Below are positions 1 through 64,000 of a stretch of 64,000 nt of DNA, piece after piece; positions within the stretch are counted from its first letter, which is position 1, and each line of letters opens with the position of its first letter. The position numbers and the translations under genes were made by a program. The DNA is taken from the NCBI GenBank assembly GCA_964579515.1, contig CAZOHA010000009.1, positions 41 to 64,040 on the forward strand. Reading direction: 5' to 3'. This stretch comes from an uncultured Bacteroides sp. GTDB taxonomy: Bacteria; Bacteroidota; Bacteroidia; Bacteroidales; GCA-2748055. The notes under the pieces were generated by a model. It saw nothing but the letters and a program-made list of their open reading frames with translations, was not told the origin of the DNA and searched no databases.

Positions 1-156
1 GGTTGTTCTGAAGAGGTAAATAAACAGCTGAAAAGCTATTTATGACCGGAGCCTGGCCGGCATTTTACGGAATGGTCACAGAAGTTCTGCCGTTTGTGAT
101 CCGGTATTCGCGAATGTAATAACCATTCCCTTCTCCCGTGTTAACAAATGATTAAG

Positions 157-190
157 AAAAAAGGGAGGACACCTCGCCGGACACCCTCCC
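157..190 (-). terminator. Intrinsic terminator candidate downstream of the 213..2483 gene
   Basis: On the minus strand GGGAGG pairs with CCTCCC. The stem can extend through G:U pairs and is followed directly by TTTTTT (plus-strand A-run 157..162). It lies 23 nt after the stop codon. A TTTT run on the plus side at 191..194 makes it potentially bidirectional. Confidence 0.55.
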
Positions 191-212
191 TTTTAACAGA
201 GATCTCTGTAGT

Positions 213-2483
213 TTATTTCTTGATCACCTTGAAGTGATGCACACCCTCACCCACTTTTAGCTGGAACACGTAGATTCCTGCACTGAAGCCGGTCAGGTCA
301 AAGGTTTCAGACATCCGGAGACCAGATCGCTTGATGACTGTCTTTCCGGTCATATCCATCACCTTGAGCTCGTCGGCCGGCTCACTAAGGATCATCTCCA
401 CCTTCCCGCTGGTGGGATTGGGATAAAGATTGACCCGGAGATCTCCCGATTCAACTATTCCCGTGGATCCCTGTACGTTAACCACGGCAAATTCTGTATC
501 CTGGTTTCCGGCCTGGTCGGAAACGGTTACTTCGATCAGGACCTCTCCCACATCGTCGGTGGTAAAGGATGATCTGCTTAACAGCGTATCCACCACCCCG
601 CAGTTATCCTCGACACTTTCCACCACATCGGAGGCAGTAATGGCACCGTTCCCAGATTCATCGAGTTGAACCGTGACCTCTTTGGTGGTCAGAACCGGAT
701 CGGTCTCATCGGGTGTAACGGTGAGCGTGCCTGTGGTATAGGTCATGGTGTAGTTATCGGCGCCTCCGCCCGAGACGGTAATATCATAGGTCCCGGCGGG
801 ACTGCTCTCGTCGGCCGCAGTGGCTGCTTCCGGCGTAGAGGTCAGCACCGATTCATCATCGGTTCCAACAAATCCCGTGATCACCACCGTGAACACCGGA
901 TTTTCAGTACACTCTTCCCGGCTCATATCATCGGCCGTCACCACCAGTTCGGCAGGAGTGATATTGCCGGTCAGATCGCCGGGTTGGTTCAGTGTATAGT
1001 TAGCGGCATCGGCTCCACTTAGATTCATGCCGGTGGTCACCGGGATGCCTGTTCCCACTCCGGCCTCGGCAAAGGTGCCCGATACAGCATCACTAAGAGT
1101 GACCTCATCGTCTCCGAGAATTCCTTGAAGAGAGCCTCCGGAAAGAGTCGCATCCGTGGTCCCGTCATAGACCTTGTCAGCTACAGTTATACCAATAACA
1201 GACAATGATTTAGGTGTGATATCGGCGCTGATTCCGCCGGGCTGAATCAGCGTGTAGTTGGCTGAATCTTCTCCGGACAGGGTCATGGCCGGGATCACCT
1301 CGATACCGGTTCCGACCGATGTCTGGGCAAATGTACCCGGGAGGGAATCGACCAGAACGACTTCGTCATCACCGATGATGCCGTTCAGACTGCCTCCGAA
1401 AACCTCCGCCGCGGAGGTTCCGTCATATACTTTGTCCTCTGCCACCGTACCTGTCACCGTGAGCTCGGCCGGGGTGACCTCCAGGTCCTGAGCCACCGGA
1501 TCCGCCGCCTGGTACTGGGCATTACCCTCCTGTGTGGCGGTAATGGTGGTGGTACCCACGCCCACCACAGATACCGTACTGCCTGTTATCGTGGCAACAC
1601 TCTCATCAGAGCTGGTATAGGAAACAGTCAATCCGGACGAAGCTACCGCATTCAGTTCAAAATCAGCACTACCATAAATGACCGGATCGATGGTTCCGAA
1701 ATCGATGGTCTGGGTCTGCTTCAGTGTGGTCACCGAGATTTTATTCGAACCCGGGCTGCTACCTCCCTTGTTATAGGCTTTGATCCTGTAATAGTAGGTA
1801 TTGACGGGAAGCAGACCGGTCACTTCGGTGGAAGTCACATTCCCCACATCCTTGTTCACATATCCGGTCACATAGCTGGTGAAGTCGATGTCGGTGGCCA
1901 CCTCTATGGAGTAACCGGTGGTATTCCCGCTTGCATCCCAGTTCGCAGTGAATGCGCCGGAATTCACATTGGTGGCTGCCAGTGCCAGCGGTGTTACGGG
2001 CGGCAGCTCCTCCTCCCCGTATACATGGAGCTCGGTAAACGATGCCAGTGCATCCTTCGAGGTGATATAGAACCTTACAAAGTTGTATATATCAGGGTAT
2101 GTCAGGTCGTAGGTAAAGGTCCCCGTTCCAGTAACAGTTACATTCTCCAGATCGAGCCAGGTGGTTCCGTCGGGACTTGCCTGGAAGATGATGTCACCCG
2201 GCAGTTCGGCCGGATTGGACAGGATCATCCCGAAACCGTCGATCAAATAGGCTTTCCCCAGATCGATCTGGATCCATACGGGAGCTGTCCCGGGGACGGC
2301 ACAATAGGTGGTGAGAAGCGTATCGACCGCTTTGCTGGGGCCGTTCCCCACCACGGAATCAGTGGCTGTAGCCAGCTTGAATGCAGCAATATTTGAGTTG
2401 CTGCCGGTGTACTGTCCCGCCGCCGCGACCGTGAGGACCAGCGTCAGAACAATGGTTTTACAGAGAAATATCAGTTTTTTCAT
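213..2483 (-). CDS. Large secreted surface protein: discoidin/F5-8-type-C-like N-domain, Fn3-like segment, repeated KVYDGT (YDG/MBG-type) modules and a T9SS C-terminal sorting domain
   Basis: Complete 756-aa ORF. The signal peptide is MKKLIFLCKTIVLTLVLTVAAAGQ. VADKVYDGT/AEDKVYDGT repeats are each followed by G(T/S)F. The C-terminus LYPNPTSGKVEMIL...GIYVFQLKV is a typical T9SS CTD. Confidence 0.85.
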   Translation of the reverse strand: MKKLIFLCKTIVLTLVLTVAAAGQYTGSNSNIAAFKLATATDSVVGNGPSKAVDTLLTTYCAVPGTAPVWIQIDLGKAYLIDGFGMILSNPAELPGDIIFQASPDGTTWLDLENVTVTGTGTFTYDLTYPDIYNFVRFYITSKDALASFTELHVYGEEELPPVTPLALAATNVNSGAFTANWDASGNTTGYSIEVATDIDFTSYVTGYVNKDVGNVTSTEVTGLLPVNTYYYRIKAYNKGGSSPGSNKISVTTLKQTQTIDFGTIDPVIYGSADFELNAVASSGLTVSYTSSDESVATITGSTVSVVGVGTTTITATQEGNAQYQAADPVAQDLEVTPAELTVTGTVAEDKVYDGTSAAEVFGGSLNGIIGDDEVVLVDSLPGTFAQTSVGTGIEVIPAMTLSGEDSANYTLIQPGGISADITPKSLSVIGITVADKVYDGTTDATLSGGSLQGILGDDEVTLSDAVSGTFAEAGVGTGIPVTTGMNLSGADAANYTLNQPGDLTGNITPAELVVTADDMSREECTENPVFTVVITGFVGTDDESVLTSTPEAATAADESSPAGTYDITVSGGGADNYTMTYTTGTLTVTPDETDPVLTTKEVTVQLDESGNGAITASDVVESVEDNCGVVDTLLSRSSFTTDDVGEVLIEVTVSDQAGNQDTEFAVVNVQGSTGIVESGDLRVNLYPNPTSGKVEMILSEPADELKVMDMTGKTVIKRSGLRMSETFDLTGFSAGIYVFQLKVGEGVHHFKVIKK

Positions 2484-2567
2484 AATTAGGGGTTTTAGCT
2501 CTCTTTACGTTAAAGGAATGAATTGGTTACGACAATTTATCAACGTTTCACCCAAACAAAAGTCCTC

Positions 2568-2575
2568 TATATTTG
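2568..2575 (+). promoter_or_regulatory. Bacteroidota-type -7 promoter box (TATATTTG = TAnnTTTG) upstream of the SulP gene
   Basis: Exact match to TAnnTTTG, 36 nt upstream of ATG 2611. A TTTC (near-TTTG) sits about 20 nt further upstream. Confidence 0.45.
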
Positions 2576-2610
2576 TAGTATGCTTCTGTAACCCGAAAAC
2601 CACTACATCA

Positions 2611-4458
2611 ATGAAGAATCTCTTCGATTTCAAGCATTTCAAGGGAGACCTCTTCGGGGGGATCACCGCAGGGATCGTCGCCTTACCTCTGGCACTCGCC
2701 TTTGGTGTGAGCTCCGGACTGGGTCCGATGGCGGGTCTCTACGGGGCCATCTTCATCAGTTTCTTCGCAGCCCTGTTTGGCGGAACCAACACCCAGATCT
2801 CAGGGCCCACGGCCCCTATGACCGCTGTGAGCATGGTGGTGATCGCCGGTATTGTGGCAGCCAACAACGGGGATGTGGATCAGGCGCTGCCCTACATTCT
2901 GGCGGTATTTTTGGTGGCAGGGCTGATGCAGATCGGACTGGGGGCTCTGGGACTGGGTAAATATATCCGGTTGATCCCCTATCCGGTGGTTTCCGGGTTT
3001 ATGACAGCGATTGGCGTCATTATTATTCTGACCCAGATATTGCCTGCACTCGGCTACTATCCCAAAGAGGATATGGAATATGTGGAACAATTCACCACCG
3101 AAGCGGAGGAAATGGTCATGACGAATATCCTTGAGGAGGAGGTTTCGGAAGGAACCACGATCCGCGAGAGTTTCGAAAACACTATGGAGCGGGGTGAAAG
3201 GATCACCGAAGAGGAGATTCTGCAGGAATCGCGGACACTGGCAGGAACAGAAGCTTCCGGAGTGGTGGGTGCCGTCAGGCTGATACCCCGGGCCGTGCAG
3301 AATATTAGCTGGGTGGAGTTATTTCTGGCCCTCGGGACCATCGTGATCATTTACGGTTTCAAAAGGATCACCAGGGTGGTTCCCAGTACCCTGGTCGCCC
3401 TGCTGGTGATGTCCGGTATTGCCGATCTTTCGGGGATCGACTACCGGCCCGTTGAACGGATCCCCAGCGGTCTTCCCATGCCCAACCTGGATCTGTTCAC
3501 CTCCTTCAGCTTCAGTGCCATCTCACCCTATATTTTTGCAGCGTTCACCCTGGCCATTCTGGGCGCCATCGATTCACTCCTGACATCGGTGGTGGCCGAT
3601 AACATGACCAAGACCCGGCACAAGCCTAACCGGGAGCTGGTGGGTCAGGGGATCGGTAACAGTGTGGCTGCCATTTTCGGGGGGATCCCCGGAGCGGGGG
3701 CCACCATCCGGACCGTGGTCAATATCAATGCCGGAGGGAAAACCCGGTTATCCGGGATGATCGCAGGCCTGCTGCTGTTCCTCACCCTGCTGCTGCTGGG
3801 ACCGGTAGCCTCAAGAATTCCGGCTGCCGTTCTGGCCGGTATCCTGATCACTGTGGGAATTGCCGTAATGGATTATAAAGGACTGAAAGCCATTCCCAAT
3901 ATGCCCAGGGCAGAAGTGGCTATCATGCTCATTGTCCTGGTGCTCGCCTCCTTCTGGAACCTGGTCTACGCAGTGGGGATCGGTCTGGTGATCGCCTCAC
4001 TGATGTTTATGAAAGTGATCGGTGATATCACCGGGGAGTCGTCTGAGATTAAAACCCTGAAAGAAACACCCTGGCCAGATGAGGTGGATTTCCCCGAGGA
4101 GATGAAAGAACATGTCTTCATCAAGCATGTGAACGGCCCTCTGTTCTTCGGATCCACCTCCAATTTCGAAAAGCTGTCCAAACAGATACCCGACCACGCG
4201 GAAGCGGTGGTCATCCGTATGAACAGGGTACCCTATATGGATCAATCGGGTCTCTATGCCATGGAAGATTTCCTGATCGAGCTGGCCAGAAAGAAAAAGA
4301 AAGTGATCCTGGTCGGTTTGCAGAAGCAACCCCGCTACATGCTCGAACGGATCGATGTCATTCCCGACCTGGTCAAACCGGAACAGATCACTACCGGTTT
4401 CAATGACTGTGTGGGCACCCTGAAACAGCAGATCGATGCGATCCCGGAAACCGTCTGA
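2611..4458 (+). CDS. SulP-family anion (sulfate/bicarbonate) transporter with C-terminal STAS domain
   Basis: ORF 2308..4458 trimmed to ATG 2611. MKNLFDFKHFKGDLFGGITAGIVALPLALAFG is the canonical SulP N-terminus. The protein has multiple TM segments, and its C-terminal part (VFIKHVNGPLFFGSTSNF...VVIRMNRVPYMDQSGL) is STAS-like. Confidence 0.9.
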   Translation: MKNLFDFKHFKGDLFGGITAGIVALPLALAFGVSSGLGPMAGLYGAIFISFFAALFGGTNTQISGPTAPMTAVSMVVIAGIVAANNGDVDQALPYILAVFLVAGLMQIGLGALGLGKYIRLIPYPVVSGFMTAIGVIIILTQILPALGYYPKEDMEYVEQFTTEAEEMVMTNILEEEVSEGTTIRESFENTMERGERITEEEILQESRTLAGTEASGVVGAVRLIPRAVQNISWVELFLALGTIVIIYGFKRITRVVPSTLVALLVMSGIADLSGIDYRPVERIPSGLPMPNLDLFTSFSFSAISPYIFAAFTLAILGAIDSLLTSVVADNMTKTRHKPNRELVGQGIGNSVAAIFGGIPGAGATIRTVVNINAGGKTRLSGMIAGLLLFLTLLLLGPVASRIPAAVLAGILITVGIAVMDYKGLKAIPNMPRAEVAIMLIVLVLASFWNLVYAVGIGLVIASLMFMKVIGDITGESSEIKTLKETPWPDEVDFPEEMKEHVFIKHVNGPLFFGSTSNFEKLSKQIPDHAEAVVIRMNRVPYMDQSGLYAMEDFLIELARKKKKVILVGLQKQPRYMLERIDVIPDLVKPEQITTGFNDCVGTLKQQIDAIPETV

Positions 4459-4478
4459 ACCAACAAGTAAGCAACCAT

Positions 4479-5078
4479 ATGGCACCAATTACTCAATCAA
4501 TGCAACAGGAAATGTCTCCGGCAGAAGCCCTGGAGAGACTGACCGGGGGCAACCGCCGGTTCGTCGAAAAAAAACTGAAAGAGACCGATCTGATGGAGCA
4601 GGTGCATGCCACCTCCGGAGGGCAGTATCCATTCGCAGCCATACTTGGCTGCATCGATTCCCGTGTTCCTGCCGAACTGATCTTTGATCAGGGTATCGGG
4701 AACCTGTTCAATGCCCGGGTGGCCGGAAACATTGTCAATAAAGATATCCTGGGCTCCCTGGAGTACTCCTGCAAGGTGGCCGGGTCGAAGGTGATACTGG
4801 TCCTGGGCCACACCTCCTGCGGGGCGGTGACTGCAGCCTGCAATCAGGTGGAAATGGGGAACATCACCCACCTGCTTGCCGGGATCCGGCCCGCTGTGGA
4901 ATCGTTCAGCCAGGAAGAACTGGTGGTGGACGATGTGGCGCGAAAGAATGTCCTTCATTCCATGGAACAGATCAGGCAGGAGAGCCCCATACTGGCAGAG
5001 ATGGAGCAAAAGGGGGAGATCATCATCCGGGGTGCGATGTACGACATCTCCGACGGCCGGGTGAGCTTCCTGGACTGA
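4479..5078 (+). CDS. Beta-class carbonic anhydrase
   Basis: 199-aa ORF with the beta-CA zinc-ligand motifs CIDSRV and GHTSCGAV. It begins 20 nt downstream of the SulP gene. Confidence 0.9.
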   Translation: MAPITQSMQQEMSPAEALERLTGGNRRFVEKKLKETDLMEQVHATSGGQYPFAAILGCIDSRVPAELIFDQGIGNLFNARVAGNIVNKDILGSLEYSCKVAGSKVILVLGHTSCGAVTAACNQVEMGNITHLLAGIRPAVESFSQEELVVDDVARKNVLHSMEQIRQESPILAEMEQKGEIIIRGAMYDISDGRVSFLD

Positions 5079-5133
5079 TCGGGGTGAATCCGGCTGATCT
5101 GGTGTTTCCGGCTGATTGTGTGAATCCGGCTAA

Positions 5134-5147
5134 CCGGGCATGCCCGG
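5134..5147. repeat. Perfect 14-bp palindrome CCGGGCATGCCCGG between the convergent carbonic anhydrase gene and tRNA
   Basis: Read directly from the sequence. It could form a hairpin on either transcript. No adjacent U-tract is present, so a terminator function is uncertain. Confidence 0.3.
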
Positions 5148-5160
5148 CTTACCGGGCTTG

Positions 5161-5237
5161 TGGTGGAGGTAGGGGGAATCGAACCCCCGACCTCGTGATT
5201 GCGAACCACGCGCTCTGGCCATCTGAGCTATACCCCC
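5161..5237 (-). tRNA. tRNA-Ala (anticodon CGC), CCA encoded
   Basis: The reverse complement folds as a 77-nt cloverleaf: acceptor GGGGGTA/TACCTCC with the G3:U70 Ala identity pair, D-stem GCTC/GAGC, anticodon stem CGTGG/TCACG with loop TTCGCAA, T-arm GGGGG-TTCGATT-CCCCC, and 3' ACCA. Confidence 0.93.
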
Positions 5238-5260
5238 GCAGCTGCAAATCTAAGAATATT

Positions 5261-5821
5261 TTACCGGATCCGGCTCCGGGAAAGGGCTGCTGCACGGTTA
5301 TATTCTTCCCGGCACACCATGCAAAACCGGTGTTCCTTCTGCTCCAGGTCCTCCACATAGGTGCTGGAGCGCATCACACAAGCCGGATGGCTGCAGTGGA
5401 TCAGACCGAAGGTATGCCCCAGCTCATGAATGATCACCTTGGTAAACCGCCCGATCAACAGTTCATAATCGGGTTTCAGCCCGTAATGCTCATTTCTCAG
5501 GCGGAAGATAGATACCACTCCTGTGCGCCCGTTCAGATGAGCCTGTCCGAAGATGTAGGTGAGGATGGGAATATAGAGATCGACCCTTGCCATCCCGATC
5601 ACCCTGACCGCCTCGGCCGGGGCACGCTCGGTGATCATTCTCAGTAATTCGTCGGCATCGTACTGACGCCGCACCGGATTATAGAAGTCGCTGATATCCA
5701 GGCTGCACTCCATCAGTTCCACGGGGAAGTGAAGCTCCCGGGTCACGTTCTCGGCCACTCTTTCAGTCAGCTTTTTCTCGAACAACCCGCAGGAAACCAG
5801 TATAATGCTTTGATCGCTCAA
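5261..5821 (-). CDS. Archaemetzincin-like zinc metalloprotease (peptidase M54)
   Basis: 186-aa ORF containing HELGHTFGLIHC (HExxHxxGxxHC), followed by CSHPACVM and FCMVC (the four-Cys second zinc site). It starts 6 nt after the stop of the response-regulator gene. Confidence 0.8.
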   Translation of the reverse strand: MSDQSIILVSCGLFEKKLTERVAENVTRELHFPVELMECSLDISDFYNPVRRQYDADELLRMITERAPAEAVRVIGMARVDLYIPILTYIFGQAHLNGRTGVVSIFRLRNEHYGLKPDYELLIGRFTKVIIHELGHTFGLIHCSHPACVMRSSTYVEDLEQKEHRFCMVCREEYNRAAALSRSRIR

Positions 5822-5827
5822 AGCCGG

Positions 5828-7165
5828 TTATTCCTCTTTTAGTTCGTATTTCCGGATCTTATTATAAAGGGTGGCCCTGTCGACGTTCAGGGCCCGGGCC
5901 GACCGGGAGATGTTCCATTTGTATTTTGAAAGGATCCTGGCGATATGCTTCCGCTCCAGCTCCTCCAGACTCTCAATGGAGCTGCTCATGGCCTCCTGAC
6001 CCATGGGCAGGTCCTTCAGCCTGATCACCTTTCCGTTACCCACCACGATGGCCCTTTCGATCATATTCTCCAGTTCTCTGACATTACCGGGGTATTCGAA
6101 CGATTCCAGGTGTTTCAGTGCGGCCGGTTCGATGGTGATCATATCCCGGCTCATGGAGGTGCAGTACTTCCTGATGAAATGGTCGACCAGGAGAGGGATA
6201 TCCTCGGGGCGCTCCCTGAGCGGCGGGATGCGGATATTGACCACGTTCAGCCGGTAGAAAAGATCCTCCCGGAAGGTCCCGTTTTCCACCATGCTTTTCA
6301 GGTCCCGGTTGGTGGCGCAGATGATCCTGAAATCGGAAGTGATCTCCCTGGAACCCCCGACGCGGACAAAGGTTTTCGTTTCCAGGACCCTCAGCAATTC
6401 CACCTGCATCTTGGATGAAATGGTGCCGATCTCATCCAGGAATATCGTGCCACCATCGGCCATTTCAAACCTCCCCTTCCGGTTAAAGGCGGCACCTGTG
6501 AAAGCGCCTTTTTCATGCCCGAAAAGCTCACTCTCCAGCAGACTTTCGGAAAGGGCACCGCAATGAACACTGATCAGAGGGAAATATTTCCTGGGAGAAT
6601 TGGAATGGATGGCCCTTGCCACCAGTTCTTTGCCCGTGCCGCTCTCCCCGGTGATAATGACCGAAGAGTTGGTCGGGGCCACACTCTCCACCTCCCTGAG
6701 TACCTTCCGGAGCGCCTCACTTTCTCCCACAATATCCTCCACGTCCGTCAGGGTGGTGATCTTATCCCTGAGACCCACATTCTCCTTCTTCAGGGTCACC
6801 TGTGTGGCCGCATTGCGGATCAGGTGAGAGAGATCATCCGGATCAAAGGGTTTGGTCACATAATCGAATGCTCCTTCCTTCAGTGCCTGGACGGCAGTAT
6901 CGACCGAGGCAAAAGCAGTCATAATGATCACTACGGGCTCTCCGGAAAGGGCTTTAATCCGCCTGTGCAGCTCCATCCCGTCCATGCCCGGCATCTTGAT
7001 ATCGACGAGTATAATATCGAAATCCCTGTCATCGAGCAGCTTTAGTGCTTTCTTGGCATCCTCGGCGCACTCGACATGGTATCCCTCCTCGATGAACCAG
7101 TTGTAAAGAGAATCCCGGACCGATTCTTCATCATCGACGATCAACATGGATATTCCTTTATTCAT
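5828..7165 (-). CDS. Sigma-54-dependent response regulator (NtrC family: REC + AAA+ + Fis-type HTH)
   Basis: ORF 5828..7465 trimmed to ATG 7165 (MNKGISMLIVDDEES). It has the receiver-domain motif DIILVDIKMPGMDG, Walker A GESGTGKE, the GAFTGA motif, and the C-terminal HTH ARALNVDRATLYNKIRKY. It overlaps the kinase stop by 8 nt. Confidence 0.9.
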   Translation of the reverse strand: MNKGISMLIVDDEESVRDSLYNWFIEEGYHVECAEDAKKALKLLDDRDFDIILVDIKMPGMDGMELHRRIKALSGEPVVIIMTAFASVDTAVQALKEGAFDYVTKPFDPDDLSHLIRNAATQVTLKKENVGLRDKITTLTDVEDIVGESEALRKVLREVESVAPTNSSVIITGESGTGKELVARAIHSNSPRKYFPLISVHCGALSESLLESELFGHEKGAFTGAAFNRKGRFEMADGGTIFLDEIGTISSKMQVELLRVLETKTFVRVGGSREITSDFRIICATNRDLKSMVENGTFREDLFYRLNVVNIRIPPLRERPEDIPLLVDHFIRKYCTSMSRDMITIEPAALKHLESFEYPGNVRELENMIERAIVVGNGKVIRLKDLPMGQEAMSSSIESLEELERKHIARILSKYKWNISRSARALNVDRATLYNKIRKYELKEE

Positions 7166-8819
7166 GAGATGATGGTTTTTCCTCCGCAAGCGGCAGAATA
7201 ATTGAAATGGTCGTCCCCCTGCCCGGCTCCGAATCCACCTCGATCTTCCCCTGGTGATTCTCCACGATCCCGTGTACAATGGAGAGACCCAGTCCGATCC
7301 CGCTGGTATCGCGTTTGGTGGAATAGAAGGGTTCGAAAATATGGGAAATGTCCCCGGGTGCGATCCCGACCCCGTTATCGGTGACACTCCACCGGATGCG
7401 CTTCTCATCGGGATTGGAAGTGCGGACAGTGATTTCGCCGTTCTCCCGGATCGCCTCCGTGGCATTCACCATGATGGCCACACATACCTGCTTGATCTGG
7501 TTGGGGCTGCAGTGGATCAGGTCATTTTCGGCATGGAAAAGATTCGTCAACTGAATATCGGCGATCTTGATGGAATGCCGCATCAACTTGCAGGTGTCGG
7601 AAAGCAGGCCGTGCAGGTGGCACGGCTCGAAATCCTCCCGGTCCTGGCGGGAGAAATCGAGAAGTCCGCGCACGATATCGCCGCAGCGCTTGGTCTCCGT
7701 CTCGATCAGCTTCAGGTTTTTCAGAATGCTTTCCTTCTTGGGATGATGGAACTCCGGGCGGTCGAGCTGTTTATGGATGAGCCGGTTGTAAACCAGGATC
7801 CCCGACAGGGGGTTATTGATCTCATGGGCCACCGAAGAGGAGAGTTTACCCAGTGAGGCGATGCGCTCCACATGGATCAGTTCGTTCTGGGCGGCAGAGA
7901 GCTCCTCCGACTTTTTCTGCACTTTGTATTCCAGTTGCCGGGACCAGTTTTGCAGCTCTTTGGTGGCCATTTCTATATTATCGAGCATATTGTTGAACGC
8001 CTCGGATACCAGCCTCATGTCATTCAGCAATCCCGGCTTGATCTCCAGCCGGATGGAATGATCTCCGCCGGACACCCTTTCACTGGCCTGAATGAGCGAG
8101 TTGAGCGGCCGTTTGATCCGCCGGCGGGTAAACAGGACCAGGAAAGTGACCATCAGCACAGTGATCAGTGTGGCTAGTAACATAAAATCGGTGGAGGATT
8201 GATCGGCAAATGCATCGAGATCGTCCAGTGGCATGGTGATCAAAAGGGATCCGAGCACAGGCTCATCCTCCGGGTGATAATGGCAGTCGGCCGTGCTGCA
8301 GGATGGTTCATTGAGTATGGACTTTTTGATCAGCAGGTGACGTGCTCCCTCATTCGTCTGGCGGATCCCGCATTCAGGGATATTTTCCACCACCAGGTAA
8401 GCCTTTTCTCCCGGCGGGAACATCGAGGAGATTCCGGAATGACAATCAGTACAGCTGGGATTCCCGTCCAGATCCGGATCCCCGGTCAGGCTCGAGTATG
8501 CCAGAAGGTCGTTCTGGTCGTACATATTGACCTCATCGATCCCCGACATGGTACTGATCATATCCAGGGTTCGCTGCAGCATGGCTTGGTCGTTCTCCAG
8601 CATCGAATAGTAGAGCGATCCCTCCACGATGGAGCTGATCTGGTCCCCGCTGCGGCCGAGGGTCTCATTGAAGAAATCGGTGTAGATGGTACGGAAAACC
8701 AAAAGGAACAGGATGAAGAGAATCAAAAGAGAGCCTGTTATAATGAACACCACCCTCCCGTAAATGGAAGATCTGAACTGGTAGAACTTCCTGAGAAAGC
8801 CCTTCATCGGTCCGCTCAT
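7158..8819 (-). CDS. Sensor histidine kinase (2 TM, periplasmic loop with haem-c binding motifs, HAMP, HisKA, HATPase)
   Basis: 553-aa ORF. TM1 is VVFIITGSLLILFILFLLVF and TM2 is FMLLATLITVLMVTFLVLF. The periplasmic loop holds CTDCH (CXXCH) and CSTADCH (CX4CH). The kinase core has H-box SSVAHEINNPLSG and G-boxes DNGVGI and GIGLGLSIV. Confidence 0.9.
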   Translation of the reverse strand: MSGPMKGFLRKFYQFRSSIYGRVVFIITGSLLILFILFLLVFRTIYTDFFNETLGRSGDQISSIVEGSLYYSMLENDQAMLQRTLDMISTMSGIDEVNMYDQNDLLAYSSLTGDPDLDGNPSCTDCHSGISSMFPPGEKAYLVVENIPECGIRQTNEGARHLLIKKSILNEPSCSTADCHYHPEDEPVLGSLLITMPLDDLDAFADQSSTDFMLLATLITVLMVTFLVLFTRRRIKRPLNSLIQASERVSGGDHSIRLEIKPGLLNDMRLVSEAFNNMLDNIEMATKELQNWSRQLEYKVQKKSEELSAAQNELIHVERIASLGKLSSSVAHEINNPLSGILVYNRLIHKQLDRPEFHHPKKESILKNLKLIETETKRCGDIVRGLLDFSRQDREDFEPCHLHGLLSDTCKLMRHSIKIADIQLTNLFHAENDLIHCSPNQIKQVCVAIMVNATEAIRENGEITVRTSNPDEKRIRWSVTDNGVGIAPGDISHIFEPFYSTKRDTSGIGLGLSIVHGIVENHQGKIEVDSEPGRGTTISIILPLAEEKPSSHE

Positions 8820-8867
8820 TTCCCTGCTCCTGTCGATTGAATTTTTCCCGGAGAAATCGTTAAGATA

Positions 8868-9575
8868 CTAAAGTTCCAGGAACTCCTTCCGGAAACGCTC
8901 CCAAACTTTTCCGTCGAGCTCCGAGAGGGGGAACTCCACAAGCTCACCGCCCTCCTGAAGCACCAGCCCGCGGGAATCTTCCTGCCTCTGGCTCAGAGCA
9001 CCGGAAAGGAAATCCTTGAACCTCACCAGTTCCGATCTGATCCATTCCCTGGCTTCGGTCGCCAGAAAGTACGGCCCGGTCTCCTCTTTCCAGTTCTCCG
9101 GCTCGATCCTGTAAAGCCAGGATCCGTAGGGATCCTCGAACATGGGAGTGCTGTCCTCTTCCAGCGAATGACGGCTCTGCACCACCCGGCCGGAAATGGG
9201 AGATCCGATTTCCAGCTCTTTCCCATCCTGAATGACTCGTGCCAGGATCTCTCCCTTTTTCACAATCGAGCCATCCGCAAGGACCAGTTCCACCCTGACC
9301 CGGCCGGTCAGATGAAGCAGAAGATCATCCAGTCCCACATTGGCCTTACCGGAGCGGGTCAGGTATGCCCAGGTATGATTCCGGCTCAGGAAGACCCCGG
9401 CCGGTATCCGGAGCCTGGCCGGAGAAAGGGCGCCGGACCTCTGCCAGCCGGTCTTCACCTGGACCGGTTTATTAAGGTAGATCCAGAGGGGAATGAGTAG
9501 TACCAGGAAACCGATCACAATCAGGTATTCGATGCCCTTGGTGTCGAAAATGTCCGTATAAACAAATGGTTCCAT
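8868..9575 (-). CDS. Membrane-anchored GcvH-like (glycine-cleavage H / lipoyl-domain fold) protein with a conserved C-terminal extension
   Basis: 235-aa ORF with an N-terminal TM (YLIVIGFLVLLIPLWIYL). GcvH hallmarks are HTWA, VGLDD, SPISGRV and DPYGSWLYRI. Its roughly 190-aa cytoplasmic module is paralogous to the C-terminus of the 11718..13409 product. Confidence 0.75.
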   Translation of the reverse strand: MEPFVYTDIFDTKGIEYLIVIGFLVLLIPLWIYLNKPVQVKTGWQRSGALSPARLRIPAGVFLSRNHTWAYLTRSGKANVGLDDLLLHLTGRVRVELVLADGSIVKKGEILARVIQDGKELEIGSPISGRVVQSRHSLEEDSTPMFEDPYGSWLYRIEPENWKEETGPYFLATEAREWIRSELVRFKDFLSGALSQRQEDSRGLVLQEGGELVEFPLSELDGKVWERFRKEFLEL

Positions 9576-9595
9576 GAGAATGCGATTTATTTGGT

Positions 9596-10825
9596 TCAGT
9601 GATTATCTTTTGCCCACTCGGGGGGATCGCGCAATACAGGCATCCGGCGAACGATCCACCGGAAAATCCATATCTCGACACAGAGTATCGTCAGTGTGAC
9701 CACGATCTCCATCCAGGAAGGAACATAGGGTGTGGCGGCATCCCATTTGAAACCGATGACCGTCACATTGAGCCGGTTCATGATCACTCCGAGCATGGTC
9801 CAGAGAGCGGAGAACTTTATCAGCCGGATATTCATCGTCCGGTAGCTGATAAAAAACAGGATCATCGGCAAAAGGACGAACCCGAGCATCTCCAGCAGGT
9901 ACCATGCACCCATCCTGGTCTGCAGCAGGTTCCAGTTCTTCCCGTGAGCCAGCACCACCACCTGCAGGGCGAAATATACCAGCATGGTCATGGCGCAGAT
10001 CCTGGAAAGGCCGTGGAGGATCCCGTTATGGGCGTGATGGTCCTTCTCGCTGATCTGGTCGAAGAAGACCCTGCGGCTGATAGAACCCTCAAAAATCACC
10101 ATGGAGAGTCCTGCAAAAATGCTGGAGACAAAGAACAGGATGGGAATGAACTCCGAATACCAGAGAGGATGGATCTTATCCCTGGCCATCAGGTAAAGGG
10201 CGCCCAGTCCCGACTGGTGCAGGGTCGACAGGGTGATCCCGAAGATGACCGCCGCAAGGGTCATTCCCGACAGGATCCTGCGGGCCCGTTTCGCCCCGAT
10301 CCATTCCGCAATGGCCGGGGAGAACTCGATCAGCTGCGCAACCATATACAGGAGAAAATGCCAGGCCACCAGAAAGAGGACCGAACTGACCCCAAAACTG
10401 TTACCGATGATGGGATTGATGACATTCCAGGGCTTTCCCAGGTCAAGCAACAGGGCCCCGGCATAAAACACGTAGGCCAGGAAACCGTTCAGCACGGTGA
10501 CCCGCACAATGGGACGGTACTTCTCCATATTGAGGATATATACCAGGAAGGTCACCACATAGGCTCCCCCTGCGAATGCCACCCCGGTCACCACGTCAAA
10601 TCCGATCCAGAGACCCCACGGAACTTCCTGGGTTAAATTGGTGATGGAACCGATCCCTTTGGCAAAGCGGATCACGATCAGTACGATGCCGGTCATGATA
10701 ATGGGAACCGAAATCATATTAAAGGGAGTGAACACCCTTCCCCTGGGTCTGAAAGCTTCCGCAAGGAATTTTCCGACGGGTCTCCCGTCATTGTCGCGGG
10801 AAATGGTATGGTCTGTGCTATTCAT
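9596..10825 (-). CDS. NrfD/PsrC/HybB-family polytopic membrane protein (quinone-interacting subunit)
   Basis: ORF 9596..10912 trimmed to ATG 10825 (MNSTDHTISRDNDGRP), which overlaps the upstream FeS gene stop by 8 nt. It has about 10 predicted TM helices. The sequence character and its position directly after an NrfC-like gene are typical of the NrfD family. Confidence 0.75.
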   Translation of the reverse strand: MNSTDHTISRDNDGRPVGKFLAEAFRPRGRVFTPFNMISVPIIMTGIVLIVIRFAKGIGSITNLTQEVPWGLWIGFDVVTGVAFAGGAYVVTFLVYILNMEKYRPIVRVTVLNGFLAYVFYAGALLLDLGKPWNVINPIIGNSFGVSSVLFLVAWHFLLYMVAQLIEFSPAIAEWIGAKRARRILSGMTLAAVIFGITLSTLHQSGLGALYLMARDKIHPLWYSEFIPILFFVSSIFAGLSMVIFEGSISRRVFFDQISEKDHHAHNGILHGLSRICAMTMLVYFALQVVVLAHGKNWNLLQTRMGAWYLLEMLGFVLLPMILFFISYRTMNIRLIKFSALWTMLGVIMNRLNVTVIGFKWDAATPYVPSWMEIVVTLTILCVEIWIFRWIVRRMPVLRDPPEWAKDNH

Positions 10826-11690
10826 GATCTTCCTCCTTTTTGGTATTCTTTTTTGTGGCATTGTGGATCCCCAGCAGCATGGCCGGCCACAGAATAAAAA
10901 TGGAAGGTACACTGTAGAGGAACCCTTTGGTCAGCTCGGGGTAGGAACTCTTCTGGATCTTTGTATTGAAAGCGAGCTCCTCGAATGGAACGGGCGAGAT
11001 ATACAAAAATCCGGTACCTCCGGCCTCATGCTCCCCGTAAATATGATCGTGGTACCAGTCAGGCATGTCATGGATCCGCTGCCTGGCTTCGGCGATCATC
11101 TCCCTGCGTGTTCCGAAGGTGAGTGCCCCGGCGGGACAATTCTCCACACAGGCAGGGATCTGGCCCTGTTGCAGCCGTTCGAAGCACATGTCGCATTTGG
11201 AGATCTTCGGATTCGGGCTGTGGTATTCGAACTTGGGAACATCGAAAGGACAGGACACCATGCAATACCTGCATCCCATGCATTTATCCTCACTCCATAC
11301 CACCGGTCCGCCGGGGGTCTTATGCATGGCCCTGGTCAGACATGCGGAAGCACAGGCAGGCTGGTTGCAATGCATGCACTGGTTTTTCACATAAACCTCC
11401 CCCTGAGAGGTTTCATAGGCATTGATAACGGAACGCCGGTTCTCATTGGCTTTTCGGGATACACCCGGAACGGGCAGATCGTTCTTCAGATCGGGCTCGG
11501 GAAGGCCGTGCTCTTCGGCACATACCAGCTCACAGGTCTGGCATCCGCCACACATATTGGCATCGAAAAGAACAGCCATCATCTCACCATCCTCTTTTTC
11601 CGGCCGGGCAGCACCCAGTTCCTTTCCTGTTCCCAGGGCCACACCTGTCAAACCGAGCGCCCTGAAAAAATTTCTTCTGTTGATTGCCAT
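10818..11690 (-). CDS. Tat-exported 4x[4Fe-4S] ferredoxin-type subunit (NrfC/PsrB/HybA family)
   Basis: 290-aa ORF with the twin-arginine signal MAINRRNFFRALGLTGVALG. Four cluster motifs are present: CGGCQTCELVC, CMHCNQPACASAC, CMGCRYCMVSCP and CDMC...CVENCP. Confidence 0.88.
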   Translation of the reverse strand: MAINRRNFFRALGLTGVALGTGKELGAARPEKEDGEMMAVLFDANMCGGCQTCELVCAEEHGLPEPDLKNDLPVPGVSRKANENRRSVINAYETSQGEVYVKNQCMHCNQPACASACLTRAMHKTPGGPVVWSEDKCMGCRYCMVSCPFDVPKFEYHSPNPKISKCDMCFERLQQGQIPACVENCPAGALTFGTRREMIAEARQRIHDMPDWYHDHIYGEHEAGGTGFLYISPVPFEELAFNTKIQKSSYPELTKGFLYSVPSIFILWPAMLLGIHNATKKNTKKEEDHE

Positions 11691-11717
11691 GTTATTGAAT
11701 GTTTTTTGAGTAGTTGA

Positions 11718-13409
11718 TTAAGATCTGTTGAGAAATTTAAGCTGGAACTCTTCCCACTCGACCGGACCGAAATCCTCCAGAGCGGCGCTTTTGATCTCCC
11801 CGCCATCCTGGAGAACGACAGAGGGATCCTTTTTGTCCCTGCAACAACTCACCAGGAAATCCCTCAATCTGGAAATCTCACTCTTCAGCCAGTTGCGGTA
11901 CTTTTCACCCAGCAGAAAGTACTTCAGCTCTTCCATCCAGTTAAATGGCTGGACCAGGTACACCCATCCGCCGGCATATGGTTCCCGGTTCAGCATGCCG
12001 GCATCCTTTAACAGCACCGCATTGTACTCCTCCACTATGCCCGACACGGGCGATTTGATCTCGACCTGCTTTCCGTCCTGAACCAGTTTCACCAGGGATT
12101 CCCCCCTGCGGACCGTTTCACCCGGTTCTTTCATGATCACACGGGTAAGCCGGCCGGTGACATGCTGGATAAAATCATCCACACCGATCCGCACCCGGCC
12201 GTCCTTCTCCATGAAGGTCCAGGTGTGGGAGCGGTCGTAAAAAAGACCTTCGGGATGCGTGAGCCTGTCATGGGCAAATACCGGCTTATCGGACAGATCT
12301 GATTCATACATGCCACCCTTCCTCTTTCTGCCCCTGAAGGAGATCAGTACCGCCAGAGCGGAGATCAAAAGAATCCCGAGCAGGATGATCAGGATGATTT
12401 TCGTCACCGGTGCCACCAGTGGAACCACCCGGGCGGTTTCCTCTTCCTCCCCGGCCGCGAGCTGCTCCATACCCCGGTTTCTCTCCGCATACTCAATTCC
12501 CAGGAATCCCAGTGAAGCCAGATTCTCCTGTCCACCCGACAGCATCCAGCTTGCGAAGACCCTGCCATCCTCAGTGGCCGGAGGCTGTTCCGCCACCATA
12601 TATATTCTGTTATAGAGGGCATCGGGATATCTTCCCACGTAGATCCCGTGAGAAAGGTCGCTGCAGCACCGGAATATGTCCTCGAAGTGATCGATCTGCC
12701 CGTTTCCGTCAAGATCGATCGGCACCAGGCTGATCCCCGACTCCATGCCGGATTCGTGCCGCTTCATCAAAGCAGCCAGTGAGCAAAAACCCATGGCATC
12801 CCTCTCTGAAGCCACACGGTCGAGAAGCCCTTCCGGATCTTCAGGTGCCGTCCCGAGGAGATCCACGGGTTTCACCCCTATAAATTCAGAAAGATAGGTC
12901 CTCCCGCACTGGTTAGCCGGAAGAAAGGCCTCTACCCTGCCTGGATCATCCGTTCCGAGTATGCTCCCCCAGGTTATTTGCTCCCCGCCGGTAAAAATGG
13001 ACCGAAACTCCTGAGGAGTGATCCCTCTGTCCAGAATTTGTTCGCGGTGAGGATTCTGTGCATTGATAAAAGGCACCACCGCATCACGCCCGATCACCAT
13101 CCGGCAGGAGGGTTTGATCCCCTCAAATATCCGGCAGCCCTGATATACCAGTGCAAAGCTCCGCTTATTCAAATTTTCTCCAACCTTATCATCGGGCACG
13201 GCAACCACATGGACCGGGATGCCGGGATGTTCCTTCTGAAAAGCAGAGACCTGACGGATGGCCAGGTTCTCCAGTTCCGGGGTACAGATCAGCTTCAGGT
13301 GTTCTCCCTCCCCGTTTTCATTCAACCCGGACTGGGCGAAGCATGCAGTCATTGCCAGGCATACCAGCGCGACCGAGGTCATCATCTTCTTTGTTGTAGT
13401 TTTCATCAC
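11718..13409 (-). CDS. Fusion protein: exported PstS-like (PBP_like_2) periplasmic binding domain, one TM helix, and a cytoplasmic GcvH-like module
   Basis: 563-aa ORF with signal/lipoprotein-like N-terminus MMKTTTKKMMTSVALVCLAMTAC. The PstS-family motif ITPQEFRSIFTGGEQITWGSILG is present. The TM helix IILIILLGILLISALAVLISF is followed by RGRKRKGG. The GcvH-like part carries HTWTF, IGVDD, SPVSGIV and EPYAGGWVYLVQP. Confidence 0.8.
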   Translation of the reverse strand: MMKTTTKKMMTSVALVCLAMTACFAQSGLNENGEGEHLKLICTPELENLAIRQVSAFQKEHPGIPVHVVAVPDDKVGENLNKRSFALVYQGCRIFEGIKPSCRMVIGRDAVVPFINAQNPHREQILDRGITPQEFRSIFTGGEQITWGSILGTDDPGRVEAFLPANQCGRTYLSEFIGVKPVDLLGTAPEDPEGLLDRVASERDAMGFCSLAALMKRHESGMESGISLVPIDLDGNGQIDHFEDIFRCCSDLSHGIYVGRYPDALYNRIYMVAEQPPATEDGRVFASWMLSGGQENLASLGFLGIEYAERNRGMEQLAAGEEEETARVVPLVAPVTKIILIILLGILLISALAVLISFRGRKRKGGMYESDLSDKPVFAHDRLTHPEGLFYDRSHTWTFMEKDGRVRIGVDDFIQHVTGRLTRVIMKEPGETVRRGESLVKLVQDGKQVEIKSPVSGIVEEYNAVLLKDAGMLNREPYAGGWVYLVQPFNWMEELKYFLLGEKYRNWLKSEISRLRDFLVSCCRDKKDPSVVLQDGGEIKSAALEDFGPVEWEEFQLKFLNRS

Positions 13410-13460
13410 TTCTATGGTTTAATATCAGTTTGAGGGTACCTTTGGACACACCGCTCAGAA

Positions 13461-13476
13461 TTCAAAGATTGTGCCA
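13461..13476 (-). promoter_or_regulatory. Candidate sigma-54 (-24/-12) promoter for the 13409..5261 operon
   Basis: The minus strand reads TGGCACAATCTTTGAA. TGGCAC and the GG-N10 spacing are canonical, but the -12 element is TTGA rather than TTGC. It sits about 52 nt upstream of the ATG at 13409, and a sigma-54 activator is encoded in the operon. Confidence 0.35.
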
Positions 13477-13632
13477 CACACATCTTAAATCCTGGTTCAC
13501 TGATACTTACAATCATTTATCTGGTTTTGGCATTTCCAGAATGTGATGTTTTTTTCAACACTACAATTTGAATAGGGGTGTGAACAGGTTCTTTCTTAGA
13601 GCATTACGCATTATGTCGATTTTTTTAGCATC

Positions 13633-13649
13633 TGTTGTAATTTACAACA
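13633..13649. promoter_or_regulatory. 17-bp palindrome TGTTGTAA-T-TTACAACA in the divergent intergenic region (possible activator or operator site)
   Basis: Perfect 8-bp inverted repeat around a single central base. It lies about 160 bp upstream of the putative -24 element and about 130 bp upstream of ATG 13777. Confidence 0.3.
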
Positions 13650-13706
13650 ATAAACAAGGAAGGTGATTTAGAGCGCAGAATGCCGCCTTCTTTCAAGCTA
13701 TTATGA

Positions 13707-13724
13707 TAAATTTGTATAGTTTTG
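13707..13724 (+). promoter_or_regulatory. Two adjacent TAnnTTTG -7 boxes (TAAATTTG, TAGTTTTG) upstream of the 13777 gene
   Basis: Exact TAnnTTTG matches at 13707..13714 and 13717..13724, which are 53-70 nt upstream of ATG 13777. Confidence 0.4.
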
Positions 13725-13776
13725 GGGCGGATTTAAGAAAACTATCACCAAATACGCCTAAAATAATTACAATCCT

Positions 13777-15732
13777 ATGGTACCGGACATTTTAAAGACA
13801 TTATCGGAGAAGGGAGTGGAACTGCCGGAACAGGTGGCCGGTCTGCTGCGCTCATGCAGAAGCTTCCAGTGTTTCAGTACTACGGCAGAGCTGGTCGATG
13901 CCTCCACGGCGGGTATTGAAAATAAAGAGTTCCGGGTAACCTATCCTCTGCCGGGAGAAAACCGGGAGGTGACCGAAGCGATCGTTCACCGGGTGAGGAA
14001 CGGAATATCGGTCAACTATCCGGAACCCTATATGCGGCGCAGGGATCCCTCCACCATGTCGATCGCCGATGCCACCCCCACCGATAAGAAACTATTCAGC
14101 GATAAATACGGTTACGAGTTCGAGGACCTCAGAAAAGAGACCCTTGACTGGTTAAAAGAGCAGGACCTGGCCATGTTCTTCTATTTCGCCGGTCGGATGG
14201 GGATCGGTTCCCTGGGCCTGGCGATTGTTCCTTCCAACTCCGCCTTTTTCGCCATGGGATTGTCCATGTTGCAGGAGATGGTCGATCCGGTGACCATCGC
14301 CGACGGGACGGAGATTAAATCGGTGATCTTCGTGGCACCGGTGTTCAGACATACCCATTTCGACGGAAAACAGGTAGTGGTCCATAACCGGACAGAACAC
14401 GTGCATGAGCTGTATGCATACAATCTCTATCCCGGTCCCAGTGCCAAAAAAGGATTATACGGGGTTTTGCTGTCCCAGGGTGAAAAAGAACAGTGGATCA
14501 CGGCTCACTGCTCGGCGGTGCAGTCGATCTCTCCTTACGACAATGTGACCACCTTCATGCACGAAGGAGCCAGCGGGGGAGGAAAAAGCGAGATGCATCA
14601 GCACATTATCCGGGAACCGGATGGAAGGGTACTGCTGGGGACCAACACGTTCAGCGGAGAGGAGCGGTTCATTACCATTCCCAGGTTCTGTACCTTCCTC
14701 CCCATCGCCGATGACATGGCCTTCTGCCATCCGTCCCACCAGCGGGAGGACGGTAAACTGAGGATCCTGGATGCTGAGAACGCCTGGTTCGTGCGGGTTG
14801 ACAGCGTAACCGCTTACGGGGACGATCCGTTCCTGGAAAAAGCCACCATCCATCCCGGTAAACCTTTGCTGTTCCTGAATATTGATTCACAGCCCGAATC
14901 CACCGCCCTCATCTGGGAACATATTGAGGATGAACCCGGAAAACCGTGCCCCAATCCCCGGGTCATCCTTCCGCGGGATACGGTTCCCAATGTCATCGAA
15001 AATCCCGTATCGGTCGATATCCGGAGTTTCGGGATCCGGTCACCTCTCTGCTCGGCAGAAGACCCCACCTACGGGATCATCGGGATGTTCCATATTCTGC
15101 CCCCGGCCCTGGCATGGCTCTGGAGGCTGGTAGCCCCCCGCGGCCATAAAAACCCCAGCATCGTCTCCACCGGCCAGATGGAGAGCGAGGGGGTCGGATC
15201 CTACTGGCCCTTTGCCACCGGTAAACGGGTGGTCCATGCCAATCTCCTGCTGAAGCAGATCATCGAGACACCCAGGACCACCTTCACCCTGGTTCCCAAC
15301 CAGCATATCGGGGTATGGAAGGTGGGCTTCAAGCCTCAGTTGCTGATGCGTGAATACCTCACCCGCAGGGGGGTGGCCAGGTTACGGAGCGACCAGTATC
15401 AGCCGGCACGCTGTCCGTTGCTGGGGTATGAACTGAATTACCTGACCCTGGAAGGCTCCAAGATCCCCTCCCGGTTCCTCAAGGTCTACAATCAGACCGA
15501 AGTTGGGGTGGAAGGATATGATGCCGGCGCCGCCCAGCTGAGGGAATTCTTTCACAGTCAGCTTCATCAGTTCCTCCAGGAGGATCTGTTGCAGACGGGC
15601 CGGAGAATTATCGAGGCATGCCTTTCCAATGCCAGTGTCGAGGAGTACAACGAAATCGTGCCCATGACTTACCAGTACAGGTTCACCAACATGGAATCGT
15701 ACGAACAGACCTCCCTCTTCAACGGGCAGTGA
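13777..15732 (+). CDS. Conserved hypothetical protein with an HprK/PEPCK-like P-loop (possibly the DUF4914 family)
   Basis: 651-aa ORF with no signal peptide. It contains HEGASGGGKSEM, which resembles the GxSGxGKSE P-loop of HPr kinase/PEPCK-fold enzymes. The DUF4914 family name is from memory and is unverified. Confidence 0.7.
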   Translation: MVPDILKTLSEKGVELPEQVAGLLRSCRSFQCFSTTAELVDASTAGIENKEFRVTYPLPGENREVTEAIVHRVRNGISVNYPEPYMRRRDPSTMSIADATPTDKKLFSDKYGYEFEDLRKETLDWLKEQDLAMFFYFAGRMGIGSLGLAIVPSNSAFFAMGLSMLQEMVDPVTIADGTEIKSVIFVAPVFRHTHFDGKQVVVHNRTEHVHELYAYNLYPGPSAKKGLYGVLLSQGEKEQWITAHCSAVQSISPYDNVTTFMHEGASGGGKSEMHQHIIREPDGRVLLGTNTFSGEERFITIPRFCTFLPIADDMAFCHPSHQREDGKLRILDAENAWFVRVDSVTAYGDDPFLEKATIHPGKPLLFLNIDSQPESTALIWEHIEDEPGKPCPNPRVILPRDTVPNVIENPVSVDIRSFGIRSPLCSAEDPTYGIIGMFHILPPALAWLWRLVAPRGHKNPSIVSTGQMESEGVGSYWPFATGKRVVHANLLLKQIIETPRTTFTLVPNQHIGVWKVGFKPQLLMREYLTRRGVARLRSDQYQPARCPLLGYELNYLTLEGSKIPSRFLKVYNQTEVGVEGYDAGAAQLREFFHSQLHQFLQEDLLQTGRRIIEACLSNASVEEYNEIVPMTYQYRFTNMESYEQTSLFNGQ

Positions 15733-15798
15733 CCCCTCCGGGGGATTTTACTTTCTGGCATATTTGAGGTATTTTGTCTTCTCATTCACACCGGGATC

Positions 15799-18700
15799 AT
15801 GCATGTACCTCCTGTCGCCCTCTGTTTTCTTCTGATATCTGCAACGCTCTTCGCTCAGCCGGCCACCGGATTCTATGATGATTTCGAGGATGGCCGGCCG
15901 GATACCATTGTCAATGACTCCACATTCCTCCTCTGGAAAGCCGATCACCCGCGAACCTTCGGGATCACGGAGACCGGGGGCACACTTCAAATTGCCTATA
16001 CCAGAACCGACACCAGCCAGCCATGGGACAACTTCAACTTCACCCCGCCCATCCCGGTGGATGTGGCTTTCAATCCGGTGATTTCGCTGAAGATCCAATC
16101 GGATGTATCCCATATTTTTACCGTAAAACCGATCTATTCCAACGGGAAATCCAGATTGATCCAACAGGATATCCCCGGTGACGAAAGCTGGCATAGCTGC
16201 AGCTTTCAGCTTTCGGAGACTAACTATTCAGGAGGTGTGCTGGAAAAGATCTACTTCTATTTCGACGGAGGATCCAGCGCACTCCAATCCGGCCTGGTGC
16301 TGTTCGATGAGTTCCGGATCGCCGGAGTGACCGTCCCGGTGAACCAGCTGGAAGCACATCTGATCGATTCGTCGACGGTGGAGCTTACCTGGGAAACGGA
16401 GGATACCTCCCTGGTAGGTCATTTTAATGTTTACCGCGGATCCGGGCCATTCTTTCCGGCCGGGGAGGCTTCCAGGATCGGTGAGACCCGTGCGCTGAGC
16501 TACCTGGATACCGGACTGGTGAACAACACGACCTATTTCTACAAGGTATCAGCCACCGATAAAGAGGACAAGGAGCATCCTCCGGCTTCGGTCAGCATCC
16601 GAACCTCTGTTCCGGGGGCCATTCCCTCTCTGGAGGTCATTCCGCAGCAAACCGGTTCCGTGGGCAGGTATGAGAAGGTTGAACTATGGGTTCAGATGTC
16701 CGATGCCTCCTACACCAATCCTTTCGACCCGGATGAAATCGACCTCTATGCCTGGTTCCTGGGGCCTGAAGGCGATTCCATAAAGATCAATGGTTTCTAC
16801 GACAATTACCAGGCAGCTGACCAGTGGAAGATCCGTTTCGCCGCGCCTTCGGAAGGAACCTGGGAATACCGGGTATACGCCACAGATGTGGACGGGACCG
16901 GATCCGGTGCACCGGGAACATTCGAAGTGTCGGCATCGGAGCATAAAGGGTGGCTGAGGATTTCTGAAACGAATCCCAATTACCTGGAGCATCACGACGG
17001 CACCGGCTTTTACGGGATCGCCGCGTACTATCCGTGGAATGTCACCGAAACCCGGCTGGATCAGTTCCGGGCGGTGAAGGGCAATATATTCGGGTACTGG
17101 GACTGCACCTACGATAACGAGGGAAACGGAGGAGGAAGGTACCTGCTGGAATCCATGGATTCGGGGCTCGGCAGGTACGACCAGCGCAAAGCGGCCAGGA
17201 TCGACCAGGTATTGTCATGGGCCGAGGAAAGAGATATGAAGGTGATGCTGGCACTGTGGGTCCACCCCTATCTCCGGATCGAAAATGTACCCTGGGACAA
17301 CGGGCAGTGGAACGAGTACAATCCCTACAGCACCATTGTGGAGGTGGAGGATTTCTATACCGACAGTGTGGCCCTCTGCTATCAGGAAAAGCATCACCGG
17401 TACGTGCTCGCCCGGTGGGGATACAGCCGCGCACTGGGGATCTGGGAACTCATCAATGAGATCCACGGCACATCGGGCTGGGTATCGGATCGCGGGGCGG
17501 CCAAGAGGTGGGTGGAAAGGGTCCACACCTATTTCCGCGAGAATGACCCATATTCACGGCCCACCACCGCCTCCTTCGGAGGTAGTGAAGGGGTCTCCCA
17601 CTACTCGGAGAACGACCTTCTGGGAAGCATGCCCAATGTTCACTTCTACGAGAAGCATGGCTGGCCAACGCCCTATCCGGAAGACCTGGTCCGGAGCGGA
17701 CTGGAGAACATGGTCCGGCTCGCCCGGAGCCTGAAAAGCAAAGGCAACCGTCCTGCCTTTCTGGGCGAGGCGGGTTACTATTCGATGCTGGCCGATGTGG
17801 AGACCAAAGCCTATACCTGGGAATTTCACAACACCTTCTGGGCAGGACTCACGAACGGACTGGCCACCACACCTTTCTGGTGGGAATTCAACAAAGCCGA
17901 CATCTTCACCCCGGAACGCATGCAGCTCTACTCCCACCTGGAAGGATTTGCCGGGGATCTCGATCTGAACCGGCATCCATGGACCCGCTCGGACATATCG
18001 GTCCGGCAGGCTGACGGCTATTTCATGGACTCCGGGAAGAGCGGATTCGGCTGGTTAAAGACCTATCACGGTTCCGCCGCAGCCGGCAGTGCACTCTCCA
18101 TCCGCAACACCTCACTGGAAAACGGGACCTGCTTGCTTGAATGGTATGATACCTGGTCAGGACAATTTACACACACCGACACTACCTACTCGGTATCCGG
18201 GCTCACCTGGGCCATGGTACCCGGTCAGACGGAGCGGGAGGACGCTGCCTTCAGGTTACGTTCCACGGAACCCGGAGGTGCAGCCAGCCGGATCGTTCTC
18301 CGCCTGGTGGAGACGGACACCCTGGTGCCCGGGCCCTTTCCATGGTCACCGGGAGAAGACTCCCTCGTTTATAAAATCGCCTGTTTTGTAACGGACGGAG
18401 AAAACCTTCTGGATGTGGGCTATGCGGGACCTGTGGAAATAAAGATATGGGCGGAAGGTCTGTCTGATTCGCTTCAGCTCGGGACAGAACTGGAGAATGG
18501 CGGACAGGTATTCGATTATCCGTTCTCCGACACCATTCCTGCTTTGATGGTGGCTTCCATACCGGGACTGGGATCCGATACGCTCTTCCTGGGCGGTGCC
18601 ACAGGGCCTCTGACCGGTATCCGGACCCTTCCATCGCCTTCGCCGGAGCTGGCGTGCTATCCGAATCCGTTTCACCGGGAAACCGCCATTGTCTATACTG

Positions 18701-18897
18701 TTCCGGATGCCGGAAAGGTCACCCTGACCATATTCGACCTGAATGGAAGAGCGGTCGAAGTGCTGGAAGAGAACATCCGGCCGGCCGGAAAACACCGGGT
18801 TATCTGGAATTCCGATGGCTATCCAGGCGGAATCTACTTCTGTCAATTCCGAAGCGGGGCCACTTCCCGCACGCTGAAACTGATTGTAAATCCATGA
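15799..18897 (+). CDS. Secreted multidomain glycoside-hydrolase-like protein (Fn3, DUF5060-type Ig domain, TIM-barrel GH5-like region) with T9SS CTD
   Basis: 1032-aa ORF with signal peptide MHVPPVALCFLLISATLFAQ. It has an Fn3-like segment (NTTYFYKVSATD) and a DUF5060-like segment (EKVELWVQMS...WKIRFAAPSEGTWEYRVYATD). The CTD is CYPNPFHRETAIVYTVPDAGKVTLTIFDLNGR...GIYFCQF. Confidence 0.8.
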   Translation: MHVPPVALCFLLISATLFAQPATGFYDDFEDGRPDTIVNDSTFLLWKADHPRTFGITETGGTLQIAYTRTDTSQPWDNFNFTPPIPVDVAFNPVISLKIQSDVSHIFTVKPIYSNGKSRLIQQDIPGDESWHSCSFQLSETNYSGGVLEKIYFYFDGGSSALQSGLVLFDEFRIAGVTVPVNQLEAHLIDSSTVELTWETEDTSLVGHFNVYRGSGPFFPAGEASRIGETRALSYLDTGLVNNTTYFYKVSATDKEDKEHPPASVSIRTSVPGAIPSLEVIPQQTGSVGRYEKVELWVQMSDASYTNPFDPDEIDLYAWFLGPEGDSIKINGFYDNYQAADQWKIRFAAPSEGTWEYRVYATDVDGTGSGAPGTFEVSASEHKGWLRISETNPNYLEHHDGTGFYGIAAYYPWNVTETRLDQFRAVKGNIFGYWDCTYDNEGNGGGRYLLESMDSGLGRYDQRKAARIDQVLSWAEERDMKVMLALWVHPYLRIENVPWDNGQWNEYNPYSTIVEVEDFYTDSVALCYQEKHHRYVLARWGYSRALGIWELINEIHGTSGWVSDRGAAKRWVERVHTYFRENDPYSRPTTASFGGSEGVSHYSENDLLGSMPNVHFYEKHGWPTPYPEDLVRSGLENMVRLARSLKSKGNRPAFLGEAGYYSMLADVETKAYTWEFHNTFWAGLTNGLATTPFWWEFNKADIFTPERMQLYSHLEGFAGDLDLNRHPWTRSDISVRQADGYFMDSGKSGFGWLKTYHGSAAAGSALSIRNTSLENGTCLLEWYDTWSGQFTHTDTTYSVSGLTWAMVPGQTEREDAAFRLRSTEPGGAASRIVLRLVETDTLVPGPFPWSPGEDSLVYKIACFVTDGENLLDVGYAGPVEIKIWAEGLSDSLQLGTELENGGQVFDYPFSDTIPALMVASIPGLGSDTLFLGGATGPLTGIRTLPSPSPELACYPNPFHRETAIVYTVPDAGKVTLTIFDLNGRAVEVLEENIRPAGKHRVIWNSDGYPGGIYFCQFRSGATSRTLKLIVNP

Positions 18898-18912
18898 TGA
18901 GATAGTTACAAC

Positions 18913-21240
18913 ATGAAACCGAAACACGCACTCCTTTTCGCCCTTCTTCCGCTCATTTCGTGCAATCCGGACTCCACTGCGGACATGAAGTACGGGCCGG
19001 AAGAGATCACCACCGAACCTCCGGCCATTTCTGCTGAAATGGAACAGGTGCTGGAAGAGGGAATGATGCAGAACTGGTACCCCCGGTGTCTCGATACGTT
19101 GTACGGTGGATTTCTGAGCAACTTCGACCACCGCTGGAACCAGATGGAGCGGCAGCCCAAATTCATCGTGACCCAGGCCAGGCATACCTGGACAGCCGCG
19201 CAGATGTTCCGATGGGATCCTGGCAATCCCCTCTATCTGGAAGCAGGCCGGCATGGTTTTGAATTCCTGAGAGACCGTATGTGGGACAGGGAGTACGGCG
19301 GTTTTTTCACCATGACTGACCGCCGGGGGAACCCGGTGGAGAACGAACAGGCGGGAATGACCAAGACCGCCTACGGGAATGCCTTTGCCATATACGGCCT
19401 GGCTGCATATTTCGGGGTATCCAGGGACTCTGCCGCCCTGGAACTGGCGCAAAAGGCATTCCGGTGGCTGGAATCCAACAGCCATGATCCTGTTTACGGG
19501 GGATATTTTCAGTTCCTGGAACGAGACGGGACACCTCTCACGGAGGGACACCGGGGAACGCCCCCCAAGGACCAGAACAGCTCCATTCACCTGATGGAGG
19601 CATTCACCGAACTTTACCATGTATGGAAAAATGAGCTGCTCCGTTCCAGGATCGAAGAGATGCTGGTACTGATCCGGGATACCATCACCACCGACAGGGG
19701 GTATATGCACCTTTTTTTCAGGAGAGACTGGACCCCGGTCTATTATACCGATGAGGCATATCCCTGCGGAGACAACAGGCACCTGTTCGATTACATCTCC
19801 TTCGGTCACGATATCGAAACCGCCTTCCTCCTGCTGGAGGCTGCCGAGGCCCTGGGCAGAGAAGAGGACGAAAGAACCCTGGAGGTGTCCAAGCGGATGA
19901 CCGACCATGCGCTGAACAACGGATGGGACCCGGAGACCGGGGCACTGTTCGATGCCGGTTACTATTTCTCCGATGAGGAGCATGTCACCATTCTCGATTC
20001 GGCCACAGCCTGGTGGTCGGCGGTGGAGGCCTTTCACACCATGCTGCTGATGTCCTCCCTCTACCCGAACGATCCCATGGAATACTTCGACCGGTTCGCC
20101 CTAACATGGGACTACTGCAAAAAATACCTCATCGATCATGAATACGGCGGATGGTACCGGGCGGGTACCAATCATGAACCCGGGGCCGCGGAAGGGAGCA
20201 AAGCCGGGATCTGGAAGGGGAACTACCATACCGCCCGTTCGCTGATCCGCTGCATGAAGATGCTGAACCTGCCCGATCAGGACCCGGAAGAACCGGTCAA
20301 CCCGGATGCCTCGCCCGAAGCGCGCGCGCTTCTCGAATACCTTCACCGGATCAGCGGCGACAGCATCCTTTCAGGGCACCAGAACTACAACCGCGACCTG
20401 GACCGATGGCACCGGTACGTGGAAGAACTGACCGGAGAATCGCCGGCCGTATGGGGGAGCGATTTCAGCAGGTACTATGAAGAGGGCAATCCCGAGGCCC
20501 TGGTGGAAGAGGCGGTCCGCCGTCATAAAGAGGGATATGTGGTGACCCTGATGTGGCACACGGGCAGGCCCCAGGACGACCCTCCCTTCGACTGGTCGAC
20601 CAGTACGCAGGGGGAAATGTCTACGGAGGAGTGGGAGCAGCTCATCACACCGGGAACAGCGCTTCATGCCAAATGGCAGGAGAGGGCCGATTCGGTGGCA
20701 TTCTATCTGAAACAGCTGTGCGACCGGGGTGTTCCGGTGCTGTGGAGGCCCTACCACGAGATGAACGGGATCTGGTTCTGGTGGGGGGACAAGAAAGGGG
20801 AAGAGGGGTTCCCCGCCCTCTGGAAGATGATGTATGACCGGTATGTAAACCACCATCAGCTTCACAACCTGATCTGGGTATGGAATGCCAACGCTCCCCG
20901 CGACAGGGAAAACGACGAGGCCTATGCCTACGAATTCTATTTTCCCGGGCTGGAGTTTGTGGATGTGCTGGCCGCCGATGTCTACCACAACGACTACCGG
21001 CAGGAGCACCACGACCAGTTGGTGGAAATGGCCCACGGAAAAGTCATTGCACTGGGAGAGGTGGGTGAGATGCCCACTCCGGAGATCCTGGACCGGCAGC
21101 CCATGTGGACCTGGTTCATGGTCTGGACCGGGTGGGTGGAGACCCACAATACTCCGGAAAAGGTCAAGGCACTCTACGCTTATCCCAGGACCCTCTCCCA
21201 CGGAGAGTTCCGGATCGATTTTGGAAGTGCCGGAAAATGA
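18913..21240 (+). CDS. Lipoprotein fusion of an AGE-superfamily (N-acylglucosamine/cellobiose 2-epimerase-like) domain and a GH26 beta-mannanase domain
   Basis: 775-aa ORF with lipobox LLPLISC. AGE-like motifs are YGGFLSNFDHRW, TQARHTW, NSSIHLMEAFTELY, FGHDIETAFLLLEA and YGGWY. The GH26 signature is WRPYHEMNGIWFWWG, with ALGEVGE as the putative nucleophile region. Confidence 0.8.
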   Translation: MKPKHALLFALLPLISCNPDSTADMKYGPEEITTEPPAISAEMEQVLEEGMMQNWYPRCLDTLYGGFLSNFDHRWNQMERQPKFIVTQARHTWTAAQMFRWDPGNPLYLEAGRHGFEFLRDRMWDREYGGFFTMTDRRGNPVENEQAGMTKTAYGNAFAIYGLAAYFGVSRDSAALELAQKAFRWLESNSHDPVYGGYFQFLERDGTPLTEGHRGTPPKDQNSSIHLMEAFTELYHVWKNELLRSRIEEMLVLIRDTITTDRGYMHLFFRRDWTPVYYTDEAYPCGDNRHLFDYISFGHDIETAFLLLEAAEALGREEDERTLEVSKRMTDHALNNGWDPETGALFDAGYYFSDEEHVTILDSATAWWSAVEAFHTMLLMSSLYPNDPMEYFDRFALTWDYCKKYLIDHEYGGWYRAGTNHEPGAAEGSKAGIWKGNYHTARSLIRCMKMLNLPDQDPEEPVNPDASPEARALLEYLHRISGDSILSGHQNYNRDLDRWHRYVEELTGESPAVWGSDFSRYYEEGNPEALVEEAVRRHKEGYVVTLMWHTGRPQDDPPFDWSTSTQGEMSTEEWEQLITPGTALHAKWQERADSVAFYLKQLCDRGVPVLWRPYHEMNGIWFWWGDKKGEEGFPALWKMMYDRYVNHHQLHNLIWVWNANAPRDRENDEAYAYEFYFPGLEFVDVLAADVYHNDYRQEHHDQLVEMAHGKVIALGEVGEMPTPEILDRQPMWTWFMVWTGWVETHNTPEKVKALYAYPRTLSHGEFRIDFGSAGK

Positions 21241-22802
21241 AAATCAAAAAAGAAAGAATGAACCGTTTCATCCGGTGTACCGCCACAGCCCTTTTGGCGA
21301 TATCTGTATTCTTTGCAGGCTGTCAGGAAGAGCCCCGGAAGCCCAATGTGCTGATCATCTACACCGACGACCACAACTTTGAACACATCGGGATCTACGG
21401 CGGCAACGTGCTGACCCCCCATATGGACCGGATTGCCAATGAGGGGGTACGTTTCAACCGCTTCTACGTGAGCTCGCCGGTCTGTACGCCCAGCAGATAC
21501 TCTTTGTTGACCGGGAGATACGCCAGCCGGTCGAAGGTCCTGCAGAAGCGCCAGTCCACTGCCGATCCGGCCTATATCCGGTGGAATACCTTCCTGAGCA
21601 GTCAGGAGCGGAACAGTGTACATCTCTTCCGGGATGCAGGATATGTGACCGGGATGGTGGGTAAATATCACCTGGGAGGAGAGTTTGGATATGTGGGTGG
21701 GGATGAAGATTACAGCGACCCGGCCATAGAGGATACCATCCGGCATATTTATGAGACCTGGAAAAAGCACGTGTAGGAAGTGGCCGGATTCGATTACGTG
21801 GAAAGCCTCTACGGAAATAATCTGCATATTATCGGGGTCCCCAAAAGCATGCAGTACCACAATATGGAGTGGATCACCAGGGGGGCCGTTGATTTCATCG
21901 ACCGGTACCGGGATCAGCCGTTTTTCCTCTATATGGCCCCCACCCTCCCCCATGTCCCGGGTCCACTGGCTTCACTGAAAGCCGACCCCAGGATCACAGC
22001 TGCCGGAATGCTGGACGAACCCATTACCGGTGTGCAGCCCTCCCGGGAGTCGGTATTCGGGCGCACCAGGGCGGCCGGAATACCCGATGAAAATGCCCCC
22101 ATGACCTGGCTCGACGACGGGATCGGCGCCGTGCTGCAGCGCCTGGAAGAGTATGGAATCCTGGAACATACCATCGTTGTATTTGCCAGCGACCACCAGA
22201 GCCCCCGTGCAAAAATGACCTGCTACGAGGATGCGGCCAATGCTCCGGCGGCCATCATGTGGAAGGGACATATCCCCGAAGGAGTTGTGAGCGATGTCCT
22301 CGTTTCGAACATCGACGTGGTTCCCACCCTGCTGGATCTGACCGGGGTCGGTCAACCTGAGAACTACCTGGTTGATGGTGAGAGCTGGAGGGAGTTTCTC
22401 GGAACCGATTCGGGCAGGTCCCCACGGGTACCAGAGGAAGCAGCGACAGCCGGTCCCGTTCATGAATCCCTCTATCTGGAGGTGGTCTATCAGCGGGCGG
22501 TGGTGACCCCGGAATGGAAATATATCGCCGTCCGCTTCCCGGACACCACACAGGTAAAGATCACCCCTGAAAACAGGAATCAGTTCAACATCGAAGGCCG
22601 AATGGGTCCGGACAGATATCACAACCACACCATCTACCCGGGATACCACGACGACGACCAGCTCTACTTTTTGCCGGATGACCCGGATGAACAGAACAAC
22701 CTGGCCGGGTATCCGGAATACGGGGAGCAACTGGACAGGATGAAAATTATGCTGGGTGAATATACATCCGTCCTCCCATTTGCCTTTGGTGAATTCCATT
22801 AA
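21237..22802 (+). pseudogene. Cys-type sulfatase interrupted by one in-frame TAG (21774..21776)
   Basis: ORFs 21105..21776 and 21780..22802 are in the same frame, separated only by TAG plus GAA. ATG 21237 overlaps the stop of the upstream gene (ATGA). The N-terminal half has a signal/lipobox (FFAGC), LIIYTDDH, SSPVCTPSRYSLLTGR (CxPxR) and GKYHLG. The C-terminal half has FFLYMAPTLPHVP and FASDH. The combined length of about 521 aa is normal for a sulfatase. Confidence 0.7.
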
Positions 22803-22836
22803 AAACTGCAGGGTGACCGGAAGGGCCACCCTGCAG
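22801..22836 (-). terminator. Intrinsic terminator of the 22866..24722 gene
   Basis: A perfect 10-bp stem CTGCAGGGTG/CACCCTGCAG (22806..22815 / 22827..22836) has an 11-nt loop. On the minus strand it is followed by TTTTT (plus-strand 22801..22805). It lies between convergent genes. Confidence 0.7.
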
Positions 22837-22865
22837 CTTAATGGGAGGTGTATGGAAAGATTGTT

Positions 22866-24722
22866 CTACTTCAGCCTCATCATCTTCCTGGTCTCGGTAC
22901 CGAAATCGGAAGTAAGTCTGTAGAAATAGGTACTGCTTGAAGCAAAGTCGGGGCTGAACCTGACGGTGTGATCGCCGCCGATCCTGTGCTCATCCATCAG
23001 GGTTTCCACCAGACGTCCGGAGATGTCATACACGGAAAGATTCACGTGGGAATCACCGGGCAGGTTGAAGCTGATAGTGGTCACATTCCTGAAGGGGTTG
23101 GGATAGTTCCTCAGGGCAAACTCAGAGGTAATCAGTTCCCTCTGCTCCTCGACCCCGATATAAATCCCGTTATAGGCATTTTTCACATGCTGGGTCATCG
23201 CCTCGCTGTCCCATGCCACATCGAACCAGGTGTGCGCACCGATGGGGGTTCCGTCGCTCACCGAGGTCAGCGTCATGGTGTAACTGAAATCTTCAACCAG
23301 GTCGGTCAACTCGGTGATCCCGTCCCCGTCTTCAGTTTCCACACCCGGAATGGTGGTCGGATCGTAATCCCCGAAATGGACATTCTCCGCCCATCCTTCG
23401 GTGGGAGACTCCACATCGGGAACGGCCCACTTGTTCTGGTTCCACTGGGCCAGAATATCGGCGCCCTGCTGACTCAGAATAGTGGTGCCAAATCCCAGGT
23501 CCTCGGCAGTATGTTCATAGATACTGTTGTTCTCGGACTTCAGGTTGTCCCAGTCGGCGACCATGGCCTCGGAACGCGAGTTCATCCAGATGCCGGGAAC
23601 ACTCAAAACGTGCCACGGACCGGTTCCCTGTCCGCCCCAGTCGAGGTAGGAAGCAGGAGCTCCGTCTATAACCGTGTTCATGCCGCCGCTGTAATAATTA
23701 TCCAGAGTGGCGCTTGCCACACATACATTGTCGGCCGCATAGAAGATGTAGTCGGAAATCTCATCCACATCATCGGTCAGATTGAACGTGGTATCGGTGA
23801 TGGGCACTTTGAATTTCTCGGCTACCGCAATCTTGTTGGTGATCGTATCCACACCGGCAATGCCATGCAACAGTGCATCGGGATCCTGCCCTCCGGTGGC
23901 CACGTTTACCGTGTCTTCACCCACCCAGTTAGCATTCACAAAGAGGTTGTTGGTAAAATAACACTCCTTCCAGTACTGGTTCAGACAGGGATACTTGCGG
24001 TTGTTGATAAAGGTATTATGGTTGATCACCGCATACTCGATCAGGCACTCCTGCGGAAGAATAGTCAGACCGGCTCCGGTCATGGTGTTGTTCTCAAAAA
24101 TCAGCGTATCGGTGGGTACCTTGTTCTGAAGGACCCTTCCAGCCCACCACTGGCTACCGCTTCCGTTCTGCATATCTCGGAAGTAGCTGTTCCGGATTGT
24201 GGCCTTCGCTCCGGCCGTCACGTTGTTCATATTGAATATGATCCCGTTGCAGAACTCGAATAAGCAATCCTCCACCAGCAGAGAGTGATTCTCACCGTTA
24301 ATATTGGTGTGGGACCAGGGCAGGACATTGTCCTGCTGCATCACCTGCCAGTAGAGGTTTTGCACCACCAGGCTGCTGTTGATCTGGTTGGTCCCGATGT
24401 TCACCTCATTCAGTGCCTGCTTCACAATGATCGGTTTCTTTCCTCCTTCCTGTCCGCGGATCGTAATGGTCCCCTCGGTGTTACTCACATTGATGGCCGC
24501 ATGTTGCAGATAGAATTCACCGGCCTCCAGTTCATAAATCCGGTTGGGATTGGCCCTCGTTCCGTCGGCAAGTGTGTCGCCGTTGATGGTGGTTTCGATG
24601 GAACCGCCGTTATCGACTCCTCCGGGGATGACGATCACCTCCTGGGAGGGATCTACCTGGGCCATCAGGGCCGCTGAGATCAGCAAGCCTGTTAAAGTTA
24701 AAAGTAAAGTTCTCAGTTTCAT
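22866..24722 (-). CDS. Secreted right-handed beta-helix (pectate-lyase-fold-like) protein with T9SS CTD
   Basis: 618-aa ORF with signal peptide MKLRTLLLTLTGLLISAALMAQ. Repetitive N-rich turns (FENNTMTG, INHNTFINN, FTNNLFVN) suggest a parallel beta-helix. The CTD is NYPNPFRNVTTISFNLPGDSHVNLSVYDISGR. Confidence 0.75.
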   Translation of the reverse strand: MKLRTLLLTLTGLLISAALMAQVDPSQEVIVIPGGVDNGGSIETTINGDTLADGTRANPNRIYELEAGEFYLQHAAINVSNTEGTITIRGQEGGKKPIIVKQALNEVNIGTNQINSSLVVQNLYWQVMQQDNVLPWSHTNINGENHSLLVEDCLFEFCNGIIFNMNNVTAGAKATIRNSYFRDMQNGSGSQWWAGRVLQNKVPTDTLIFENNTMTGAGLTILPQECLIEYAVINHNTFINNRKYPCLNQYWKECYFTNNLFVNANWVGEDTVNVATGGQDPDALLHGIAGVDTITNKIAVAEKFKVPITDTTFNLTDDVDEISDYIFYAADNVCVASATLDNYYSGGMNTVIDGAPASYLDWGGQGTGPWHVLSVPGIWMNSRSEAMVADWDNLKSENNSIYEHTAEDLGFGTTILSQQGADILAQWNQNKWAVPDVESPTEGWAENVHFGDYDPTTIPGVETEDGDGITELTDLVEDFSYTMTLTSVSDGTPIGAHTWFDVAWDSEAMTQHVKNAYNGIYIGVEEQRELITSEFALRNYPNPFRNVTTISFNLPGDSHVNLSVYDISGRLVETLMDEHRIGGDHTVRFSPDFASSSTYFYRLTSDFGTETRKMMRLK

Positions 24723-24832
24723 GTTTCAGTTTTTAGTTGAATTAATTTTGATTAGTGAAACAGCATCTCTGATTTGATCAGACTGAAGCTGATTCAACAC
24801 ACCTCCTTAATATATATCCATTTGATAATGGT

Positions 24833-27800
24833 TTAAAGATTTACACGGACTCCCACCTGGGCCCTGAATCCGTAGAACTGACTGTTGGTGGGCAATGCAG
24901 GTTTATCACCCTGCTCCCCGAAGAAGTAGTCATCGATGTGGTTCCCTAGATTGGTCAGGTTGGCATAGGCCGAAACCCGCTCGGTGATCTGCTGCTTTAA
25001 CATCAGGTCGATCAGCGAAAAGGTATCATAGTAGCTGTCGAAGACCGAATACTTCGCATCGAGGCTTTCCACCGTCTCGCTCTGATACCGGTAAGAGACC
25101 CTGGCACTGAAACCGCGGAAATCCCATCCCAGGATCACATTCAGTATCGAAGAGGGCTGGTCCTCCATGGGACCGCTCCGTGTGCGGTACTCCTGTCCGT
25201 AGATAGGTACCGGAATAAACCTTGAGGTATCCAGTCCGATCTGCACCTGCTGGAAGAATGGATATTTGGTCCGGGTGTCGATCAGTGAGTAATTGATGTC
25301 AAACACCAGGCCTTTCAATATCCCCGGCAGATACCAGAAGTTGGTCTGCCAGGAGATCTCCAGTCCCATCACATGCGCTTTCTCGGTATTGTTGAATGGC
25401 AGATTGGTAGTTCCCTGGTTATCCAGGTAGAATTCATCGTAGTATTCCGATCCCAGCAACCGGTCATCCAGATCCTCCGGGCCACCGACGATATCGCCCT
25501 TCTTATTGGGCTTGTAACCGTTCATGGTAAATGCCAGATCGGAGATCTCCTTATAAAAACCGTATACGGTCAGCAATCCTAATCTGGATTTCATTACCGA
25601 CACCCCCAGGTCGAAGTTCCATGCCGTGGAAGGCTCCAGATAAGGATTGTTGGAGGTGATGAAGTTGCTGTTATGTCGATAGATCACCAGCGGGGAGATC
25701 TGGCGGAAACTGGGGCGGGAGGTACTCTTGTAGGCAGCCGCCTGGATACTCAGAAAATCGGTCACCTTATACTTTAAGTTCACCGAAGGAAACCAATTGG
25801 CATTCAACCTGTCGGTAATAATCGAATCGGGATTGGGCTCGATGCCTGTCTGCCCGTCATTGGTCTTAATATGATAGGCGAAATACTCCGTCTCGTTCCG
25901 CTCATAGCGCACCCCGGGCAGGATCATCAATTTGCTCCCGATATTGATCTCTGTCATGATGTAACCGGCATAGAGTCGCTCGCTTGCCTCATAGTCCCTC
26001 ACATAACTCTCTACCCCCCTTACAAAATAGAGGTGGTCGGGGTCCTTCACCCACTCCTCCTGAAGACCGGTCAAAAGTTCGATATCGCCCGACCACGGAG
26101 CCTGGTAACGTCCGTTGAGAAGTTCTCCGGGGTTATAGGTTTCATCGATAAAATTATGGGCACTGATCCCCCTCTGAGCGCCGATATTCGTGCTGATCCA
26201 GGGATTCTCGCTGATAAATGCCTGCCGGCGGGCCACCGAGCCGCCCCACTCGAAATTGTAGAAAGTGCTGGTCCCGTTGCTGGTGCGGGTCAACTGATGG
26301 TATTTTCCACCCAGCTGCAATTTTCCGTTGACCGGGCCAAAGGAGTAGGAAAGTTCGTAATCGAGCCTTGCATCATAGCTCTCATCAACCAGAGAGAGTT
26401 CTCCCCGGTCCATCCGTTGCAGGTAACTGTCTTCGATCTTGAGAGAATCTTCCGCTCCCACTCGTTCGACAGCCTCACTGGGCTGACGGTACACCAGCCA
26501 GTTCTGGTCCAGGTTGTAGTCGTTGCTCTCCACAAACGGAAACCCCTGGTCATCCTGGAGCCTCTCCGCATAGGTGGTTGAAAGGTTGATGTCCAGTTTG
26601 GAGGAACCAAACCGGAAGCTGTTCTGCAGGGTGTGGGTTCGGGTCATGGTCCTCCACAGCGTCTCATTGACCGAAGAGTTGAAGTTGGCAGGAGTCCCCT
26701 GGGGATTAAACAGATACGTGAATTGCCTGCTCAGCACATCGTCATTTTTAATGCTCAGGAGATTGAAGAATTTTGCCTCCCACCAGTTGTTCCTGAAATC
26801 CATGATCAAACTACCGTTGGTCCTGCGGCGGGTCTGCAGGTGATCGGTCAGGGCGGCATTCTCCGTACGGACCAGCAGGGTGGAGTCGATCACGTTCCCG
26901 TCATCATCGGTATCAAAATTCCAGTAAGCGCCTGAATAACCACCGTTGAAACGGTGAGAAGGCATCTGCTTCTGTTCGTGGGAAGCCTTCAGGCTCACCC
27001 CCAGCTTCTTCTCGAAAAACCGGTCGCTAATTCCTCCGGTGAATTTGTAGTTTCCGAAATCCTGACCCAGATTGGCATACCCCCCTTCGGCGATCAGGTC
27101 GATCCTTCGTCTGTTGGGGGCCTCCAGCAATCTGAGATTCACGGTTCCGCCCAGGGCATCCGCGTCCATATCGGGCCGGAGCGACTTGGAGACCTCGATC
27201 CCCGAGAGCAGTTCACTCTGCACCAGGCTCAGGTCCACACTGCGGTCGAAGTCACTGGTGGATGCCATCTTGATCCCTTCGATGGTGACGTTATTATACT
27301 TGGGCGAGAGTCCCCGGATAACAATCTGGTTGGCCTCTCCCGAATTTCGTTTCAGGGAGATGCCGGGTAACCTTCCGATGGCTTCGGCAGCATTGGCATC
27401 GGGCAGTTCCTGGATCTTTTCCGAAGAGACAACATTTACTACTGTGTTGGCTGCCAGCTGCTGGTTGATGGCCGCCCGCTGGCCGTAGGCCTGGGCGGTG
27501 ATGACCGCCTCTTCGCCCTGGATGGCCAGAACTTCCAGCTCCGCACTGATTGTCTGAGTCTCCCCGGCCACCACGTTCACGGTGATCTCTCTCTCCCGGT
27601 GCCCCAGAAAACTGATGGTCACCACCCGTTCTCCCGCGGGAACATTGGAAAGTAAAAAGTCACCGTCCAGGTCAGATGCAGTTCCCAGGAAAAACTCTTC
27701 GACCACCACATTGGCCCCGGGAAGGGCCTCGCCGGTCTGGGCATCCACTACCTTTCCCCTGATTGACCCCGTCGACTGTGCTGATATCAGAAGAGGAAAT

Positions 27801-27850
27801 AAAAGGAATATGCACAGTGAAGGCCAAACCTTTCTGTTGAATGTTCTCAT
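24833..27850 (-). CDS. TonB-dependent receptor with N-terminal carboxypeptidase-regulatory-like domain
   Basis: 1005-aa ORF with a signal peptide. The CarbopepD_reg-like domain is GSIRGKVVDAQTGEALPGANVVV...DGDFLLSNVPAG, followed by a plug region and a C-terminal beta-barrel ending FRAQVGVRVNL. Confidence 0.88.
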   Translation of the reverse strand: MRTFNRKVWPSLCIFLLFPLLISAQSTGSIRGKVVDAQTGEALPGANVVVEEFFLGTASDLDGDFLLSNVPAGERVVTISFLGHREREITVNVVAGETQTISAELEVLAIQGEEAVITAQAYGQRAAINQQLAANTVVNVVSSEKIQELPDANAAEAIGRLPGISLKRNSGEANQIVIRGLSPKYNNVTIEGIKMASTSDFDRSVDLSLVQSELLSGIEVSKSLRPDMDADALGGTVNLRLLEAPNRRRIDLIAEGGYANLGQDFGNYKFTGGISDRFFEKKLGVSLKASHEQKQMPSHRFNGGYSGAYWNFDTDDDGNVIDSTLLVRTENAALTDHLQTRRRTNGSLIMDFRNNWWEAKFFNLLSIKNDDVLSRQFTYLFNPQGTPANFNSSVNETLWRTMTRTHTLQNSFRFGSSKLDINLSTTYAERLQDDQGFPFVESNDYNLDQNWLVYRQPSEAVERVGAEDSLKIEDSYLQRMDRGELSLVDESYDARLDYELSYSFGPVNGKLQLGGKYHQLTRTSNGTSTFYNFEWGGSVARRQAFISENPWISTNIGAQRGISAHNFIDETYNPGELLNGRYQAPWSGDIELLTGLQEEWVKDPDHLYFVRGVESYVRDYEASERLYAGYIMTEINIGSKLMILPGVRYERNETEYFAYHIKTNDGQTGIEPNPDSIITDRLNANWFPSVNLKYKVTDFLSIQAAAYKSTSRPSFRQISPLVIYRHNSNFITSNNPYLEPSTAWNFDLGVSVMKSRLGLLTVYGFYKEISDLAFTMNGYKPNKKGDIVGGPEDLDDRLLGSEYYDEFYLDNQGTTNLPFNNTEKAHVMGLEISWQTNFWYLPGILKGLVFDINYSLIDTRTKYPFFQQVQIGLDTSRFIPVPIYGQEYRTRSGPMEDQPSSILNVILGWDFRGFSARVSYRYQSETVESLDAKYSVFDSYYDTFSLIDLMLKQQITERVSAYANLTNLGNHIDDYFFGEQGDKPALPTNSQFYGFRAQVGVRVNL

Positions 27851-28119
27851 GATGAATAGCAGTAGTTTAGTTCGGTTAATTTCCTTTCAACTGAAAATTG
27901 TGATTAATTTATACAATTTTTTGCAAGATGATTCGTTATATATGTTTTTTTTCTTTTCACGTGCCGCATTCTGTAAGGGATTCCCATTACCTAAAAATCA
28001 GAAATCGTTTAGCTGCGGCATGGTAATACTCCCTGAAAATCCTCTGAGAATCTCCGGGAACGATCCCGGAAGTCTGTGGAGAGGGAGATTTTTTGGGGGG
28101 TCGCTCCTGATCAGTTGAC

Positions 28120-30759
28120 TCAACGAAGTCCGAAGCGGTACGAGAATTTCAGCAAAAAGGTATTGGTGGCCTTCTTATCGGTGAAGAGCTGATCCAGGTT
28201 TTCCCATACCTCGAATGAACCGGCAGGAGTGTAGTAGTCCCTGGTCTGGGACCATACCAGGTATGCGGTGGAGCCGGGAAGAAATTCCCATCGGACCACC
28301 AGATTGGAGAGCCACTCGTCCACATTGAAATCGGGATTGTCAAACCGGTAATCGACCTGTCCGTCCAGATTCTCATCCACTTCATATGTATCTTCCACCA
28401 GGCGGAGCTGTTCCTGATCGAACATCCGGTACCTGCTCCGGAATTCATCCGCTTCGGGATCGGTGATCCTCTTGAATTCACTGTAATCACCTGAGGCTAT
28501 GAAGGGTTGACCCCAGTACTGGATGGTCAGGTCGGGAGTGATGTTATAGTTGACCCGGAGCGACATGCTCAGGGTTTTCCGGTCGATGCCTGCAAAAATG
28601 TAACGGTCCTCCCCTTCCATCTCCTCCAGGGTCACATACTGCAGCATCTGGTTGGTATAACTGTATCCCGGACTGAGGGAAATATTCAGGGTATTCACAG
28701 GCCTCACGGTAAACTCCAGCTCAAAGGAACCCCGTTGCATGTATTGCCCGGCCCCCCAGTAGGAAAACCCGAAGAAACCGGCCGAGAACGCTTTCCTGTC
28801 ATCGGTCGATAGCCGGTAAAAAAGCCGCGCACTGTTGGGAAGATCAATAGCCGGTCCTCCCCTGAGCATAGTATTGGAGGTTTGCAGAAAATTGAATCCG
28901 CCCCCGAATCCACCCCGCCAGTAGTTCCTGAACTGAGCGTGAGCGTTATATTCATATCCGAGTCCGCCGATCCTTCCCGCAAAATCTGTATTGAGATAAA
29001 TATCATTATTCAGGTTCAGGTTCCTGAATATGCTGAATGGTTCCGTAAAACTGTAGCCGGTCCACAGCACACCCAGCACATCGTCCGCCTGCCGCATGAA
29101 TCCCATGTCGTTCAGTTCGACTCCGGGACTCTTGAAAACCCCCAGAAAAAGGAAATTCCACCTCCCGCCGATCTTTCCGAATTCCAGCTTACCCCCCATC
29201 CCGGTCAGACTGGTCCGTGAGGAGTCCAGTTTCACATGATCCACATCCGGGCGCTGAAAATACCTGGCCGAGGAACGCTGGGTCCTGGTGATCGCCTCGG
29301 TGGAACCCTCCACATGGCTCATATAGAGTGCTCCATCCAGGATATAATTACGTTCATTGAAGAACTGGGTGAAATCCACCCCGGCCGAAGCGGCGCTGTG
29401 GTGAAGATAATCCATTCCTGTTCCGTCCAGTCTTCTGTAAGTATGCGTGGCCGCTGCGCCCAGGATGGTATTTCCCTTTCGAAAATCCTTCTGCAACCTG
29501 GCCAGGGCATAGTTGGTCAGCGGTTCCACCGTCTCATTCCGCTCCTCTCCGCTGGTATGGATCCTTGCTTTGGTATCGGCCGTCACCGCCTCCATGATCC
29601 CCACCGAAAGCCCTTTCTGGGTCTTTCCGGTTAACTTTGCAGCTCCCAGGATCCTGGCAAACAAGGGCATTTTCACATACTCGTCATCCCCCGCATCGGG
29701 ATACCCGTGGGGTCTTCTCCCGATCCTTCTGGAGTAAAACAGATTATCATTTCCCACATCCCCATCGCCCAGCCCCACATTGAAACTGGTGATACTGTTG
29801 CCTTCGATAAAAAAGGGTCGCTTCTCCCGGAAATAGGTCTCAAATGCCGTCAGATTCACCTCCGAGGGATCGGCTTCCACCTGGCCGAAATCGGGGTTGA
29901 TCGTAAAATCGAGCGTCAGGTTGTTGGTCACCCCGATCTTCCCGTCCAGTCCCACGTTATAGTCTCCATCGGTCCCGCCGGCAAAAGGATTACCCTCCTC
30001 CGGCTCATAGGTCTTCACCGATCCCACCGCATAAGGAGTGAGATCGAACTGCTTCCTGGGTTCGATCCCCTGTAACCCGTCCAGCTCACCCATGGCGTGA
30101 ATGAGACCGGGGGCGGTTCGCGGAATCGGGTGCCACATGCTCATTTCGTTGTGACGGAAAATCTGCCGCACCACCTCGAAACCCCAGACCTCGGAGGAAT
30201 TCTTCTTGAACCGGAGCTGTGTCAGCGGGATCTTCATCTCCGCGCCCCACCCCCATTCATGCACCTGCGCCCTGGCGAGCCAGATGGGATCCCATGTGGG
30301 ATCTTCGTTCTGACCGTTGTTTGAAAAGATCATATCGAAACGGACCCCTGCAGAACTCACCCCGAAAACAAATCCGGTGCGCAGGTCGTGATAGCTGTCG
30401 AAAACAACGAACACCATATCTCCCTCCCCGTTGTCACGGCGACTCATCCGGTTGGTGATGCTGTCCGGCGCCGAATCCAGGGCACGGACCGCCACATAGA
30501 GGTTCATATCGTCATATGCCACCTTGAATTCAGTCGGCTGGGAAGGGGGCCTTCCGTCATAGGGCTCATGTTGCACGAAATCACCTGCCCATTCCCCCTG
30601 CTGCCAGACCGGGTCATCAAAAATCCCGTTGATCAGCGGAGGCTCCTCCAGACGGTAGGCCTCATAGACCTTTTTTGGAAGGATCTCCGACTGACCGGAA
30701 ACCATGGTGGCTAAATGCAGCGCAACGGCAAAAAATGGGAAGCATGCCCTGTTAATCAT
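28120..30759 (-). CDS. CBM9-like domain + DUF5916-type outer-membrane beta-barrel protein
   Basis: 879-aa ORF with a signal peptide. Its N-terminus INGIFDDPVWQQGEWAGDFVQHEPYDGRPPSQPTEFKVAYDDMNLYVAVRALD matches the CBM9/DUF5916 family as I remember it. The C-terminus ends in an aromatic-rich barrel (FLLKFSYRFGLR). Confidence 0.7.
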   Translation of the reverse strand: MINRACFPFFAVALHLATMVSGQSEILPKKVYEAYRLEEPPLINGIFDDPVWQQGEWAGDFVQHEPYDGRPPSQPTEFKVAYDDMNLYVAVRALDSAPDSITNRMSRRDNGEGDMVFVVFDSYHDLRTGFVFGVSSAGVRFDMIFSNNGQNEDPTWDPIWLARAQVHEWGWGAEMKIPLTQLRFKKNSSEVWGFEVVRQIFRHNEMSMWHPIPRTAPGLIHAMGELDGLQGIEPRKQFDLTPYAVGSVKTYEPEEGNPFAGGTDGDYNVGLDGKIGVTNNLTLDFTINPDFGQVEADPSEVNLTAFETYFREKRPFFIEGNSITSFNVGLGDGDVGNDNLFYSRRIGRRPHGYPDAGDDEYVKMPLFARILGAAKLTGKTQKGLSVGIMEAVTADTKARIHTSGEERNETVEPLTNYALARLQKDFRKGNTILGAAATHTYRRLDGTGMDYLHHSAASAGVDFTQFFNERNYILDGALYMSHVEGSTEAITRTQRSSARYFQRPDVDHVKLDSSRTSLTGMGGKLEFGKIGGRWNFLFLGVFKSPGVELNDMGFMRQADDVLGVLWTGYSFTEPFSIFRNLNLNNDIYLNTDFAGRIGGLGYEYNAHAQFRNYWRGGFGGGFNFLQTSNTMLRGGPAIDLPNSARLFYRLSTDDRKAFSAGFFGFSYWGAGQYMQRGSFELEFTVRPVNTLNISLSPGYSYTNQMLQYVTLEEMEGEDRYIFAGIDRKTLSMSLRVNYNITPDLTIQYWGQPFIASGDYSEFKRITDPEADEFRSRYRMFDQEQLRLVEDTYEVDENLDGQVDYRFDNPDFNVDEWLSNLVVRWEFLPGSTAYLVWSQTRDYYTPAGSFEVWENLDQLFTDKKATNTFLLKFSYRFGLR

Positions 30760-31024
30760 TCGTTAAATTATTGAATACGCGTTCATTACAGAAAAAAAGC
30801 CGGAAGGCCCCATTTAACAGACGTGCGGGATGTTATTTCGTTACAAAGATCGGTTTATTAACGGGTTTTCATATGATTTATTCCCATTTCAGATGGTTTC
30901 CGGATCGAACAATGAGGCCGTAATATTGTAAAAATCAGTAAACACCATACCCTGCTCCCATCCACCCCGGCATGTCGCTCCGGAAATTCACTCCGGCAAC
31001 TCTTTTGAAAACGCTTAAAATTTA

Positions 31025-32404
31025 ATGAGTATGAAGAAATTGCTACTGCCGATCGCCCTCCTGTGGGCCACTGTCTCCATCTTCAGCCAGCATCCCCGGG
31101 AAGGATTTCAGCCGGAAAACCGGCGAACACCTGAACAGCAGTCTGAAGAACGATCCCCGGATTCTCACGGAAAATGGAAGAGCATGGCACCCTTCCTCGC
31201 TTCTCCGCATTCCCTGAAATCCATGCAGGAGTTCTACAGGCTCGACAGCCTTCTGGAAGAGGACTGGGATATGGCCGCTTCCTCCTATGCGGGAGATTTT
31301 AAAGCATATTATACCTATAACGAGGCGGGAAGCCTCACAGAGTTCCGGTCGGTTACCCGGAACGATGAGTCCGGCACCTGGGATCCCTATGACCGGGAAA
31401 CCTACCTGTATGACGAAGAAAGCCGGCTGGTGCTGTTCACCGATTATGACCTGGATGAATCGGGCACTGAATGGTACGATTCCTGGGCGGAAGCTTTCAA
31501 TTATGCAGACGGTCGGTTGATCGAAACCATAGAAGCGCAGAGGGACGGGCCTGGAGAGGAGGCCTATCCCGTCTGGAAAACAGTCTTTTCCTACGACGAA
31601 TCCGGATGGGTCACAGGCACCATGGAATACATTTTCCTGTTCGACTGGGAACTGACCTGGAAGACCGAACGCACCTACAGCGAGTCCGGCCAGTTACTCA
31701 CCTATACAGATTTCAACGACAGCGACACGGATCCCTCCGGATGGGTCTATGTGGACAGGGAGACCTACTCCTATGACGAAGAGAATCTCCTCACAGAGTA
31801 TGTAAGGATCGAATGGGATGAAGAGGCCGGGGTCTGGGTCAATGTGGACAGAGAAGAGTTTGATCTCCAATCCAACGGTGATGTGCAGGGATTTATCGAT
31901 TTCGACTGGAACGAAATGGATGAACAATGGGAGATGAACAGGAAACTGGAATATACCTACAAGCCGGGAGTGACCTATGAACAGCTGTGGATCCCCTGGT
32001 TTTACATGGACGACATCCCCAACTATTTCAACAGCCAGTTGATCAGCTATGCAGGGTCCGATTACGAGTCCGGAGAATGGGTGAATGCCTTCCGGGGAAC
32101 CTATTTTTACACGGCCCCCGAGGCTACAGGGCTGCGGACCTCAGGCAGAAGCAGTTTTACACTCTATCCCAATCCTGCCTCCTCGTCAGTCCGGCTTTCC
32201 GCAGATGGCGTTCCCGCAGATGGCATTTCCGGCCTCTTATCAGTGGAATTGTATGACCTGCGCGGGAAACTGCTGCTGAGAGACCAGGTTGTTCCGGAGC
32301 AGCTGATCGACCTGAAGGATGTTCCGGAAGGGATCTATCTTCTGCGAGTAATGGATCGCCTTGATCAGCCGGTGGGAATGGAAAAGATCGTTATTCGCAA
32401 ATAA
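31025..32404 (+). CDS. Secreted hypothetical protein with YD-like repeats and T9SS CTD
   Basis: 459-aa ORF with a signal peptide. Repeated ETY(L/S)YDEE...L motifs are present. The CTD is TLYPNPASSSVRLSADG...LYDLRGKLL...GIYLLRVMD. Confidence 0.75.
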   Translation: MSMKKLLLPIALLWATVSIFSQHPREGFQPENRRTPEQQSEERSPDSHGKWKSMAPFLASPHSLKSMQEFYRLDSLLEEDWDMAASSYAGDFKAYYTYNEAGSLTEFRSVTRNDESGTWDPYDRETYLYDEESRLVLFTDYDLDESGTEWYDSWAEAFNYADGRLIETIEAQRDGPGEEAYPVWKTVFSYDESGWVTGTMEYIFLFDWELTWKTERTYSESGQLLTYTDFNDSDTDPSGWVYVDRETYSYDEENLLTEYVRIEWDEEAGVWVNVDREEFDLQSNGDVQGFIDFDWNEMDEQWEMNRKLEYTYKPGVTYEQLWIPWFYMDDIPNYFNSQLISYAGSDYESGEWVNAFRGTYFYTAPEATGLRTSGRSSFTLYPNPASSSVRLSADGVPADGISGLLSVELYDLRGKLLLRDQVVPEQLIDLKDVPEGIYLLRVMDRLDQPVGMEKIVIRK

Positions 32405-32416
32405 CTGATTGACTCT

Positions 32417-33412
32417 CTAGTACCCCTCTCGTAAAAGGATCTTCACATAATCCCTGCCCAGCTTGTCTTTATAGAGCTCATATGATTTCTGTGCCCACTG
32501 TCTGGCCTCGGCCGGCCGTCCCAGTACCTCATTGGCCACCCCCATATTGAGGCACGCGCGGCCGGCTGTCTTCCGTCTGGGATGCCCGGTGAGATCGATC
32601 CATAATTCCATGGCGCCTTCCCAGTTGGCCATCTCAGCGCGCCGGTAGCCGGCTTTGAAGGGATGCTTGCCGGACCCGCCGGTCCTTTTGTAAAGTTTTC
32701 TGCGTACTGTGTAATACGAAGGGAGATACCGCTGAATATAGGAACTGCCCGCCTCATAGGCTGCCGAGGGAAGAGCGTCGGGCGGCAGAAGACCGTTGGA
32801 TGTGTGAAAGGCCATATAGCTGTCGTGGTGATACTGATCGACGATATTCCGGGCTTCCGGATCATAGAGTCTCCAGTAGGAAACTACATGGACTTTCACC
32901 TCCCTCGGACCGGGCACTCTGGGCTTGCCGGTGGATAAAATGGCACTGACCTGACCGGTAGCCTCCGACAGAAGCAGGTCGGTGTTGGAATCGAAGTTTT
33001 CGAGCACCAGCAATGCATCGGCACCCTCCTCCTCACATATCTTTTCCACCACATCCCATTCCAGCAGTTCAGGCAGTTCCCGGGTACCGGTCCCTTCCAT
33101 CCGGAGCCGGGCCGGGATCACCAGTTCGGCCTGCTCCATTCCTGTGATCGCATCATACACTCCCTTAATGCATTCATCGGATGCAAGGCGGTCCGAGCCC
33201 GCGATCTCGCCGGTGGCAATGGCCTCCAGAACCTTTCCGCCTTCGTCCTCTTCACTGGTCAGGGACCGGTTGACCACCGCGATCGATCGGATTTCCTCCG
33301 GGAGGACCTTCTCCGGGGAAAGGGGGCGGCTCAGACTTACATATCCGTATTTGCTGCAACCGGCGGCAGCCATACCCATCAAACCAAACAGAAAAAGATG
33401 ACTGAGTTTCAT
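32417..33412 (-). CDS. Lipoprotein of unknown function with a TPR-like C-terminus
   Basis: 331-aa ORF with lipobox GMAAAGCS. The C-terminal helical repeat is WEGAMELWIDL...ACLNMGVANEVLGRPAEARQWAQKSYELY. Confidence 0.65.
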   Translation of the reverse strand: MKLSHLFLFGLMGMAAAGCSKYGYVSLSRPLSPEKVLPEEIRSIAVVNRSLTSEEDEGGKVLEAIATGEIAGSDRLASDECIKGVYDAITGMEQAELVIPARLRMEGTGTRELPELLEWDVVEKICEEEGADALLVLENFDSNTDLLLSEATGQVSAILSTGKPRVPGPREVKVHVVSYWRLYDPEARNIVDQYHHDSYMAFHTSNGLLPPDALPSAAYEAGSSYIQRYLPSYYTVRRKLYKRTGGSGKHPFKAGYRRAEMANWEGAMELWIDLTGHPRRKTAGRACLNMGVANEVLGRPAEARQWAQKSYELYKDKLGRDYVKILLREGY

Positions 33413-33471
33413 AATGCGTGGTTTCGATCATTTGCAAATTAACAATGTATACGTGGATCACATAAAAGAGT

Positions 33472-33479
33472 TATTTTTG
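33472..33479 (+). promoter_or_regulatory. TAnnTTTG -7 box (TATTTTTG) upstream of the 33499 kinase gene
   Basis: Exact motif match, 20 nt upstream of the ATG. Confidence 0.3.
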
Positions 33480-33498
33480 AAACTCATCAGTTTATCCG

Positions 33499-35265
33499 AT
33501 GCTCAGAAAACTCAGCTTCAGGCAAAAGCTATTCATCAATTTCGCCATCATCTTTGCCATTTTCACCGTTCTGGTACTGATCTTTCAGTTTGAACGGGAA
33601 AAAAGCTTCCGGAGAAACAATTTCGAGACTACCCTGGATAATATTGCAGAACTGACCAATAACTATATCCGCAGGTATGAAATCTACCGGCAGGGGGAAT
33701 TCTGGAGAATCGACTCCCTCACCACGTTCACCCCCCGGCTGGATATCCGCATCACTCTGATCGGAAAAGAAGGAAGGGTCCTGTACGACAGCGAGGTGGA
33801 TGACCTCCCCTCCATGGAGAACCACCTGGGCAGACCGGAGGTGCAGGAAGCGATCGGTCAGGGGACCGGTTCCAACATCCGGAAATCGGAAACCACCGGT
33901 CTGAGTTACTACTATTATGTGAAATCCTATCCTGACTATTTTGTGCGTACAGCTGCCCATTACGATGTGCGGGTGAAAGACTACCTGCATGTGGAGAGGC
34001 TGTTCATCGCCTACCTGGCACTTCTGTTCATCGTTTTCTCACTGGTCCTTATGGTCATCACCCGGCGGGTTTCCGTCACCATCACCAAACTGAAGGATTT
34101 TTCCATCAGGCTGCACTCCGGGGAGGAACCGGAGGGCCCCATCGATTTCCCGGATGATGAACTGGGGGTGATCAGCGGCCAGATCGCCTCTATTTACCAT
34201 GACCTGAATAAGGCGCGTCAGGAGATTGCCGCCGAGCAGGAAAAACTGCTTGGCCACCTGAATGCCCTGAATGAAGGTATCGCATTTTTCACTCCTGAAA
34301 GAGCAATGATCCTCACCAACCAGCAATTCATCCAGAACCTGAATCTGATATCGGAGGAATCCAACATTCCGGCCGAAAAGATCTTTGAAATCGAGGAGAT
34401 GGGACCGGTGGTCAAATTCATCGATGCTCAGCTGGAAGAATCCCGGCCGATAGAATCTGTAGATCTTCCCCAGATGGAGACTGTTATCCTTAAGCGGAAC
34501 AGGTATTTCAGTGTGAAATGCATGTTCTTTACCGACCGAAGCTTTGAGATCGTGATCACCGATACCACCAGGCTGGAAAAACGGAAGCTGATCAAGCAGC
34601 AGGTCACCTCCAATGTGGCCCATGAACTGAAAACTCCCGCCACCTCCATTCTGGGTTACCTGGAAACCATGCAGGAGGGTGATATGCCCGAAGAGACCCG
34701 CAGGCATTTCCTTCAAAGGGCCTATCTCCAGGCTGAACGCCTTTCCGTTTTAATCGAAGATATCTCCTCGCTGAACAGGATCGAAGAGGCACCGGAGAAT
34801 TTTGAAATGGAGCCAATCCACATCCGCCCGATTGCAGAGGAGGTGCACGAGCACCTGAAACTGAAACTGAATGCGCTGCGAATCGTGGTCCACAACGAAC
34901 TTCCTGAAGAGATGGCGGTCAGGGGGAATGCCTCCCTGCTCTACTCGGTGTTTTATAACCTTTTCGACAACGTTATCAAATACGGGGGAGAAGGGATCGA
35001 GATCAGGCTGACCAACTACCTGGAGGATAAAAAATTCTACTATGTCTCCTTTTCCAACACCGGGAACACCATCGACGAACAGCACTTCACGCGTATTTTC
35101 GAACGGTTTTACCGGATCGACAAAGGACGTTCCCGGGAATCGGGCGGAACCGGCCTGGGGCTCTCCATTGTAAAAAACGCCATCGAACTTCACAAGGGAA
35201 AGATCACCGCCAGAAGCTACAAAGAGGGCAAGGGAGTGGAGTTCCTTTTCTCGCTGATGAAGTGA
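33499..35265 (+). CDS. Sensor histidine kinase (PhoR-like: 2 TM, HisKA, HATPase) with no adjacent response regulator
   Basis: 588-aa ORF with H-box SNVAHELKTPATSILGYLE and G-boxes GGTGLGLSIVKN. Two TM helices flank a roughly 140-aa extracytoplasmic domain. Confidence 0.88.
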   Translation: MLRKLSFRQKLFINFAIIFAIFTVLVLIFQFEREKSFRRNNFETTLDNIAELTNNYIRRYEIYRQGEFWRIDSLTTFTPRLDIRITLIGKEGRVLYDSEVDDLPSMENHLGRPEVQEAIGQGTGSNIRKSETTGLSYYYYVKSYPDYFVRTAAHYDVRVKDYLHVERLFIAYLALLFIVFSLVLMVITRRVSVTITKLKDFSIRLHSGEEPEGPIDFPDDELGVISGQIASIYHDLNKARQEIAAEQEKLLGHLNALNEGIAFFTPERAMILTNQQFIQNLNLISEESNIPAEKIFEIEEMGPVVKFIDAQLEESRPIESVDLPQMETVILKRNRYFSVKCMFFTDRSFEIVITDTTRLEKRKLIKQQVTSNVAHELKTPATSILGYLETMQEGDMPEETRRHFLQRAYLQAERLSVLIEDISSLNRIEEAPENFEMEPIHIRPIAEEVHEHLKLKLNALRIVVHNELPEEMAVRGNASLLYSVFYNLFDNVIKYGGEGIEIRLTNYLEDKKFYYVSFSNTGNTIDEQHFTRIFERFYRIDKGRSRESGGTGLGLSIVKNAIELHKGKITARSYKEGKGVEFLFSLMK

Positions 35266-35289
35266 CCCGGAGCCCGAGGATCGAAACAG

Positions 35290-36348
35290 TTAAAGTTCCG
35301 AACGGCCACGGAAGAGGGCCCAGTCGCCCGGACTGAAGGTATCCCTGGCAAACTTCAACTGGTGCCAGTAAGGATAAAGAAGAGGGGGTTCGCTGACCCA
35401 GTTCAGCCGGGTGATCTCCTCCTCGCTGAGCATGAGATGAACGGCTTCCAGATTTTCCCGGATATGATCGATGGTCCGTCCTCCGATCACCAGGGAAGCC
35501 ACCCCTGGCCGGGTCAGCAGCCAGGCCAGGGCTACCTGTGCCGGAGATGCATCCCGGTCGCCGGCTATTTCGATCAGCGTGTCCACGATGTTCCACAGCC
35601 GCTCTTCATCCCTGACGGGAGGCTCAGTCCATCCCTCCGACATCCGGGTGACCCCACCGGGCTTCTTGTCGCGGGTGTATTTTCCGGAAAGCAGACCGCC
35701 GGCGATGGGACTCCAGACATGGACCCCCACTCCCTGATCCTCAGCGATGGGCAGTAACTCATATTCCGCTTCCCGTGCCTCCAGTGTATAATGTATCTGC
35801 TGGGCCACGAAACGGGGAAAGTTCTGTTCTTTGCTGATGCCCAGTGCCTTCATAATGTGCCAGCCTGAGAAATTAGAACAACCGATGTACCGTATCTTGC
35901 CCTGTTGTATCAGTCGGGAAAGCGCCTCCAGCGCCTCCTCCAGCGGGGTGGTTCCATCCCACTCGTGCAGGTAGTAGAGGTCGATCACATCGGTTCGCAG
36001 CCTCTTCAGGCTTTTCTCACATTCCCTTACCAGATGGTAGCTGGAAATGCCGGCGTCATTGGGCCCCTCGCCCTGGGGCATCCTGGCCTTGGTGGAGATG
36101 AGCACGTCACTCGGACGTTTTCCGTTAAGAACCTCCCCGACGATCTCCTCCGACCGTCCGAAAGAGTAAATATTGGCCGTATCGATCAGGTTAATGCCAT
36201 GATCGATGCACATGTGTATAATCTCAGAGGTCTCCTTCACGCCCAGGTTACCTACCATGGAGAACCGCTCCTCTCCCCCGACGGTCATGGTTCCCAGTGT
36301 CATTTCAGAGACTTTCAGACCTGAATTTCCCAAATATCTGTATTTCAT
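35290..36348 (-). CDS. Aldo/keto reductase (Tas/YajO-like)
   Basis: ORF 35290..36420 trimmed to MKYRYLGNSGLKVSEMTLGTMT, the canonical AKR N-terminus. The DTANIY and YYLHEWD motifs are present. Confidence 0.85.
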   Translation of the reverse strand: MKYRYLGNSGLKVSEMTLGTMTVGGEERFSMVGNLGVKETSEIIHMCIDHGINLIDTANIYSFGRSEEIVGEVLNGKRPSDVLISTKARMPQGEGPNDAGISSYHLVRECEKSLKRLRTDVIDLYYLHEWDGTTPLEEALEALSRLIQQGKIRYIGCSNFSGWHIMKALGISKEQNFPRFVAQQIHYTLEAREAEYELLPIAEDQGVGVHVWSPIAGGLLSGKYTRDKKPGGVTRMSEGWTEPPVRDEERLWNIVDTLIEIAGDRDASPAQVALAWLLTRPGVASLVIGGRTIDHIRENLEAVHLMLSEEEITRLNWVSEPPLLYPYWHQLKFARDTFSPGDWALFRGRSEL

Positions 36349-36516
36349 ATCATCACGATTTAAAAGATTTGAAGTTGTGATCCAATAAGATACAAAAAAT
36401 ATACGACCACGAAAAATCACTCATGTCGTTCTGGACAGCCAGTTTCCACCCTGCAAATGACGGAGAGTTCCTATAAGAAGTGATTCCCATCGGCTTTCTG
36501 AAACAGCGGGAGGAGT

Positions 36517-37701
36517 TCAGCCTGAACGTCGTGCAGACCTGAAGAACCATACACTTAATCCGACTATCAGCAGCGCCAGCAACGCATGCCAGTGCATGGC
36601 CCGGAGCATGCCGGTGGCATCCCGGAGGTATCCCAGGGAAAGGTTTCCGAAGGTAACCCCGGCGCCGAAGTAGAAGGCCCAGATCAATGCCTGTCCTGTG
36701 GTACGCAGGTGATCCGGGGTACGGGCCTGCACCCATTCGACCACCCCCAGGAGGAAAAATGCGATGGTGATGCAATGAAAGATACTGAACAGGATGGCCA
36801 CCTGCGGATCGGTGATAAATCCGTAAAACACCATCCGGAACATGGAGACGGACATGGAAAGAAGAATGATCTTTTCGGCCCCGAACCTCCTTGTCAGGCG
36901 GGAACCTATGATGAATGCAGGGATTTCGGGGATGGCCTGAACAAAAAAGACCACACCGATAAATCCGGCATCAGCTCCGATATCCTTGTAATAGAGATTG
37001 ATGAACTGGAGAAGGGGCGCGGAGGCAATTCCATAGAAAAAGATGATGAGTAAAAAAAGCAACATCTGCCGGTTCCGGAAAAAAATCCCGAAACTGCGGA
37101 AGGTGACCAGGCTTCTTCCCGTGACCGGGGTCGGGGGAAGTGTGAAAAGATTGAACAGGGAGAGCAGCAGGAACATCACTGCAGAAACTGTGAAGATCAC
37201 ACCGGTGCCGTTCCGCGCCAGATATCCGGTGACCAGTGAGAGGGTGGCGTACCCGGCAGAACTCCAGAGGCGGAACTGTCCGAAGGAAAACCTCGGATTC
37301 TGCCGCACAAATCCCATGGTCATTCCGTCCACCACCGCACCAGAGGGCTGGTGGAAGACCGAAATCACCGCCACGAAAACCACCATCCAGTGAAAGGTGA
37401 GTGTCCGGCCGATCAGAAAGACCATTACAGCACACACCAGCGAGAGCAATAACAACACCCGGTTATTTCCGTATCTGTCCGCCAGCATTCCCCAGAAAGG
37501 GACCACAATGGCCGAGGTGGAGATGAAAACGGCATTGAGCGCACCGATCTGGATGCTGCTGAATCCGACCTCATCCAGGTGAACATTGAAAAAAGACTGC
37601 CAGCTGGCAAAGGCACCCAGCATCAGGAAATAAAAGACGGGGAGCTTATACTCCTCGCGAAGCGGCAGACTGTGCCGTTCAATGGCACGGATCGGGTTCA
37701 T
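36517..37701 (-). CDS. MFS transporter
   Basis: 394-aa ORF with about 12 TM helices and the loop motif GMLADRYGNNRV between TM2 and TM3. Confidence 0.8.
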   Translation of the reverse strand: MNPIRAIERHSLPLREEYKLPVFYFLMLGAFASWQSFFNVHLDEVGFSSIQIGALNAVFISTSAIVVPFWGMLADRYGNNRVLLLLSLVCAVMVFLIGRTLTFHWMVVFVAVISVFHQPSGAVVDGMTMGFVRQNPRFSFGQFRLWSSAGYATLSLVTGYLARNGTGVIFTVSAVMFLLLSLFNLFTLPPTPVTGRSLVTFRSFGIFFRNRQMLLFLLIIFFYGIASAPLLQFINLYYKDIGADAGFIGVVFFVQAIPEIPAFIIGSRLTRRFGAEKIILLSMSVSMFRMVFYGFITDPQVAILFSIFHCITIAFFLLGVVEWVQARTPDHLRTTGQALIWAFYFGAGVTFGNLSLGYLRDATGMLRAMHWHALLALLIVGLSVWFFRSARRSG

Positions 37702-37955
37702 GGTGCAAAAATATGAAAAAGCAGGTTGGCGGAATTCTAAGACCGATGGACTGTATCCGGGAAAGCTACGATGATGATAAAAATGATTGTCATTCGTTGA
37801 ACCCTGACCCTGGAAGGAACCTCTTCACAAGAAGCTTCAAAGGTTGTTTCAGAAGAGGCTTCACAAGTCACTTCGGATGAACTTTCATTTGTTAAAAAGG
37901 CAACTGTTTGACGCCTTGGTTGTTTTTCTTTTAATAACCCGCTTTACATGATGCC

Positions 37956-39335
37956 ATGAAACGTTGTACTATGCTTCCCCTGTTTATTATCCTGTTTTTT
38001 AACAATTTACTTCCGGCTCGTTCCCAGGCGGCACTGGACAGCACTATGGTGGATACCTCCACCATTATCACCGGCCTGGACACTCCCTGGGAGATCCTGT
38101 GGGGACCCGGCGATCATATCTGGATCACGGAAAGAATGGGGCGTGTGAGCCGCCTGGATCCGGAAACGGGAGTGCTGACTGAACTGATCACCATCCCCGG
38201 GGTGCATGAGCAGAGCGAGAGCGGATTGCTGGGGATGGTCCTTCATCCGGAATTTCCGGAGCAACCCTATCTGTTTCTGGCTTATAACTACCTGGATGAT
38301 AATAGTATCAAAGAACGCCTTGTGCGGTATACCTACAGCGAAGGAAGCCTGGCCCCGGCCGACACCCTTCTGGAAGGGATCGGAGGCGCAGGGAATCACA
38401 ACGGATCGAGGCTGGTGATCGATGAGCAACTGAAACTGTATATGACCACGGGGGATGCAGTCAACACCTCCACTTCACAGGACAGTGCATCCCTGAACGG
38501 AAAGATCCTGCGGATGAACCTGGACGGTACGGTTCCCGGCGACAATCCTTTTCCCGGAAGCCTGGTATGGACCATGGGGCACCGGAACCCCCAGGGGCTG
38601 GTGATCTCACCCGGAGGGATTATCTACAGCTCGGAGCACGGACCCTCCACCGATGATGAGGTCAACATCATTGAGAAAGGAAGGAACTACGGATGGCCCG
38701 AGGTACGGGGATTTTGTGATGAGGCCACCGAGGAACCTGTCTGCGGGGAGCTGAACGTCAGAGAACCGATCGCTGCATGGACCCCGACCCTGGCTGTTGC
38801 CGGGACTGACTTCTATTCCCATGCGGCCATACCGGAATGGCAGAACAGCTTGCTGGTCACCTCTCTGAAGGCAGGGACCCTGATTTCACTGAAATTATCC
38901 GAAGACGGGATGAGCGTGATAGACGAAACCCGCCATTTCTCCAATTGGTTCGGGAGGTTGCGTGACCTGTGCATCGCTCCCGACGGGAGGGTCTTCCTGG
39001 CGGTTTCCAACCGGGACGGCAGAGGAACCGTGCGGCCCGGCGACGACCGGATCGTGCAAATATCACCGTCCACCGTAGGTTTCAAGATCCAGGAGAACAT
39101 AAGGTACAGAGTCTATCCCAATCCGGTATCGGAGAATGAGGTGAACCTGGAGTACCCCGGCGGGAAGGAGTCCACTCTTATTATTTACGACCGGCTGGGA
39201 AGAGAGGCCGGACGTCAACTCCTGCCGGCAGGACGCAGCAAGACCCGAATTATACTGCCGGATCGCCCGGGGCTCTATTACCTGCGGATCCACGGCAGGG
39301 AGGGAGGAGCCGGGCTTGCCGTTCTGAAGCTTTAA
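37956..39335 (+). CDS. PQQ-dependent soluble sugar (aldose/sorbosone) dehydrogenase with T9SS CTD
   Basis: 459-aa ORF with a signal peptide. sGDH/YliI-type motifs are GLLGMVLHPEF, GHRNPQGL and NYGWPEV. The CTD is YRVYPNPVSENEVNLEY...GLYYLRIHG. Confidence 0.8.
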   Translation: MKRCTMLPLFIILFFNNLLPARSQAALDSTMVDTSTIITGLDTPWEILWGPGDHIWITERMGRVSRLDPETGVLTELITIPGVHEQSESGLLGMVLHPEFPEQPYLFLAYNYLDDNSIKERLVRYTYSEGSLAPADTLLEGIGGAGNHNGSRLVIDEQLKLYMTTGDAVNTSTSQDSASLNGKILRMNLDGTVPGDNPFPGSLVWTMGHRNPQGLVISPGGIIYSSEHGPSTDDEVNIIEKGRNYGWPEVRGFCDEATEEPVCGELNVREPIAAWTPTLAVAGTDFYSHAAIPEWQNSLLVTSLKAGTLISLKLSEDGMSVIDETRHFSNWFGRLRDLCIAPDGRVFLAVSNRDGRGTVRPGDDRIVQISPSTVGFKIQENIRYRVYPNPVSENEVNLEYPGGKESTLIIYDRLGREAGRQLLPAGRSKTRIILPDRPGLYYLRIHGREGGAGLAVLKL

Positions 39336-39388
39336 CCGGATTTCCTATGATCAGAAAACTGCCCGACACCGATTTTAACAGGGTAACA

Positions 39389-39508
39389 ATGGACCTTTCC
39401 CTCCTGTTCCTGAGGATTCTCGTATCGGCAGGGATGCTTACCCACGGGATCCCCAAGCTTTACAGGTTACTGGAAGGCGGGGAAATTACCTTCCGCCTCA
39501 GGACCTGA
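39389..39508 (+). pseudogene. Possible DoxX-family N-terminal remnant (39 codons)
   Basis: MDLSLLFLRILVSAGMLTHGIPKLYRLLEGGEITF resembles the first TM helix and HG-K motif of DoxX proteins. It then terminates and overlaps the 3' end of the convergent GH5 gene. Confidence 0.25.
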
Positions 39509-40757
39509 GCATCAGGTTCAGCAATTTGCGGTCCAGCTTGTGACCGTACCAGTCCTCATAATCCACATCCCTTCGTCCCGAATCGAGGATGCCGAAGCTT
39601 CCCCTGAAGCTCCAGAGCGCAAAACCGATCTGATGGGAATCCAGGATATCGAGGACGTCACCGAACCAGGCCAGGAAAACATCATGCGGTGTTTCATTAT
39701 AACAACCGCATTCCCCGCAGTGCACCCCCACTCCCGATCTGACCAGTTCGATCCAGGGTGCATAGAACTCCTCGAGCATCTCACGGCTCAGATACCGGCC
39801 TTCCACCTCTCCCGGGTACTTCAGTTCCGGCATGTTGGTGGTATCCTTATAGACCCAGTCGGCTTTGTAATGGGAGATAATCGCAGGATAATACCCCCGG
39901 CAACTCTGAGCAATGGGAAGATGAGCGAGTTCGGGGATCACTTGGGTGCCCACTGAGTTTCCGTCGGCGATCACCATATGATCGGGATTCACCTCCCAGA
40001 TGGCCCGGGCCGCTTTTTCCGCGATGCCCGCATAAAGGTCGCCCGGAAGTGCTGTTTTGGAAGAGTGCTGGTCGTTCATATCCTCGATCCAGGCCGGCTC
40101 GTTCAACAGATCGAAACTGATCTTTTCCCGGGGGATCTCCCTGTACCTTTCTGCCCACATGGACCAGTGCCAGTAGAATGCCTCCTGAGCCTCCCTGTCT
40201 TTCCAGAGATTGAAGGGCTCCCGGAACCCGGCATTGATGCAATAACCGGGAGCCCGGTGCAGATTGATGCTCACATGGAGCCCATGCCTCTGGGCCAGGA
40301 AAACCAGGTTATCGATCTTCTCCAGCGCCCGTTCATCGACCCTGTAAACATCGTCGGGTCCGATCGGCCGGGTGCGGTCGATATCCAGGTATGAAGGGTA
40401 GGCCATCGGGATCCGGAGAAAATCAAATCCCCAGTCCGACATCCATTTCAGATCCTCTTCACTGGTGGTTCCGTGTGGCCTGCTCGGATCGGGGGAGAAA
40501 AAATCCTGTACATTGAACCCCCTCCATTTGGGAATCGGATTTTTGATTTTTGCTCCCGGATTCGCGTTTGCTTCTAAACCGGTTTCTCCTGCCGGTCCGC
40601 CGCCACCTGGGGCACCCAGGCTGCCGGCTGCTCCAGGTTTGCCGGGCCCTCCCAGGCTGCCGGCCATTCCCAACGTCCCGGTCACTCCCAGTGTCCCGGC
40701 CACCGCGGCTGATTTCCTGAGAAAGTCTCTCCGGGTGTTCCTTTGTTTCCTTTTCAT
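39498..40757 (-). CDS. GH5-family glycoside hydrolase with Tat-type signal and a Gly-X-Y-rich linker
   Basis: 419-aa ORF with TRRDFLRKSAAVAG (twin-Arg). The GH5 motifs are NLHRAPGY and FDLLNEPAW (the acid/base NEP). Confidence 0.8.
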   Translation of the reverse strand: MKRKQRNTRRDFLRKSAAVAGTLGVTGTLGMAGSLGGPGKPGAAGSLGAPGGGGPAGETGLEANANPGAKIKNPIPKWRGFNVQDFFSPDPSRPHGTTSEEDLKWMSDWGFDFLRIPMAYPSYLDIDRTRPIGPDDVYRVDERALEKIDNLVFLAQRHGLHVSINLHRAPGYCINAGFREPFNLWKDREAQEAFYWHWSMWAERYREIPREKISFDLLNEPAWIEDMNDQHSSKTALPGDLYAGIAEKAARAIWEVNPDHMVIADGNSVGTQVIPELAHLPIAQSCRGYYPAIISHYKADWVYKDTTNMPELKYPGEVEGRYLSREMLEEFYAPWIELVRSGVGVHCGECGCYNETPHDVFLAWFGDVLDILDSHQIGFALWSFRGSFGILDSGRRDVDYEDWYGHKLDRKLLNLMLRS

Positions 40758-40836
40758 TCCATAAATATAGGATTAGAATCTATTCCATCCGCTCCGGAAG
40801 AAGAATCTTGGTTTCCTGATCCTGGCCCGCATACCC

Positions 40837-42576
40837 TTAATGTTCAACCACCAGTTTGACGGAAGCCTCTGGCAGTCCGTCCGCCATAAGCAGGCAAGAG
40901 TAAGTACCGGGTGCGATCCCTGAAAGATCGAGGTTTACCTCGTGCCGGTCTTCGGACAATCTGCCCAGCTGAAGTCTCCGCACTACCTGACCGCTGATAC
41001 TCACCAGCTCTATGGACACCTCTGACTCCGACAGCGTCTGGAAACGGAGACGTGCACTGAGGGAGGCCGGATTGGGATATACCAGGAATCCTTTCCGGGG
41101 GTTCCGGGAAGAGTATGACCCGGTAGCGTCGGATAGGGTGAACTCAATACTGTTCCCGTAGCTGGTCCCTGCACTGTTCGTTGCATAGGCCCTCGCAAAA
41201 TAAACAGCATCCTCCGGGAGTCCATCGAGCGTTACGGAAAAACTGCCCAAACCCGCGCCCATGGGCTCTGCCTGGTCGTTTATAGTGGGATTGTGGAATG
41301 TGGCCCAGGCTATTCCCCGTTCTGTCACCTCTCCGCCTCCTTCATGGGTGACTGTTCCCCGGATGGTCGCTGAAGTGGCAGATGGTATGGAAAGCAATTC
41401 GGTAGATACCATGGGAGGAAACACTACTTCCTGATTCAGAGCGTAGGCTTCTTCGACCGCCTGCTGGATCAGATCACCGCGAAGGAGATAAGATAACATG
41501 ACCATCAAAGCCATTTCCGCCACCTCGGCTGGCGTTTCCTGAAAGAGCTGAACTTTCCTGATCTCCGGGATCAGCTGCCGGGAGACCCGGGAGGAGAGGG
41601 CATGAATCGAAGAAGAGGATTCGGCCGAAGTATCCTGTTCCGACTCCATGATGACCATCATTGCCCTGAAAAACCGGGCATCCACACTATCGACAAAGTA
41701 AATATCTTCGGTATCGAGTGTCCCGTAACTGTTCAATGTATCGTCCAGGACTGTGCAGAATTCCTCAAAACCATTTTCAGTCGCACCCATTTCCTTCAAG
41801 GTCTTCAAATAGTTGGGGTATTTGGCGGTAACCATCTCATAAGTAGGACTTTCCCCGGACCGGTATCGGTCGATGACTGCCTGCCGGAGCTCATCGTTCT
41901 TCATCTCCCGAAATCCACGGGCCAGAGAAAAATTCGAATTGGTGGTAACGATGCTGTCGAAAGGGGTCTCACTCAATGTATCCAGCACCATGTCATAATA
42001 ATCCAGAAATTCCACCATCTGGAAATCATAACTGTAAAGCAGAGTCTCCAGGGTATCCAGATATCGGCCGGTGTAAGTCCCGTCGTATCCGAATGCCTCC
42101 AGGGCAAACAGGAACCACGGGCGTTCATTCTGCAAAATACCGTATGCGGAGAACTCCGCTTCTCCGCCGCGGCCGCCTTTTTTTAGATCCCATCTGACTC
42201 CATTCAGATAGTGCTCCTGCTCTTCCCTGCCATCCGGATAGGTGCGGGTGGTCATACCCTGACGCACACCATGCTCCATATAAACCACCTCTGTATAGTT
42301 CTTATTCGGATTTTCTTCATTGGTGTACTTCCTCACGATTTTCCCGTGCCAGCGTTGCTTATCATCCTTTCCGCCGTTAGAGACGATCTTCTCACCGCCA
42401 TCATGAGTTTCAGTCTCTTCCCACATACCCGCTCCCTTATATTCCGTATACACCTCGATGGGAATGTCGAATGGAAAAAAGAGGCAGCCTGCAGCCAGAA
42501 AGACAAAAATTCCCAGGACTATGGCAGAAAGGGCCGATCGCGTCAACCGTCCTTTAAAACACAATGGATTTTTCAT
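40837..42576 (-). CDS. Hypothetical exported protein (MORN/YwqK-like repeat region, Fn3-like domain) with T9SS CTD
   Basis: 579-aa ORF with an N-terminal hydrophobic segment ending LAAGC. The CTD is VYPNPASLSARLRFQTLSESEVSIELVSISGQ...GTYSCLLMADG. Confidence 0.7.
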   Translation of the reverse strand: MKNPLCFKGRLTRSALSAIVLGIFVFLAAGCLFFPFDIPIEVYTEYKGAGMWEETETHDGGEKIVSNGGKDDKQRWHGKIVRKYTNEENPNKNYTEVVYMEHGVRQGMTTRTYPDGREEQEHYLNGVRWDLKKGGRGGEAEFSAYGILQNERPWFLFALEAFGYDGTYTGRYLDTLETLLYSYDFQMVEFLDYYDMVLDTLSETPFDSIVTTNSNFSLARGFREMKNDELRQAVIDRYRSGESPTYEMVTAKYPNYLKTLKEMGATENGFEEFCTVLDDTLNSYGTLDTEDIYFVDSVDARFFRAMMVIMESEQDTSAESSSSIHALSSRVSRQLIPEIRKVQLFQETPAEVAEMALMVMLSYLLRGDLIQQAVEEAYALNQEVVFPPMVSTELLSIPSATSATIRGTVTHEGGGEVTERGIAWATFHNPTINDQAEPMGAGLGSFSVTLDGLPEDAVYFARAYATNSAGTSYGNSIEFTLSDATGSYSSRNPRKGFLVYPNPASLSARLRFQTLSESEVSIELVSISGQVVRRLQLGRLSEDRHEVNLDLSGIAPGTYSCLLMADGLPEASVKLVVEH

Positions 42577-42796
42577 GATTCTTTAATTTTAGTAACGGTT
42601 GTCTGTTCCCCGTGATGGGGCCTTGAGGTGGTGCCTCCGGGATGCTCTGAAGTAATGAAGCGGCGATGCTATGAGGTGGTTCCACGAGGGTGCAAAAAAA
42701 GTAAAATACAAAAAATCTGCATTTTTTCAAAGAATTGCCTGTTCCCACAAACAACCGTCCCAGTATAGCTGTTACTTAGACAGCAACCCTCATAAA

Positions 42797-43963
42797 ATGG
42801 AAAAACTGGTTACTTCCCACCTCAAAATGGGGATCATTGCGGGCGGCCAGCTGGGCAAAATGCTGATACAGGAAGCCAGCAAATGGGACATCACCACCTA
42901 CGTTCTTGACAAGAACGAAATGTGCCCGGCCGCACAGATTGCCACCTATTTCGTAAAAGGTGATCCGCTCGATTTCTATGACGTATACCAGTTCGGAAGG
43001 CATCTCGATGTAGTGACCTACGAGATCGAGCACATCGATACGGAAGCCCTTCACAAGCTGAAATCACAGGGAGTGAAAGTCCTGCCGGACCCTTCCATTC
43101 TGGAGATGATCCAGGATAAGGGCCGTCAGAAAGAATTCTATGGCAAGCATCGGATCGGCACAGCCCCGTTCGAGTTGTATGATGGAAAAGCACAGATCCT
43201 TGAGGCACTGCAGGAAGGCCGTCTCTCCATGCCCTTTGTTCAGAAGCTGCGGAAAGGTGGCTACGACGGACGCGGCGTCACCGTCGTCGCTGCAGAAGAT
43301 GAGATCGGACGGTTGTTGGACGGGCCCTCGGTGATCGAGCAGCAGGTGGATATCGATAAAGAGATCGCGGTGATCGTGGCCAGGAACAGCAAAGGTGATA
43401 TTCGCTGCTTTCCGCCTGTGGAGATGGTTTTCGATCCCGTCGCCAACCTGGTGGAGATGCTGATCTGTCCCTCCGGCATCCCGGACCATCTTTCAGACCA
43501 GGCAAGGGAGATCTCGGGCAGGATCGTGGATGAAATGAAATATACCGGCCTGCTGGCCGTGGAGTTCTTCCTGAATACAGAGGGTAGGCTGCTGGTCAAC
43601 GAAGTGGCCCCCCGGCCGCACAACAGCGGGCACCATACCATCGAAAGTGTGATTACCTCCCAGTATGAACAGCACCTGCGGGCGATCCTCAACCTTCCCA
43701 TGGGAAGCACCCTTTTGAAAATGCCTGCCGTCATGGTCAACCTGCTGGGCGAACCCGGGGAGATCGGACCGGTAAAGTATGAAGGGATGACCGAGAGCAT
43801 GGCGCTGGAGGGAGTGAAGATCCATGTCTACGGGAAGAAGGAGACGTGGCCCATGCGCAAAATGGGCCATGTGACGGTAATGGCCGAATCTCTGGACAAG
43901 GCCATCGAAAATGCACAGAAAGTCAAAGAGATCATCAAAGTGAAAACATGGAACGGATATTAG
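42797..43963 (+). CDS. purK: N5-carboxyaminoimidazole ribonucleotide synthase
   Basis: ORF 42671..43963 trimmed to MEKLVTSHLKMGIIAGGQLGKML. It has ATP-grasp motifs, the PRPHNSGH motif, and lies directly upstream of purE. Confidence 0.9.
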   Translation: MEKLVTSHLKMGIIAGGQLGKMLIQEASKWDITTYVLDKNEMCPAAQIATYFVKGDPLDFYDVYQFGRHLDVVTYEIEHIDTEALHKLKSQGVKVLPDPSILEMIQDKGRQKEFYGKHRIGTAPFELYDGKAQILEALQEGRLSMPFVQKLRKGGYDGRGVTVVAAEDEIGRLLDGPSVIEQQVDIDKEIAVIVARNSKGDIRCFPPVEMVFDPVANLVEMLICPSGIPDHLSDQAREISGRIVDEMKYTGLLAVEFFLNTEGRLLVNEVAPRPHNSGHHTIESVITSQYEQHLRAILNLPMGSTLLKMPAVMVNLLGEPGEIGPVKYEGMTESMALEGVKIHVYGKKETWPMRKMGHVTVMAESLDKAIENAQKVKEIIKVKTWNGY

Positions 43964-44445
43964 TCAGTATCGTCATGGGATCGGACTCCGACCTCCCGGT
44001 CATGAAAGAGGCCGTTGCCATGCTGGAAAAATTCGGGGTGGGTTATGAGATCGATATCGTATCGGCTCACCGCACACCGGTTAAACTGTTTGAATTTGCC
44101 TCGGGAGCCCATCAGCGGGGGATCGAGGTGATCATTGCCGGAGCCGGCGGTGCAGCCCACCTTCCCGGAATGGTGGCTGCCATCTCGCCTCTGCCGGTGA
44201 TCGGTGTACCGGTCCGGTCCTCCAATTCCATCGACGGCTGGGACTCGGTCCTCTCCATCCTGCAAATGCCGGGCGGAGTGCCTGTGGCCACCGTTGCGCT
44301 CAACGGCGCGAAGAACGCAGGGATTCTGGCGGCACAGATTATCTCTGCCGGTCATCCGGAGGTACGGGAAAAGATCATTCAGTATAAAGAGGAGATCAAA
44401 GAAACAGTGCTTGATAAATCGGATCGGCTCCGCACATCCGGCTAA
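43948..44445 (+). CDS. purE: N5-carboxyaminoimidazole ribonucleotide mutase (class I PurE)
   Basis: ORF trimmed to MERILVSIVMGSDSDLPVM. SAHRTP and AGGAAHLPGMVAA motifs are present. It overlaps the purK end by 16 nt. Confidence 0.92.
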   Translation: MERILVSIVMGSDSDLPVMKEAVAMLEKFGVGYEIDIVSAHRTPVKLFEFASGAHQRGIEVIIAGAGGAAHLPGMVAAISPLPVIGVPVRSSNSIDGWDSVLSILQMPGGVPVATVALNGAKNAGILAAQIISAGHPEVREKIIQYKEEIKETVLDKSDRLRTSG

Positions 44446-44491
44446 AGCTGCACATTACGCTGAATTTGCACAATAAGCTGAATTTACACTC

Positions 44492-45166
44492 ATGAACCAG
44501 AGAACAACCCCTCCGGATACCTCCTTCTTTTTTTCGGCCGAAACACGGTGGTTCATCCCCGGCCAGGTGCCGGATGCCATCCTCAGCTGGTTCCTCAGCG
44601 GTGAGTATCCACTTTCACCCGCTGCCCGGACCGACACCTATCTCCTTTTTCCCCGTGCCACCACCGCAGGAGCGAAGTTTCGGGAGGAACGCTTTGAGAT
44701 CAAATCGCTGGTGGAGGATCACGGGCCGGCGGAATTCACGTCCGGAATCAGGGGCACCATGCAGACCTGGGAAAAATGGTCCGCTTCCGGAGAACCGTTC
44801 CAAAGTTACTCGAAGGCCCCCCTGCAGTTGGAGGAGAACTGGATAGAAGTGCAAAAAAGAAGATTCCTGAAGACCTTTCGGGTGGAAGACGGATCGGTAT
44901 CCGAGGCGGATCCGGGTGATACCGGTGATTCTCCGGAGGAAGGATGCTACGCCGAACTGACTGAAGTGGAGATTTTTGGCGACTTGTTCTGGACCATTGG
45001 GCTGGAGTCGTTCTCAACCGCAAATGAACATCTGACCCACCTGAAAAAGGCGGCGCAATTTTTTTTCGCTGCTGTACCGCCCGTGGACGTTGAACTGGCC
45101 GGTATTCTCCACCTGGAAAACAGCCTCGCCTATCCGTCGTTTCTGAAAAGCCTGACTAAAAGCTGA
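44492..45166 (+). CDS. CYTH-like domain protein (tentative)
   Basis: 224-aa ORF. The pattern ETRWF ... RTDTYL ... FREERFEIKS ... KRRFLKTF ... AELTEVEI resembles the charged beta-strand motifs of the CYTH triphosphate tunnel. Confidence 0.55.
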   Translation: MNQRTTPPDTSFFFSAETRWFIPGQVPDAILSWFLSGEYPLSPAARTDTYLLFPRATTAGAKFREERFEIKSLVEDHGPAEFTSGIRGTMQTWEKWSASGEPFQSYSKAPLQLEENWIEVQKRRFLKTFRVEDGSVSEADPGDTGDSPEEGCYAELTEVEIFGDLFWTIGLESFSTANEHLTHLKKAAQFFFAAVPPVDVELAGILHLENSLAYPSFLKSLTKS

Positions 45167-45378
45167 TTCCCGGACTTTAAATTCCGGTTCCGTACAGGCA
45201 GTGTACGGTATAAAAATCCCTGGAAAAGAAATATTTAGAAACTTTGATTATTTCGGACAGTTCGGATCCGAACGGTTTTAAGCGCATTTAACTACTTGTT
45301 AATTAACAACTTATTAAGAGCCTGTGTGGGAATCACATCGTACATTTCAAATGTGTTTAACCAAAAAATCGAAGTGAT

Positions 45379-46098
45379 ATGAAAACAGTTGTTTTAATGA
45401 CAGTCACCTTGTTGTTTTCTGTCACCCAGGTGGAAGCACAGGACGTACAGATTCCGCAGATCGGAGTGGAGGCTCCGTCATTTACTGCGATGTCGACCAA
45501 CGGAAAGATTAACTTTCCTGCCGATTTCGGCGATCACTGGAAGGTTGTTCTCTCCCACCCTAAAGATTTCACACCGGTGTGCTCTTCGGAATTACTGGAA
45601 CTGGCGCATGCACAGGAGAGTTTCGCCGAACTGAATGCCAAACTCCTGGTGGTTTCGACCGATATCATGGAGCAACATGAAAGCTGGAAGAAAGCGCTGG
45701 AGCGTGTGAATTACAAAGAGCGGTCCCCCGTCAGGATCGAGTTTCCGCTGGTGGCGGACGATGATCTGAAAGTCTCGAAAAAGTACGGAATGATCCATTC
45801 TCAAACCAGTGTGAAAGAGAATATCCGGGGGGTCTACTACATCGATCCGGACAATATCGTCAGGGCCATCCAGTTCTACCCCATCGAAGTGGGCAGGAAC
45901 GTGGAGGAGATCCAGCGGGCTTTGGTGGCATTGCAAACTGTCGACAGGAAACCCAACAGGGCTACACCTGCCAACTGGCAGGCCGGTGAGGATCTGCTGG
46001 TTCCGGTACTCTCACAGGAAGAAAAAGAGCGGATCGACCGGCCCGGTTCCCCTCTCTACCAATATTCCTGGTTCCTGGTATTCGAGAAATACCGGTAG
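45379..46098 (+). CDS. Peroxiredoxin (Prx6/1-Cys-like) with N-terminal signal peptide
   Basis: 239-aa ORF with signal MKTVVLMTVTLLFSVTQVEAQ and peroxidatic motif PKDFTPVCSSEL. Confidence 0.85.
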   Translation: MKTVVLMTVTLLFSVTQVEAQDVQIPQIGVEAPSFTAMSTNGKINFPADFGDHWKVVLSHPKDFTPVCSSELLELAHAQESFAELNAKLLVVSTDIMEQHESWKKALERVNYKERSPVRIEFPLVADDDLKVSKKYGMIHSQTSVKENIRGVYYIDPDNIVRAIQFYPIEVGRNVEEIQRALVALQTVDRKPNRATPANWQAGEDLLVPVLSQEEKERIDRPGSPLYQYSWFLVFEKYR

Positions 46099-46107
46099 TG
46101 GCGCTTA

Positions 46108-46170
46108 CCGGAGATTTGAGAATGCCGGTGCCGGTGATTTTAGAATACCGGTGATTTTAGAATACCGGAG
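46108..46170. repeat. 17-nt tandem repeat (CCGGTGATTTTAGAATA), two perfect copies plus one degenerate and two partial copies
   Basis: The perfect copies are at 46131..46147 and 46148..46164. The degenerate copy CCGGAGATTTGAGAATG is at 46108..46124. Confidence 0.8.
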
Positions 46171-46182
46171 AAATGAAAAATG

Positions 46183-46216
46183 GCCGTCTCATATGCTTAA
46201 TATGAGGCGGCTTTTT
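46183..46216 (+). terminator. Intrinsic terminator downstream of the peroxiredoxin gene
   Basis: Stem GCCGTCTCATA / TATGAGGCGGC (11 bp with one G:U pair), loop TGCTTAA, then TTTTT. Confidence 0.7.
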
Positions 46217-46512
46217 CGGTGGGTCCCGTTTTGCGGTTTCACGAAGTAACATTTTCGTTCGTTTTTCAAATACTGAAAATTATTCTTGAGTTCCAGGAAA
46301 AGAATATACTCACATATGTGTTTGTTTATGAATGGTTTAATCCGATTAACAATTTTGTTGAGTTTTGAAGAAAAGCAAACGAAATTGCTAATAGATGACA
46401 AATCAGTGGAAGCCCATGGCACGATGGATCATTATAGCAGACTCTATTTTCCGATCACCACCATGCTGATTATAAGGGAGTCCGGGAAACAGTGCCTGAA
46501 CCCGCACCTCCT

Positions 46513-48351
46513 TTAACGGCTGACCACCGCCACCCAATCCAGCTCCGGCGAGGAGGGCGGGGATCCCAGGTCCACGGATCCGCTTCCGGAAACGGAAGTC
46601 ACGCTTCCCTCCTGAAGCTCGCCCCCATTCCGCGGATCGAACCAGGACACAGACATCGAAGTCTCTGAATCGAGCCGGATCCTGGGATTCTGTGAGCCGG
46701 CAGGCAGGTATACCAGATAGAGTTCTCCCGGGTCGGCCAGGCAGAACGCCGGATAATCACCCCGAAGGCTCACCAGTTCGTCCGTGGACTCCATGGTTTC
46801 CAGCGGGTACCCCGAGACAAACCCGGTGGCCAGCGTGGACTGCTTCCACCAGTTCTCCCGGCTCCTGAAATCTTCCAGGTTCAGGTCGTTGTGGGGGAAC
46901 CGGTAGCCGAAATACCACTCCACGCCACCGCCTCCGGCCAGCAGGGTCCCCCAGAGGCAGTGGTGCCGCACCGTATCGTGGTCAGGGTCATGGCTGTCGG
47001 GCATTACCCCTTTCCAGGCAGGGCCGATCTCATCCAGGTTGACGATCCACCGCTTTCCGGCCTTTTCGGATTCATTTACCCATTTCAGAATTCGTTCATG
47101 TACCCTGGCCGGATTACCGATCTGCATGGAGGGCCCGTCGAGGTGTTCGAAGCCCAGCAGGGGTGTGAGGTATTCGTCCTGATGATGATCGTTGGAGTGG
47201 GTATGCACCACCACATTGCAGGAATAGGGATGGATCGTTTTCAGGTAGGTGGCCATGGCCTTTTTCTGTGCTTCGGTCTGACCGATGGGAGACCAGTTGG
47301 TGGGACCGTTCTCCTCACCCAGGTTCCAGGTGACACCCAGGTGGTGTCCGAAACGGGCCACCAGCTCCCTGAGGTACACCCTTCGCTGCACTCCGGTGTG
47401 TCCCATATCAAGAAGGCATTCGTTCTCGGTCTCCTGCAGGACGAAATGGAGCATGATCCCCTTTTGCTGCATGTGCTCGAATACCACTTCCCACTGATCC
47501 AGCTTGCTGCAGTCGAACCGGTACCGCTCGTTGTGGTCGGTATAAGGCCATACATCCTTCCCGTCGCCGATAATGTTCATAGTGAGCATATAGACCGAGT
47601 TGACTCCCGCGGAAGCCAGGTAATTCACTGCCCCGATGATCCCTTTCCCCTTGCCGTCCTGCCAGGTGGGATCACCCACCTGCCAGTCGTCCAGGTGGGG
47701 CTCATACCGGTGAAGGCTTTTCCTGGGATCGGCCTCTCCCTCCCTGGCTGTCGGTTTCATGCTGAACCGCCGTGTCTGGTCAAACTCTTCGTAGGCCAGG
47801 AAATTTTCCGGGCTGTCGGCTCCGTTCTTGATCCAGATCTCACCGGTACCCCGGAACCGGAAATATCCATCCCCTCCGTTGACCAACCTTCCATGTGCAC
47901 GAAAGTCAGCTCCATCCTTGTCGGAAGAGTCCACTTCGAACGATCCTTCGGCGCCATCTGCGCCCACCGGCTGACCGGAGGATGCATCATCCAGAATGGC
48001 GATATCCTTTCCCTTCAGGAAAGAGACCCTGTAATTCCATGTTCCGGGCTCACCGGGCCTGAAATGCACCTTCCATACCCTCCCCTCAACGGCCGAGGTC
48101 TCACCTGCATTTCCGTCGGCTGCAAAATATCCGGGTACCGTAAAAGAATTATTCCCGTTGGAGAACTCCGCCTCCAGCTTATAATCGAGGAAGGGATTTA
48201 AAGTGTCCCACTCAGAGGCATAGGGACCGTTGAAAACCAAGGATACCTTATGCCACTGTTTCAGTTCACCCTCCACGCGGACCATGGAATCAGTGGCCGG
48301 CCGGCATGACGCCACCAGCAGGATTGGAATCAGATAGATAAGCCTTTTCAT
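46513..48351 (-). CDS. DUF5060-domain + TIM-barrel glycoside-hydrolase-like lipoprotein (paralogous core to the 15799 gene)
   Basis: 612-aa ORF with lipobox LLVASC. The DUF5060-like N-domain is WHKVSLVFNGPYASE...VWKVHFRPGEPGTWNYRVSF. Confidence 0.78.
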   Translation of the reverse strand: MKRLIYLIPILLVASCRPATDSMVRVEGELKQWHKVSLVFNGPYASEWDTLNPFLDYKLEAEFSNGNNSFTVPGYFAADGNAGETSAVEGRVWKVHFRPGEPGTWNYRVSFLKGKDIAILDDASSGQPVGADGAEGSFEVDSSDKDGADFRAHGRLVNGGDGYFRFRGTGEIWIKNGADSPENFLAYEEFDQTRRFSMKPTAREGEADPRKSLHRYEPHLDDWQVGDPTWQDGKGKGIIGAVNYLASAGVNSVYMLTMNIIGDGKDVWPYTDHNERYRFDCSKLDQWEVVFEHMQQKGIMLHFVLQETENECLLDMGHTGVQRRVYLRELVARFGHHLGVTWNLGEENGPTNWSPIGQTEAQKKAMATYLKTIHPYSCNVVVHTHSNDHHQDEYLTPLLGFEHLDGPSMQIGNPARVHERILKWVNESEKAGKRWIVNLDEIGPAWKGVMPDSHDPDHDTVRHHCLWGTLLAGGGGVEWYFGYRFPHNDLNLEDFRSRENWWKQSTLATGFVSGYPLETMESTDELVSLRGDYPAFCLADPGELYLVYLPAGSQNPRIRLDSETSMSVSWFDPRNGGELQEGSVTSVSGSGSVDLGSPPSSPELDWVAVVSR

Positions 48352-48395
48352 GGGTTCAGGAATATTGGGTTTCGGACCCTAATATAACCATTTCC

Positions 48396-49307
48396 CTATT
48401 TTTTCATCTCCAGTTCCAGGGGGGTGATCTCTTCACCCCAGTAAACGGTGGTATGGGGGAAGGGGATCTCGATCCGGTTGGCATCGAACGCTTTCTTAAG
48501 CCGGCCGCGGTATTCCCTTCCCACCGTCCATTGCTGTATGGGCTTGGTTTTCAGCCGGGCCTTGATGACCACCGCACTGTCGGCAAAGGCATCCACCCCG
48601 AAGATCTCGATGGGCTCCAGGATGTTCGGTCCGAACACCTCATCCTCCTTCATCTGATCGCCCACCTCTTTCATGATCTCCATCACCCGGTCAATATCCT
48701 CCTTATAGGCCACCCCGACATCGAACACCATGGCCGACCACTCTTTGGTCATATTGGACAGGGTGCTGATCTTGCCGTTCTGAAACACGTGCACCACTCC
48801 TGAAAAATCACGGAGGGTAATGGTTCGCAGATCGATGGCCTCCACCAGACCGCCGGTGCCGTTGATAATGGCCACATCGCCTGTACGGATCCGGTTCTCC
48901 AGGATGATGAAAAAACCTGTGATAAAATCCCTTACCAGTTCCTGGGCCCCGAAACCCACTGCCAGGCCGACTATACCGGCAGCCGCCAGGATGGGACCAA
49001 TATCAATTCCGACCTTTTGAAGTGCAAGCATCAGGAAGACCAGCCAGATAGCGACCATCAACACGCCCTGAATCAGAGAGGTCAGGGTACTGATCCTTTT
49101 CTCCACTTCCGGTGCGTCGGTCTCTTCCCTTTTCTCCACCCTGCTGGAAAGTCCTTTTTTTACCCGTTTAATAGTGAATTTGACCACACGAAGTGCGATA
49201 AATAATAACACCAGGATGATCAGAAGTCCGGGCAGTTCGGTGACCACCCATGTCTTGGCGCTGTTCAATAATGAAGTCCAGAAATCGGCATCAACCAGTT
49301 GTTCCAT
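48396..49307 (-). CDS. Mechanosensitive ion channel (MscS family)
   Basis: 303-aa ORF with three TM helices, followed by the MscS beta-domain motif GDVAIINGTGGLVEAIDLRTITLRDFSG. Confidence 0.85.
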   Translation of the reverse strand: MEQLVDADFWTSLLNSAKTWVVTELPGLLIILVLLFIALRVVKFTIKRVKKGLSSRVEKREETDAPEVEKRISTLTSLIQGVLMVAIWLVFLMLALQKVGIDIGPILAAAGIVGLAVGFGAQELVRDFITGFFIILENRIRTGDVAIINGTGGLVEAIDLRTITLRDFSGVVHVFQNGKISTLSNMTKEWSAMVFDVGVAYKEDIDRVMEIMKEVGDQMKEDEVFGPNILEPIEIFGVDAFADSAVVIKARLKTKPIQQWTVGREYRGRLKKAFDANRIEIPFPHTTVYWGEEITPLELEMKK

Positions 49308-49361
49308 AGTTTCTAGGTTTAAAGTGTACGAGCGTAACTACTAAAGTTATGAAAAAGACAT

Positions 49362-50288
49362 CTAACAGTCATGATGGCAATCCTCCAGGCTTTTCTCTTC
49401 GATCTGGAAGGTGGTGTGTCCTATCCCGAATCTCTCCTCCAGTTGATTCTGCAGTTCTTTGATAAAACGATCACCGGCAGAATGAGGCATGATCAGGTGT
49501 GCTGTGAGGGCAACCTGTGTGGTGCTCATGCTCCAGATGTGGAGGTCGTGCAGATCCTCCACTCCCTCCCTGGATAGCAGAAACTCGCGCACCTCTTCCA
49601 GATTGATATGCCTGGGGACCGCATCCAGGGCAAGATTTACCGAATCGATGAAAAGCCGCCAGGTACTCCAGACGATCACCGCGATGATCAGAAAGCTGGC
49701 CAAAGGATCGATCCATCCGTTGCCGGTGAGGGTGATCAGCCATCCCGCAACCACCACTCCCAGAGAGATGCCGGCATCAGCCGCCATATGGAGAAAGGCT
49801 CCTTTGATATTAAGGTCGCCTTTGCGGCCCTTTATGAAAAGCAAGGCAGTGACAGTGTTGATCACCACCCCGATCCCGGCCACGATCATCACTGTTTCTC
49901 CGGCGACATCGACCGGTTTTCCCAGCTTCCGGATGGCATCCCAGGCGATCACCCCCAGTGCCCCGAAAAGGATCAGTGCATTCACAATCGAAACCAGGAT
50001 AGTGGTTTTACGGAGACCGTAGGTATACTTTCCTTTGGGCCTGAGCGTGGCCATCCAGGCCGCCGACCATGCAAAGGCCAGACTGAGAACATCACTGGCA
50101 TTGTGCCCTGCATCGGCTAGCAGGGCGGAAGAATTGGCAATGAGCCCGTAGATCACCTCGACGGCAACAAAAATCAAATTCAGCGAAATGCCAATAATAA
50201 AGGCCCGCCTGTGAGTTATCTGCCGTTCACCTTCATTCGTGCGACCAGCTCCGTGTCCCATATCCATAAAACAATCCTTAAAAAGCAA
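49362..50288 (-). CDS. Cation diffusion facilitator (CzcD/ZitB-like) transporter
   Basis: 308-aa ORF. The start may instead be the internal Met MDMGHG. Motifs are ALLADAGHNASDVLSL and FLHMAADAGISLGVV, with a His-rich C-terminus. Confidence 0.85.
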   Translation of the reverse strand: MLFKDCFMDMGHGAGRTNEGERQITHRRAFIIGISLNLIFVAVEVIYGLIANSSALLADAGHNASDVLSLAFAWSAAWMATLRPKGKYTYGLRKTTILVSIVNALILFGALGVIAWDAIRKLGKPVDVAGETVMIVAGIGVVINTVTALLFIKGRKGDLNIKGAFLHMAADAGISLGVVVAGWLITLTGNGWIDPLASFLIIAVIVWSTWRLFIDSVNLALDAVPRHINLEEVREFLLSREGVEDLHDLHIWSMSTTQVALTAHLIMPHSAGDRFIKELQNQLEERFGIGHTTFQIEEKSLEDCHHDC

Positions 50289-50370
50289 TGTTCCCGCACC
50301 GGCCTCATCACTGGTCCGGAGGAACGCAACTCACCTGCCAACCGGAAAAGTACTAAAAGGGGAAGCCATG

Positions 50371-51039
50371 CTAAGATACAGACCGGATACTATCGATCAG
50401 TCGTTCAAGAAACCCTTCTGCCACCACGATATCCTGGATCCCGTCAATCAAAAACTGAATTCCCACGCACAGTAAGAGAAATCCCATAATCTTGGAGAGC
50501 GCGTTGACCCCGGTGGCCCCGAAAAAATTCAGGATCTTGCCGGAAGCCCTCAGGGTCAGGAAGGCCGCCAGAACGGTCAGAAAAATCCCGACAATGATCC
50601 CCGTGAAATCGATCCATTGATCGGTGCCGGCTGCAAGACCGATGGTCACCGCAATGGCTCCGGGTCCGCTGAGACTGGGCATGGCAAGTGGAGTGAAGGA
50701 TACATCGGCCTTCTCCTCGGCCTCTTCCAGAGCCTCTTCCTGAATCTCTTCATCCTCAGCTTTCAGCATGGAAAAAGCAACTCTGATGACCATGATACCC
50801 CCGGCAATCCTCAATCCGGGAATGGAAATCCCGAAAAACTCCATGATCAGAGTTCCTGTAATGAGAAAAACCAACAGGATTCCGAAGGCGTACACGGAGG
50901 CCTTGAGAGCCTGGCGCCTTCTCACCTCCTGGGTTTTTCCGGAGGTAATGGACATGAACAGCGCGGCTGTGCTCACCGGATTGGTAATGGGCAAAAGAGC
51001 AACTACCGTGGCAATGATAATGTTGAACCAGTCAGCCAT
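50371..51039 (-). CDS. MarC-family (UPF0056) membrane protein
   Basis: ORF trimmed to MADWFNIIIATVVALLPITNPVS, a typical MarC N-terminus. It has 6 TM helices. Confidence 0.75.
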   Translation of the reverse strand: MADWFNIIIATVVALLPITNPVSTAALFMSITSGKTQEVRRRQALKASVYAFGILLVFLITGTLIMEFFGISIPGLRIAGGIMVIRVAFSMLKAEDEEIQEEALEEAEEKADVSFTPLAMPSLSGPGAIAVTIGLAAGTDQWIDFTGIIVGIFLTVLAAFLTLRASGKILNFFGATGVNALSKIMGFLLLCVGIQFLIDGIQDIVVAEGFLERLIDSIRSVS

Positions 51040-51196
51040 GATCTTTGGTTTTCCGGATGTGCACAAATCACCTGCCAACCGGAAAATGCGCTTCGGGGGG
51101 TATGCACAGGCCGGATTGTTGGGGAAATTCTGTGACAGTCGTGTGGTGTGAATGGGACACCTTAAAGGTTCAAAGAGAATTCCTTACCTTTATTGT

Positions 51197-51988
51197 ATGA
51201 GGAAATTATACGCTATTGCCAACCTGGCGGTCATCGTTATGGTGATCATCTGGAACTATGCCGCCAATGCCATCGGGATCAACGGAAACAGCGTGGGCAG
51301 CCTGAGTGACCGGTACGATACGCTGTTCACTCCTGCCGGCTATGCCTTCGCCATCTGGGGACTCATCTATCTGGGCCTGATCGCCCACGGGATCTTCCAG
51401 GTCCGTTCAGCCTTCTCTCCCAAAAGGGACGATGCCTTTATTTCTCAGATGGGTCCCTGGTTCATCATAGCCAACCTGGCCAACGCGGGATGGATCTGGT
51501 TCTGGCTCACCGAGCAGACGGGCATTTCGGTGGTCATGATGCTGATCATCCTGGTCTCCCAGGTCATCCTGATCATCAGGCTGAACATGGAACGGTGGGA
51601 CGCCCCTCTGCCCATCCTTGCCTGGGTCTGGTGGCCCCTCTGCCTCTACAGCGGATGGATCGCCGTGGCCACCATTGCCAATGTGGCCGCCTACCTGGAA
51701 AAGACCGGATGGGAGTTCCTGTTCAGCGATCTTACATGGGCGATCATCATGGTCATCGTGGCCACCCTGGTGAACCTGTTTATGATTCTTACGCGAAACA
51801 TGCGGGAGTTTGCAGCGGTGGGGATCTGGGCGCTGCTGGCCATCGCAGTCAGGCACTGGGGAGCGATCCCCTCGCTGCAATGGACCGCTCTTCTGGGTGC
51901 GGTGGTGCTGTTTATCGCCATCACCATCCACGGCTACCGGAACCGGGCCACCAATCCGGTGATGAAACGGATGGAATCATCGCAGTAA
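51197..51988 (+). CDS. Trp-rich polytopic membrane protein, TspO/MBR-related (tentative)
   Basis: ORF 51152..51988 trimmed to MRKLYAIANLAVIV. The FTPAGYAFAIWGLIYLGL motif is present, and several W-rich TM helices are visible. Confidence 0.5.
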   Translation: MRKLYAIANLAVIVMVIIWNYAANAIGINGNSVGSLSDRYDTLFTPAGYAFAIWGLIYLGLIAHGIFQVRSAFSPKRDDAFISQMGPWFIIANLANAGWIWFWLTEQTGISVVMMLIILVSQVILIIRLNMERWDAPLPILAWVWWPLCLYSGWIAVATIANVAAYLEKTGWEFLFSDLTWAIIMVIVATLVNLFMILTRNMREFAAVGIWALLAIAVRHWGAIPSLQWTALLGAVVLFIAITIHGYRNRATNPVMKRMESSQ

Positions 51989-52056
51989 GGTCGCCCTTCG
52001 TTTTTTGGCACGCTTTTGCAGGAGGTTTCAGCGCAGAACCCGAAAAAAACCAAATC

Positions 52057-52464
52057 ATGACACTAGCTGAAATTCTCGTTGCCATTACCATGGCTATTGC
52101 TGTGGGACTCTTTTTCTACTTCGTATTCAGGGTGACCGGACCCTGGGGCAGCCTGCTGGCCTTTCTGGTCATTCTGATCCTTGCAGGACTTGCAGCCGAA
52201 GCCTGGATCGTCCCGTTCGGACCCACCATCTATGGGGCCCCGTGGGTCTCCGCGCTGATAGTGATCCTGCTGTTCGCGCTGATCATTGCAGCGGCCACAC
52301 CACCCAGGTCTCCCAGGGAAAGACCGGTGGTATCGGAAACAGAAGCCGATATCACCGAAAGAGAGACTGCCGGAGCCATTGCATTTGGTGTGTTTTTCTG
52401 GATCTTTTTGATCGTGCTGTTTATAGCCGCCGTCTGGGGTCTGGCAACTGCTCCCGTGGCCTGA
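52057..52464 (+). CDS. Small membrane protein of unknown function (4 TM)
   Basis: ATG 52057 lies within the long ORF 51490..52464. The product starts MTLAEILVAITMAIAVGLFFYF and is strongly hydrophobic with a charged central loop. A GGAGG-like purine tract sits upstream. Confidence 0.5.
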   Translation: MTLAEILVAITMAIAVGLFFYFVFRVTGPWGSLLAFLVILILAGLAAEAWIVPFGPTIYGAPWVSALIVILLFALIIAAATPPRSPRERPVVSETEADITERETAGAIAFGVFFWIFLIVLFIAAVWGLATAPVA

Positions 52465-52508
52465 CGATTTCACGACAGCTGCGATCGTACGAGCCATCGC
52501 TGCAATAA

Positions 52509-53465
52509 TCAGTATTTCGCCACGTTCGACTCGGTGAAAACCCTGGCGTAAAGTCGTTTATATTCGGATGGATTCAGGCCGGTGAACCTTCTGAAAACCT
52601 TCCGGAAAGAGGCAAAATCGCTGTATCCCGCCTCCTTGCTGACCTGTTCGATCCCGTCGAGGCCCGACTCTAACATTCGTTTCGCCTTTTCGATGCGGAC
52701 TTTCTGAATGTACACATTGGGGGTTTCTCCGGACGCTTTCTTGAAATTCCTCATAAAGGTGCGTACCGACATATGCGCCACACCGGCCAGCTGCTCTATG
52801 GAAAGAGGCCTCCCGGCGTGTTTCTCAATGTATTCCTGCACCCGTAGGACCGGCTCAATGCTATGGCTCTTCTGAAGATTCAGGATCTTGTAGCTGTCCT
52901 GGTTGGAATCATGCAGGTGTATAAGGAAAATCTTCGATGCCAGGATGGCCAGCTCCCGTCCGAAATATTTTTCGATGAGATAGATCATCAGTGTGGTGAA
53001 AGAATACGCACCTCCGCTGGTATAGAGCCGGTTGAAATCGGTCACAATCTTGTCATCGACCAGGTATACCCTTGGAAACCGCCTTTTGAACATCTCGGCA
53101 CCCATCCAGTGAGTGGTGGCCACAGAATGGTCCAGCAATCCGGTGGATGCCAGCAGAAACGAGCCCAGGCAGATGGATGCCACCTCCCCTCCTCTTCTAT
53201 ACTGATCTCTGATCCAGGTGATTAAATGTCCGGAATGATGCAGCACTTTGTCGATCGTGTTAAAATGCATGGCCGGGATGATCACCAGGTCGAACTGCGG
53301 AGTCAGGTCAAGTCTTTGTTCCTCCACGATAGATACTTCCAGGGTGGGCATCTCCAGTCCGGGATGGAAGGTGGTGGCCAACTCGCCGAGTTGCCGGAAC
53401 ATCTCATAGGGACCAAAAACACTGCTCATGACCGAATGACGGAATTGTAATATGGCGATCTCCAT
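52509..53465 (-). CDS. GlxA-type transcriptional regulator (DJ-1/PfpI-like domain + AraC HTH)
   Basis: ORF trimmed to MEIAILQFRHSVMSSVFGPYEMF. The C-terminal AraC HTH contains SIEQLAGVAHMSVRTFMRNFK and GYSDFASFRKVFRRFTGLNPSEY. Confidence 0.85.
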   Translation of the reverse strand: MEIAILQFRHSVMSSVFGPYEMFRQLGELATTFHPGLEMPTLEVSIVEEQRLDLTPQFDLVIIPAMHFNTIDKVLHHSGHLITWIRDQYRRGGEVASICLGSFLLASTGLLDHSVATTHWMGAEMFKRRFPRVYLVDDKIVTDFNRLYTSGGAYSFTTLMIYLIEKYFGRELAILASKIFLIHLHDSNQDSYKILNLQKSHSIEPVLRVQEYIEKHAGRPLSIEQLAGVAHMSVRTFMRNFKKASGETPNVYIQKVRIEKAKRMLESGLDGIEQVSKEAGYSDFASFRKVFRRFTGLNPSEYKRLYARVFTESNVAKY

Positions 53466-53600
53466 AGGACAGGCTTTATGGCAAATATACCCATTTAACT
53501 TGGCATTGTTGCCATTTCCTGCCATTTATTTAGACACTATCTTCATAATCAACCAGTTCTCGGGACCCGGCAAACAGGACGGAACCATGGGCACCTGGTG

Positions 53601-56288
53601 CTAGAAGTGGATCCCCATCACACAGATATCGTCGATCTGCTCGTAATCGCCTTTCCATTCGTCCAGCGTCCGGGTCATCAGCTGGTGCTGATTGGACATG
53701 GAGAGGCCGGCACTTTCCAGGATCAGTCGCTTGAAGGGGATATATTTGAACTTCTTGCCTCTTTTGCCGCCAAACTGATCGGCATATCCGTCTGTGAAAA
53801 GATACAGGCGATCCCCTTTTTCGATAGGGATCCTTCGGGTGGTAAACTTTTCCATGACGTCGAAAAACGCCACAGGCATGCGGTCGGCCGGAATATCGTA
53901 AAGGGTGTAACCGTTATTCCCCTCTCCTTCCATTACTTTCATACCTTCGATGCCGGGAGGTGCCAGGCCGGTCTCCCTGACCAGATATAGCGAATTGTAT
54001 GCCCCGGCGTATTGCACCAGATTCTCGGAGGGAATGATCTCCACCAGCGACATGTCCATTCCGTCGCGCTGCTCGCCCGGAATCCCTTTTTGTCTCAGGG
54101 CACGGATGACCTCCTTCCGCATCCTTCGAAGCACCACACCCGGATGGGTCAGATACTCTTTCTGGACGATTTCCTTTAACAATGACATCCCGAGTACGCT
54201 CATAAAGGCTCCCGGGACCCCGTGGCCCGTGCAGTCGGCCACCACCAGAACGGTGCTGCCCTCCACCTGGGCCATCCAGTAAAAATCTCCGCTGACCACA
54301 TCCCTGGGTCTGAAGAGCACGAAATAGTCGGAGGCCACCTCCCTGACCGGATCCAGCAAGGGAAGGGTGGCGGATTGAATGCGCTGGGCATATTCGATGC
54401 TCTTCATGAGCTCCCCGTGGTACTCCTCAATTGCCTTTTTCTGGTCGAAAAGCAGGTCGCGCTGGGCCTCCAGCTCGTCACGCTGAGCCTCGATCTCGTC
54501 GCGCTGGCCTTCGATCTCGTCGCGCTGAGCGCTGATCTCTTCGTTCTTCTGCTCTAAATCGTTATTCTTTTCCTCTATTTCCCTCTTCTGCCTGGCCAGG
54601 AGCCTGTTCTTCTTCCGGGTAAGCACCATGCTGAGGGTGATCAGCAGGATCAGCAGGATCATCAAAAGTACGATCCCCATCAGCGCCCGTCGCTGCTGCC
54701 TCTCCTTTTCCAGGGAAAGCTGATCAAGCCGCTGCTGTTGCTCCAGTAACCTGATCTCCTGTTCCGCCTCCTTCTGCTTCCGCTGTTCCTGTTCCAGGGC
54801 CAGCCGGGCAATTCGCTGCTCCTGCTCCAGGATCCGGTTTTGCCGCTCCTGCTGCTCCACCTGGTGCTGCTGCTGAGTGATCACCAGAGACTGCCTCAAC
54901 CGCTCCTCTTCCAGGTTACGGAGCTCGTTCTCCTTTTCCAGCAGATCCCTGGCCTGCTCCTCCCTCTCCAGTTTTAGCGTCAGCCGGTTAATCGTCAGTT
55001 CGCTCAACCGCTCTTCCCTCAACCTAAGCAACAGATCGGTTTCGGATCTTTCCATCCGGTCGAGTCGTTGTTCCACCAGCTGAGTCCTCAGCCTCTCTTC
55101 CAACTGCAGGGAATCCCGAATGGCCAGATACTGCTCGTAATACTCCAGTGCGCTCACCGGATCATTGCCGGCACGCAACACTCTGGAATAGGTCAGGCAT
55201 GCTTCGCTCAAGCGCTTCGGATCGCCTGCCCGCTCAGCCGATTCAATGGCCTCCTCACAATAGTACCCGGCATTATAAAGGTCGTTCTCATTGAAATAGA
55301 TCAAGGCCTGAAGATGCTCAATCCGGGATCTCTCTGCCGGATAACCTCCTTTCCTGATCCCTTCCAGAGCTGCATTCAGGTACTCCCTGGCATCCTCGTT
55401 CTCCCCCATATTCCGGGCACATACTCCCATATTAGCCCTGATCTCCGAGATCCGGCCCTCCGAAAGTCCGGCCGCTTCTGCATGTTGAATGGCTCTTCTG
55501 TAAAAATCCATAGCTTCAGGGTAGCGGTCGAGCGAAGTCAGGTAAAATCCCATGTTGTTCTCCAACAGCGCCAACTCTTCCGTGTGCTCCTGTTTGCCAT
55601 AGTGCGACACCAATCTACCGGTGTATTCCAGTGCCTTACCAAAATCCTTTCCTGCCCTGGCGGCCCGCACCATTCGTATCCAGGCAGACACCGGGTCCTT
55701 GTCCTGGAACAACAGCTCCTTCTCATACCGGGTATAATACTCCATGGCCTCCACGTAACGGCCGCTCCTCAGTGCCGCCGTTCCCATTTTTTCGGTCAGT
55801 TCATCACCCGTAATTGTTCCAATCTCTCCACTGATCGCATCTGATCTCCTGTAATATTCCAATGCCTTTTCAAAAACTTCTGCAGCGGTATATCCATTTC
55901 CCGTTTTCACATATACCCTTGCCATTCCTGAAGAGTCCCCCGAAAATTCCATAATGCTTCCCGCTCTCAGAAAATAGGGGACCGATTCCTCGGCATTACC
56001 AGTCTGCAGGTAAAAGCCACCGATCAACTCCAGGATCATGGCTTCCTGACTGTCCATGTTCCCGCGGATAGCTAACTGCAGTGCCTGTCCGAGAGGATCG
56101 AGTGCTGCGGCTGGCTGACCGGAATCATCCAGTGCTTCAGCTTCCCTGATAAGCTCCAACACTCGTATCGAGTCACCCACCGGGTCCGGCCGGTCCGTCC
56201 CCTGTCCGAAAGAGTTTACCCCGGCCAGCCATCCCATGATAACGAGGGCCGGCAGCAGGAACATACGTTCGGTTTTCATCCAGTGCAT
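53601..56288 (-). CDS. TPR-repeat / coiled-coil / single-TM / SpoIIE (PP2C-like) phosphatase
   Basis: 895-aa ORF. It has a signal peptide, about 450 aa of TPR-like repeats, a Q/E/R-rich coiled coil, the TM helix GIVLLMILLILLITLSMVL and a second coiled coil. The C-terminal PP2C/SpoIIE domain contains SGDFYWM, VADCTGHGVPGA and LFTDGYADQFG. Confidence 0.85.
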   Translation of the reverse strand: MHWMKTERMFLLPALVIMGWLAGVNSFGQGTDRPDPVGDSIRVLELIREAEALDDSGQPAAALDPLGQALQLAIRGNMDSQEAMILELIGGFYLQTGNAEESVPYFLRAGSIMEFSGDSSGMARVYVKTGNGYTAAEVFEKALEYYRRSDAISGEIGTITGDELTEKMGTAALRSGRYVEAMEYYTRYEKELLFQDKDPVSAWIRMVRAARAGKDFGKALEYTGRLVSHYGKQEHTEELALLENNMGFYLTSLDRYPEAMDFYRRAIQHAEAAGLSEGRISEIRANMGVCARNMGENEDAREYLNAALEGIRKGGYPAERSRIEHLQALIYFNENDLYNAGYYCEEAIESAERAGDPKRLSEACLTYSRVLRAGNDPVSALEYYEQYLAIRDSLQLEERLRTQLVEQRLDRMERSETDLLLRLREERLSELTINRLTLKLEREEQARDLLEKENELRNLEEERLRQSLVITQQQHQVEQQERQNRILEQEQRIARLALEQEQRKQKEAEQEIRLLEQQQRLDQLSLEKERQQRRALMGIVLLMILLILLITLSMVLTRKKNRLLARQKREIEEKNNDLEQKNEEISAQRDEIEGQRDEIEAQRDELEAQRDLLFDQKKAIEEYHGELMKSIEYAQRIQSATLPLLDPVREVASDYFVLFRPRDVVSGDFYWMAQVEGSTVLVVADCTGHGVPGAFMSVLGMSLLKEIVQKEYLTHPGVVLRRMRKEVIRALRQKGIPGEQRDGMDMSLVEIIPSENLVQYAGAYNSLYLVRETGLAPPGIEGMKVMEGEGNNGYTLYDIPADRMPVAFFDVMEKFTTRRIPIEKGDRLYLFTDGYADQFGGKRGKKFKYIPFKRLILESAGLSMSNQHQLMTRTLDEWKGDYEQIDDICVMGIHF

Positions 56289-56295
56289 CTGAAAC

Positions 56296-58641
56296 TTATT
56301 TGAGCCTGTATGTCAGACCGAGCCGGAGGTGCCGTCCCAGTTGCGGATTGTAGATCAGATTCTCATCGAGCAGGGTGGCGTTCACACTGCCGTATTTCTC
56401 ATTAAAAACATTAGTGGCCTTCACATATGCATCCAGCCGGTCGCTCAGACCATAGCTCAGCAGAGCATTTAAAGTGTAGTATCCGTCGGTATCACCAAAA
56501 AGATCTTCATACACCTCTTCGAAAGGGATCAGCAGTCTCAGCCACTTGCTCATCCAGTGACTCTCGATTCGTACATACATTCTTTCGACCGGTTGCATGG
56601 AAATATTAAGTTTCCCGTTATGTCTCGGCGTGAGGCTCAGTTGCTCGGCTATGGTTTCGCGCAGTTTGGGGATCCGGTCTTCTCTGTCCTGGAAGGTAAG
56701 GCTCAGCTCAGCATGGAGGTGAATCGCTGCAATAATATCTTTCATCCGGAGGGTGGTCATGCTTCCGTACATATTGGAGACTGCATCCCCGTTATTGATC
56801 CAGACGCTGACACTGTCATTGGACGCACGGGTCAGGCCCAGCTGGTCGGTTCCATATCTTTCCGGTATGATGTGATCGGTGATACGGAAAAGAAAGAAGG
56901 TCTGGTCGATCTCCAGCCTGCGGAAAAGTTTAGTTTTGAATCCTGCCTCCAGGGTAGTGAAGATTTCCGGTTTCAGGTCAGGATTGGGTACCACCATGTA
57001 ATACACCCGGTTGTCCTCTGCCGGATAGGCCATCGACTGATAGGTGACCGAAAGCGCCGGCTCCTTGTAGGCTTTTCCCACCGAAGCGCGGAACGAGGTA
57101 CGCGGGCTGGTCCGGTGCAGCACAGCGATTTGCGGGCTGAGCGCCTGTCCGTAACGGCTGTTCCTGTCATACCGCATTCCTCCCAGAAATCGAAATCTGC
57201 CGGCACGGTAATACGATTGTGCAAATACTGAGGATGTATTATAGGATACAGGATTGAATCCGAAACCATCATCGATCGAATCGAGGTCCACCTGCACCCT
57301 GAAAAGATTGACATCAGCCCGATCGAAAGGGGCCGCGAGAAAGTTGGTCACCGGCAATGCTCCCGACTGGTTGAAGGATATCCCGCCGATCATCTCCAGG
57401 TTCCTGACCGGGTTGAATGTGAAGGTCTGCTCGAAAAAGAAATCGTTGGATACCGAATAGCGGTAGAGTTTGTCCCTGTTCCCAAAGAAGGTGACCCCAT
57501 TGCTGCTGTTGTTGTCCATGGCATAGGAAAGAAAACTCAGCTGGGTGGAGGAGCGGAAATTATTGAAGGTGTGATCGTAGCTCATGTGAGCCCTCTGAAT
57601 AATCTCCCCCCAGTAGTTCTGTGGATTGTTGTACTTATAGAAAACCGGAGAGAGTCCGATGGAGCTGTGCGCCCTTCGGTACATATTCTGGTAGGAAAGT
57701 CCGAATCCTCTGAATTTCAAATGAAAACCTACCTGATACGAGGAAGACCCCATCTCCTCCATTTCGGGCCGGGTCAGATTACCTTCATAACCCGGACCAT
57801 AGTTTTCATGGATGAATTGTTGCACAGAAATATCGGCACCGGTAAAAGACTCTTCATCCATTTGCAGCGGGGAGTAATCAGTGCCATTAATGGTAAAGGT
57901 CTCTCCGTTATACTGGTAATAATTTAGAGGATTGTAGATATCCCCGTACCCCTCCTGTATCTTCAGGTCATCGATCCCCGATTTGCTGCCGTAAAAGGCA
58001 TACTTCAAAATATTATTGTTCCTGCCTCCCTTGCCCCCGATTATAAAATTGGTATAGTGATAGTTCCCCTGTCCGAGGCTCACATCTCCCCGTACAAAGG
58101 TATCCTGCCCGGCATCCTTGGTGATGATATTGATCACTCCTGTCACCGCATCGGCCCCGTATACCGCCGAAGCATTTCCGTAGACCACCTCGATCCTTTC
58201 CGCTTGTCTGACAGGAAGTTGCGAACCGATAGGCATCCCCGACACAGCGGAGGGTTTGATGGGAACCCCGTTGATCAGGATCTTGGTATACAGATTTCCG
58301 GTCATTCCCCAGATCTGAAAAGTCTCCCCCAGCTCCCCTCCCCCGGGCTGCGAGATACGGGTGCCGGGAAGTGCCTGAAGCACATCCGTCAGGGTGTTAT
58401 ATTGATTTCGAAGGATTTCTTCGTGGGAAATCACATAGACCTCCAGCGGCAGGTCCTCAAGGTCCTTAAAAAAACGTCCCGTGGAGATAATTTTCAACCG
58501 GCTGCTGTCGGGCCGGAAGACCAGATCGTCCGCCTGGTGGATTTCCAGGGGGAGCTCCGGAGAAAACGATCCCTCCTGGCCTGTGGCTGGGAAGATGGTT
58601 ATACCGAAGAGAACGGCACCGATGAACGTCTTGTCTTTCAT
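56296..58641 (-). CDS. TonB-dependent receptor
   Basis: 781-aa ORF with a signal peptide, a plug region (RIEVVYGNASAVYGADAVTGVINIITK) and the C-terminal barrel end LRLGLTYRLK. It stops 7 nt upstream of the SpoIIE gene start. Confidence 0.88.
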   Translation of the reverse strand: MKDKTFIGAVLFGITIFPATGQEGSFSPELPLEIHQADDLVFRPDSSRLKIISTGRFFKDLEDLPLEVYVISHEEILRNQYNTLTDVLQALPGTRISQPGGGELGETFQIWGMTGNLYTKILINGVPIKPSAVSGMPIGSQLPVRQAERIEVVYGNASAVYGADAVTGVINIITKDAGQDTFVRGDVSLGQGNYHYTNFIIGGKGGRNNNILKYAFYGSKSGIDDLKIQEGYGDIYNPLNYYQYNGETFTINGTDYSPLQMDEESFTGADISVQQFIHENYGPGYEGNLTRPEMEEMGSSSYQVGFHLKFRGFGLSYQNMYRRAHSSIGLSPVFYKYNNPQNYWGEIIQRAHMSYDHTFNNFRSSTQLSFLSYAMDNNSSNGVTFFGNRDKLYRYSVSNDFFFEQTFTFNPVRNLEMIGGISFNQSGALPVTNFLAAPFDRADVNLFRVQVDLDSIDDGFGFNPVSYNTSSVFAQSYYRAGRFRFLGGMRYDRNSRYGQALSPQIAVLHRTSPRTSFRASVGKAYKEPALSVTYQSMAYPAEDNRVYYMVVPNPDLKPEIFTTLEAGFKTKLFRRLEIDQTFFLFRITDHIIPERYGTDQLGLTRASNDSVSVWINNGDAVSNMYGSMTTLRMKDIIAAIHLHAELSLTFQDREDRIPKLRETIAEQLSLTPRHNGKLNISMQPVERMYVRIESHWMSKWLRLLIPFEEVYEDLFGDTDGYYTLNALLSYGLSDRLDAYVKATNVFNEKYGSVNATLLDENLIYNPQLGRHLRLGLTYRLK

Positions 58642-58712
58642 CTTTGATCCCGGAAAATTTAGTGAATCGGGGCATTCTTCCCAAAGAAGTTATTCAGAGG
58701 ATACTAACAGCG

Positions 58713-60572
58713 TCAGCGTTTGAGGATGACTATCGACCGGGCTGAGGAAGATTCACTCTCCATCTGTACCGCATAGATACCCGGCGGCAGAGAAGCCATA
58801 TCGATCTGTCTCTGGTTGGCCACGGAAAGTACAGGCTCCCCCCGGAGGTTGAAAATGGTAACGCGGAATTCCTTGATGGCCGGATCGATCTCCAGATGGA
58901 TCAGATCCATGGCCGGGTTGGGATAGACACGAATCGCTGTCTCTTCCCTGGCTGGTGTCCAGCCAAAGGAGCTGCCGGTACCGGTCGATCCGGCACACCC
59001 TTCAAATCCCCCTGCTTTATCCCACAGATCCGATTCAGCGGTTCGCAAACCGCACTGATCCCCCACGGGTGTGGCACGGATCTCCAGATAACAGTCGTTC
59101 ACCGCATCATACTCCGGCCATACTGTCATTTCGTCTCCGTTCGGGTTGCCGGTATAAGCGAAGTTGGTCCAGTAGGTGAGCATCTGGTTTTGAACACTGT
59201 CGTCCTGCGGAGTATACCAGGGACCGAATGCCAGGGGAGAATCCTCCCATGTATTGAACAGATAGAGTAATTCCATGCCGTGGTAAGAGCCCCAGTCGCT
59301 CACAATGGGGATGCTCGGACTGTGAGTATGGGTGAAGAAATATCTCCAAACCGGTTCCGCCTGGTTCAGGCTCACGCACCGGGCAGTCCGCCGGGCAGTG
59401 ACAGTGAACTGTGCATCGGTGAGGATCCTTGCGTAGGATTCTCTGGCTTCTTCACCGGTGGAACCGGGTGGATAGATCTCCAGAGCCTCCCCGAGGAGTT
59501 CCTGTGGCACCAGTGAATCCAGAATGGCCGAGACCATAAAGGGGTAGACAGTGGGCGGCACCTGGGGAAGCATCTCGTCGGCATTGGATCCCACGATCAG
59601 CGGAATCCGGTTGAAATTCCCGGTCATGAAAACTGCGGAAGGATGATCCCGGAAAATCCGGCCGTCCACCACCGGCTGCCATGCCAGCTGCACCTTCCCC
59701 CCTCCGGTGGGATGCTCCAGGCCGGCCACCAGGCTGTCGGGGTCCACCTTTCTCATATTTGCGATCTTCTCAGTGTCATCCCCATCGATGATGAAACTGT
59801 CAACAAAATCGATCCCCTCCTGCCTTGCCGTCTCATAATCTCCCAGAAGAGGGGTTCCACTCTGGATAATGGCCCGGTGAAAAAGTCCCGATGCAGTTTC
59901 GGTGGTCAGGAGGTTCCCCACATTCACCCCTCCGGCACTCTCCCCGAAAATGGTCACATTGGAGGGATCGCCCCCGAAAAATGCAATGTTATCCCGGATC
60001 CACTGAAGTGCCAGTATCTGGTCCAATACCCCGTAATTCCCGGAAATGCCATCTGCACTCTCCGTCTCCAGTCCCGGATGGACCAGGTACCCCAGCGGTC
60101 CCAGCCGGTACTGGATGGTCACCAGAACCACATTTCCTCTCCCGGACAGATGCTTCCCGTGGTACAGGACCAGTCCCCCCACCTCCTCGCCGGAGCTGCC
60201 CTGCTGGTTGCCCCCACCGTGAATGAAAACCATCACCGGGAGTGTGGCCGAGGTATCGGGCGACCAGACATTCAGGTAGAGGCAATCCTCCTGCCCCACC
60301 AGGGTAAAAGAAGTGTCGCCCATATCGAATTTTTTCTGCGGACATTTCGGCGGAAATGCCAGGGCCTCATAGGGCTCGTCCCAGGAGTCCGGCGGTACCG
60401 GCGGCCTCCATCGAAGGCTGTCGACGGGCGGGGAAGCGAACGGGATACCAAGAAATTCGAATACCTCCCCGTTCATCTGACCGGTCACCTCGCCATATAA
60501 AGTGGATACTGATTGTGATTTCAGCAGAGGAAGGGAGCAGAGAAGGATGCCTGCGGCGAAGAGGTGTTTCAT
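58713..60572 (-). CDS. Type-B carboxylesterase (alpha/beta hydrolase) with T9SS CTD
   Basis: 619-aa ORF with a signal peptide. Motifs are EDCLYLNVW, VFIHGGG and the nucleophile elbow FGESAGG. The CTD is IRVYPNPAMDLIHLEI...GIYAVQMES. Confidence 0.88.
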   Translation of the reverse strand: MKHLFAAGILLCSLPLLKSQSVSTLYGEVTGQMNGEVFEFLGIPFASPPVDSLRWRPPVPPDSWDEPYEALAFPPKCPQKKFDMGDTSFTLVGQEDCLYLNVWSPDTSATLPVMVFIHGGGNQQGSSGEEVGGLVLYHGKHLSGRGNVVLVTIQYRLGPLGYLVHPGLETESADGISGNYGVLDQILALQWIRDNIAFFGGDPSNVTIFGESAGGVNVGNLLTTETASGLFHRAIIQSGTPLLGDYETARQEGIDFVDSFIIDGDDTEKIANMRKVDPDSLVAGLEHPTGGGKVQLAWQPVVDGRIFRDHPSAVFMTGNFNRIPLIVGSNADEMLPQVPPTVYPFMVSAILDSLVPQELLGEALEIYPPGSTGEEARESYARILTDAQFTVTARRTARCVSLNQAEPVWRYFFTHTHSPSIPIVSDWGSYHGMELLYLFNTWEDSPLAFGPWYTPQDDSVQNQMLTYWTNFAYTGNPNGDEMTVWPEYDAVNDCYLEIRATPVGDQCGLRTAESDLWDKAGGFEGCAGSTGTGSSFGWTPAREETAIRVYPNPAMDLIHLEIDPAIKEFRVTIFNLRGEPVLSVANQRQIDMASLPPGIYAVQMESESSSARSIVILKR

Positions 60573-60788
60573 CTCTTAACGATTAGTTCCAGTTAAAAAC
60601 AAAGAACCCCGGTTCATGGTTCAACTCCTCCCTGACCAGGATCCTGCCGAGCCTTTCATAGGATTGCTTTTCAGAGGTGGATAATGTCCTTCTATACGCC
60701 CTCTTTCCTGGAATGTTGCAGTAACTTTTCTGTCCTGTCTGCGTAAAAAAAACAGAAGTCAAAAAACCCATCACAAAGCACCCTGACT

Positions 60789-61649
60789 ATGAGATTCTTT
60801 CTTGTTTCGACTCTCTCTCTCTTTCTTTTGACCTCCATGGTTGCCCAGGACCTGGTGGTGACCAGAGGGGGGGATTCTATTAACTGTAAGATCGACCGGA
60901 TCACCGGGGAACAGGTATTCTACTCTTTCAGAGATGAATCAGGGATACAACTTAGCTCGGTTATTCCCAGGGACCAGGTCGCATCGTACGATCAACGGTA
61001 TTATACCAGAAAGCTGAAAGACATCAGAAACGAAACCGACTTGTATACATTGTCGCTTGATTTGAAAGGTGGTTACAGCCGCTGGCTGGCAGAAATACAT
61101 CAGGATTTGGGTTTCATTTCCTATCAGGAGGAGATGTTAAATGGCTGGAACATGGGGATTGATGCCTCGTTGTTTTTTGGATACAATTCCGGGATCAGTT
61201 TCAAATACAACAGGTTTTTCACCTCCAACTCCATGGAAAGTGCTCTTTTAAGAAGCACCGGCGGACAACCGTATTTCGGTGAAATGGCGGACAACATTGC
61301 CATCACATATATCGGTCCGGCCTATGCATTCAGAACGGTGTCGGCTGACAGAAAACAGGTATTCACTTCCAGATTGGGCTTTGGTTCGCTCCGATATTAC
61401 AATCATGGAAAACTTGGAGAAGAGATCAGTATATACGGCAATTCCTGGGGGGCTTCACTGGATGCAGGTTATCATAATAATCTGACTGAAAATGTGGGAA
61501 TTGGAATTAAGGCCTCCTTTATCGGAGGTATTCTAACTGAATATGAAGTGGAATTCGGAGGAAGGACCCAAACCATTGAGCTTGACGAAGAGGATTACTG
61601 GTCACTCAGCAGTCTGGATTTAAGCCTGCAGCTGGTCCTATTGTTCTGA
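60789..61649 (+). CDS. Hypothetical outer-membrane beta-barrel-like protein
   Basis: 286-aa ORF with a signal peptide. The C-terminal two thirds have an alternating hydrophobic pattern rich in G, Y and S. Confidence 0.6.
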   Translation: MRFFLVSTLSLFLLTSMVAQDLVVTRGGDSINCKIDRITGEQVFYSFRDESGIQLSSVIPRDQVASYDQRYYTRKLKDIRNETDLYTLSLDLKGGYSRWLAEIHQDLGFISYQEEMLNGWNMGIDASLFFGYNSGISFKYNRFFTSNSMESALLRSTGGQPYFGEMADNIAITYIGPAYAFRTVSADRKQVFTSRLGFGSLRYYNHGKLGEEISIYGNSWGASLDAGYHNNLTENVGIGIKASFIGGILTEYEVEFGGRTQTIELDEEDYWSLSSLDLSLQLVLLF

Positions 61650-61678
61650 AGACAAGCCCCGCCGCCTAAACTGCCGGG

Positions 61679-61815
61679 GCAGCCACTGAACTGCAAACAT
61701 ACTCCAGGGGCAGCCACTCCACTGCGGATGTACTCCAGGTGCACCATTCAACTGCGAACGTACTTCAGCTGCACCACTCAACTGCGAGTGTACTCCAGAT
61801 TCACCACGCCATTCG
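61679..61815. repeat. Tandem repeat with a 30-31-nt unit, about 4.5 diverged copies
   Basis: Units lie at 61679..61709, 61710..61740, 61741..61770 and 61771..61801, with a partial copy after them. All share the core CACTSAACTGCRRRYRTACTYCAG. There are no intervening spacers. Confidence 0.85.
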
Positions 61816-62163
61816 GATAGGAGTGGCAGTCTTCCAGGCGAAACCCGGATTCGGCAGGGGATCCTTCGAACAGCGGGATCCCGGAGCCCAGGACCAGCGG
61901 AAACACCGCCAGGATCATCCGGTCGAGCGGGAAAAAACATAGTTGGTGGTATCCCGGTAGGGAAAGGGTCCTCCGAATCCCAGAATGAGCTGATAGGTGT
62001 TATTGCCCATGAGCGTGGTATCCACACTCTTCAGAAACTCTTCATATCCGAAATCCTCCCCGGGCAGAGTAAACCGGGGATATTCCAGCCAGTCCACCCG
62101 ACCGTCGGTCCGGGCGATATAGCTGTCCAGGCTGGACGCAGAATAGAGGATGACCTCCCGCAT
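61778..62163 (-). pseudogene. RibD_C/dihydrofolate-reductase-family gene with an internal deletion plus a frameshift
   Basis: The N-terminal 82 aa (MREVILYSASSLDSYIARTDGRVDWLE...NYVFSRSTG*) stop at 61915. A different frame then continues DRMILAVFPLVLGSGIPLFEGSPAESGFRLEDCHSYPNGVVNLEYTRS*, ending at 61778. The roughly 40-aa central segment typical of this family is missing. Confidence 0.65.
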
Positions 62164-62175
62164 ACCGGGACTTAC

Positions 62176-64000
62176 TTAATCGCCGCAGGCTTCCGACAGC
62201 GCGCCGAAGGCCTGGAGGATCCTTTTGGCCATGAGGATGTCTCCGGTGTAAACGGTGAACTCATCCACAAAATCATCCACCTCGCCGTTTTCGTAGGGCT
62301 TGATCAGATCCTCCCCGCCGGAGGTCTTCAGGTGGACCTCAACGAGCTCACCGTCGACCGAAAAATCCGAATCTCCCCCGTCGATATCGGAAGCGATGAA
62401 CTCCCAGACAAACTTTTCGCTGACACCGTCGTCATCTGACTCGATCCTGCTGAAGCTGAGTTTGCAGTTATCTTCATCGGTGATCTCCAGCAGCTGCTCA
62501 TATTTCATTTCAGCAAGCTCCAGGTCGGTTATATGCTCCATGAGAAAAGCGAGTGATGCATCCCGGCCGGTGACAGGCGGCTGAACGGCCGAAGTGTCGG
62601 TCTTCAGGAAACGGATGGCAGCCATGAAATTCTTTGCCACCAGGGGATCGGAGAAAAAGACCTCCACTTCATCCTCGAAATCCTGAAGCTGTCCGTTCTC
62701 GAAACTCTTGATGTAATCGAATTTACCGGTTTCAAGATCCACATTCAACCTGCCGAAGCTCACATTGATCTCCAGATCGTCGAGCACCAGGTCCTCCGGA
62801 TAGATAAGATATCTGTTTTCGGTGATCTCTCCGTCATCTTCGGTCAGTTTCTGGGTGAACTCGATCCGGTTTTCCATTTCAGGATCCACCCAGAATTCCT
62901 GCTCATACTTCTCTCCTTCCCTGTATAAGGGAACCAGGTTCTGCATCATCCACCCGTTTACCTCCTCCGCTGTGGTAAATTCTGCGATATCTTCCTCACT
63001 CTGTCCGATGGCATATTCCCAGGCTTTGATCAGGTTCCTGGCCATATCAATGCCGTCTGCATGAAACTCAAGCGAGGAACCGTATCCCTCCACCGCATCG
63101 CCTTCCGATTCCTTGATGAAATCACGGTCGTTCCGGGTCTCCATCTCCACGGTAATCTCATCTCTTGAAACCTCCAGCTCAAGCTTATCCGACATGTCGG
63201 CCAGGTAAAACGAATAGGTCATCTCTTCAGTCTCCCCGTCCGAATCCGTCTCCCCCACGGTAAGATCGACGATCCCTGAGGGAGAATCCTCAAATTCAAG
63301 ACTGTGGGAATAAATGTCATCGCCCGCTTTCACCTCTCCCAGGTGTTCCTTCACATATCCCAGAGCTTCTTCATAACTGCTCCATTCGGGTCGCCGGACA
63401 GTGGTGTTCTCAATAACATAGGCGAGGGCATGTACGATCTGCCGGGCTACATCGATTTCACTGGCATAGATTCTCACCTCATCGGTATACTCCTTTTCCC
63501 CGGAGGAATGGACCTCGATGTAATCTTTACCGTCCCTGACCGGGACCTCCACATACTTCGAGCTGCCTGAAACGGAAAGACGGACAGAAGAGGGCTCGAT
63601 ATCGGTGAGATCGAACAGGTATTCGAACGACTCCTGCTCTCCCTTGTCGTCGGTGGAGGTGGAGGATAGCCTTACCAGGTGAGGCTTCTCTCCGGCCTGA
63701 AAACGTTGTTCCCATTGAATATCGTCATCGACCGCCTCGCCGACATACTCTTTCAGCCAGTCATAAGCAGCCTGCCGGTTTTCCCATGCGATCCGGGATG
63801 CATCACAATTCCCGATCTGTTCCCGCAACGCTTCTATGAAACCCCGGGTCAGGTCCACTTCGTTCATATACATCTCGATCTCATCCGTATGCTCCTCGAA
63901 TTCACCCTCCTCGTAATAGGTTATGAATTTCTGAGAATTCCTGGTCTCCATGGTCAATTCAATCGATTTCCCCCTGGCATCGAAACGGATGGCCGAGGGA
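62176..64000 (-). CDS. Highly acidic repeat protein of unknown function (5' end outside the window)
   Basis: The reading frame is open from the window edge to the stop at 62176. The listed TTG at 63957 is not a real start, because the in-frame upstream codons read PSAIRFDARGKSIE without a stop. A roughly 140-aa module recurs five times. Confidence 0.75.
   Translation of the reverse strand, partial: PSAIRFDARGKSIELTMETRNSQKFITYYEEGEFEEHTDEIEMYMNEVDLTRGFIEALREQIGNCDASRIAWENRQAAYDWLKEYVGEAVDDDIQWEQRFQAGEKPHLVRLSSTSTDDKGEQESFEYLFDLTDIEPSSVRLSVSGSSKYVEVPVRDGKDYIEVHSSGEKEYTDEVRIYASEIDVARQIVHALAYVIENTTVRRPEWSSYEEALGYVKEHLGEVKAGDDIYSHSLEFEDSPSGIVDLTVGETDSDGETEEMTYSFYLADMSDKLELEVSRDEITVEMETRNDRDFIKESEGDAVEGYGSSLEFHADGIDMARNLIKAWEYAIGQSEEDIAEFTTAEEVNGWMMQNLVPLYREGEKYEQEFWVDPEMENRIEFTQKLTEDDGEITENRYLIYPEDLVLDDLEINVSFGRLNVDLETGKFDYIKSFENGQLQDFEDEVEVFFSDPLVAKNFMAAIRFLKTDTSAVQPPVTGRDASLAFLMEHITDLELAEMKYEQLLEITDEDNCKLSFSRIESDDDGVSEKFVWEFIASDIDGGDSDFSVDGELVEVHLKTSGGEDLIKPYENGEVDDFVDEFTVYTGDILMAKRILQAFGALSEACGD

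Follow-up and report, generated by a model that had tools for sequence, protein, structure and literature searches.

An NrfC/NrfD-type module joined to two membrane-tethered H-protein look-alikes in a conserved, putatively self-regulated operon of Bacteroidales

Organisation of the locus

Seven consecutive genes, separated by 27, -8, 20, 48, -8 and 6 nt (ORF listing, recomputed from the coordinates), occupy the minus strand of the 64-kb window, by which the whole stretch of DNA analysed is meant. The genes and their upstream elements are the following:

11718-13406, minus strand: g1, PstS-fold and GcvH-fold protein (alternative starts GTG 13409 or ATG 13385)
10818-11690, minus strand: g2, predicted NrfC-type ferredoxin
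9596-10825, minus strand: g3, predicted NrfD-family membrane subunit, its start overlapping the g2 stop by 8 nt
8868-9575, minus strand: g4, membrane-tethered GcvH-fold protein
7158-8819, minus strand: g5, histidine kinase with a putative di-haem sensor domain
5828-7165, minus strand: g6, predicted NtrC-type activator, its start overlapping the g5 stop by 8 nt
5261-5821, minus strand: g7, predicted archaemetzincin, terminal gene of the operon
13461..13476, minus strand: sigma-54-type -24/-12 promoter TGGCAC-AATCT-TTGAA, 70 nt upstream of the g1 ATG
13542..13560, minus strand: proximal dyad TGTTGAAAAAAACATCACA, imperfect, 84 nt upstream of the -24 element
13633..13649, minus strand: distal enhancer-like dyad TGTTGTAAATTACAACA, 173 nt upstream of the -24 element

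The seven genes, domains and spacer lengths given in a first-pass annotation are all reproduced by the ORF listing and by profile searches. The gene set of its span, 5261-13476, stands as well, but no gene ends at position 13476, where the TGGCAC-N5-TTGA element has its first base. The proposal of a single transcription unit is borne out by the conservation of the gene block and by the sigma-54-type promoter, found upstream of g1 only.

Conservation across Bacteroidales

The locus was compared with 82 related loci, all of them from Bacteroidales. The neighbourhood, whose conservation had been left to be checked, recurs in nearly all of them: the seven-gene order is found in about 70 of the 82, in different Bacteroidales families, and these are nearly all the loci long enough to show an order, so that its retention goes beyond chance. 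The genes g1-g4 are contiguous in every related locus whose contig spans them, with g1 and g4 no less strictly conserved or closely spaced than g2 and g3. In one locus (L001) the kinase/regulator/protease module lies about 4 kb away from g1-g4, and in another (L074) the 10 kb downstream do not contain it; thus, g1-g4 can stand alone. At least 452 relatives are present in a one-genome-per-species collection, the family comprises 464 clusters at 50% identity with two architectures only, and the operon occurs in hundreds of Bacteroidales species from sediment and groundwater.

No further conserved neighbour gene was found in the flanks of the 82 related loci, the best candidate being common to 8 of them, which argues against a catalytic partner in cis. 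The first-pass claim that the NrfC/NrfD pair has no catalytic partner nearby holds for the operon and the whole 64-kb window, and the regions around the 82 loci encode none either. Moreover, neither the literature nor the solved structures yielded a description of this combination of proteins, in agreement with the first-pass annotation, and the joining of an NrfC/NrfD module to two membrane-tethered H-protein look-alikes is apparently undescribed.

Regulatory genes and promoter

The kinase g5 has two transmembrane helices around a 170-residue periplasmic domain, followed by HAMP, HisKA and HATPase domains. The periplasmic domain bears the motifs C123-x2-C126-H127 (CxxCH) and C174-x4-C179-H180 (Cx4CHxH); all 79 orthologues keep C123, C126, C174, C179, H180, H182 and M73, while H127 and C150 are found in 77/79. 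It matches no Pfam family, DUF3365/Cache_haem included, and no PDB sequence. From these motifs we infer a di-haem sensor; alternatively, the cysteines may form a Cys4 metal site instead of attaching haem. The adjacent g6 matches Response_reg (112 bits), Sigma54_activat (237 bits) and HTH_8 (42 bits), and its translation carries the GAFTGA and GESGTGKE motifs, features by which it is classed as an NtrC-type response regulator and sigma-54 activator. Directly 3' of g6 in about 69 related loci, g7 scores 158.9 bits against the archaemetzincin model NF033823 (cut-off 145) and 79.5 bits against Peptidase_M54, with the motif HELGHTFGLIH and a Cys4 motif, and is assigned as a cytoplasmic archaemetzincin-family zinc metalloprotease.

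Promoters were scored with a position weight matrix built from TGGCAY-N5-TTGR sites, the threshold being the 99th percentile of shuffles. The site at 13461..13476 is the sole match on the minus strand of the 64-kb window. A TGGCAY-N5-TTGR promoter precedes g1 in 65 of 67 loci, and in the related loci 64 matches lie before g1, while the g4-g5 gap has none; the -12 element reads TTGA or TTGG, compared with the canonical TTGC. Further upstream, the dyad TGTT[GT]-N5-9-[AC]AACA reaches a density of 4.8 per kb within the 230 nt before the promoter, as against 0.05 per kb elsewhere (63 loci), TGTTG-N-CAACA-type dyads being enriched about 95-fold. Dyad positions cluster at -160 to -190 and -90 to -100. 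Of 65 loci, 53-61 contain the hexamers GTGTTG and TGTTGA, where shuffled sequences would lead one to expect 4-9, and the hexamer positions show a second peak near -83. The distal dyad at 13633..13649 is presumed to be a binding site of the operon's own activator, g6.

These regulatory genes could be served by g1-g4 as a sensory front end, which would generate the signal for the two-component system while the output genes lie elsewhere; the NrfC/NrfD pair would relay the redox state of menaquinone to the g5 haems, and the PstS-fold domain of g1 would add a ligand input. The only haem-motif protein encoded in the operon is g5, and its mixture of CxxCH and Cx4CH motifs is shared by the multihaem c-type cytochromes on which HmcB- and NhcB-type iron-sulfur subunits usually dock. 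Furthermore, about 70 loci retain kinase, regulator and complex together, and sensing by a periplasmic binding protein along with a kinase and a sigma-54 regulator has precedents in AioXSR and TorTSR. However, the promoter and the dyads stand before g1, which makes the complex itself the regulated output, and g1-g4 are separable from the kinase module in L001 and L074. A four-cluster ferredoxin and a 10-helix NrfD protein would also be costly for quinone sensing, since kinases such as ArcB sense quinones directly. A purely sensory role is thus considered unlikely.

The NrfC/NrfD core

The protein g2 combines a Tat signal (NRRNFF), a Fer4_11 match (77.5 bits), 16 cysteines, each 99-100% conserved in the orthologue alignment, and a C-terminal transmembrane helix at 257-275. 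Among NCBIfam models it scores 322 bits with HmcB (cut-off 420) and 231 bits with HybA (cut-off 263), and its closest solved chain is FdnH (1kqf_B). A Tat signal of its own is a trait of HybA, HmcB and NrfC, whereas the DmsB type hitch-hikes. On these grounds g2 is assigned as a Tat-exported 4x[4Fe-4S] ferredoxin of the NrfC/HmcB/HybA type with a C-terminal tail anchor. Similarly, g3 matches NrfD (PF03916, 49 bits), HmcC (406 bits, cut-off 550) and HybB (256 bits, cut-off 450), shows nine strong hydrophobic segments and a weaker one, indicating 9-10 transmembrane helices, and is very highly conserved across orthologues; it is assigned as an NrfD-family integral membrane quinone/quinol subunit of the HmcC/HybB type. 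The pair is therefore nearest to HmcBC and HybAB, under the equivalog cut-offs of both. With all g2 cysteines kept and g3 highly conserved, the electron-transfer core is, as far as sequence can tell, intact.

It is quite unlikely that this core is an ordinary anchor for a conventional periplasmic enzyme encoded elsewhere (a hydrogenase, a formate dehydrogenase or a multihaem reductase), with g1, g4 and g7 acting in assembly, quality control or turnover and not as subunits. Where such systems have been characterised, the genes of the catalytic subunits lie together with those of the anchor (PMC8076601); here none is linked in any of the 82 loci. In favour of such an anchor are the best scores, obtained with HmcBC and HybAB, which work with a cytochrome or a hydrogenase, the position of FdnH as nearest solved ferredoxin and the protease gene of the operon. 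Against it, g1 and g4 equal g2 and g3 in strict conservation and tight spacing. The invariant periplasmic N-terminus of g4 (see below) suggests, moreover, a stoichiometric contact and not a transient chaperone.

The PstS-fold and GcvH-fold proteins

The fusion protein g1 consists of a signal peptide, a PstS-fold domain, a transmembrane helix (337-355), a tether of about 25 residues and a GcvH-fold domain. The periplasmic domain lies close to the PBP_like_2 cut-off of 27 (the full-length protein scores 26.5 bits, the isolated domain 29.2 bits), resembles the PstS structures 4gd5, 1twy and 4exl (TMt 0.72-0.75, Foldseek) and contains an EF-hand-like loop. On our reading of the sequence it has lost the usual anion/phosphate-binding loops; thus, of the PstS-like solute-binding domain first annotated, the fold is retained while the solute-binding role is unproven.

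The shorter g4, made up of an N-terminal transmembrane helix, a tether and a GcvH-fold domain, is a paralogue of the C-terminal module of g1 (37% identical over 181 residues when aligned with g1 residues 375-562; E = 2e-45). Both GcvH-fold domains are predicted to be cytoplasmic, as first proposed, on flexible tethers of about 25 residues. Their GcvH-like nature holds in profile searches (Pfam GCV_H, with both proteins passing the threshold, 70.2 bits for g1 and 41.8 bits for g4) as well as in structure comparison: the AF2 models (pLDDT 82 for g1 and 83 for g4, low in the tethers) match GcvH with TMt up to 0.88 for g1, and 0.88-0.90 with rmsd 1.5-1.9 A for g4 (Foldseek). The GcvH signature residues HxW, G.xD, PxSG and DPY..GW are present in both, and both end in a 75-residue helical extension with an invariant LQ[DE]GGE...W..F, which matches no Pfam family. 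At its other end, g4 bears an invariant 14-residue motif, FxYxxIFDTKGIEY; this motif directly follows the periplasmic PBP domain in the fusion protein P0203, which places it in the periplasm.

The first-pass annotation had seen in these domains a cytoplasmic swinging-arm-type carrier. Spelled out, such a reading implies that the hairpin Lys of g1, and of g4 where present, would bear lipoate or a similar group, and the tethered domains would shuttle reducing equivalents, acyl or aminomethyl groups between cytoplasmic enzymes and NrfD, coupling dithiol chemistry to the quinone pool or to ion translocation. The fold is truly that of GcvH and the tethers are like lipoyl-domain linkers, but the GcvH equivalog scores, 61.6 bits for g1 and 30.3 bits for g4, are far under the cut-off of 115.85. 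In g1, G445-K446 is invariant (50/50 and 67/67 sequences, 117 rows in two alignments), which exceeds the usual need of a structural hairpin and leaves room for a covalent modification. Nevertheless, in comparison with E. coli and T. thermophilus GcvH, the Lys of both proteins sits at +1 from the lipoyl-Lys position of an equally long hairpin, and a one-residue shift reportedly abolishes lipoylation in lipoyl-domain mutagenesis. It is followed by Q/E/R and then L/V, which we take to be a misfit to the lipoyl-site pattern, and 13/83 orthologues of g4 have R, G, N, T or H in its place. Neither a lipoate ligase nor gcvT, gcvP or lpd is linked in any of the 82 loci. The electron step from dihydrolipoamide to menaquinone would be downhill by textbook potentials, but NrfD-type subunits have no cofactor on the cytoplasmic side, and none through which electrons could cross the membrane and reach a cytoplasmic arm (family background; PMC8076601), and the periplasmic ferredoxin would be left without a role. 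Weakened by the out-of-register Lys, its loss from g4 and the missing linked ligase, the carrier proposal is distinctly improbable.

Proposed function

The interpretation preferred here, tentatively and with a probability of about 40%, is that of an inducible complex moving electrons between menaquinone and the periplasm, which includes two non-catalytic pseudo-H-protein subunits and is switched on by a periplasmic di-haem kinase via an NtrC-type activator. The products of g1-g4 would form a four-subunit inner-membrane redox complex encoded by a self-regulated operon. Within it, electrons would pass through g2 and g3 between the menaquinone pool and a redox partner in the periplasm. The likeliest partner is a c-type haem protein, as opposed to a molybdo-enzyme or hydrogenase encoded in cis; the putative di-haem domain of g5 would be the sole candidate within the operon. 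The PstS-fold domain of g1 may cap or dock on g2, or bind a small ligand, replacing a catalytic subunit. The GcvH-fold domains of g1 and g4 would be non-lipoylated pseudo-H-proteins with a structural or regulatory role at the cytoplasmic face of NrfD, contacting it for example via the basic hairpin residue, and not carriers of electrons or acyl groups. A periplasmic redox or gas signal at the g5 haems would lead to phosphorylation of g6, whose binding to the two TGTTG-N-CAACA dyads would turn on the sigma-54 promoter and yield more of the complex and of its own regulators.

Comparison with known systems

The best NCBIfam matches of g2 and g3 are those to HmcB/HmcC of Desulfovibrio and the related NhcBC. 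Like the present operon, these systems encode a Tat-exported 4x[4Fe-4S] protein anchored by its C-terminus and a 10-helix NrfD-type subunit, have a gene for a small single-pass protein next after that of the latter, and show a mixture of CxxCH and Cx4CH motifs in a periplasmic haem-motif protein of the operon. In contrast, g2 and g3 remain under the Hmc equivalog cut-offs, the present operon is devoid of the multihaem cytochrome HmcA/NhcA, the cytochrome b HmcE and the HdrD-like HmcF, its single-pass proteins bear GcvH-fold domains, and its host belongs to Bacteroidales and is no sulfate reducer. HybA/HybB of E. coli hydrogenase-2, the second-best matches, likewise pair a ferredoxin having its own Tat signal with an NrfD-type anchor; however, g2 and g3 fall below their cut-offs too, and the HybO and HybC genes are absent from the operon, the 64-kb window and the 82 related loci. 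The HybB-containing species named in a review of the NrfD family include no Bacteroidetes (PMC8076601).

The g1 and g4 domains share fold and signature residues with GcvH and with LbpA of the sHdr system of sulfur oxidation, the latter illustrating that respiratory sulfur metabolism can recruit paralogues of the H protein (PMC6067878). They differ from both in their membrane tethering, their C-terminal extension and their shifted Lys, dispensable in g4. Furthermore, sHdr clusters carry their own ligase, whereas none is linked to the operon described here.

For the sensor domain of g5, DcrA, GSU0582/GSU0935 and Cache_haem are precedents of covalent haem c in periplasmic sensors, from which it differs by its two haem-type motifs and by matching neither DUF3365/Cache_haem nor another Pfam family. 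AioXSR and TorTSR also combine a periplasmic binding-protein fold with a kinase and a sigma-54 NtrC-type regulator, but here that fold is part of a membrane subunit and not a free protein. Finally, in Qrc (QrcB) and alternative complex III (the N-terminal part of ActB), a cofactor-less periplasmic domain caps the iron-sulfur subunit of an NrfD-type complex. They offer a precedent for a cap that replaces a catalytic subunit (family background; PMC8076601), although their cap is a degenerate molybdopterin-enzyme fold, whereas the putative cap in g1 joins a PstS fold to a transmembrane helix and a GcvH fold.

Organisation and borders of the operon

When the ORFs were recounted, the seven consecutive minus-strand genes and their spacers (27, -8, 20, 48, -8 and 6 nt) came out exactly as in the first-pass annotation, and every domain call made there was upheld by profile searches. 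The genes, as placed in the ORF listing, and the tRNA gene found with Rfam at the far end of the unit are:

11718-13406, minus strand, g1: PstS-fold domain, transmembrane helix and GcvH-fold domain
10818-11690, minus strand, g2: Tat-exported ferredoxin with four [4Fe-4S] clusters
9596-10825, minus strand, g3: NrfD-type membrane protein
8868-9575, minus strand, g4: transmembrane helix and GcvH-fold domain
7158-8819, minus strand, g5: histidine kinase
5828-7165, minus strand, g6: NtrC-type sigma-54 activator
5261-5821, minus strand, g7: archaemetzincin
5161-5237, minus strand, tRNA-Ala(CGC), 23 nt past the g7 stop

The Rfam scan gave no RNA element besides this tRNA after g7. A plus-strand ORF of 187 aa (5084-5647), overlapping both the tRNA gene and g7, is probably spurious. 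Convergent with the operon (2308-5078, plus strand) are the genes of a SulP-family transporter with a STAS domain and, 20 nt on, of a beta-carbonic anhydrase, a pair that looks like a bicarbonate uptake system; the listed GTG start of the transporter, 2308, overlaps the adjoining minus-strand gene, so that the true start probably lies further downstream. A DUF4914 protein (13777-15732, plus strand; full-length match, 943 bits) is encoded divergently from the operon, with which it has in common the 370-nt intergenic region that contains the enhancer dyads. Moreover, the window encodes many T9SS-sorted (Por_Secre_tail) proteins and glycoside hydrolases (213-2483, 15799-21240, 22866-24722, 31025-32404, 39498-42576 and 46513-48351), the latter including a GH5 cellulase-like enzyme, a GH26 mannanase fused to an N-acylglucosamine 2-epimerase fold and a DUF5060 protein, which points to a polysaccharide-degrading member of the Bacteroidales as host. 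The taxonomy of all relatives likewise indicates this order.

Conservation and distribution

The g4 family gave more than 900 database matches, the top ones being full-length and about 50% identical, and the named ones among them all belong to Bacteroidales or Bacteroidota. At least 452 encoded relatives were found in a scan of a one-genome-per-species collection; the 80 loci kept from it, retrieved from sediments, aquifers, digesters and hydrothermal sites, are all from Bacteroidales, save one labelled Omnitrophica. Carriers include Prolixibacteraceae, Marinilabiliaceae, Lentimicrobiaceae, Salinivirgaceae, Draconibacterium, Mariniphaga and many MAGs. Furthermore, an exhaustive profile search yielded 464 clusters at 50% identity (E <= 1e-30), among which only two architectures occur, one of about 235 aa (g4 type) and one of about 540-595 aa (g1 type).

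Re-annotation of 82 related loci, using the seven window proteins as references, revealed the order g1-g2-g3-g4-g5-g6-g7 on one strand in essentially all loci long enough to show it, so that the conservation of the neighbourhood in related genomes, on which the first-pass annotation had made its proposal depend, is borne out. The genes g1 to g4 are contiguous wherever the contig covers them. In one locus (L001, on a 6.4-Mb JGI contig) about 4 kb with unrelated DUF4143 and EAD11 genes separate g1-g4 (6128-10714) from the g5-g7 module upstream of them (1-2014), and in another (L074, a Mariniphaga MAG) the 10 kb that follow g4 do not contain the module; these exceptions indicate that the structural and regulatory halves are separable.

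All-against-all clustering of the flanking ORFs produced no additional conserved neighbour, the best family being present in 8 of the 82 loci, and neither a catalytic subunit nor a cytochrome nor a lipoate ligase recurs in these flanks. The DUF4914, carbonic anhydrase and SulP neighbours of the window are absent at the other loci, bar one weak carbonic-anhydrase match (26% identity, in L039). Flank clustering and conserved order together thus define a conserved unit of exactly seven genes, without a catalytic partner in cis; the earlier observation that the NrfC/NrfD pair has no such partner holds for the operon, the window and the flanks of all 82 loci.

The ferredoxin and NrfD-type core

The ferredoxin g2 carries a twin-arginine motif and a C-terminal anchor helix, and its 16 cluster cysteines are all 99-100% conserved among 76 sequences (the window protein and 75 orthologues). 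Its best profiles are HmcB (322.2 bits, cut-off 420) and HybA (231.3 bits, cut-off 263), while the nearest solved chain is FdnH. A Tat signal of its own, as on g2, is also found on HybA, HmcB and NrfC.

The NrfD-type protein g3 matches PF03916 with 49.1 bits (cut-off 25.8), its residues 62-355 covering profile positions 3-305 of 313, and scores 406.5 bits with HmcC (cut-off 550) and 255.7 bits with HybB (cut-off 450). Nine segments exceed the hydropathy threshold and a weaker one occurs at about 340-360, giving about 10 helices; no haem or Fe-S motif was read in the sequence. The protein is accordingly classed as an NrfD/PsrC-family membrane subunit, predicted to interact with quinones. The two genes overlap by 8 nt, the NrfD-type gene adjoining that of a four-cluster ferredoxin, as in the NrfC/PsrB type, and together they constitute an intact ferredoxin and NrfD pair of the HmcBC/HybAB subgroup.

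The membrane-tethered GcvH-fold domains

The two remaining structural proteins have in common a domain of the glycine-cleavage H-protein fold. GCV_H (PF01597) matches g1 with 70.2 bits and g4 with 41.8 bits (cut-off 22.2); in g1 it follows a PBP_like_2 domain and one transmembrane helix, and in g4 an N-terminal helix. Over the last 188 residues of g1, g4 is 37% identical (E = 2e-45), so that both proteins are paralogues, with a common GcvH domain and a 75-residue extension, which shows invariant LQ[DE]GGE and W..F motifs and has no Pfam match. AF2 models (pLDDT 83 for g4 and 82 for g1) retrieved with Foldseek the solved H proteins 1onl, 3a8k and 3ab9 at TMt 0.88-0.90 and rmsd 1.5-1.9 A, and no membrane complex. 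The first-pass annotation had named failure in profile and structure comparison as grounds for giving up the GcvH-like assignment, and both comparisons uphold it. Neither the window nor the related loci contain a canonical gcvH with which the domains could be compared.

Judged by hydropathy and charge distribution, three regions lie outside the membrane (the PstS-like domain, the N-terminal 14 residues of g4 and the sensor of the kinase), and the GcvH-like domains lie inside. This predicted topology is supported by a natural hybrid of 454 aa among the homologous proteins (P0203), which unites g1 and g4 features: its PstS-like domain is shortened, and the g4-type N-terminal motif (YHNIYETKGIEY) stands directly behind this periplasmic PBP domain, ahead of a transmembrane helix and the GcvH module. 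Both GcvH domains are preceded by low-confidence linkers of about 25 residues in the models, which suggests that they are tethered and probably mobile.

Whether these domains carry a cofactor is a separate matter. The first-pass annotation had proposed a cytoplasmic swinging-arm-type carrier linked to the quinone pool, a reading to which the g1 Gly-Lys lends some weight, being invariant in 50/50 and 67/67 sequences. However, gapless alignments to the T. thermophilus and E. coli GcvH set the canonical lipoyl-lysine against G118 in g4 and G445 in g1; the lysine of the g1/g4 family stands at +1 in a hairpin of identical length, and a one-residue shift of the target lysine is known to abolish the lipoylation of lipoyl domains. 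Moreover, 13 of 83 species have R, G, N, T or H in place of the g4 hairpin lysine, and both proteins fall far short of the equivalog level (TIGR00527: 61.6 bits for g1 and 30.3 for g4, cut-off 115.85; NF002270: 69.4 and 38.4 bits, cut-off 117). Finally, no lipoate ligase, gcvT, gcvP or lpd is linked to the operon in the 82 loci. The swinging-arm role is therefore doubtful. We conclude that g4 is no obligate carrier of a cofactor and that g1 is probably not one either, though its invariant lysine leaves some probability to such a role.

It is improbable, yet worth stating, that the register-shifted Gly-Lys of g1 is a covalent prosthetic-group site, for lipoate attached by an unrecognised route or for another acyl or thiol cofactor, and hence a true swinging arm. 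Such an arm would supply the NrfD-type subunit, at its cytoplasmic face, with reducing equivalents or with a group bound to the arm; g4 would be a degenerate counterpart, and the modified lysine or the tether might be a target of the archaemetzincin. If true, cytoplasmic dithiol or acyl chemistry would be coupled to quinone reduction or ion translocation, and the operon would represent a respiratory complex of a new class, in which the H-protein fold takes on a new task.

The PstS-like domain of g1

The model firmly assigns the predicted periplasmic domain of g1 to the type II periplasmic-binding fold of the PstS family (Foldseek: 4gd5, 1twy and 4exl at TMt 0.72-0.75, E = 1e-10 to 1e-12), and the isolated domain scores 29.2 bits with PBP_like_2 (cut-off 27). 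Among 50 sequences, the Ser/Thr-rich N-terminal anion loop of PstS is, as read from the sequence, replaced by C[ST]PEL, acidic (E/D) in 40, and the second Gly/Ser loop appears unconserved, alterations which would make phosphate binding unlikely.

Furthermore, the domain contains a canonical EF-hand-type loop of 12 residues, D231-x-[DN]-G-[DN]-G-x-[ILV]-[DEG]-x-F-E242 (window 12679-12714, minus strand; g1 231-242), whose D231 and E242 are invariant in 50/50 homologues; Cys208 is nearly invariant. Pfam EF-hand models match weakly (E = 0.16-0.29), because the loop alone is present. A structural Ca2+ site, with a docking role or a role towards another ligand, appears more plausible than phosphate binding.

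The sensor kinase and the archaemetzincin

The kinase g5 has a HAMP-HisKA-HATPase architecture and a sensor domain of 170 residues between two transmembrane helices (g5 residues 42-211, listed at 7713-8696, minus strand). Within the sensor, C123-x2-C126-H127, C174-x4-C179-H180-x-H182, M73 and C150 are each conserved in 77-79 of 79 orthologues, Met73 being invariant and the fifth cysteine, C150, occurring in 77/79. The presence of a histidine right after the second cysteine in both motifs would favour two covalent c-type haems over a Cys4 metal site. A mix of CxxCH and Cx4CH is typical of cytochrome c3-type proteins, the usual partners of HmcB-type ferredoxins.

The sensor has no match in Pfam or the PDB and may therefore define a new family of periplasmic sensor domains. 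Searched alone, it retrieved only 13 fragments from the same orthologues, which added no information. A Cache_haem/DUF3365 identity was ruled out, as Pfam gives no match even at E < 10.

The last gene product, g7, is predicted to be an archaemetzincin, passing the NF033823 cut-off (158.9 bits, cut-off 145) and exhibiting the motifs HELGHTFGLIH and C-x4-C...C-x2-C.

Promoter and regulation

The right-hand coordinate given in the first-pass annotation, 13476, is no gene end but the first base of a predicted promoter element. The regulatory features upstream of g1 are:

13476 (first base), minus strand: TGGCAC-AATCT-TTGAA, sigma-54-type -24/-12 element, lying 70 nt before the ATG of g1
13542-13560: proximal dyad, imperfect
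13633-13649: distal dyad, perfect

A PWM built from TGGCAY-N5-TTGR sites, which are typically found 40-100 nt before the g1 start, scored above the 99th percentile of shuffled controls in 65/67 upstream regions. Across the related loci, 64 copies of the motif were counted upstream of g1 and no second one in the g4-g5 gap; on the relevant strand of the entire 64-kb window there is only one. The -12 element reads TTGA or TTGG instead of TTGC, the -12 C being replaced by A or G. A simple scan for sigma-70 promoters and terminators remained at chance level.

Hexamers belonging to a dyad (G)TGTTGAA / TTCAACA(C) were detected in 53-61 of 65 loci, where 4-10 would be expected. Their positions fall at two fixed distances, one of about -83 and one of about -172 to -182, and the dyads themselves lie at about -90 and about -175. 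In its strict form, TGTT[GT]-N5-9-[AC]AACA, the dyad occurs 4.8 times per kb upstream and 0.05 times per kb in the rest of the loci, a difference of about 95-fold. An arrangement of two enhancer sites and a -24/-12 promoter is what textbooks give for NtrC-type activators. The obvious candidate for binding the dyads is g6, which is co-conserved and has the receiver, the sigma-54 AAA+ domain with GAFTGA and the HTH_8 of a bacterial enhancer-binding protein; as activator of its own operon, it would establish positive autoregulation. A role in anti-phage defence was discarded, PADLOC having given only generic AAA+ matches, for g6.

Proposed function and alternatives

The evidence is best accommodated by a complex in which g2 and g3 would exchange electrons between menaquinone and a periplasmic partner. 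Since no molybdo-enzyme or hydrogenase is linked, the role of partner probably falls to a haem protein or a small molecule. The close spacing of their genes, their strict co-occurrence and the invariance of the periplasmic g4 peptide suggest that g1 and g4 are stoichiometric subunits. The PstS fold may stand in for the catalytic cap, and the GcvH folds may serve as structural or regulatory elements at the cytoplasmic face of the NrfD-type subunit. The kinase haems would detect a periplasmic redox or gas signal, leading to induction of the operon. To this whole reading, a menaquinone-periplasm complex with non-catalytic GcvH folds and induction by a haem kinase, we give a probability of roughly 0.4.

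The best placed alternative, still unlikely, is that the g1-g4 complex constitutes the sensory input of the kinase and not its output; the recurrence of the seven genes together speaks for it, and the separability of the two halves in L001 and L074 against it. Slightly less probable is a conventional anchor for an enzyme whose genes lie at another place in the genome, g1, g4 and g7 acting as assembly factors; the absence of a partner in cis and the strict co-occurrence of g1 and g4 with the core both speak against it. The lipoyl swinging-arm relay is the weakest of the three, given the lysine register and its loss in g4.

Many anaerobic respiratory enzymes are anchored in the membrane by NrfD-type modules, and the catalogue of these was regarded as largely known. 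The presence of two membrane-tethered H-protein folds with no catalytic subunit is, as far as found, unprecedented for such complexes, and at least 452 carrier genomes in the one-genome-per-species collection make the operon a gap in that catalogue widespread enough to matter. It could reveal a new way in which abundant polymer degraders are linked to the quinone pool or register the periplasmic redox state, and could show a non-canonical use of the lipoyl-carrier fold. The promoter, the dyads and the dedicated two-component system make it directly testable in cultured Draconibacterium, Mariniphaga and Prolixibacteraceae.

Comparison with known systems

Full-text literature searches retrieved no paper describing the seven-gene cluster. 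This composition is missing from a review of NrfD-family complexes (PMC8076601), and the HybB-containing species that the review names include no Bacteroidetes. In the PDB, sequence searches linked g1 and g4 to soluble GcvH only and g2 to FdnH-type ferredoxins, and gave nothing for g3. In agreement with the first-pass annotation, which knew of no described complex with this composition, no already characterised complex was matched in the literature searched, the review or the solved structures.

With respect to Hmc (HmcABCDEF), g2 and g3 remain under the HmcB and HmcC equivalog cut-offs (420 and 550), and the multihaem HmcA, the cytochrome b HmcE and the HdrD-like HmcF are absent from the operon, the window and the flanks of the 82 loci. 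With respect to hydrogenase-2 (HybAB), both proteins are likewise under the cut-offs (263 and 450), and there are no linked hydrogenase genes. Equivalog scores not being reached and the defining partner subunits being absent, the operon is a member of neither Hmc nor Hyb. The glycine-cleavage H protein has its fold and Pfam family in common with g1 and g4, which differ from it in equivalog score and lipoyl-lysine register. Finally, in Qrc and alternative complex III a degenerate molybdopterin fold forms the cap, a position which by analogy the PstS fold would occupy here. As far as found, then, the electron-transfer core is recognisable, whereas the accessory subunits are unprecedented in the searched literature and structures, and the anchor modules HmcBC, NhcBC and HybAB would be the closest functional analogues of the complex as a whole.

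Follow-up and report, generated by a model that had tools for sequence, protein, structure and literature searches.

Proteins A and B, as they are called in this work, are two paralogous membrane proteins encoded in a 64,000 nucleotide stretch of DNA (the window) of an uncultured Bacteroides sp. Both carry a domain with the fold of the glycine cleavage H-protein, in which the conserved lysine lies one residue after the position of the lipoyl-lysine. The reading that we favour, to which we would give about even chances, is that A and B are non-lipoylated adaptor subunits of a membrane complex, specific to Bacteroidales and induced through sigma-54, with an HmcB/HmcC-like pair at its core. A and B would be anciently duplicated single-pass membrane proteins, whose cytoplasmic module would have descended from the glycine-cleavage H-protein by losing the lipoyl-lysine of the turn and gaining a helical C-terminal extension. 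The module would then bind a protein or a ligand while being held on the cytoplasmic side of the membrane.

The two proteins have the following coordinates and layout in the window:

8868..9575, minus strand: protein A, 235 aa ORF (9575..8868), with a 17 aa N-terminal stub, a TM helix (residues ~14-34), a linker, the H-protein-fold domain (residues ~54-165) and the helical C-terminal extension to residue 235
9221..9219, minus strand: codon of Lys119 of A
11718..13409, minus strand: protein B, 563 aa ORF (13409..11718), or 555 aa from the second ATG cluster, with a signal peptide, a divergent PstS-like periplasmic domain, a TM helix and the cytoplasmic H-protein-fold domain plus extension
12407..12336, minus strand: TM helix of B (residues 335-358)
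12266..11721, minus strand: H-protein-fold domain and extension of B (residues 382-563)
12080, minus strand: start of the QDGK hairpin of B

The paralogy of A with the C-terminal part of B, which had been claimed from the sequence alone, was confirmed by BLASTP, residues 54-233 of A and 382-560 of B being 37% identical over 181 aa (E 5e-42). The motifs listed as shared, HTW(A/T), (V/I)G(L/V)DD, QDGK..EI.SP(I/V)SG, W(I/L)(R/K)SE..R..DFL, VLQ(E/D)GGE and the terminal FL, are found in both proteins, with the exception of the block given as (D/E)PYG(S/G)W, which in B reads EPYAGGWVY and has a one-residue insertion. The orthologue sequences show no invariant Cys in the module of either protein. A cytoplasmic, membrane-tethered module, as had also been proposed, is supported in B by the order of signal peptide, TM helix and the RGRKRK directly following the helix, and in A by the charge bias around its helix: the mean counts over 120 A-type sequences are 1.07 K+R vs 2.42 D+E in the N-terminal stub and 3.85 K+R vs 0.86 D+E in the stretch after the helix. 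The 17 residues of the stub (M..F.Y.DIFDTKGIEY), predicted to be periplasmic, are near-invariant and constitute the most conserved segment of A (0.82 vs 0.66 for the H-domain), which suggests that it meets a conserved partner, for example the HmcC-like protein described below.

The assignment of the module to the H-protein family is based on both profiles and structure. Both proteins exceed the gathering score of Pfam GCV_H (PF01597; 22.2 bits), A with 41.8 bits and B with 70.2 bits, and the only strong match of the A/B family profile in the PDB is GcvH (1onl, E 3.6e-20). The AF2 model of A, with pLDDT above 90 over the H-protein-fold domain, superimposes on the H-proteins 1onl and 3a8i in Foldseek with TM 0.87-0.89 and rmsd 1.5-1.9 A, and the B model on H-proteins with TM 0.84-0.86. 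Sequence identity to GcvH (PDB 1onl, 3a7l, 1hpc) is 24-31%, the upper value being that of B with the protein of T. thermophilus, and the core motifs HxW, GxxD, PxSG and (D/E)PY..GW are kept together with the C-terminal helix. Assignment to a different barrel-sandwich family, which the sequence-only reading had counted as a refuting outcome, was not obtained: E2 lipoyl, biotinyl and membrane-fusion-protein families were rejected, as they gave E >= 0.01 or faint precomputed matches only, against 3.6e-20 for GcvH. Both proteins stay below the cutoffs of the NCBIfam equivalog and subfamily models. Scores for the GcvH models TIGR00527 (cutoff 115.85 bits) and NF002270 (117 bits) are 30 and 38 for A and 62 and 69 for B, and those for GcvH_rel_desulf (NF045810, cutoff 150 bits) 36.5 and 30.6, respectively.

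A and B differ from GcvH in the lipoyl-Lys column, which holds Gly, Asp, Ser or Asn, with the conserved Lys one residue later, in their membrane anchors, in the lack of linkage to gcvT or gcvP, in the fusion of B to a periplasmic PstS-like domain and in the C-terminal extension. The extension is real, and the length of about 70 aa given to it from sequence alone was too long since it counted the C-terminal helix which GcvH already has; only about 50 residues (185-235) lie beyond that helix. Among 575 representative clusters its profile matches no architecture other than those of A and B. The extension is without a Pfam match up to E 10 and without a separate Foldseek match, and MarR/SarZ sequence matches in the PDB (E ~0.6) were dismissed as noise. 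Short matches to the extension profile (65-213 aa) were considered as a third, soluble architecture and rejected, since their internal starts or unrelated leader sequences make them look like contig-edge fragments.

The register of the conserved lysine is the same in all comparisons. In a MAFFT alignment with E. coli GcvH, which is ungapped from G108 of A (the G of VKKGE) to the PxSG motif, the lipoyl-Lys falls on G118 of A and the family Lys119 at +1, and the HMMER profile alignments to the H-proteins of T. thermophilus (1onl) and pea (1dxm) are likewise ungapped and give an identical register. In the AF2 model of A, a strand (110-116) is followed by the turn D117-G118 and a second strand (119-124), and B is arranged alike. 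The shift by one position proposed in the sequence-only reading is borne out by these three alignments and two models; the models do not place the lysine at the hairpin tip, Lys119 being the first residue after the two-residue D-G turn. The column of the canonical lipoyl-Lys is Gly in all 163 B-type sequences and Gly, Asp, Asn or Glu in 81/81 genome-derived orthologues of A, with Lys in one of the 16 database representatives of A. Conservation of the family lysine itself, the lack of which had been named as evidence against the proposal, differs between the paralogues: it is replaced in A by Arg, Gly, Asn or His in 13 of 81 species-level orthologues with an intact cluster, but is kept in 161/163 B-type sequences, the other two having Arg. 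The replacements in A arise in at least five sequence contexts and in full-length proteins, and some variants lack any Lys in the hairpin tip.

A motif search (regular expressions) for LplA, LipB, LipA and canonical GcvH in the window and in 1.37 Mb of flanking sequence around 82 loci found none. Since the lysine is replaced in 13/81 orthologues and no lipoate ligase motif was detected at the cluster, A, as judged from its sequences, is not an obligate lipoyl carrier; B is unlikely to be one. The 98.8% conservation of the B lysine and the invariance of the preceding Gly indicate a constraint above that usual for a generic surface contact and are compatible with a modification site. Under the adaptor reading the conserved basic residue after the turn, Lys and sometimes Arg, would be a binding determinant and not a site of cofactor attachment.

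The gene neighbourhood, which the sequence-only reading had left unnoticed, is the main clue to the function of A and B. In addition to these two, the cluster is composed of five genes:

5261..5821, minus strand: archaemetzincin-family zinc metalloprotease, 186 aa
5828..7165, minus strand: sigma-54-dependent response regulator, 445 aa (REC, AAA+, Fis-type HTH)
7158..8819, minus strand: sensor histidine kinase, 553 aa (TM, periplasmic domain, TM, HAMP, HisKA, HATPase)
9596..10825, minus strand: HmcC/HybB-like NrfD-family integral membrane protein, 409 aa (NrfD, 1e-12)
10818..11690, minus strand: HmcB/HybA-like periplasmic iron-sulfur protein, 290 aa (Fer4_11, 9.8e-22)

The order B, HmcB-like, HmcC-like, A is unbroken in all loci with enough sequence, in about 80 Bacteroidales genomes, with successive median gaps of 54, -4 and 43 nt; in the window the HmcC-like gene begins 8 nt before the HmcB-like gene ends. 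The whole seven-gene cluster is kept across Bacteroidales from sediments, mats and hypersaline habitats. The runs containing the sequence are of metagenomic DNA only. Nearly all loci have the kinase and the regulator linked to the cluster, and in 68 of 80 related loci the archaemetzincin follows the regulator at a distance of 0-100 nt; the kinase/regulator/protease block is displaced by several kb in one locus (L081) and absent nearby in another (L073). These five genes are the only conserved neighbours of A and B, and gcvT, gcvP and hdr-like genes are not among them. The cluster contains no genes for a multihaem cytochrome, a cytochrome b or CCG-domain proteins, and it encodes no cytoplasmic redox enzyme. 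The DUF4914, SulP and carbonic anhydrase genes of the window were excluded as members as they are not conserved with the cluster.

The nearest relatives of the pair encoded between B and A are found in Hmc of Desulfovibrio and in HybA/HybB of E. coli hydrogenase 2. The HmcB-like protein carries a twin-arginine signal (RRNFF), contains four Cys clusters and is anchored by a C-terminal TM segment; it scores below cutoff for both HmcB (322 bits, cutoff 420) and HybA (231 bits, cutoff 263). The HmcC-like protein, 66-83% identical among orthologues, also scores below the equivalog cutoffs (HmcC 406 bits, cutoff 550; HybB 255 bits). It weighs against the adaptor reading that the redox chemistry of the HmcB/HmcC-like module faces the periplasm and the proposed adaptor domain is cytoplasmic. 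Unlike the Hmc and hydrogenase 2 loci, this cluster has no HmcA cytochrome, HmcD/E/F or hydrogenase genes, and two H-fold membrane proteins flank the pair. From gene order alone we infer that A and B assemble physically with the HmcB-like and HmcC-like proteins, in a complex whose core would be the HmcB-like periplasmic four-cluster iron-sulfur protein and the HmcC-like NrfD-type quinone-interacting subunit.

Upstream of B are found the elements of a sigma-54-dependent promoter:

13463..13476, minus strand: sigma-54-type -24/-12 promoter TGGCACaatctTTG, ~55 nt upstream of the B start
13544..13560, minus strand: second copy of the inverted repeat with one mismatch, TGTTGAAAAAAACATCA, ~85 nt upstream of the -24 element
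13633..13649, minus strand: inverted repeat TGTTGTAAATTACAACA (TGTTG-N7-CAACA), candidate enhancer-binding-protein site, ~170 nt upstream of the -24 element

Both types of element are conserved. The sequence TGGCA[CT]N5TTG is present in 58 of 66 orthologous upstream regions vs 0.2 expected in shuffles, and TGTTG-N7-CAACA, with one mismatch at most, in 60/66 vs 1.0 in shuffles, at positions -80 to -100 and -160 to -200 from the -24 element. This promoter with its repeats would transcribe the block of B, HmcB-like, HmcC-like and A, presumably driven by the neighbouring sensor kinase and sigma-54 regulator, with the regulator acting on the promoter in response to a signal sensed by the kinase. 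The regulator gene begins 8 nt before the kinase gene ends. The motifs CxxCH (C123, C126, H127) and SCxxxxCHxH (C174, C179, H180, H182) as well as C150 are conserved in the periplasmic domain of the kinase in 77 orthologues. Since this domain has no Pfam match and no PDB sequence match, it is from CxxCH and Cx4CH that we infer possible binding of haem-c.

Conservation within the cluster is lowest in the periplasmic domain of B (22-41% identity). This domain has a PstS fold according to Foldseek (4jwo, 8e-16; 1twy and 4gd5 also match) and, as an isolated domain, scores 29.2 bits for PBP_like_2 (cutoff 27), the full-length protein scoring 26.5 bits. The phosphate-ligating motifs of PstS (the N-terminal GSxT, and SGT) could not be recognised by eye in the B consensus. 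A conserved loop lies within the domain:

12681..12716, minus strand: EF-hand-like loop DLDGNGQIDHFE in the periplasmic domain of B

The loop positions are conserved in 45 orthologues (D1 45/45, N/D3 45/45, N/D5 44/45, G6 43/45, E12 45/45), and the residues suggest that it may bind calcium. In the proposed complex the PstS-like domain with this loop and the 17-residue stub of A would be likely to contact the HmcB-like and HmcC-like proteins or a periplasmic partner.

The H-protein ancestry and the two-component genes each give rise to other explanations. Hundreds of Bacteroidales genomes routinely have the two genes named "glycine cleavage system protein H", and the Pfam GCV_H matches agree with that name; that A and B are genuine H-proteins of glycine cleavage is nevertheless hardly credible, since the canonical lipoyl-Lys is missing, the scores for the GcvH equivalog models are far under the cutoffs, there are membrane anchors, an extra C-terminal part and in B a periplasmic fusion, and A and B never adjoin gcvT or gcvP and are always in the seven-gene cluster. 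A rather improbable alternative is that of tethered swinging-arm carriers, in which the lysine, at least that of B, would bear lipoate or another acyl cofactor, put on by a dedicated ligase whose gene lies elsewhere, and A and B, as dithiol/disulfide or acyl carriers, would couple the HmcB/HmcC-like module to cytoplasmic redox reactions in parallel to LbpA. The good preservation of the H-protein fold, the similarity of B to the T. thermophilus protein and the presence of the lysine in nearly all B-type and ~84% of A-type sequences, beside a near-invariant Gly at a tight turn, all fit such carriers. It is also in their favour that LbpA (PMC6067878) and GcvH-L (PDB 5a35; PMC12440151) are H-protein homologues with own ligases that function outside glycine cleavage. 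LbpA of the sulfur-oxidising Hdr-like system was likewise recruited into a membrane/redox energy-metabolism gene cluster, but it is a soluble protein that retains the canonical lipoyl-Lys, receives its lipoate from dedicated ligases with genes close by and adjoins hdr-like genes, and none of this is seen for A and B (for the ligases at the level of regular expressions). GcvH-L of Firmicutes, which is a structural match (E 2.5e-6), is again soluble and lipoylated at a canonical Lys and is encoded with a lipoate ligase, a macrodomain protein and a sirtuin, a neighbourhood which A and B, with their shifted Lys, do not have. The position of the lysine at +1, off the turn tip, speaks against a carrier, as does the finding that a Lys engineered at +1 or -1 was not lipoylated in the single lipoyl domain tested (review PMC6270654); that experiment used an E2 domain and its cognate ligase, not an H-protein or Bacteroidales enzymes. 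Against it also stand the tolerance of A for R, G, N or H, seen in 16% of species while the cluster is intact, the two Arg variants of B, and the lack of ligase or synthase genes detected by motif in or near the cluster and of a cytoplasmic redox enzyme encoded by it. It also counts against a carrier that NrfD-type subunits are not known to have haem by which electrons could cross the membrane. It is quite improbable that the lysine of B and of most A is a lipoate or acyl site through a non-canonical ligase accepting the +1 register, the cluster being a new respiratory or sensing complex with cytoplasmic swinging-arm domains which communicate with the periplasm-facing NrfC/NrfD-type quinone module; the archaemetzincin might then be a demodifying or processing enzyme.

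An explanation centred on signalling, which we consider doubtful, is that the PstS-like domain of B binds a ligand and signals through the TM helix to the H-like module, which together with A would contact the kinase or the sigma-54 regulator, the HmcB/HmcC-like pair being the regulated output or feeding a redox signal to the Cys/His-rich kinase domain. The architecture of B, a binding-protein fold followed by one TM helix and a cytoplasmic domain, would suit such a co-sensor, and so would the close linkage of kinase and regulator, the sigma-54 dependence of the operon as read from its promoter motif, and the interchange of Lys and Arg, which fits an electrostatic contact. AioX, AioS and AioR are a trio of periplasmic binding protein, kinase and sigma-54 regulator, and the present cluster resembles it in that a sigma-54-dependent oxidoreductase operon is accompanied by genes for a sensor kinase, a sigma-54 regulator and a domain with a binding-protein fold. 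Here, in distinction to AioXSR, the binding-protein fold is membrane anchored, fused to the H-like domain and travels with the oxidoreductase genes and not with the kinase, and a catalytic molybdoenzyme is not encoded. Several observations speak against the co-sensor: in the split clusters (L081 and L073) it is with the HmcB/HmcC-like pair, not with kinase and regulator, that A and B remain; the sensor candidate in B is the least conserved domain of the cluster and shows, as read from the sequence, no recognisable phosphate-binding motifs of PstS; and A has no sensor domain at all.

Literature searches linking GcvH-like proteins with NrfD, HmcB/HmcC or sigma-54 in Bacteroidetes returned nothing relevant, and a general search on GcvH-like proteins returned the LbpA and GcvH-L work only. 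No literature was found on the A/B cluster or on the quinone-interacting membrane complex proposed for it. The H-protein fold is normally that of a soluble swinging-arm carrier. The cluster appears to be the first case in which this fold occurs as a membrane-anchored module that is present in duplicate and has a C-terminal extension of its own, tied to an NrfC/NrfD-type quinone module under sigma-54. Metabolic reconstructions that count A and B as GcvH, following the database names, are wrong, since both fail the defining feature of H-proteins. The pair is also a natural experiment on lipoylation versus lysine position, the Lys being dispensable in one paralogue and near-invariant in the other, and the cluster as a whole is a defined target for studying how these anaerobes sense or handle redox or periplasmic substrates.

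The module shared by proteins A and B, a predicted cytoplasmic H-protein-like domain with a C-terminal extension, is encoded in a cluster of seven genes, in which the HmcB-like and HmcC-like genes lie between B and A (together the four-gene block) and the kinase, regulator and archaemetzincin genes are found downstream:

13409..11718, minus strand, protein B, ORF of 563 aa
11690..10818, minus strand, HmcB/HybA-like, C-terminally anchored periplasmic protein that bears a twin-arginine signal and four iron-sulfur Cys clusters
10825..9596, minus strand, HmcC/HybB-like NrfD-family membrane protein
9575..8868, minus strand, protein A, ORF of 235 aa
8819..7158, minus strand, sensor histidine kinase
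7165..5828, minus strand, sigma-54-dependent response regulator
5821..5261, minus strand, archaemetzincin-family zinc metalloprotease (NF033823, 158.9 bits, cutoff 145)

The HmcC-like ORF called at 9596-10912 and the regulator ORF called at 5828-7465 (both minus strand) are too long; their starts are most likely at 10825 (409 aa) and 7165 (445 aa), giving each an 8-nt overlap with the end of the gene upstream.

The paralogy of A and the C-terminus of B, proposed in the sequence-only reading, is borne out by BLASTP, which aligns residues 54-233 of A with 382-560 of B (37% identity over 181 residues, three gaps, E 5e-42), and when the ORFs of the 64-kb window are all searched with a profile of the module, these two copies and no others are found. 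The motif blocks then listed are all present, but at (D/E)PYG(S/G)W protein B reads EPYAGGW, with a one-residue insertion. Both proteins exceed the Pfam GCV_H gathering score of 22.2 (A 41.8 bits, B 70.2 bits). In the PDB, a profile built from 121 family members matches strongly only glycine-cleavage H-proteins (1onl, E 3.6e-20; pea H-protein, 5e-18), and the domain is therefore an H-protein homologue; assignment to another barrel-sandwich family is ruled out, E2 lipoyl and biotinyl domains matching only at E >= 0.01. The AF2 model of A (mean pLDDT 84.8, above 90 over residues 55-195) can be superposed on H-proteins at TM 0.87-0.89 (rmsd 1.5-1.9 A), and the H-domain of the B model matches them at TM 0.84-0.86 with up to 31% identity. 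Score and fold alike place the module in the GCV_H domain family.

A C-terminal extension of about 70 aa had also been claimed. It is present, but GcvH lacks only about 50 of these residues (185-235), the first helix being, in the alignments, the counterpart of GcvH's own C-terminal helix. Searched against 1.84 billion proteins, an extension-only profile of 78 positions retrieved 575 representative clusters; the best 150 of them comprise A-type proteins (about 233-248 aa), B-type proteins (about 519-594 aa) and fragments, always with the extension at the very C-terminus, so the module exists in these two architectures only. One match of 296 aa (P0232) has its own signal-peptide-like N-terminus and could be either a gene-calling error or a variant of the B type whose periplasmic part is much reduced.

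The displacement of the conserved lysine by one residue is genuine and no alignment artefact. Three independent alignments (MAFFT with E. coli GcvH, HMMER against the T. thermophilus and pea H-proteins) are ungapped over the hairpin and all pair the canonical lipoyl-lysine with position 118 of the family, most often Gly, and the family lysine, Lys119, comes directly after it; both models show the hairpin as a strand, a two-residue D-G turn and a strand which the lysine opens. Conservation was assessed in genome-derived orthologues and in database representatives (clustered at 50% identity), aligned with guidance from an HMM.

Residues in the family lysine column
A, 81 species-level genomes: Lys 68, Arg 8, Gly 3, Asn 1, His 1
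A, database representatives: Lys 13, Arg 3
B, genomes: Lys 65/65
B, database representatives: Lys 96, Arg 2

The canonical column of B is Gly in 163/163 and never Lys; in A all 81 genome-derived orthologues have G, D, N or E there, and one of the 16 database representatives has Lys. The A variants without the family lysine occur in at least five contexts (GDR(Q/K)LKIASP, NGGHL.IKSP, DGNELRIMSP, NGRSLSVFSP and NGHSLDVLSP), some with no lysine at all at the hairpin tip, and they are full-length proteins in intact clusters. According to a review of lipoyl domains, the position at the tip of the turn is what counts for lipoylation: in the classic experiment a lysine placed at +1 (A43K) or -1 (D41K/K42A) is not lipoylated (PMC6270654). 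Motif searches of the window and of 1.37 Mb around 82 loci, weak because performed at the level of regular expressions, found no LplA, LipB, LipA or canonical GcvH hairpin. Both A and B fall far below the cutoffs of the NCBIfam GcvH models. Taken together, these data mean that A cannot be an obligate lipoyl carrier, and B probably is not one either. The 98.8% conservation of the lysine in B, within a strongly conserved Gly-Lys, leaves some room for A and B being genuinely modified, tethered carriers, which we nevertheless consider quite improbable.

The charge distribution around the membrane helices, with an excess of K+R after them, predicts a cytoplasmic location of the modules, in agreement with the sequence-only reading. 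Averaged over 120 A-type proteins, the 16-residue stretch preceding the helix holds 1.07 K+R and 2.42 D+E, the one following it 3.85 K+R and 0.86 D+E. B orthologues have a cleavable-looking signal peptide, a periplasmic domain and a single TM helix, followed within 16 residues by 3.4 K+R on average. The most conserved part of A is its N-terminal 17 residues (M..F.Y.DIFDTKGIEY; 0.82 versus 0.66 for the H-domain), which suggests that this stub touches a partner under similarly high conservation, for instance the HmcC-like protein (66-83% identity). No part of the cluster is less conserved than the periplasmic domain of B (22-41% identity); this domain has a PstS-like fold (4jwo, 8e-16; 1twy and 4gd5 also match; 12-16% identity), in which phosphate-ligating motifs are not recognisable and which contains one canonical-looking loop:

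12681-12716, minus strand, EF-hand-like loop DLDGNGQIDHFE

Positions D1, N/D3 and E12 of this loop do not vary among 45 orthologues, 44 of which also retain N/D5; calcium may bind here.

When one genome per species was scanned, a relative of A turned up at 428 loci. The best 80 are from Bacteroidales/Bacteroidota assemblies (including Prolixibacteraceae, Draconibacterium, Mariniphaga, Marinilabiliaceae, Lentimicrobiaceae and Salinivirgaceae), save one bin labelled Omnitrophica. Wherever a locus offers enough sequence, B, HmcB, HmcC and A follow one another without interruption, and kinase and regulator come next in all loci but one. The archaemetzincin gene follows the regulator by 0-100 nt in 68 of the 80 related loci, and is therefore the seventh conserved gene; no further conserved neighbour was found around the cluster in these 80. 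Identity between A and B (31-41%) is below that within A (45-58%) and within B (41-59%), which places the duplication before the spread of the cluster. In the window the cluster adjoins a divergent gene for a DUF4914 protein (13777-15732, plus strand, 651 aa, 943 bits), with no conservation at this position among the 80 related loci. Large secreted proteins are encoded at 213-2483 (minus strand) and 15799-18897 (plus strand); by eye their C-termini resemble sorting domains of type IX secretion, as would be expected if the window comes from a member of the Bacteroidota.

Median gaps within the four-gene block are 54, -4 and 43 nt, and the gap between A and the kinase has a median of 195 nt and reaches 1425. 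In one locus (L081, positions 1-10714, from a 6.4-Mb genome) the kinase/regulator/archaemetzincin unit lies upstream of the block, separated from it by about 4 kb of unrelated genes (DUF4143, EAD11). The cluster thus consists of two separable units, and it is the HmcB/HmcC-like pair, rather than the two-component system, that A and B accompany. That they remain with this pair when the cluster splits argues against A and B being co-sensors which feed the kinase or the regulator, a reading we hold to be unlikely.

Upstream of B the following elements are present:

13463-13476, minus strand, sigma-54-type -24/-12 promoter TGGCACaatctTTG, about 55 nt upstream of B
13560..13544, minus strand, TGTTG-N7-CAACA inverted repeat
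13649..13633, minus strand, other copy of the TGTTG-N7-CAACA inverted repeat

The promoter is the sole match of its type in the window, and TGGCA[CT]N5TTG occurs in 58 of 66 orthologous upstream regions (0.2 expected from shuffles). The repeat, with at most one mismatch, occurs in 60 of the 66 (1.0 expected), at about -80 to -100 and -160 to -200 from the -24 element, distances at which enhancer-binding-protein sites are usually placed. From its linkage, the adjacent sigma-54 regulator would be the activator of this promoter. The periplasmic domain of the kinase (residues ~120-185) has no Pfam or PDB sequence match; its CxxCH, lone Cys and SCxxxxCHxH, kept in 77 orthologues, resemble c3-type haem-c attachment sites (CXXCH, CX4CH).

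Comparison with known systems separates the module from a functional H-protein by lysine position, equivalog cutoffs, the small soluble form and the gcv gene context, and the chance that A and B are true GcvH is negligible. Two H-like carriers are known to act outside glycine cleavage. GcvH-L (PDB 5a35) is encoded in an operon with a ligase, a macrodomain protein and a sirtuin, hallmarks absent from the A/B cluster. Equally absent are those of LbpA, which has hdr-like neighbours, dedicated ligases and the canonical lysine (PMC6067878). The closest relatives of the HmcB/HmcC-like pair are HmcB/HmcC and HybA/HybB, but its scores do not reach the cutoffs for these, and the other components of those complexes are missing here. 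Our preferred reading, to which we give an even chance, is that A and B serve as adaptor subunits of a sigma-54-induced, quinone-interacting membrane complex of the HmcB/HmcC type, in which the H-fold and its extension would form a binding platform in the cytoplasm, with a conserved basic hairpin residue, and would not act as a lipoyl swinging arm. A literature search found no paper describing this cluster. Its significance lies in a widespread annotation error and in an entry to an unstudied membrane system of the Bacteroidales, more than in a proven new mechanism.

What the first reader, a model, noticed from the sequence alone, without database searches (positions are those of the whole stretch)
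11718..13409. Unusual domain fusion: exported PstS-like binding domain, TM helix and cytoplasmic GcvH-like module
The N-terminal 320 aa or so carry the PstS/PBP_like_2 hallmark (ITPQEFRSIFTGGEQITWGSILG). The usual anion-binding SGT(R) stretch reads QCGRT, so the ligand may not be phosphate. One TM helix followed by RGRKRKGG places the GcvH-like module in the cytoplasm. A solute-binding domain wired through a single helix to a lipoyl-fold domain resembles a receptor architecture, but it has no known output domain. I am not aware of a characterised example.
Basis: partly seen in the sequence, partly recalled or inferred. Interest (0 to 1): 0.65.

Follow-up and report, generated by a model that had tools for sequence, protein, structure and literature searches.

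The report
Membrane-tethered H-protein with PstS-like ectodomain
The gene is real and encodes a membrane protein, conserved across many Bacteroidia, that joins an outside PstS-type binding domain (no longer built for phosphate) to an inside glycine-cleavage-H-type domain, and it heads an uncharacterised seven-gene redox-sensing cluster whose function nobody has tested.

Summary
ORF 11718-13409 (-) encodes: signal peptide, periplasmic PstS-fold domain, one TM helix, cytoplasmic H-protein (GcvH) domain, and a conserved 73-residue C-terminal extension with no known family.

The fusion is not an artefact. Full-length relatives occur in at least 80 species-level Bacteroidota genomes, and metagenome contigs from two runs of one study cross the domain junctions without indels.

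All four phosphate-binding elements of PstS are lost. The family instead has an EF-hand-like loop (80/83), a near-invariant Cys (82/83) and an invariant Lys at the lipoylation position (83/83).

The gene is first in a sigma-54-promoted cluster: A, an HmcB/HybA-like Fe-S protein, an HmcC/HybB-like NrfD quinone subunit, a short paralogue (TM + H domain + same C-terminal extension), a sensor kinase whose periplasmic PDC-like domain carries CxxCH and CxxxxCH motifs (67/67), a sigma-54 response regulator, and an archaemetzincin.

Best reading (inferred, about 0.4): A is a tethered accessory or co-sensor subunit of this haem-based redox-signalling module. It is not a phosphate receptor, and it probably does not signal by a conformational change through its TM helix.

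Main rival: A is a subunit of a new Hmc/Dsr-like redox complex that uses a lipoyl arm.

I found no literature on it.

The parts
11718..13409 (-). Gene A: signal peptide, PstS-fold ectodomain, TM helix, H-protein domain, C-terminal extension (563 aa; the likely true start is the ATG at 13406)
13335..13409 (-). N-terminal signal peptide (residues 1-25, MKTTTKKMMTSVALVCLAMTACFA). Cleavage type not determined; the lipobox is not conserved in the family.
   Evidence: export is inferred from the sequence
12450..13304 (-). Periplasmic type-II binding-protein domain of the PstS/PBP_like_2 fold (residues 36-320). None of the four phosphate-binding elements of PstS is conserved.
12681..12716 (-). EF-hand-like 12-residue loop DLDGNGQIDHFE (residues 232-243). 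D232 and E243 are invariant. The pattern is met in 80/83 relatives. Probable Ca2+ site (inferred).
12783..12785 (-). Codon of Cys209 in the motif (A)IGFC, conserved in 82/83 relatives. PstS proteins have GY-V/I at this position.
12333..12407 (-). Single TM helix (residues 335-359) followed by RGRKRKGG. Flanking linkers 322-334 and 360-374 have pLDDT below 50. This region is the least conserved (17% identity).
11940..12254 (-). Cytoplasmic H-protein (GcvH-like, lipoyl-fold) domain, residues 386-490
12069..12071 (-). Codon of Lys447, aligned by HMMER with the lipoyl-lysine of T. thermophilus and E. coli H-protein. Invariant in 83/83 relatives; Gly446 is also invariant.
11721..11939 (-). Family-specific C-terminal extension (residues 491-563). 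It has a long helix and the motif LQDGGE...GP..WEEFQ..F. It is shared with the short paralogue D. No Pfam match even at E<=10.
13462..13476 (-). Sigma-54-type promoter element TGGCAC-N5-TTGA, 53 nt upstream of the ORF. The same element (TGGCAY-N5-TTGA) lies upstream of gene A in 48 of 80 loci: 1.65 per kb there against 0.008 per kb elsewhere.
10818..11690 (-). Gene B: Tat-exported 4x[4Fe-4S] protein with a C-terminal anchor, HmcB/HybA-like. 16 Cys; the RR motif is present in 71/75 relatives.
9596..10825 (-). Gene C: NrfD-family membrane quinone-interacting subunit, HmcC/HybB-like. The likely start is the ATG at 10825, which overlaps gene B by 8 nt as in homologous loci.
8868..9575 (-). Gene D: short paralogue (235 aa). 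It has a conserved 17-residue N-terminal tail, a TM helix, an H-protein domain and the same C-terminal extension. The Lys119 codon is at 9219-9221; that Lys is replaced by G, N or R in 12/66 relatives.
7158..8819 (-). Gene E: sensor histidine kinase (TM, periplasmic PDC/PAS-like domain, TM, HAMP, HisKA, HATPase). The periplasmic domain has CTDCH (8439-8453) and CSTADCH (8280-8300). Both motifs are present in 67/67 relatives.
5828..7165 (-). Gene F: sigma-54-dependent response regulator (REC, AAA+, HTH_8), AtoC/ZraR/NtrC type. It is 72-86% identical across loci. The true start is near MNKGISMLIVDD.
5261..5821 (-). Gene G: archaemetzincin-family Zn metalloprotease (HELGHTFGLIHC motif present). 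It is conserved at the 3' end of the cluster.

Best explanation
Shown. Gene A encodes a genuine bitopic inner-membrane protein. Its exported domain has the PstS fold. Its cytoplasmic part is an H-protein domain plus a conserved C-terminal extension found only in this family. It is the first gene of a sigma-54-promoted seven-gene cluster conserved in Bacteroidia.

Inferred. A is an accessory or co-sensor subunit of a periplasmic, haem-based redox-sensing two-component system. The proposed steps are:
1. The kinase E carries two c-type haems in a PDC-like periplasmic domain, and their redox or ligand state sets kinase activity.
2. Where present, the HmcB/HmcC-like pair B-C, together with the small subunit D, connects that periplasmic redox chemistry to the menaquinone pool.
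3. A is held at the membrane by a non-specific tether. Its ectodomain binds the kinase's periplasmic domain and/or a small non-phosphate ligand. That ectodomain has no phosphate-binding residues, has a Ca2+-type loop, and has a near-invariant thiol.
4. The H domain plus C-terminal extension, also present in D, engages a common cytoplasmic partner: the kinase core, the regulator or the protease G. The strictly conserved Lys447 may carry lipoate and so report cytoplasmic thiol/NADH redox state.
5. The phosphorylated regulator F activates the sigma-54 promoter in front of A, giving autoregulation.

In function this resembles the accessory proteins YycH/YycI of WalK, or TorT of TorS. It does not resemble a PstS transporter component or a glycine-cleavage H-protein.
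For: - Architecture, fold and topology.
- Conserved cluster A-B-C-D-E-F-G at 31-86% identity in essentially every locus with enough downstream sequence.
- Four loci keep A-E-F-G and lack B, C and D, with haem motifs, Cys and EF-loop intact. This ties A to the kinase and regulator rather than to B-C.
- The sigma-54 element is about 200-fold enriched upstream of A.
- Kinase sensor domain: CxxCH and CxxxxCH in 67/67 relatives. The predicted fold matches WalK, DctB and CitA, and also the Geobacter haem-c PAS sensors 3b42 and 3b47.
- Phosphate-binding loops are replaced. GSTS becomes CSPE, with an acidic residue in 73/83. GSSAG, SR and SGT are not conserved.
- The TM and linker region is unconserved and the linkers are modelled as disordered, so it looks like a tether.
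- Lys447 is 83/83 and aligns with the lipoyl-Lys.
- The H domain plus C-terminal extension is shared by A and D, with invariant motifs.
- Weak hint from distance-matrix partial correlations controlling for F: A ectodomain against kinase sensor +0.38, against B -0.21.
Against: - No experiment or structure of a complex supports any contact.
- The mirror-tree signal is weak and confounded by rate differences.
- B and C are among the most conserved genes and sit next to A in the order typical of catalytic-subunit/Fe-S/NrfD operons. That order fits an enzyme complex.
- The four A-E-F-G loci might have B-C-D elsewhere in the genome; this could not be checked.
- Lipoylation is doubtful in detail. The residue three before the Lys is Gln, not the Glu of H-proteins. 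The conserved Gly follows at +10, not +11. Paralogue D tolerates loss of the Lys in 12/66 genomes.
- Haem attachment to the kinase is inferred from motifs only.
Confidence: 0.4

Rival explanations
1. A, B, C and D form a new quinone-linked respiratory or redox complex of the Hmc/Dsr/Psr type. A's ectodomain would be the substrate-binding, catalytic-position subunit docked on the Fe-S protein B, perhaps doing thiol or sulfane-sulfur chemistry at Cys209. The membrane-tethered lipoyl arms of A and D would be cytoplasmic redox or sulfur carriers analogous to DsrC or LbpA. The kinase and regulator would only control expression.
For: - The gene order A / Fe-S protein / NrfD subunit is typical of such operons, and B and C overlap by 8 nt.
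- B and C are strongly conserved, at 57-83% identity.
- Lys at the lipoylation position is invariant in A.
- Cys is near-invariant in the ectodomain.
- There is a precedent for H-like lipoate-binding proteins in dissimilatory sulfur oxidation (PMC6067878).
- D has a highly conserved periplasmic N-tail and TM segment, as expected of a complex subunit.
Against: - NrfD-type subunits carry no cofactor (PMC8076601). The cluster has no cytochrome b or HdrD/CCG protein. There is therefore no path for electrons to reach a cytoplasmic lipoyl group.
- The ectodomain has no redox-cofactor motif.
- Four loci have A with the kinase and regulator but without B, C and D.
- D loses the Lys in 18% of genomes.
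- LbpA's two conserved cysteines are not a feature of this family.
Confidence: 0.27
2. Regulated-proteolysis receptor. Binding at the ectodomain, or a redox change, licenses cleavage of A (and D) in the flexible juxtamembrane linker by the co-encoded archaemetzincin G. This releases the H domain plus C-terminal extension to act on the sigma-54 regulator or another target.
For: - G, with an intact HExxHxxGxxH motif, is conserved at the end of the cluster, including in the A-E-F-G variants.
- Long unconserved linkers, modelled as disordered, flank the TM helix.
- The H domain plus C-terminal extension is the best-conserved part, so it could act as an output module.
Against: This is purely contextual. 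No archaemetzincin substrate is known. No conserved cleavage motif is visible in the linker, which is only 17% identical. The partial correlation of G is highest with the kinase cytoplasmic part (0.46), not with A (0.11-0.23).
Confidence: 0.12
3. Classical anion receptor. The ectodomain binds phosphate or a related oxyanion as PstS does, and transmits the signal through the TM helix to the H domain.
For: PstS-family fold and profile matches.
Against: - All four anion-binding elements of PstS are unconserved, and an acidic residue occupies the first loop in 73/83 relatives.
- No pstCAB genes are nearby.
- The TM and linker regions are unconserved and the linkers are modelled as flexible.
Confidence: 0.08
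4. Sequencing or assembly artefact that fuses two separate genes.
For: None found.
Against: Full-length relatives occur in at least 80 species-level genomes and hundreds of protein clusters. Contigs from two runs of one study cross the junctions with no indels.
Confidence: 0.01

Closest known systems
Glycine-cleavage H-protein (GcvH; PDB 3ab9, 1onl)
   Same: The fold matches (TM 0.93-0.95, rmsd 1.2-1.5 A, about 30% identity). The Lys at the tip of the hairpin aligns with the lipoyl-Lys. The N-terminal H(E/T)W motif and the PVSG and GW motifs are kept.
   Different: It is membrane-tethered and fused to an ectodomain. It has an extra conserved 73-residue C-terminal extension. Gln replaces Glu three residues before the Lys, and there is one residue fewer between the Lys and PVSG. 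No gcvT or gcvP lies nearby. It scores far below the NCBIfam GcvH cut-offs (69 against 117 bits).
LbpA, the lipoate-binding protein of the sHdr sulfur-oxidation system (PMC6067878)
   Same: It is an H-protein-like protein recruited to a redox system outside glycine cleavage, and it has a strictly conserved Lys.
   Different: LbpA is soluble, sits beside sHdr genes and a dedicated ligase, and has two conserved cysteines near its termini. None of this applies here.
PstS / PBP_like_2 phosphate-binding proteins (PDB 4jwo, 1twy, 4gd5/4q8r)
   Same: Type-II periplasmic binding-protein fold. Profile and structure matches.
   Different: The phosphate-binding loops are not conserved. There is no ABC transporter. 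The family adds an EF-hand-like loop and a near-invariant Cys. The domain is tethered by a C-terminal TM helix.
Accessory membrane or periplasmic proteins that control sensor kinases (YycH/YycI with WalK; TorT with TorS; LuxP with LuxQ)
   Same: They are encoded with the kinase. They are single-pass or periplasmic binding-protein-like partners. The best structural match of the kinase model is the full-length WalK chain of the WalK-YycH integrative model.
   Different: None of them carries a cytoplasmic H-protein domain. No sequence relationship exists. The analogy comes from recalled knowledge plus operon logic.
HmcB-HmcC / HybA-HybB quinone-interacting modules, and the Geobacter haem-c PAS sensors GSU0582/GSU0935
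   Same: Neighbours B and C match the HmcB and HmcC models (322 and 406 bits). The kinase sensor has haem-c motifs in a PAS/PDC-like fold.
   Different: The B and C scores are below the equivalog cut-offs (420 and 550 bits). No multihaem HmcA or hydrogenase is present in the cluster. The kinase has two motifs (CxxCH and CxxxxCH), whereas the Geobacter sensors have one haem.

Membership tests
GcvH (glycine cleavage system H protein) | H-protein / lipoyl barrel-sandwich fold | tested here: met
   Pfam GCV_H E=1.9e-19. Foldseek TM 0.93-0.95 and rmsd 1.2-1.5 A to 3ab9, 1onl and 3a8k.
GcvH (glycine cleavage system H protein) | Lysine at the hairpin tip that carries lipoate | tested here: met
   Lys447 aligns with the lipoyl-Lys of 1onl and 3a8i. 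It is present in 83/83 relatives. Whether it is actually lipoylated cannot be tested here.
GcvH (glycine cleavage system H protein) | Acidic residue at Lys-3 and Gly at Lys+11, reported as important for lipoylation of H-protein (recalled knowledge, not checked in a paper here) | tested here: not met
   Lys-3 is Gln (70/83) or R/H/K. The conserved Gly457 is at +10.
GcvH (glycine cleavage system H protein) | Equivalog-level score, a soluble protein of about 130 aa, and gcvT/gcvP context | tested here: not met
   NCBIfam 69.4 bits against a cut-off of 117, and 61.6 against 115.85. The protein is 563 aa and membrane-bound. No gcvT or gcvP occurs in the cluster in the window or in the annotated loci L001-L003.
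PstS / PBP_like_2 phosphate-binding protein | Type-II binding-protein fold with a Pfam PF12849 match | tested here: met
   26.5 bits in the whole protein (cut-off 27) and 28.7 bits for the isolated domain. 12/16 relatives match, best E=1.5e-10. Foldseek 4jwo E=6.7e-16.
PstS / PBP_like_2 phosphate-binding protein | Phosphate-binding residues: Ser/Thr loop 1, GSxxG loop, SR/D, and SGT | tested here: not met
   In the profile alignment to 4q8r/4gd5 and 1twy, GSTS aligns to CSPE, and GSSAG, SR and SGT align to unconserved residues. Position 45 is E or D in 73/83 relatives.
PstS / PBP_like_2 phosphate-binding protein | Linked to the pstCAB ABC transporter | tested here: not met
   No transporter genes occur in the cluster or its flanks, in the window or in the annotated loci L001-L003.
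EF-hand / DxDxDG calcium-binding loop | 12-residue loop with D at position 1, D/N at 3 and 5, G at 6, a hydrophobic residue at 8 and E at 12 | tested here: met
   80/83 relatives match positions 1-12 of the PROSITE-type pattern. D232 and E243 are invariant. Position 13 is N or D instead of hydrophobic, and no entering helix is present. The loop is therefore EF-hand-like only. Ca2+ binding was not tested.
LbpA (sHdr-associated lipoate-binding protein) | Two conserved Cys near the N- and C-termini, and an hdr-like gene neighbourhood | tested here: not met
   No conserved Cys occurs in the H domain or the C-terminal extension. No hdr genes occur in the loci. The defining features are taken from PMC6067878.
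Hmc / Hyb-type membrane redox module (neighbours B and C) | Tat-exported 4x[4Fe-4S] subunit plus an NrfD-type subunit | tested here: met
   HmcB model 322 bits and HmcC model 406 bits. 16 Cys and the RR motif in 71/75 relatives. Both scores are below the equivalog cut-offs, so these are a related subfamily and not Hmc proper.
Hmc / Hyb-type membrane redox module (neighbours B and C) | A partner catalytic or multihaem subunit (HmcA, HybOC) in the operon | tested here: not met
   No such gene occurs in the cluster. Only the kinase carries haem motifs.

The most novel reading that the evidence does not exclude
A membrane-tethered, lipoylated H-protein module (the H domain plus the new C-terminal extension) is a previously unknown signalling output or input domain. 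Its dithiol/disulfide state, together with a periplasmic di-haem kinase and an HmcBC-like quinone module, would let the cell compare periplasmic or quinone-pool redox state with cytoplasmic redox state and drive sigma-54 transcription. That would be a new role for lipoate in signal transduction.
Probability: 0.15. Interest if true: 0.85.

Novelty: new variant of a known kind. Interest (0 to 1): 0.62.

Why it matters
H-proteins and PstS-type binding proteins are textbook soluble components of metabolism and transport. Here both are repurposed into one membrane protein, conserved across hundreds of anaerobic Bacteroidia lineages from sediments, microbial mats and hypersaline or sulfidic waters.

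The protein heads an uncharacterised operon that couples an Hmc/Hyb-like quinone module to a haem-motif sensor kinase and a sigma-54 activator. Working it out could show three things:
- How these abundant fermenters and anaerobic respirers sense redox conditions.
- Whether lipoate has a signalling role.
- What archaemetzincins do in bacteria.

It also corrects database names. The short paralogue is widely annotated as 'glycine cleavage system protein H', which it almost certainly is not.

Tried and rejected
- Artefact fusion: rejected.
- Phosphate binding: rejected on residue conservation.
- Literature: seven searches on GcvH/NrfD/HybA, GcvH-like plus kinase, haem kinase plus sigma-54 plus NrfD, LbpA plus NrfD, HmcB/HmcC plus Bacteroidetes, archaemetzincin plus sigma-54, and Prolixibacteraceae plus HybA. 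None mentions this protein or cluster. The NrfD review PMC8076601 does not mention glycine-cleavage or lipoyl partners, or kinases.
- C-terminal extension: no Pfam hit at E<=10.
- Kinase sensor domain: no PDB sequence hit at E<=10. Its relatives in the protein database are all the same Bacteroidota kinase family.
- Upstream activator sites: no inverted repeat was found in the 13400-13790 intergenic region.
- RNA evidence for co-transcription: no RNA run is available.
- Mirror-tree partial correlations gave only weak hints.
- I could not inspect model coordinates. I could therefore not describe the pocket, the position of Cys209 and the EF-loop relative to the cleft, or how the C-terminal extension packs.
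Full report
**1. The observation**

The window has an ORF at 11718..13409 on the minus strand (563 aa from GTG). Relatives start 'MK..KKM', so the ATG at 13406 is the likelier start.

Pfam finds GCV_H at residues 390-510 (E=1.9e-19). PBP_like_2 at residues 38-291 scores 26.5 bits, a hair under the 27-bit cut-off. The isolated ectodomain scores 28.7 bits, and 12 of 16 relatives match, best E=1.5e-10.

An AlphaFold model built on 34 family members has mean pLDDT 81.4. Foldseek against PDB returns two sets of top hits:
- PstS-type phosphate-binding proteins: 4jwo (E=6.7e-16, TM 0.71), 1twy, 4gd5.
- H-proteins: 3ab9, 1onl, 3a8k (TM 0.93-0.95, rmsd 1.2-1.5 A, about 30% identity).

A single strongly hydrophobic segment separates the two domains in 83/83 relatives, with more K+R after it than before (3.7 against 1.5). 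Together with the N-terminal signal sequence, this puts the PstS-like domain outside and the H domain inside.

**2. Not an artefact**

- 47 full-length homologues at 31-45% identity were found.
- A scan of one genome per species confirmed 570 relatives. That count may include the short paralogue, because one of the two search patterns is a motif shared with it. The best 80 are almost all full-length, and all are Bacteroidota: Bacteroidales, Marinilabiliales, Prolixibacteraceae, Salinivirgaceae, and MAGs labelled Draconibacterium and Mariniphaga.
- A profile of the TM+H+C-terminal module finds 587 clusters (50% identity) at E<=1e-30. Apart from two fragments, the 150 listed are either ~530-594 aa or ~235-248 aa.
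- Contigs from two runs of one metagenome study cross the domain junctions with no differences and no indels. Runs from two other studies hold near-identical pieces but do not cover the junction.

**3. Anatomy of the protein family** (83 sequences)

(a) Ectodomain.
- In a profile alignment to phosphate-bound PstS structures, the four anion-binding elements align to unconserved residues. GSTS aligns to C-S-P-E, where the last position is acidic in 73/83 relatives. GSSAG, SR and SGT have no conserved counterpart.
- The family has its own signature: VGRD.IVPV.N..NP, (A)IGFC with Cys209 in 82/83, and a 12-residue EF-hand-like loop D-x-[DN]-x-[DN]-G-x-[ILV]-D-x-x-E (residues 232-243) in 80/83.
- This is reminiscent of the Ca2+ loop of the galactose-binding protein (recalled knowledge). 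It lacks the entering helix of a true EF-hand.

(b) TM helix and both juxtamembrane linkers. These are the least conserved part (17% identity), and the linkers are modelled as disordered.

(c) H domain (59% identity). Gly446 and Lys447 are invariant.
- HMMER aligns Lys447 with the lipoyl-lysine of the T. thermophilus and E. coli H-proteins.
- The residue at Lys-3 is Gln rather than Glu, and the following strand is one residue shorter. Competence for lipoylation is plausible but unproven.

(d) A 73-residue C-terminal extension (51% identity) with the invariant motif LQDGGE...GP..WEEFQ..F. It has no Pfam match even at E<=10.

**4.

The gene is first in a minus-strand cluster:

| Gene | Product |
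|---|---|
| A | this protein |
| B | Tat-exported 4x[4Fe-4S] protein, HmcB/HybA-like (322 bits) |
| C | NrfD-family subunit, HmcC/HybB-like (406 bits) |
| D | 235-aa paralogue: conserved 17-residue N-tail, TM helix, H domain, same C-terminal extension |
| E | sensor histidine kinase |
| F | sigma-54-dependent response regulator (AtoC/ZraR/NtrC type) |
| G | archaemetzincin metalloprotease |

The order A-B-C-D-E-F-G is kept in essentially every one of the 84 fetched loci with enough downstream sequence. Across loci A is only 31-46% identical, while B is 57-74%, C 63-83%, E 55-72% and F 72-86%.

Four loci (L041, L043, L044, L057) go straight from A to the kinase; in L044 and L057 the regulator and protease follow (L043 ends within F, L041 within E), with no B, C or D between.

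The kinase's periplasmic domain has CxxCH and CxxxxCH in 67/67 relatives. Its model (pLDDT 68) has a PDC/PAS-like fold. It matches WalK, DctB, CitA and CusS, and also the Geobacter haem-c PAS sensors 3b42 and 3b47.

A sigma-54-type element, TGGCAC-N5-TTGA, lies 53 nt upstream of A. The same element occurs upstream of A in 48/80 loci: 1.65 per kb there against 0.008 per kb elsewhere. The operon is therefore very probably driven by its own regulator.

Paralogue D keeps the lipoyl-position Lys in only 54/66 genomes (G, N or R otherwise). A keeps it in 83/83.

**5. Interpretation**

Shown:
- A conserved bitopic protein with an exported, non-phosphate PstS-fold domain and a cytoplasmic H domain plus new C-terminal extension.
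- It heads a conserved, sigma-54-promoted cluster containing a quinone-type module and a haem-motif two-component system.

Inferred (about 0.4): A is an accessory or co-sensor subunit of that signalling system.
- The unconserved TM helix and the disordered linkers around it argue for a tether, not a conformational wire.
- The A-E-F-G variants tie A to the kinase and regulator rather than to B-C.
- The shared H domain plus C-terminal extension in A and D suggests one common cytoplasmic partner.
- The strict Lys in A suggests a cofactor or a key contact.
- Partial correlations of evolutionary distances, controlling for F, are higher between A's ectodomain and the kinase sensor (+0.38) than between A's ectodomain and B (-0.21). 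This is a weak and confounded signal.

Main rival (about 0.27): A-B-C-D is a new Hmc/Dsr-like complex, with A in the catalytic-subunit position and lipoyl arms acting as DsrC/LbpA-like carriers.
- Gene order and the high conservation of B and C speak for it.
- Against it: NrfD proteins have no cofactors (PMC8076601) and no cytochrome b or CCG protein is present, so there is no transmembrane electron path. The BCD-less variants and Lys loss in D also count against it.

Lesser rival (about 0.12): regulated proteolysis by the co-encoded archaemetzincin. The evidence is contextual only.

The phosphate-receptor reading (about 0.08) and the artefact reading (about 0.01) are disfavoured.

**6. Comparison with known families**

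The protein works with parts from GcvH and PstS but fails defining features of both.
- GcvH: the score is far below the equivalog cut-offs, there is no gcvT/gcvP context, and the protein is membrane-bound.
- PstS: the ligand residues and the transporter context are missing.
- LbpA: this family lacks LbpA's conserved cysteines and hdr context (PMC6067878).
- B and C resemble HmcB/HmcC but score below the equivalog cut-offs and have no HmcA partner.

The nearest functional analogies are kinase accessory proteins (YycH/YycI, TorT, LuxP) and haem-c PAS sensors. These are resemblances, not memberships.

**7. Novelty**

Public sources call these proteins 'hypothetical', 'glycine cleavage system protein H', or a JGI double name. 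No paper in the searchable library deals with them.

I rate it a new variant of known kinds: known folds in an unprecedented, conserved arrangement and system. Interest is 0.62.

The most novel reading not excluded is a lipoyl-based signalling module. I put that at about 0.15 probability, with high interest if true.

Noticed in passing
window 8868-9575 (-): Short paralogue D (TM + H domain + same C-terminal extension). Many sources annotate it as 'glycine cleavage system protein H', which is probably a misannotation. It loses the lipoyl-position Lys in 12/66 genomes, while A never does.
   Followed up: yes
loci L041, L043, L044, L057: A variant cluster in which gene A is followed directly by the kinase (then regulator and archaemetzincin where the contig is long enough). 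The Fe-S protein, the NrfD subunit and the short paralogue are absent.
   Followed up: partly
window 7158-8819 (-), motifs at 8439-8453 and 8280-8300: Sensor kinase with CxxCH and CxxxxCH in a PDC/PAS-like periplasmic domain, plus a third conserved Cys at about residue 150. It is a probable di-haem redox sensor with no characterised relative.
   Followed up: partly
window 5261-5821 (-): Archaemetzincin-family metalloprotease, syntenic with the two-component system in nearly all loci. It may be a clue to the unknown function of bacterial archaemetzincins.
   Followed up: partly
window 2608-4458 (+) and 4479-5078 (+): SulP/STAS anion transporter immediately followed by a beta-carbonic anhydrase, which suggests a bicarbonate uptake pair. 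A tRNA gene lies at 5164-5237 (-).
   Followed up: no
window 13777-15732 (+): DUF4914 protein (E=5e-284) divergently transcribed from the operon. It is not conserved next to the operon in other genomes.
   Followed up: partly
window 54001-56000: Strong negative GC skew (-0.21) and AT skew (-0.16) inside a TPR-SpoIIE phosphatase gene (53601-56288, -). Unexplained.
   Followed up: no
window 18913-21240 (+); 22866-24722 (-); 31025-32404 (+); 40837-42576 (-): A fusion of GlcNAc 2-epimerase-like and GH26 domains, and several proteins with T9SS C-terminal sorting domains. Together with TonB-dependent receptors, these fit a polysaccharide-degrading Bacteroidota genome.
   Followed up: no
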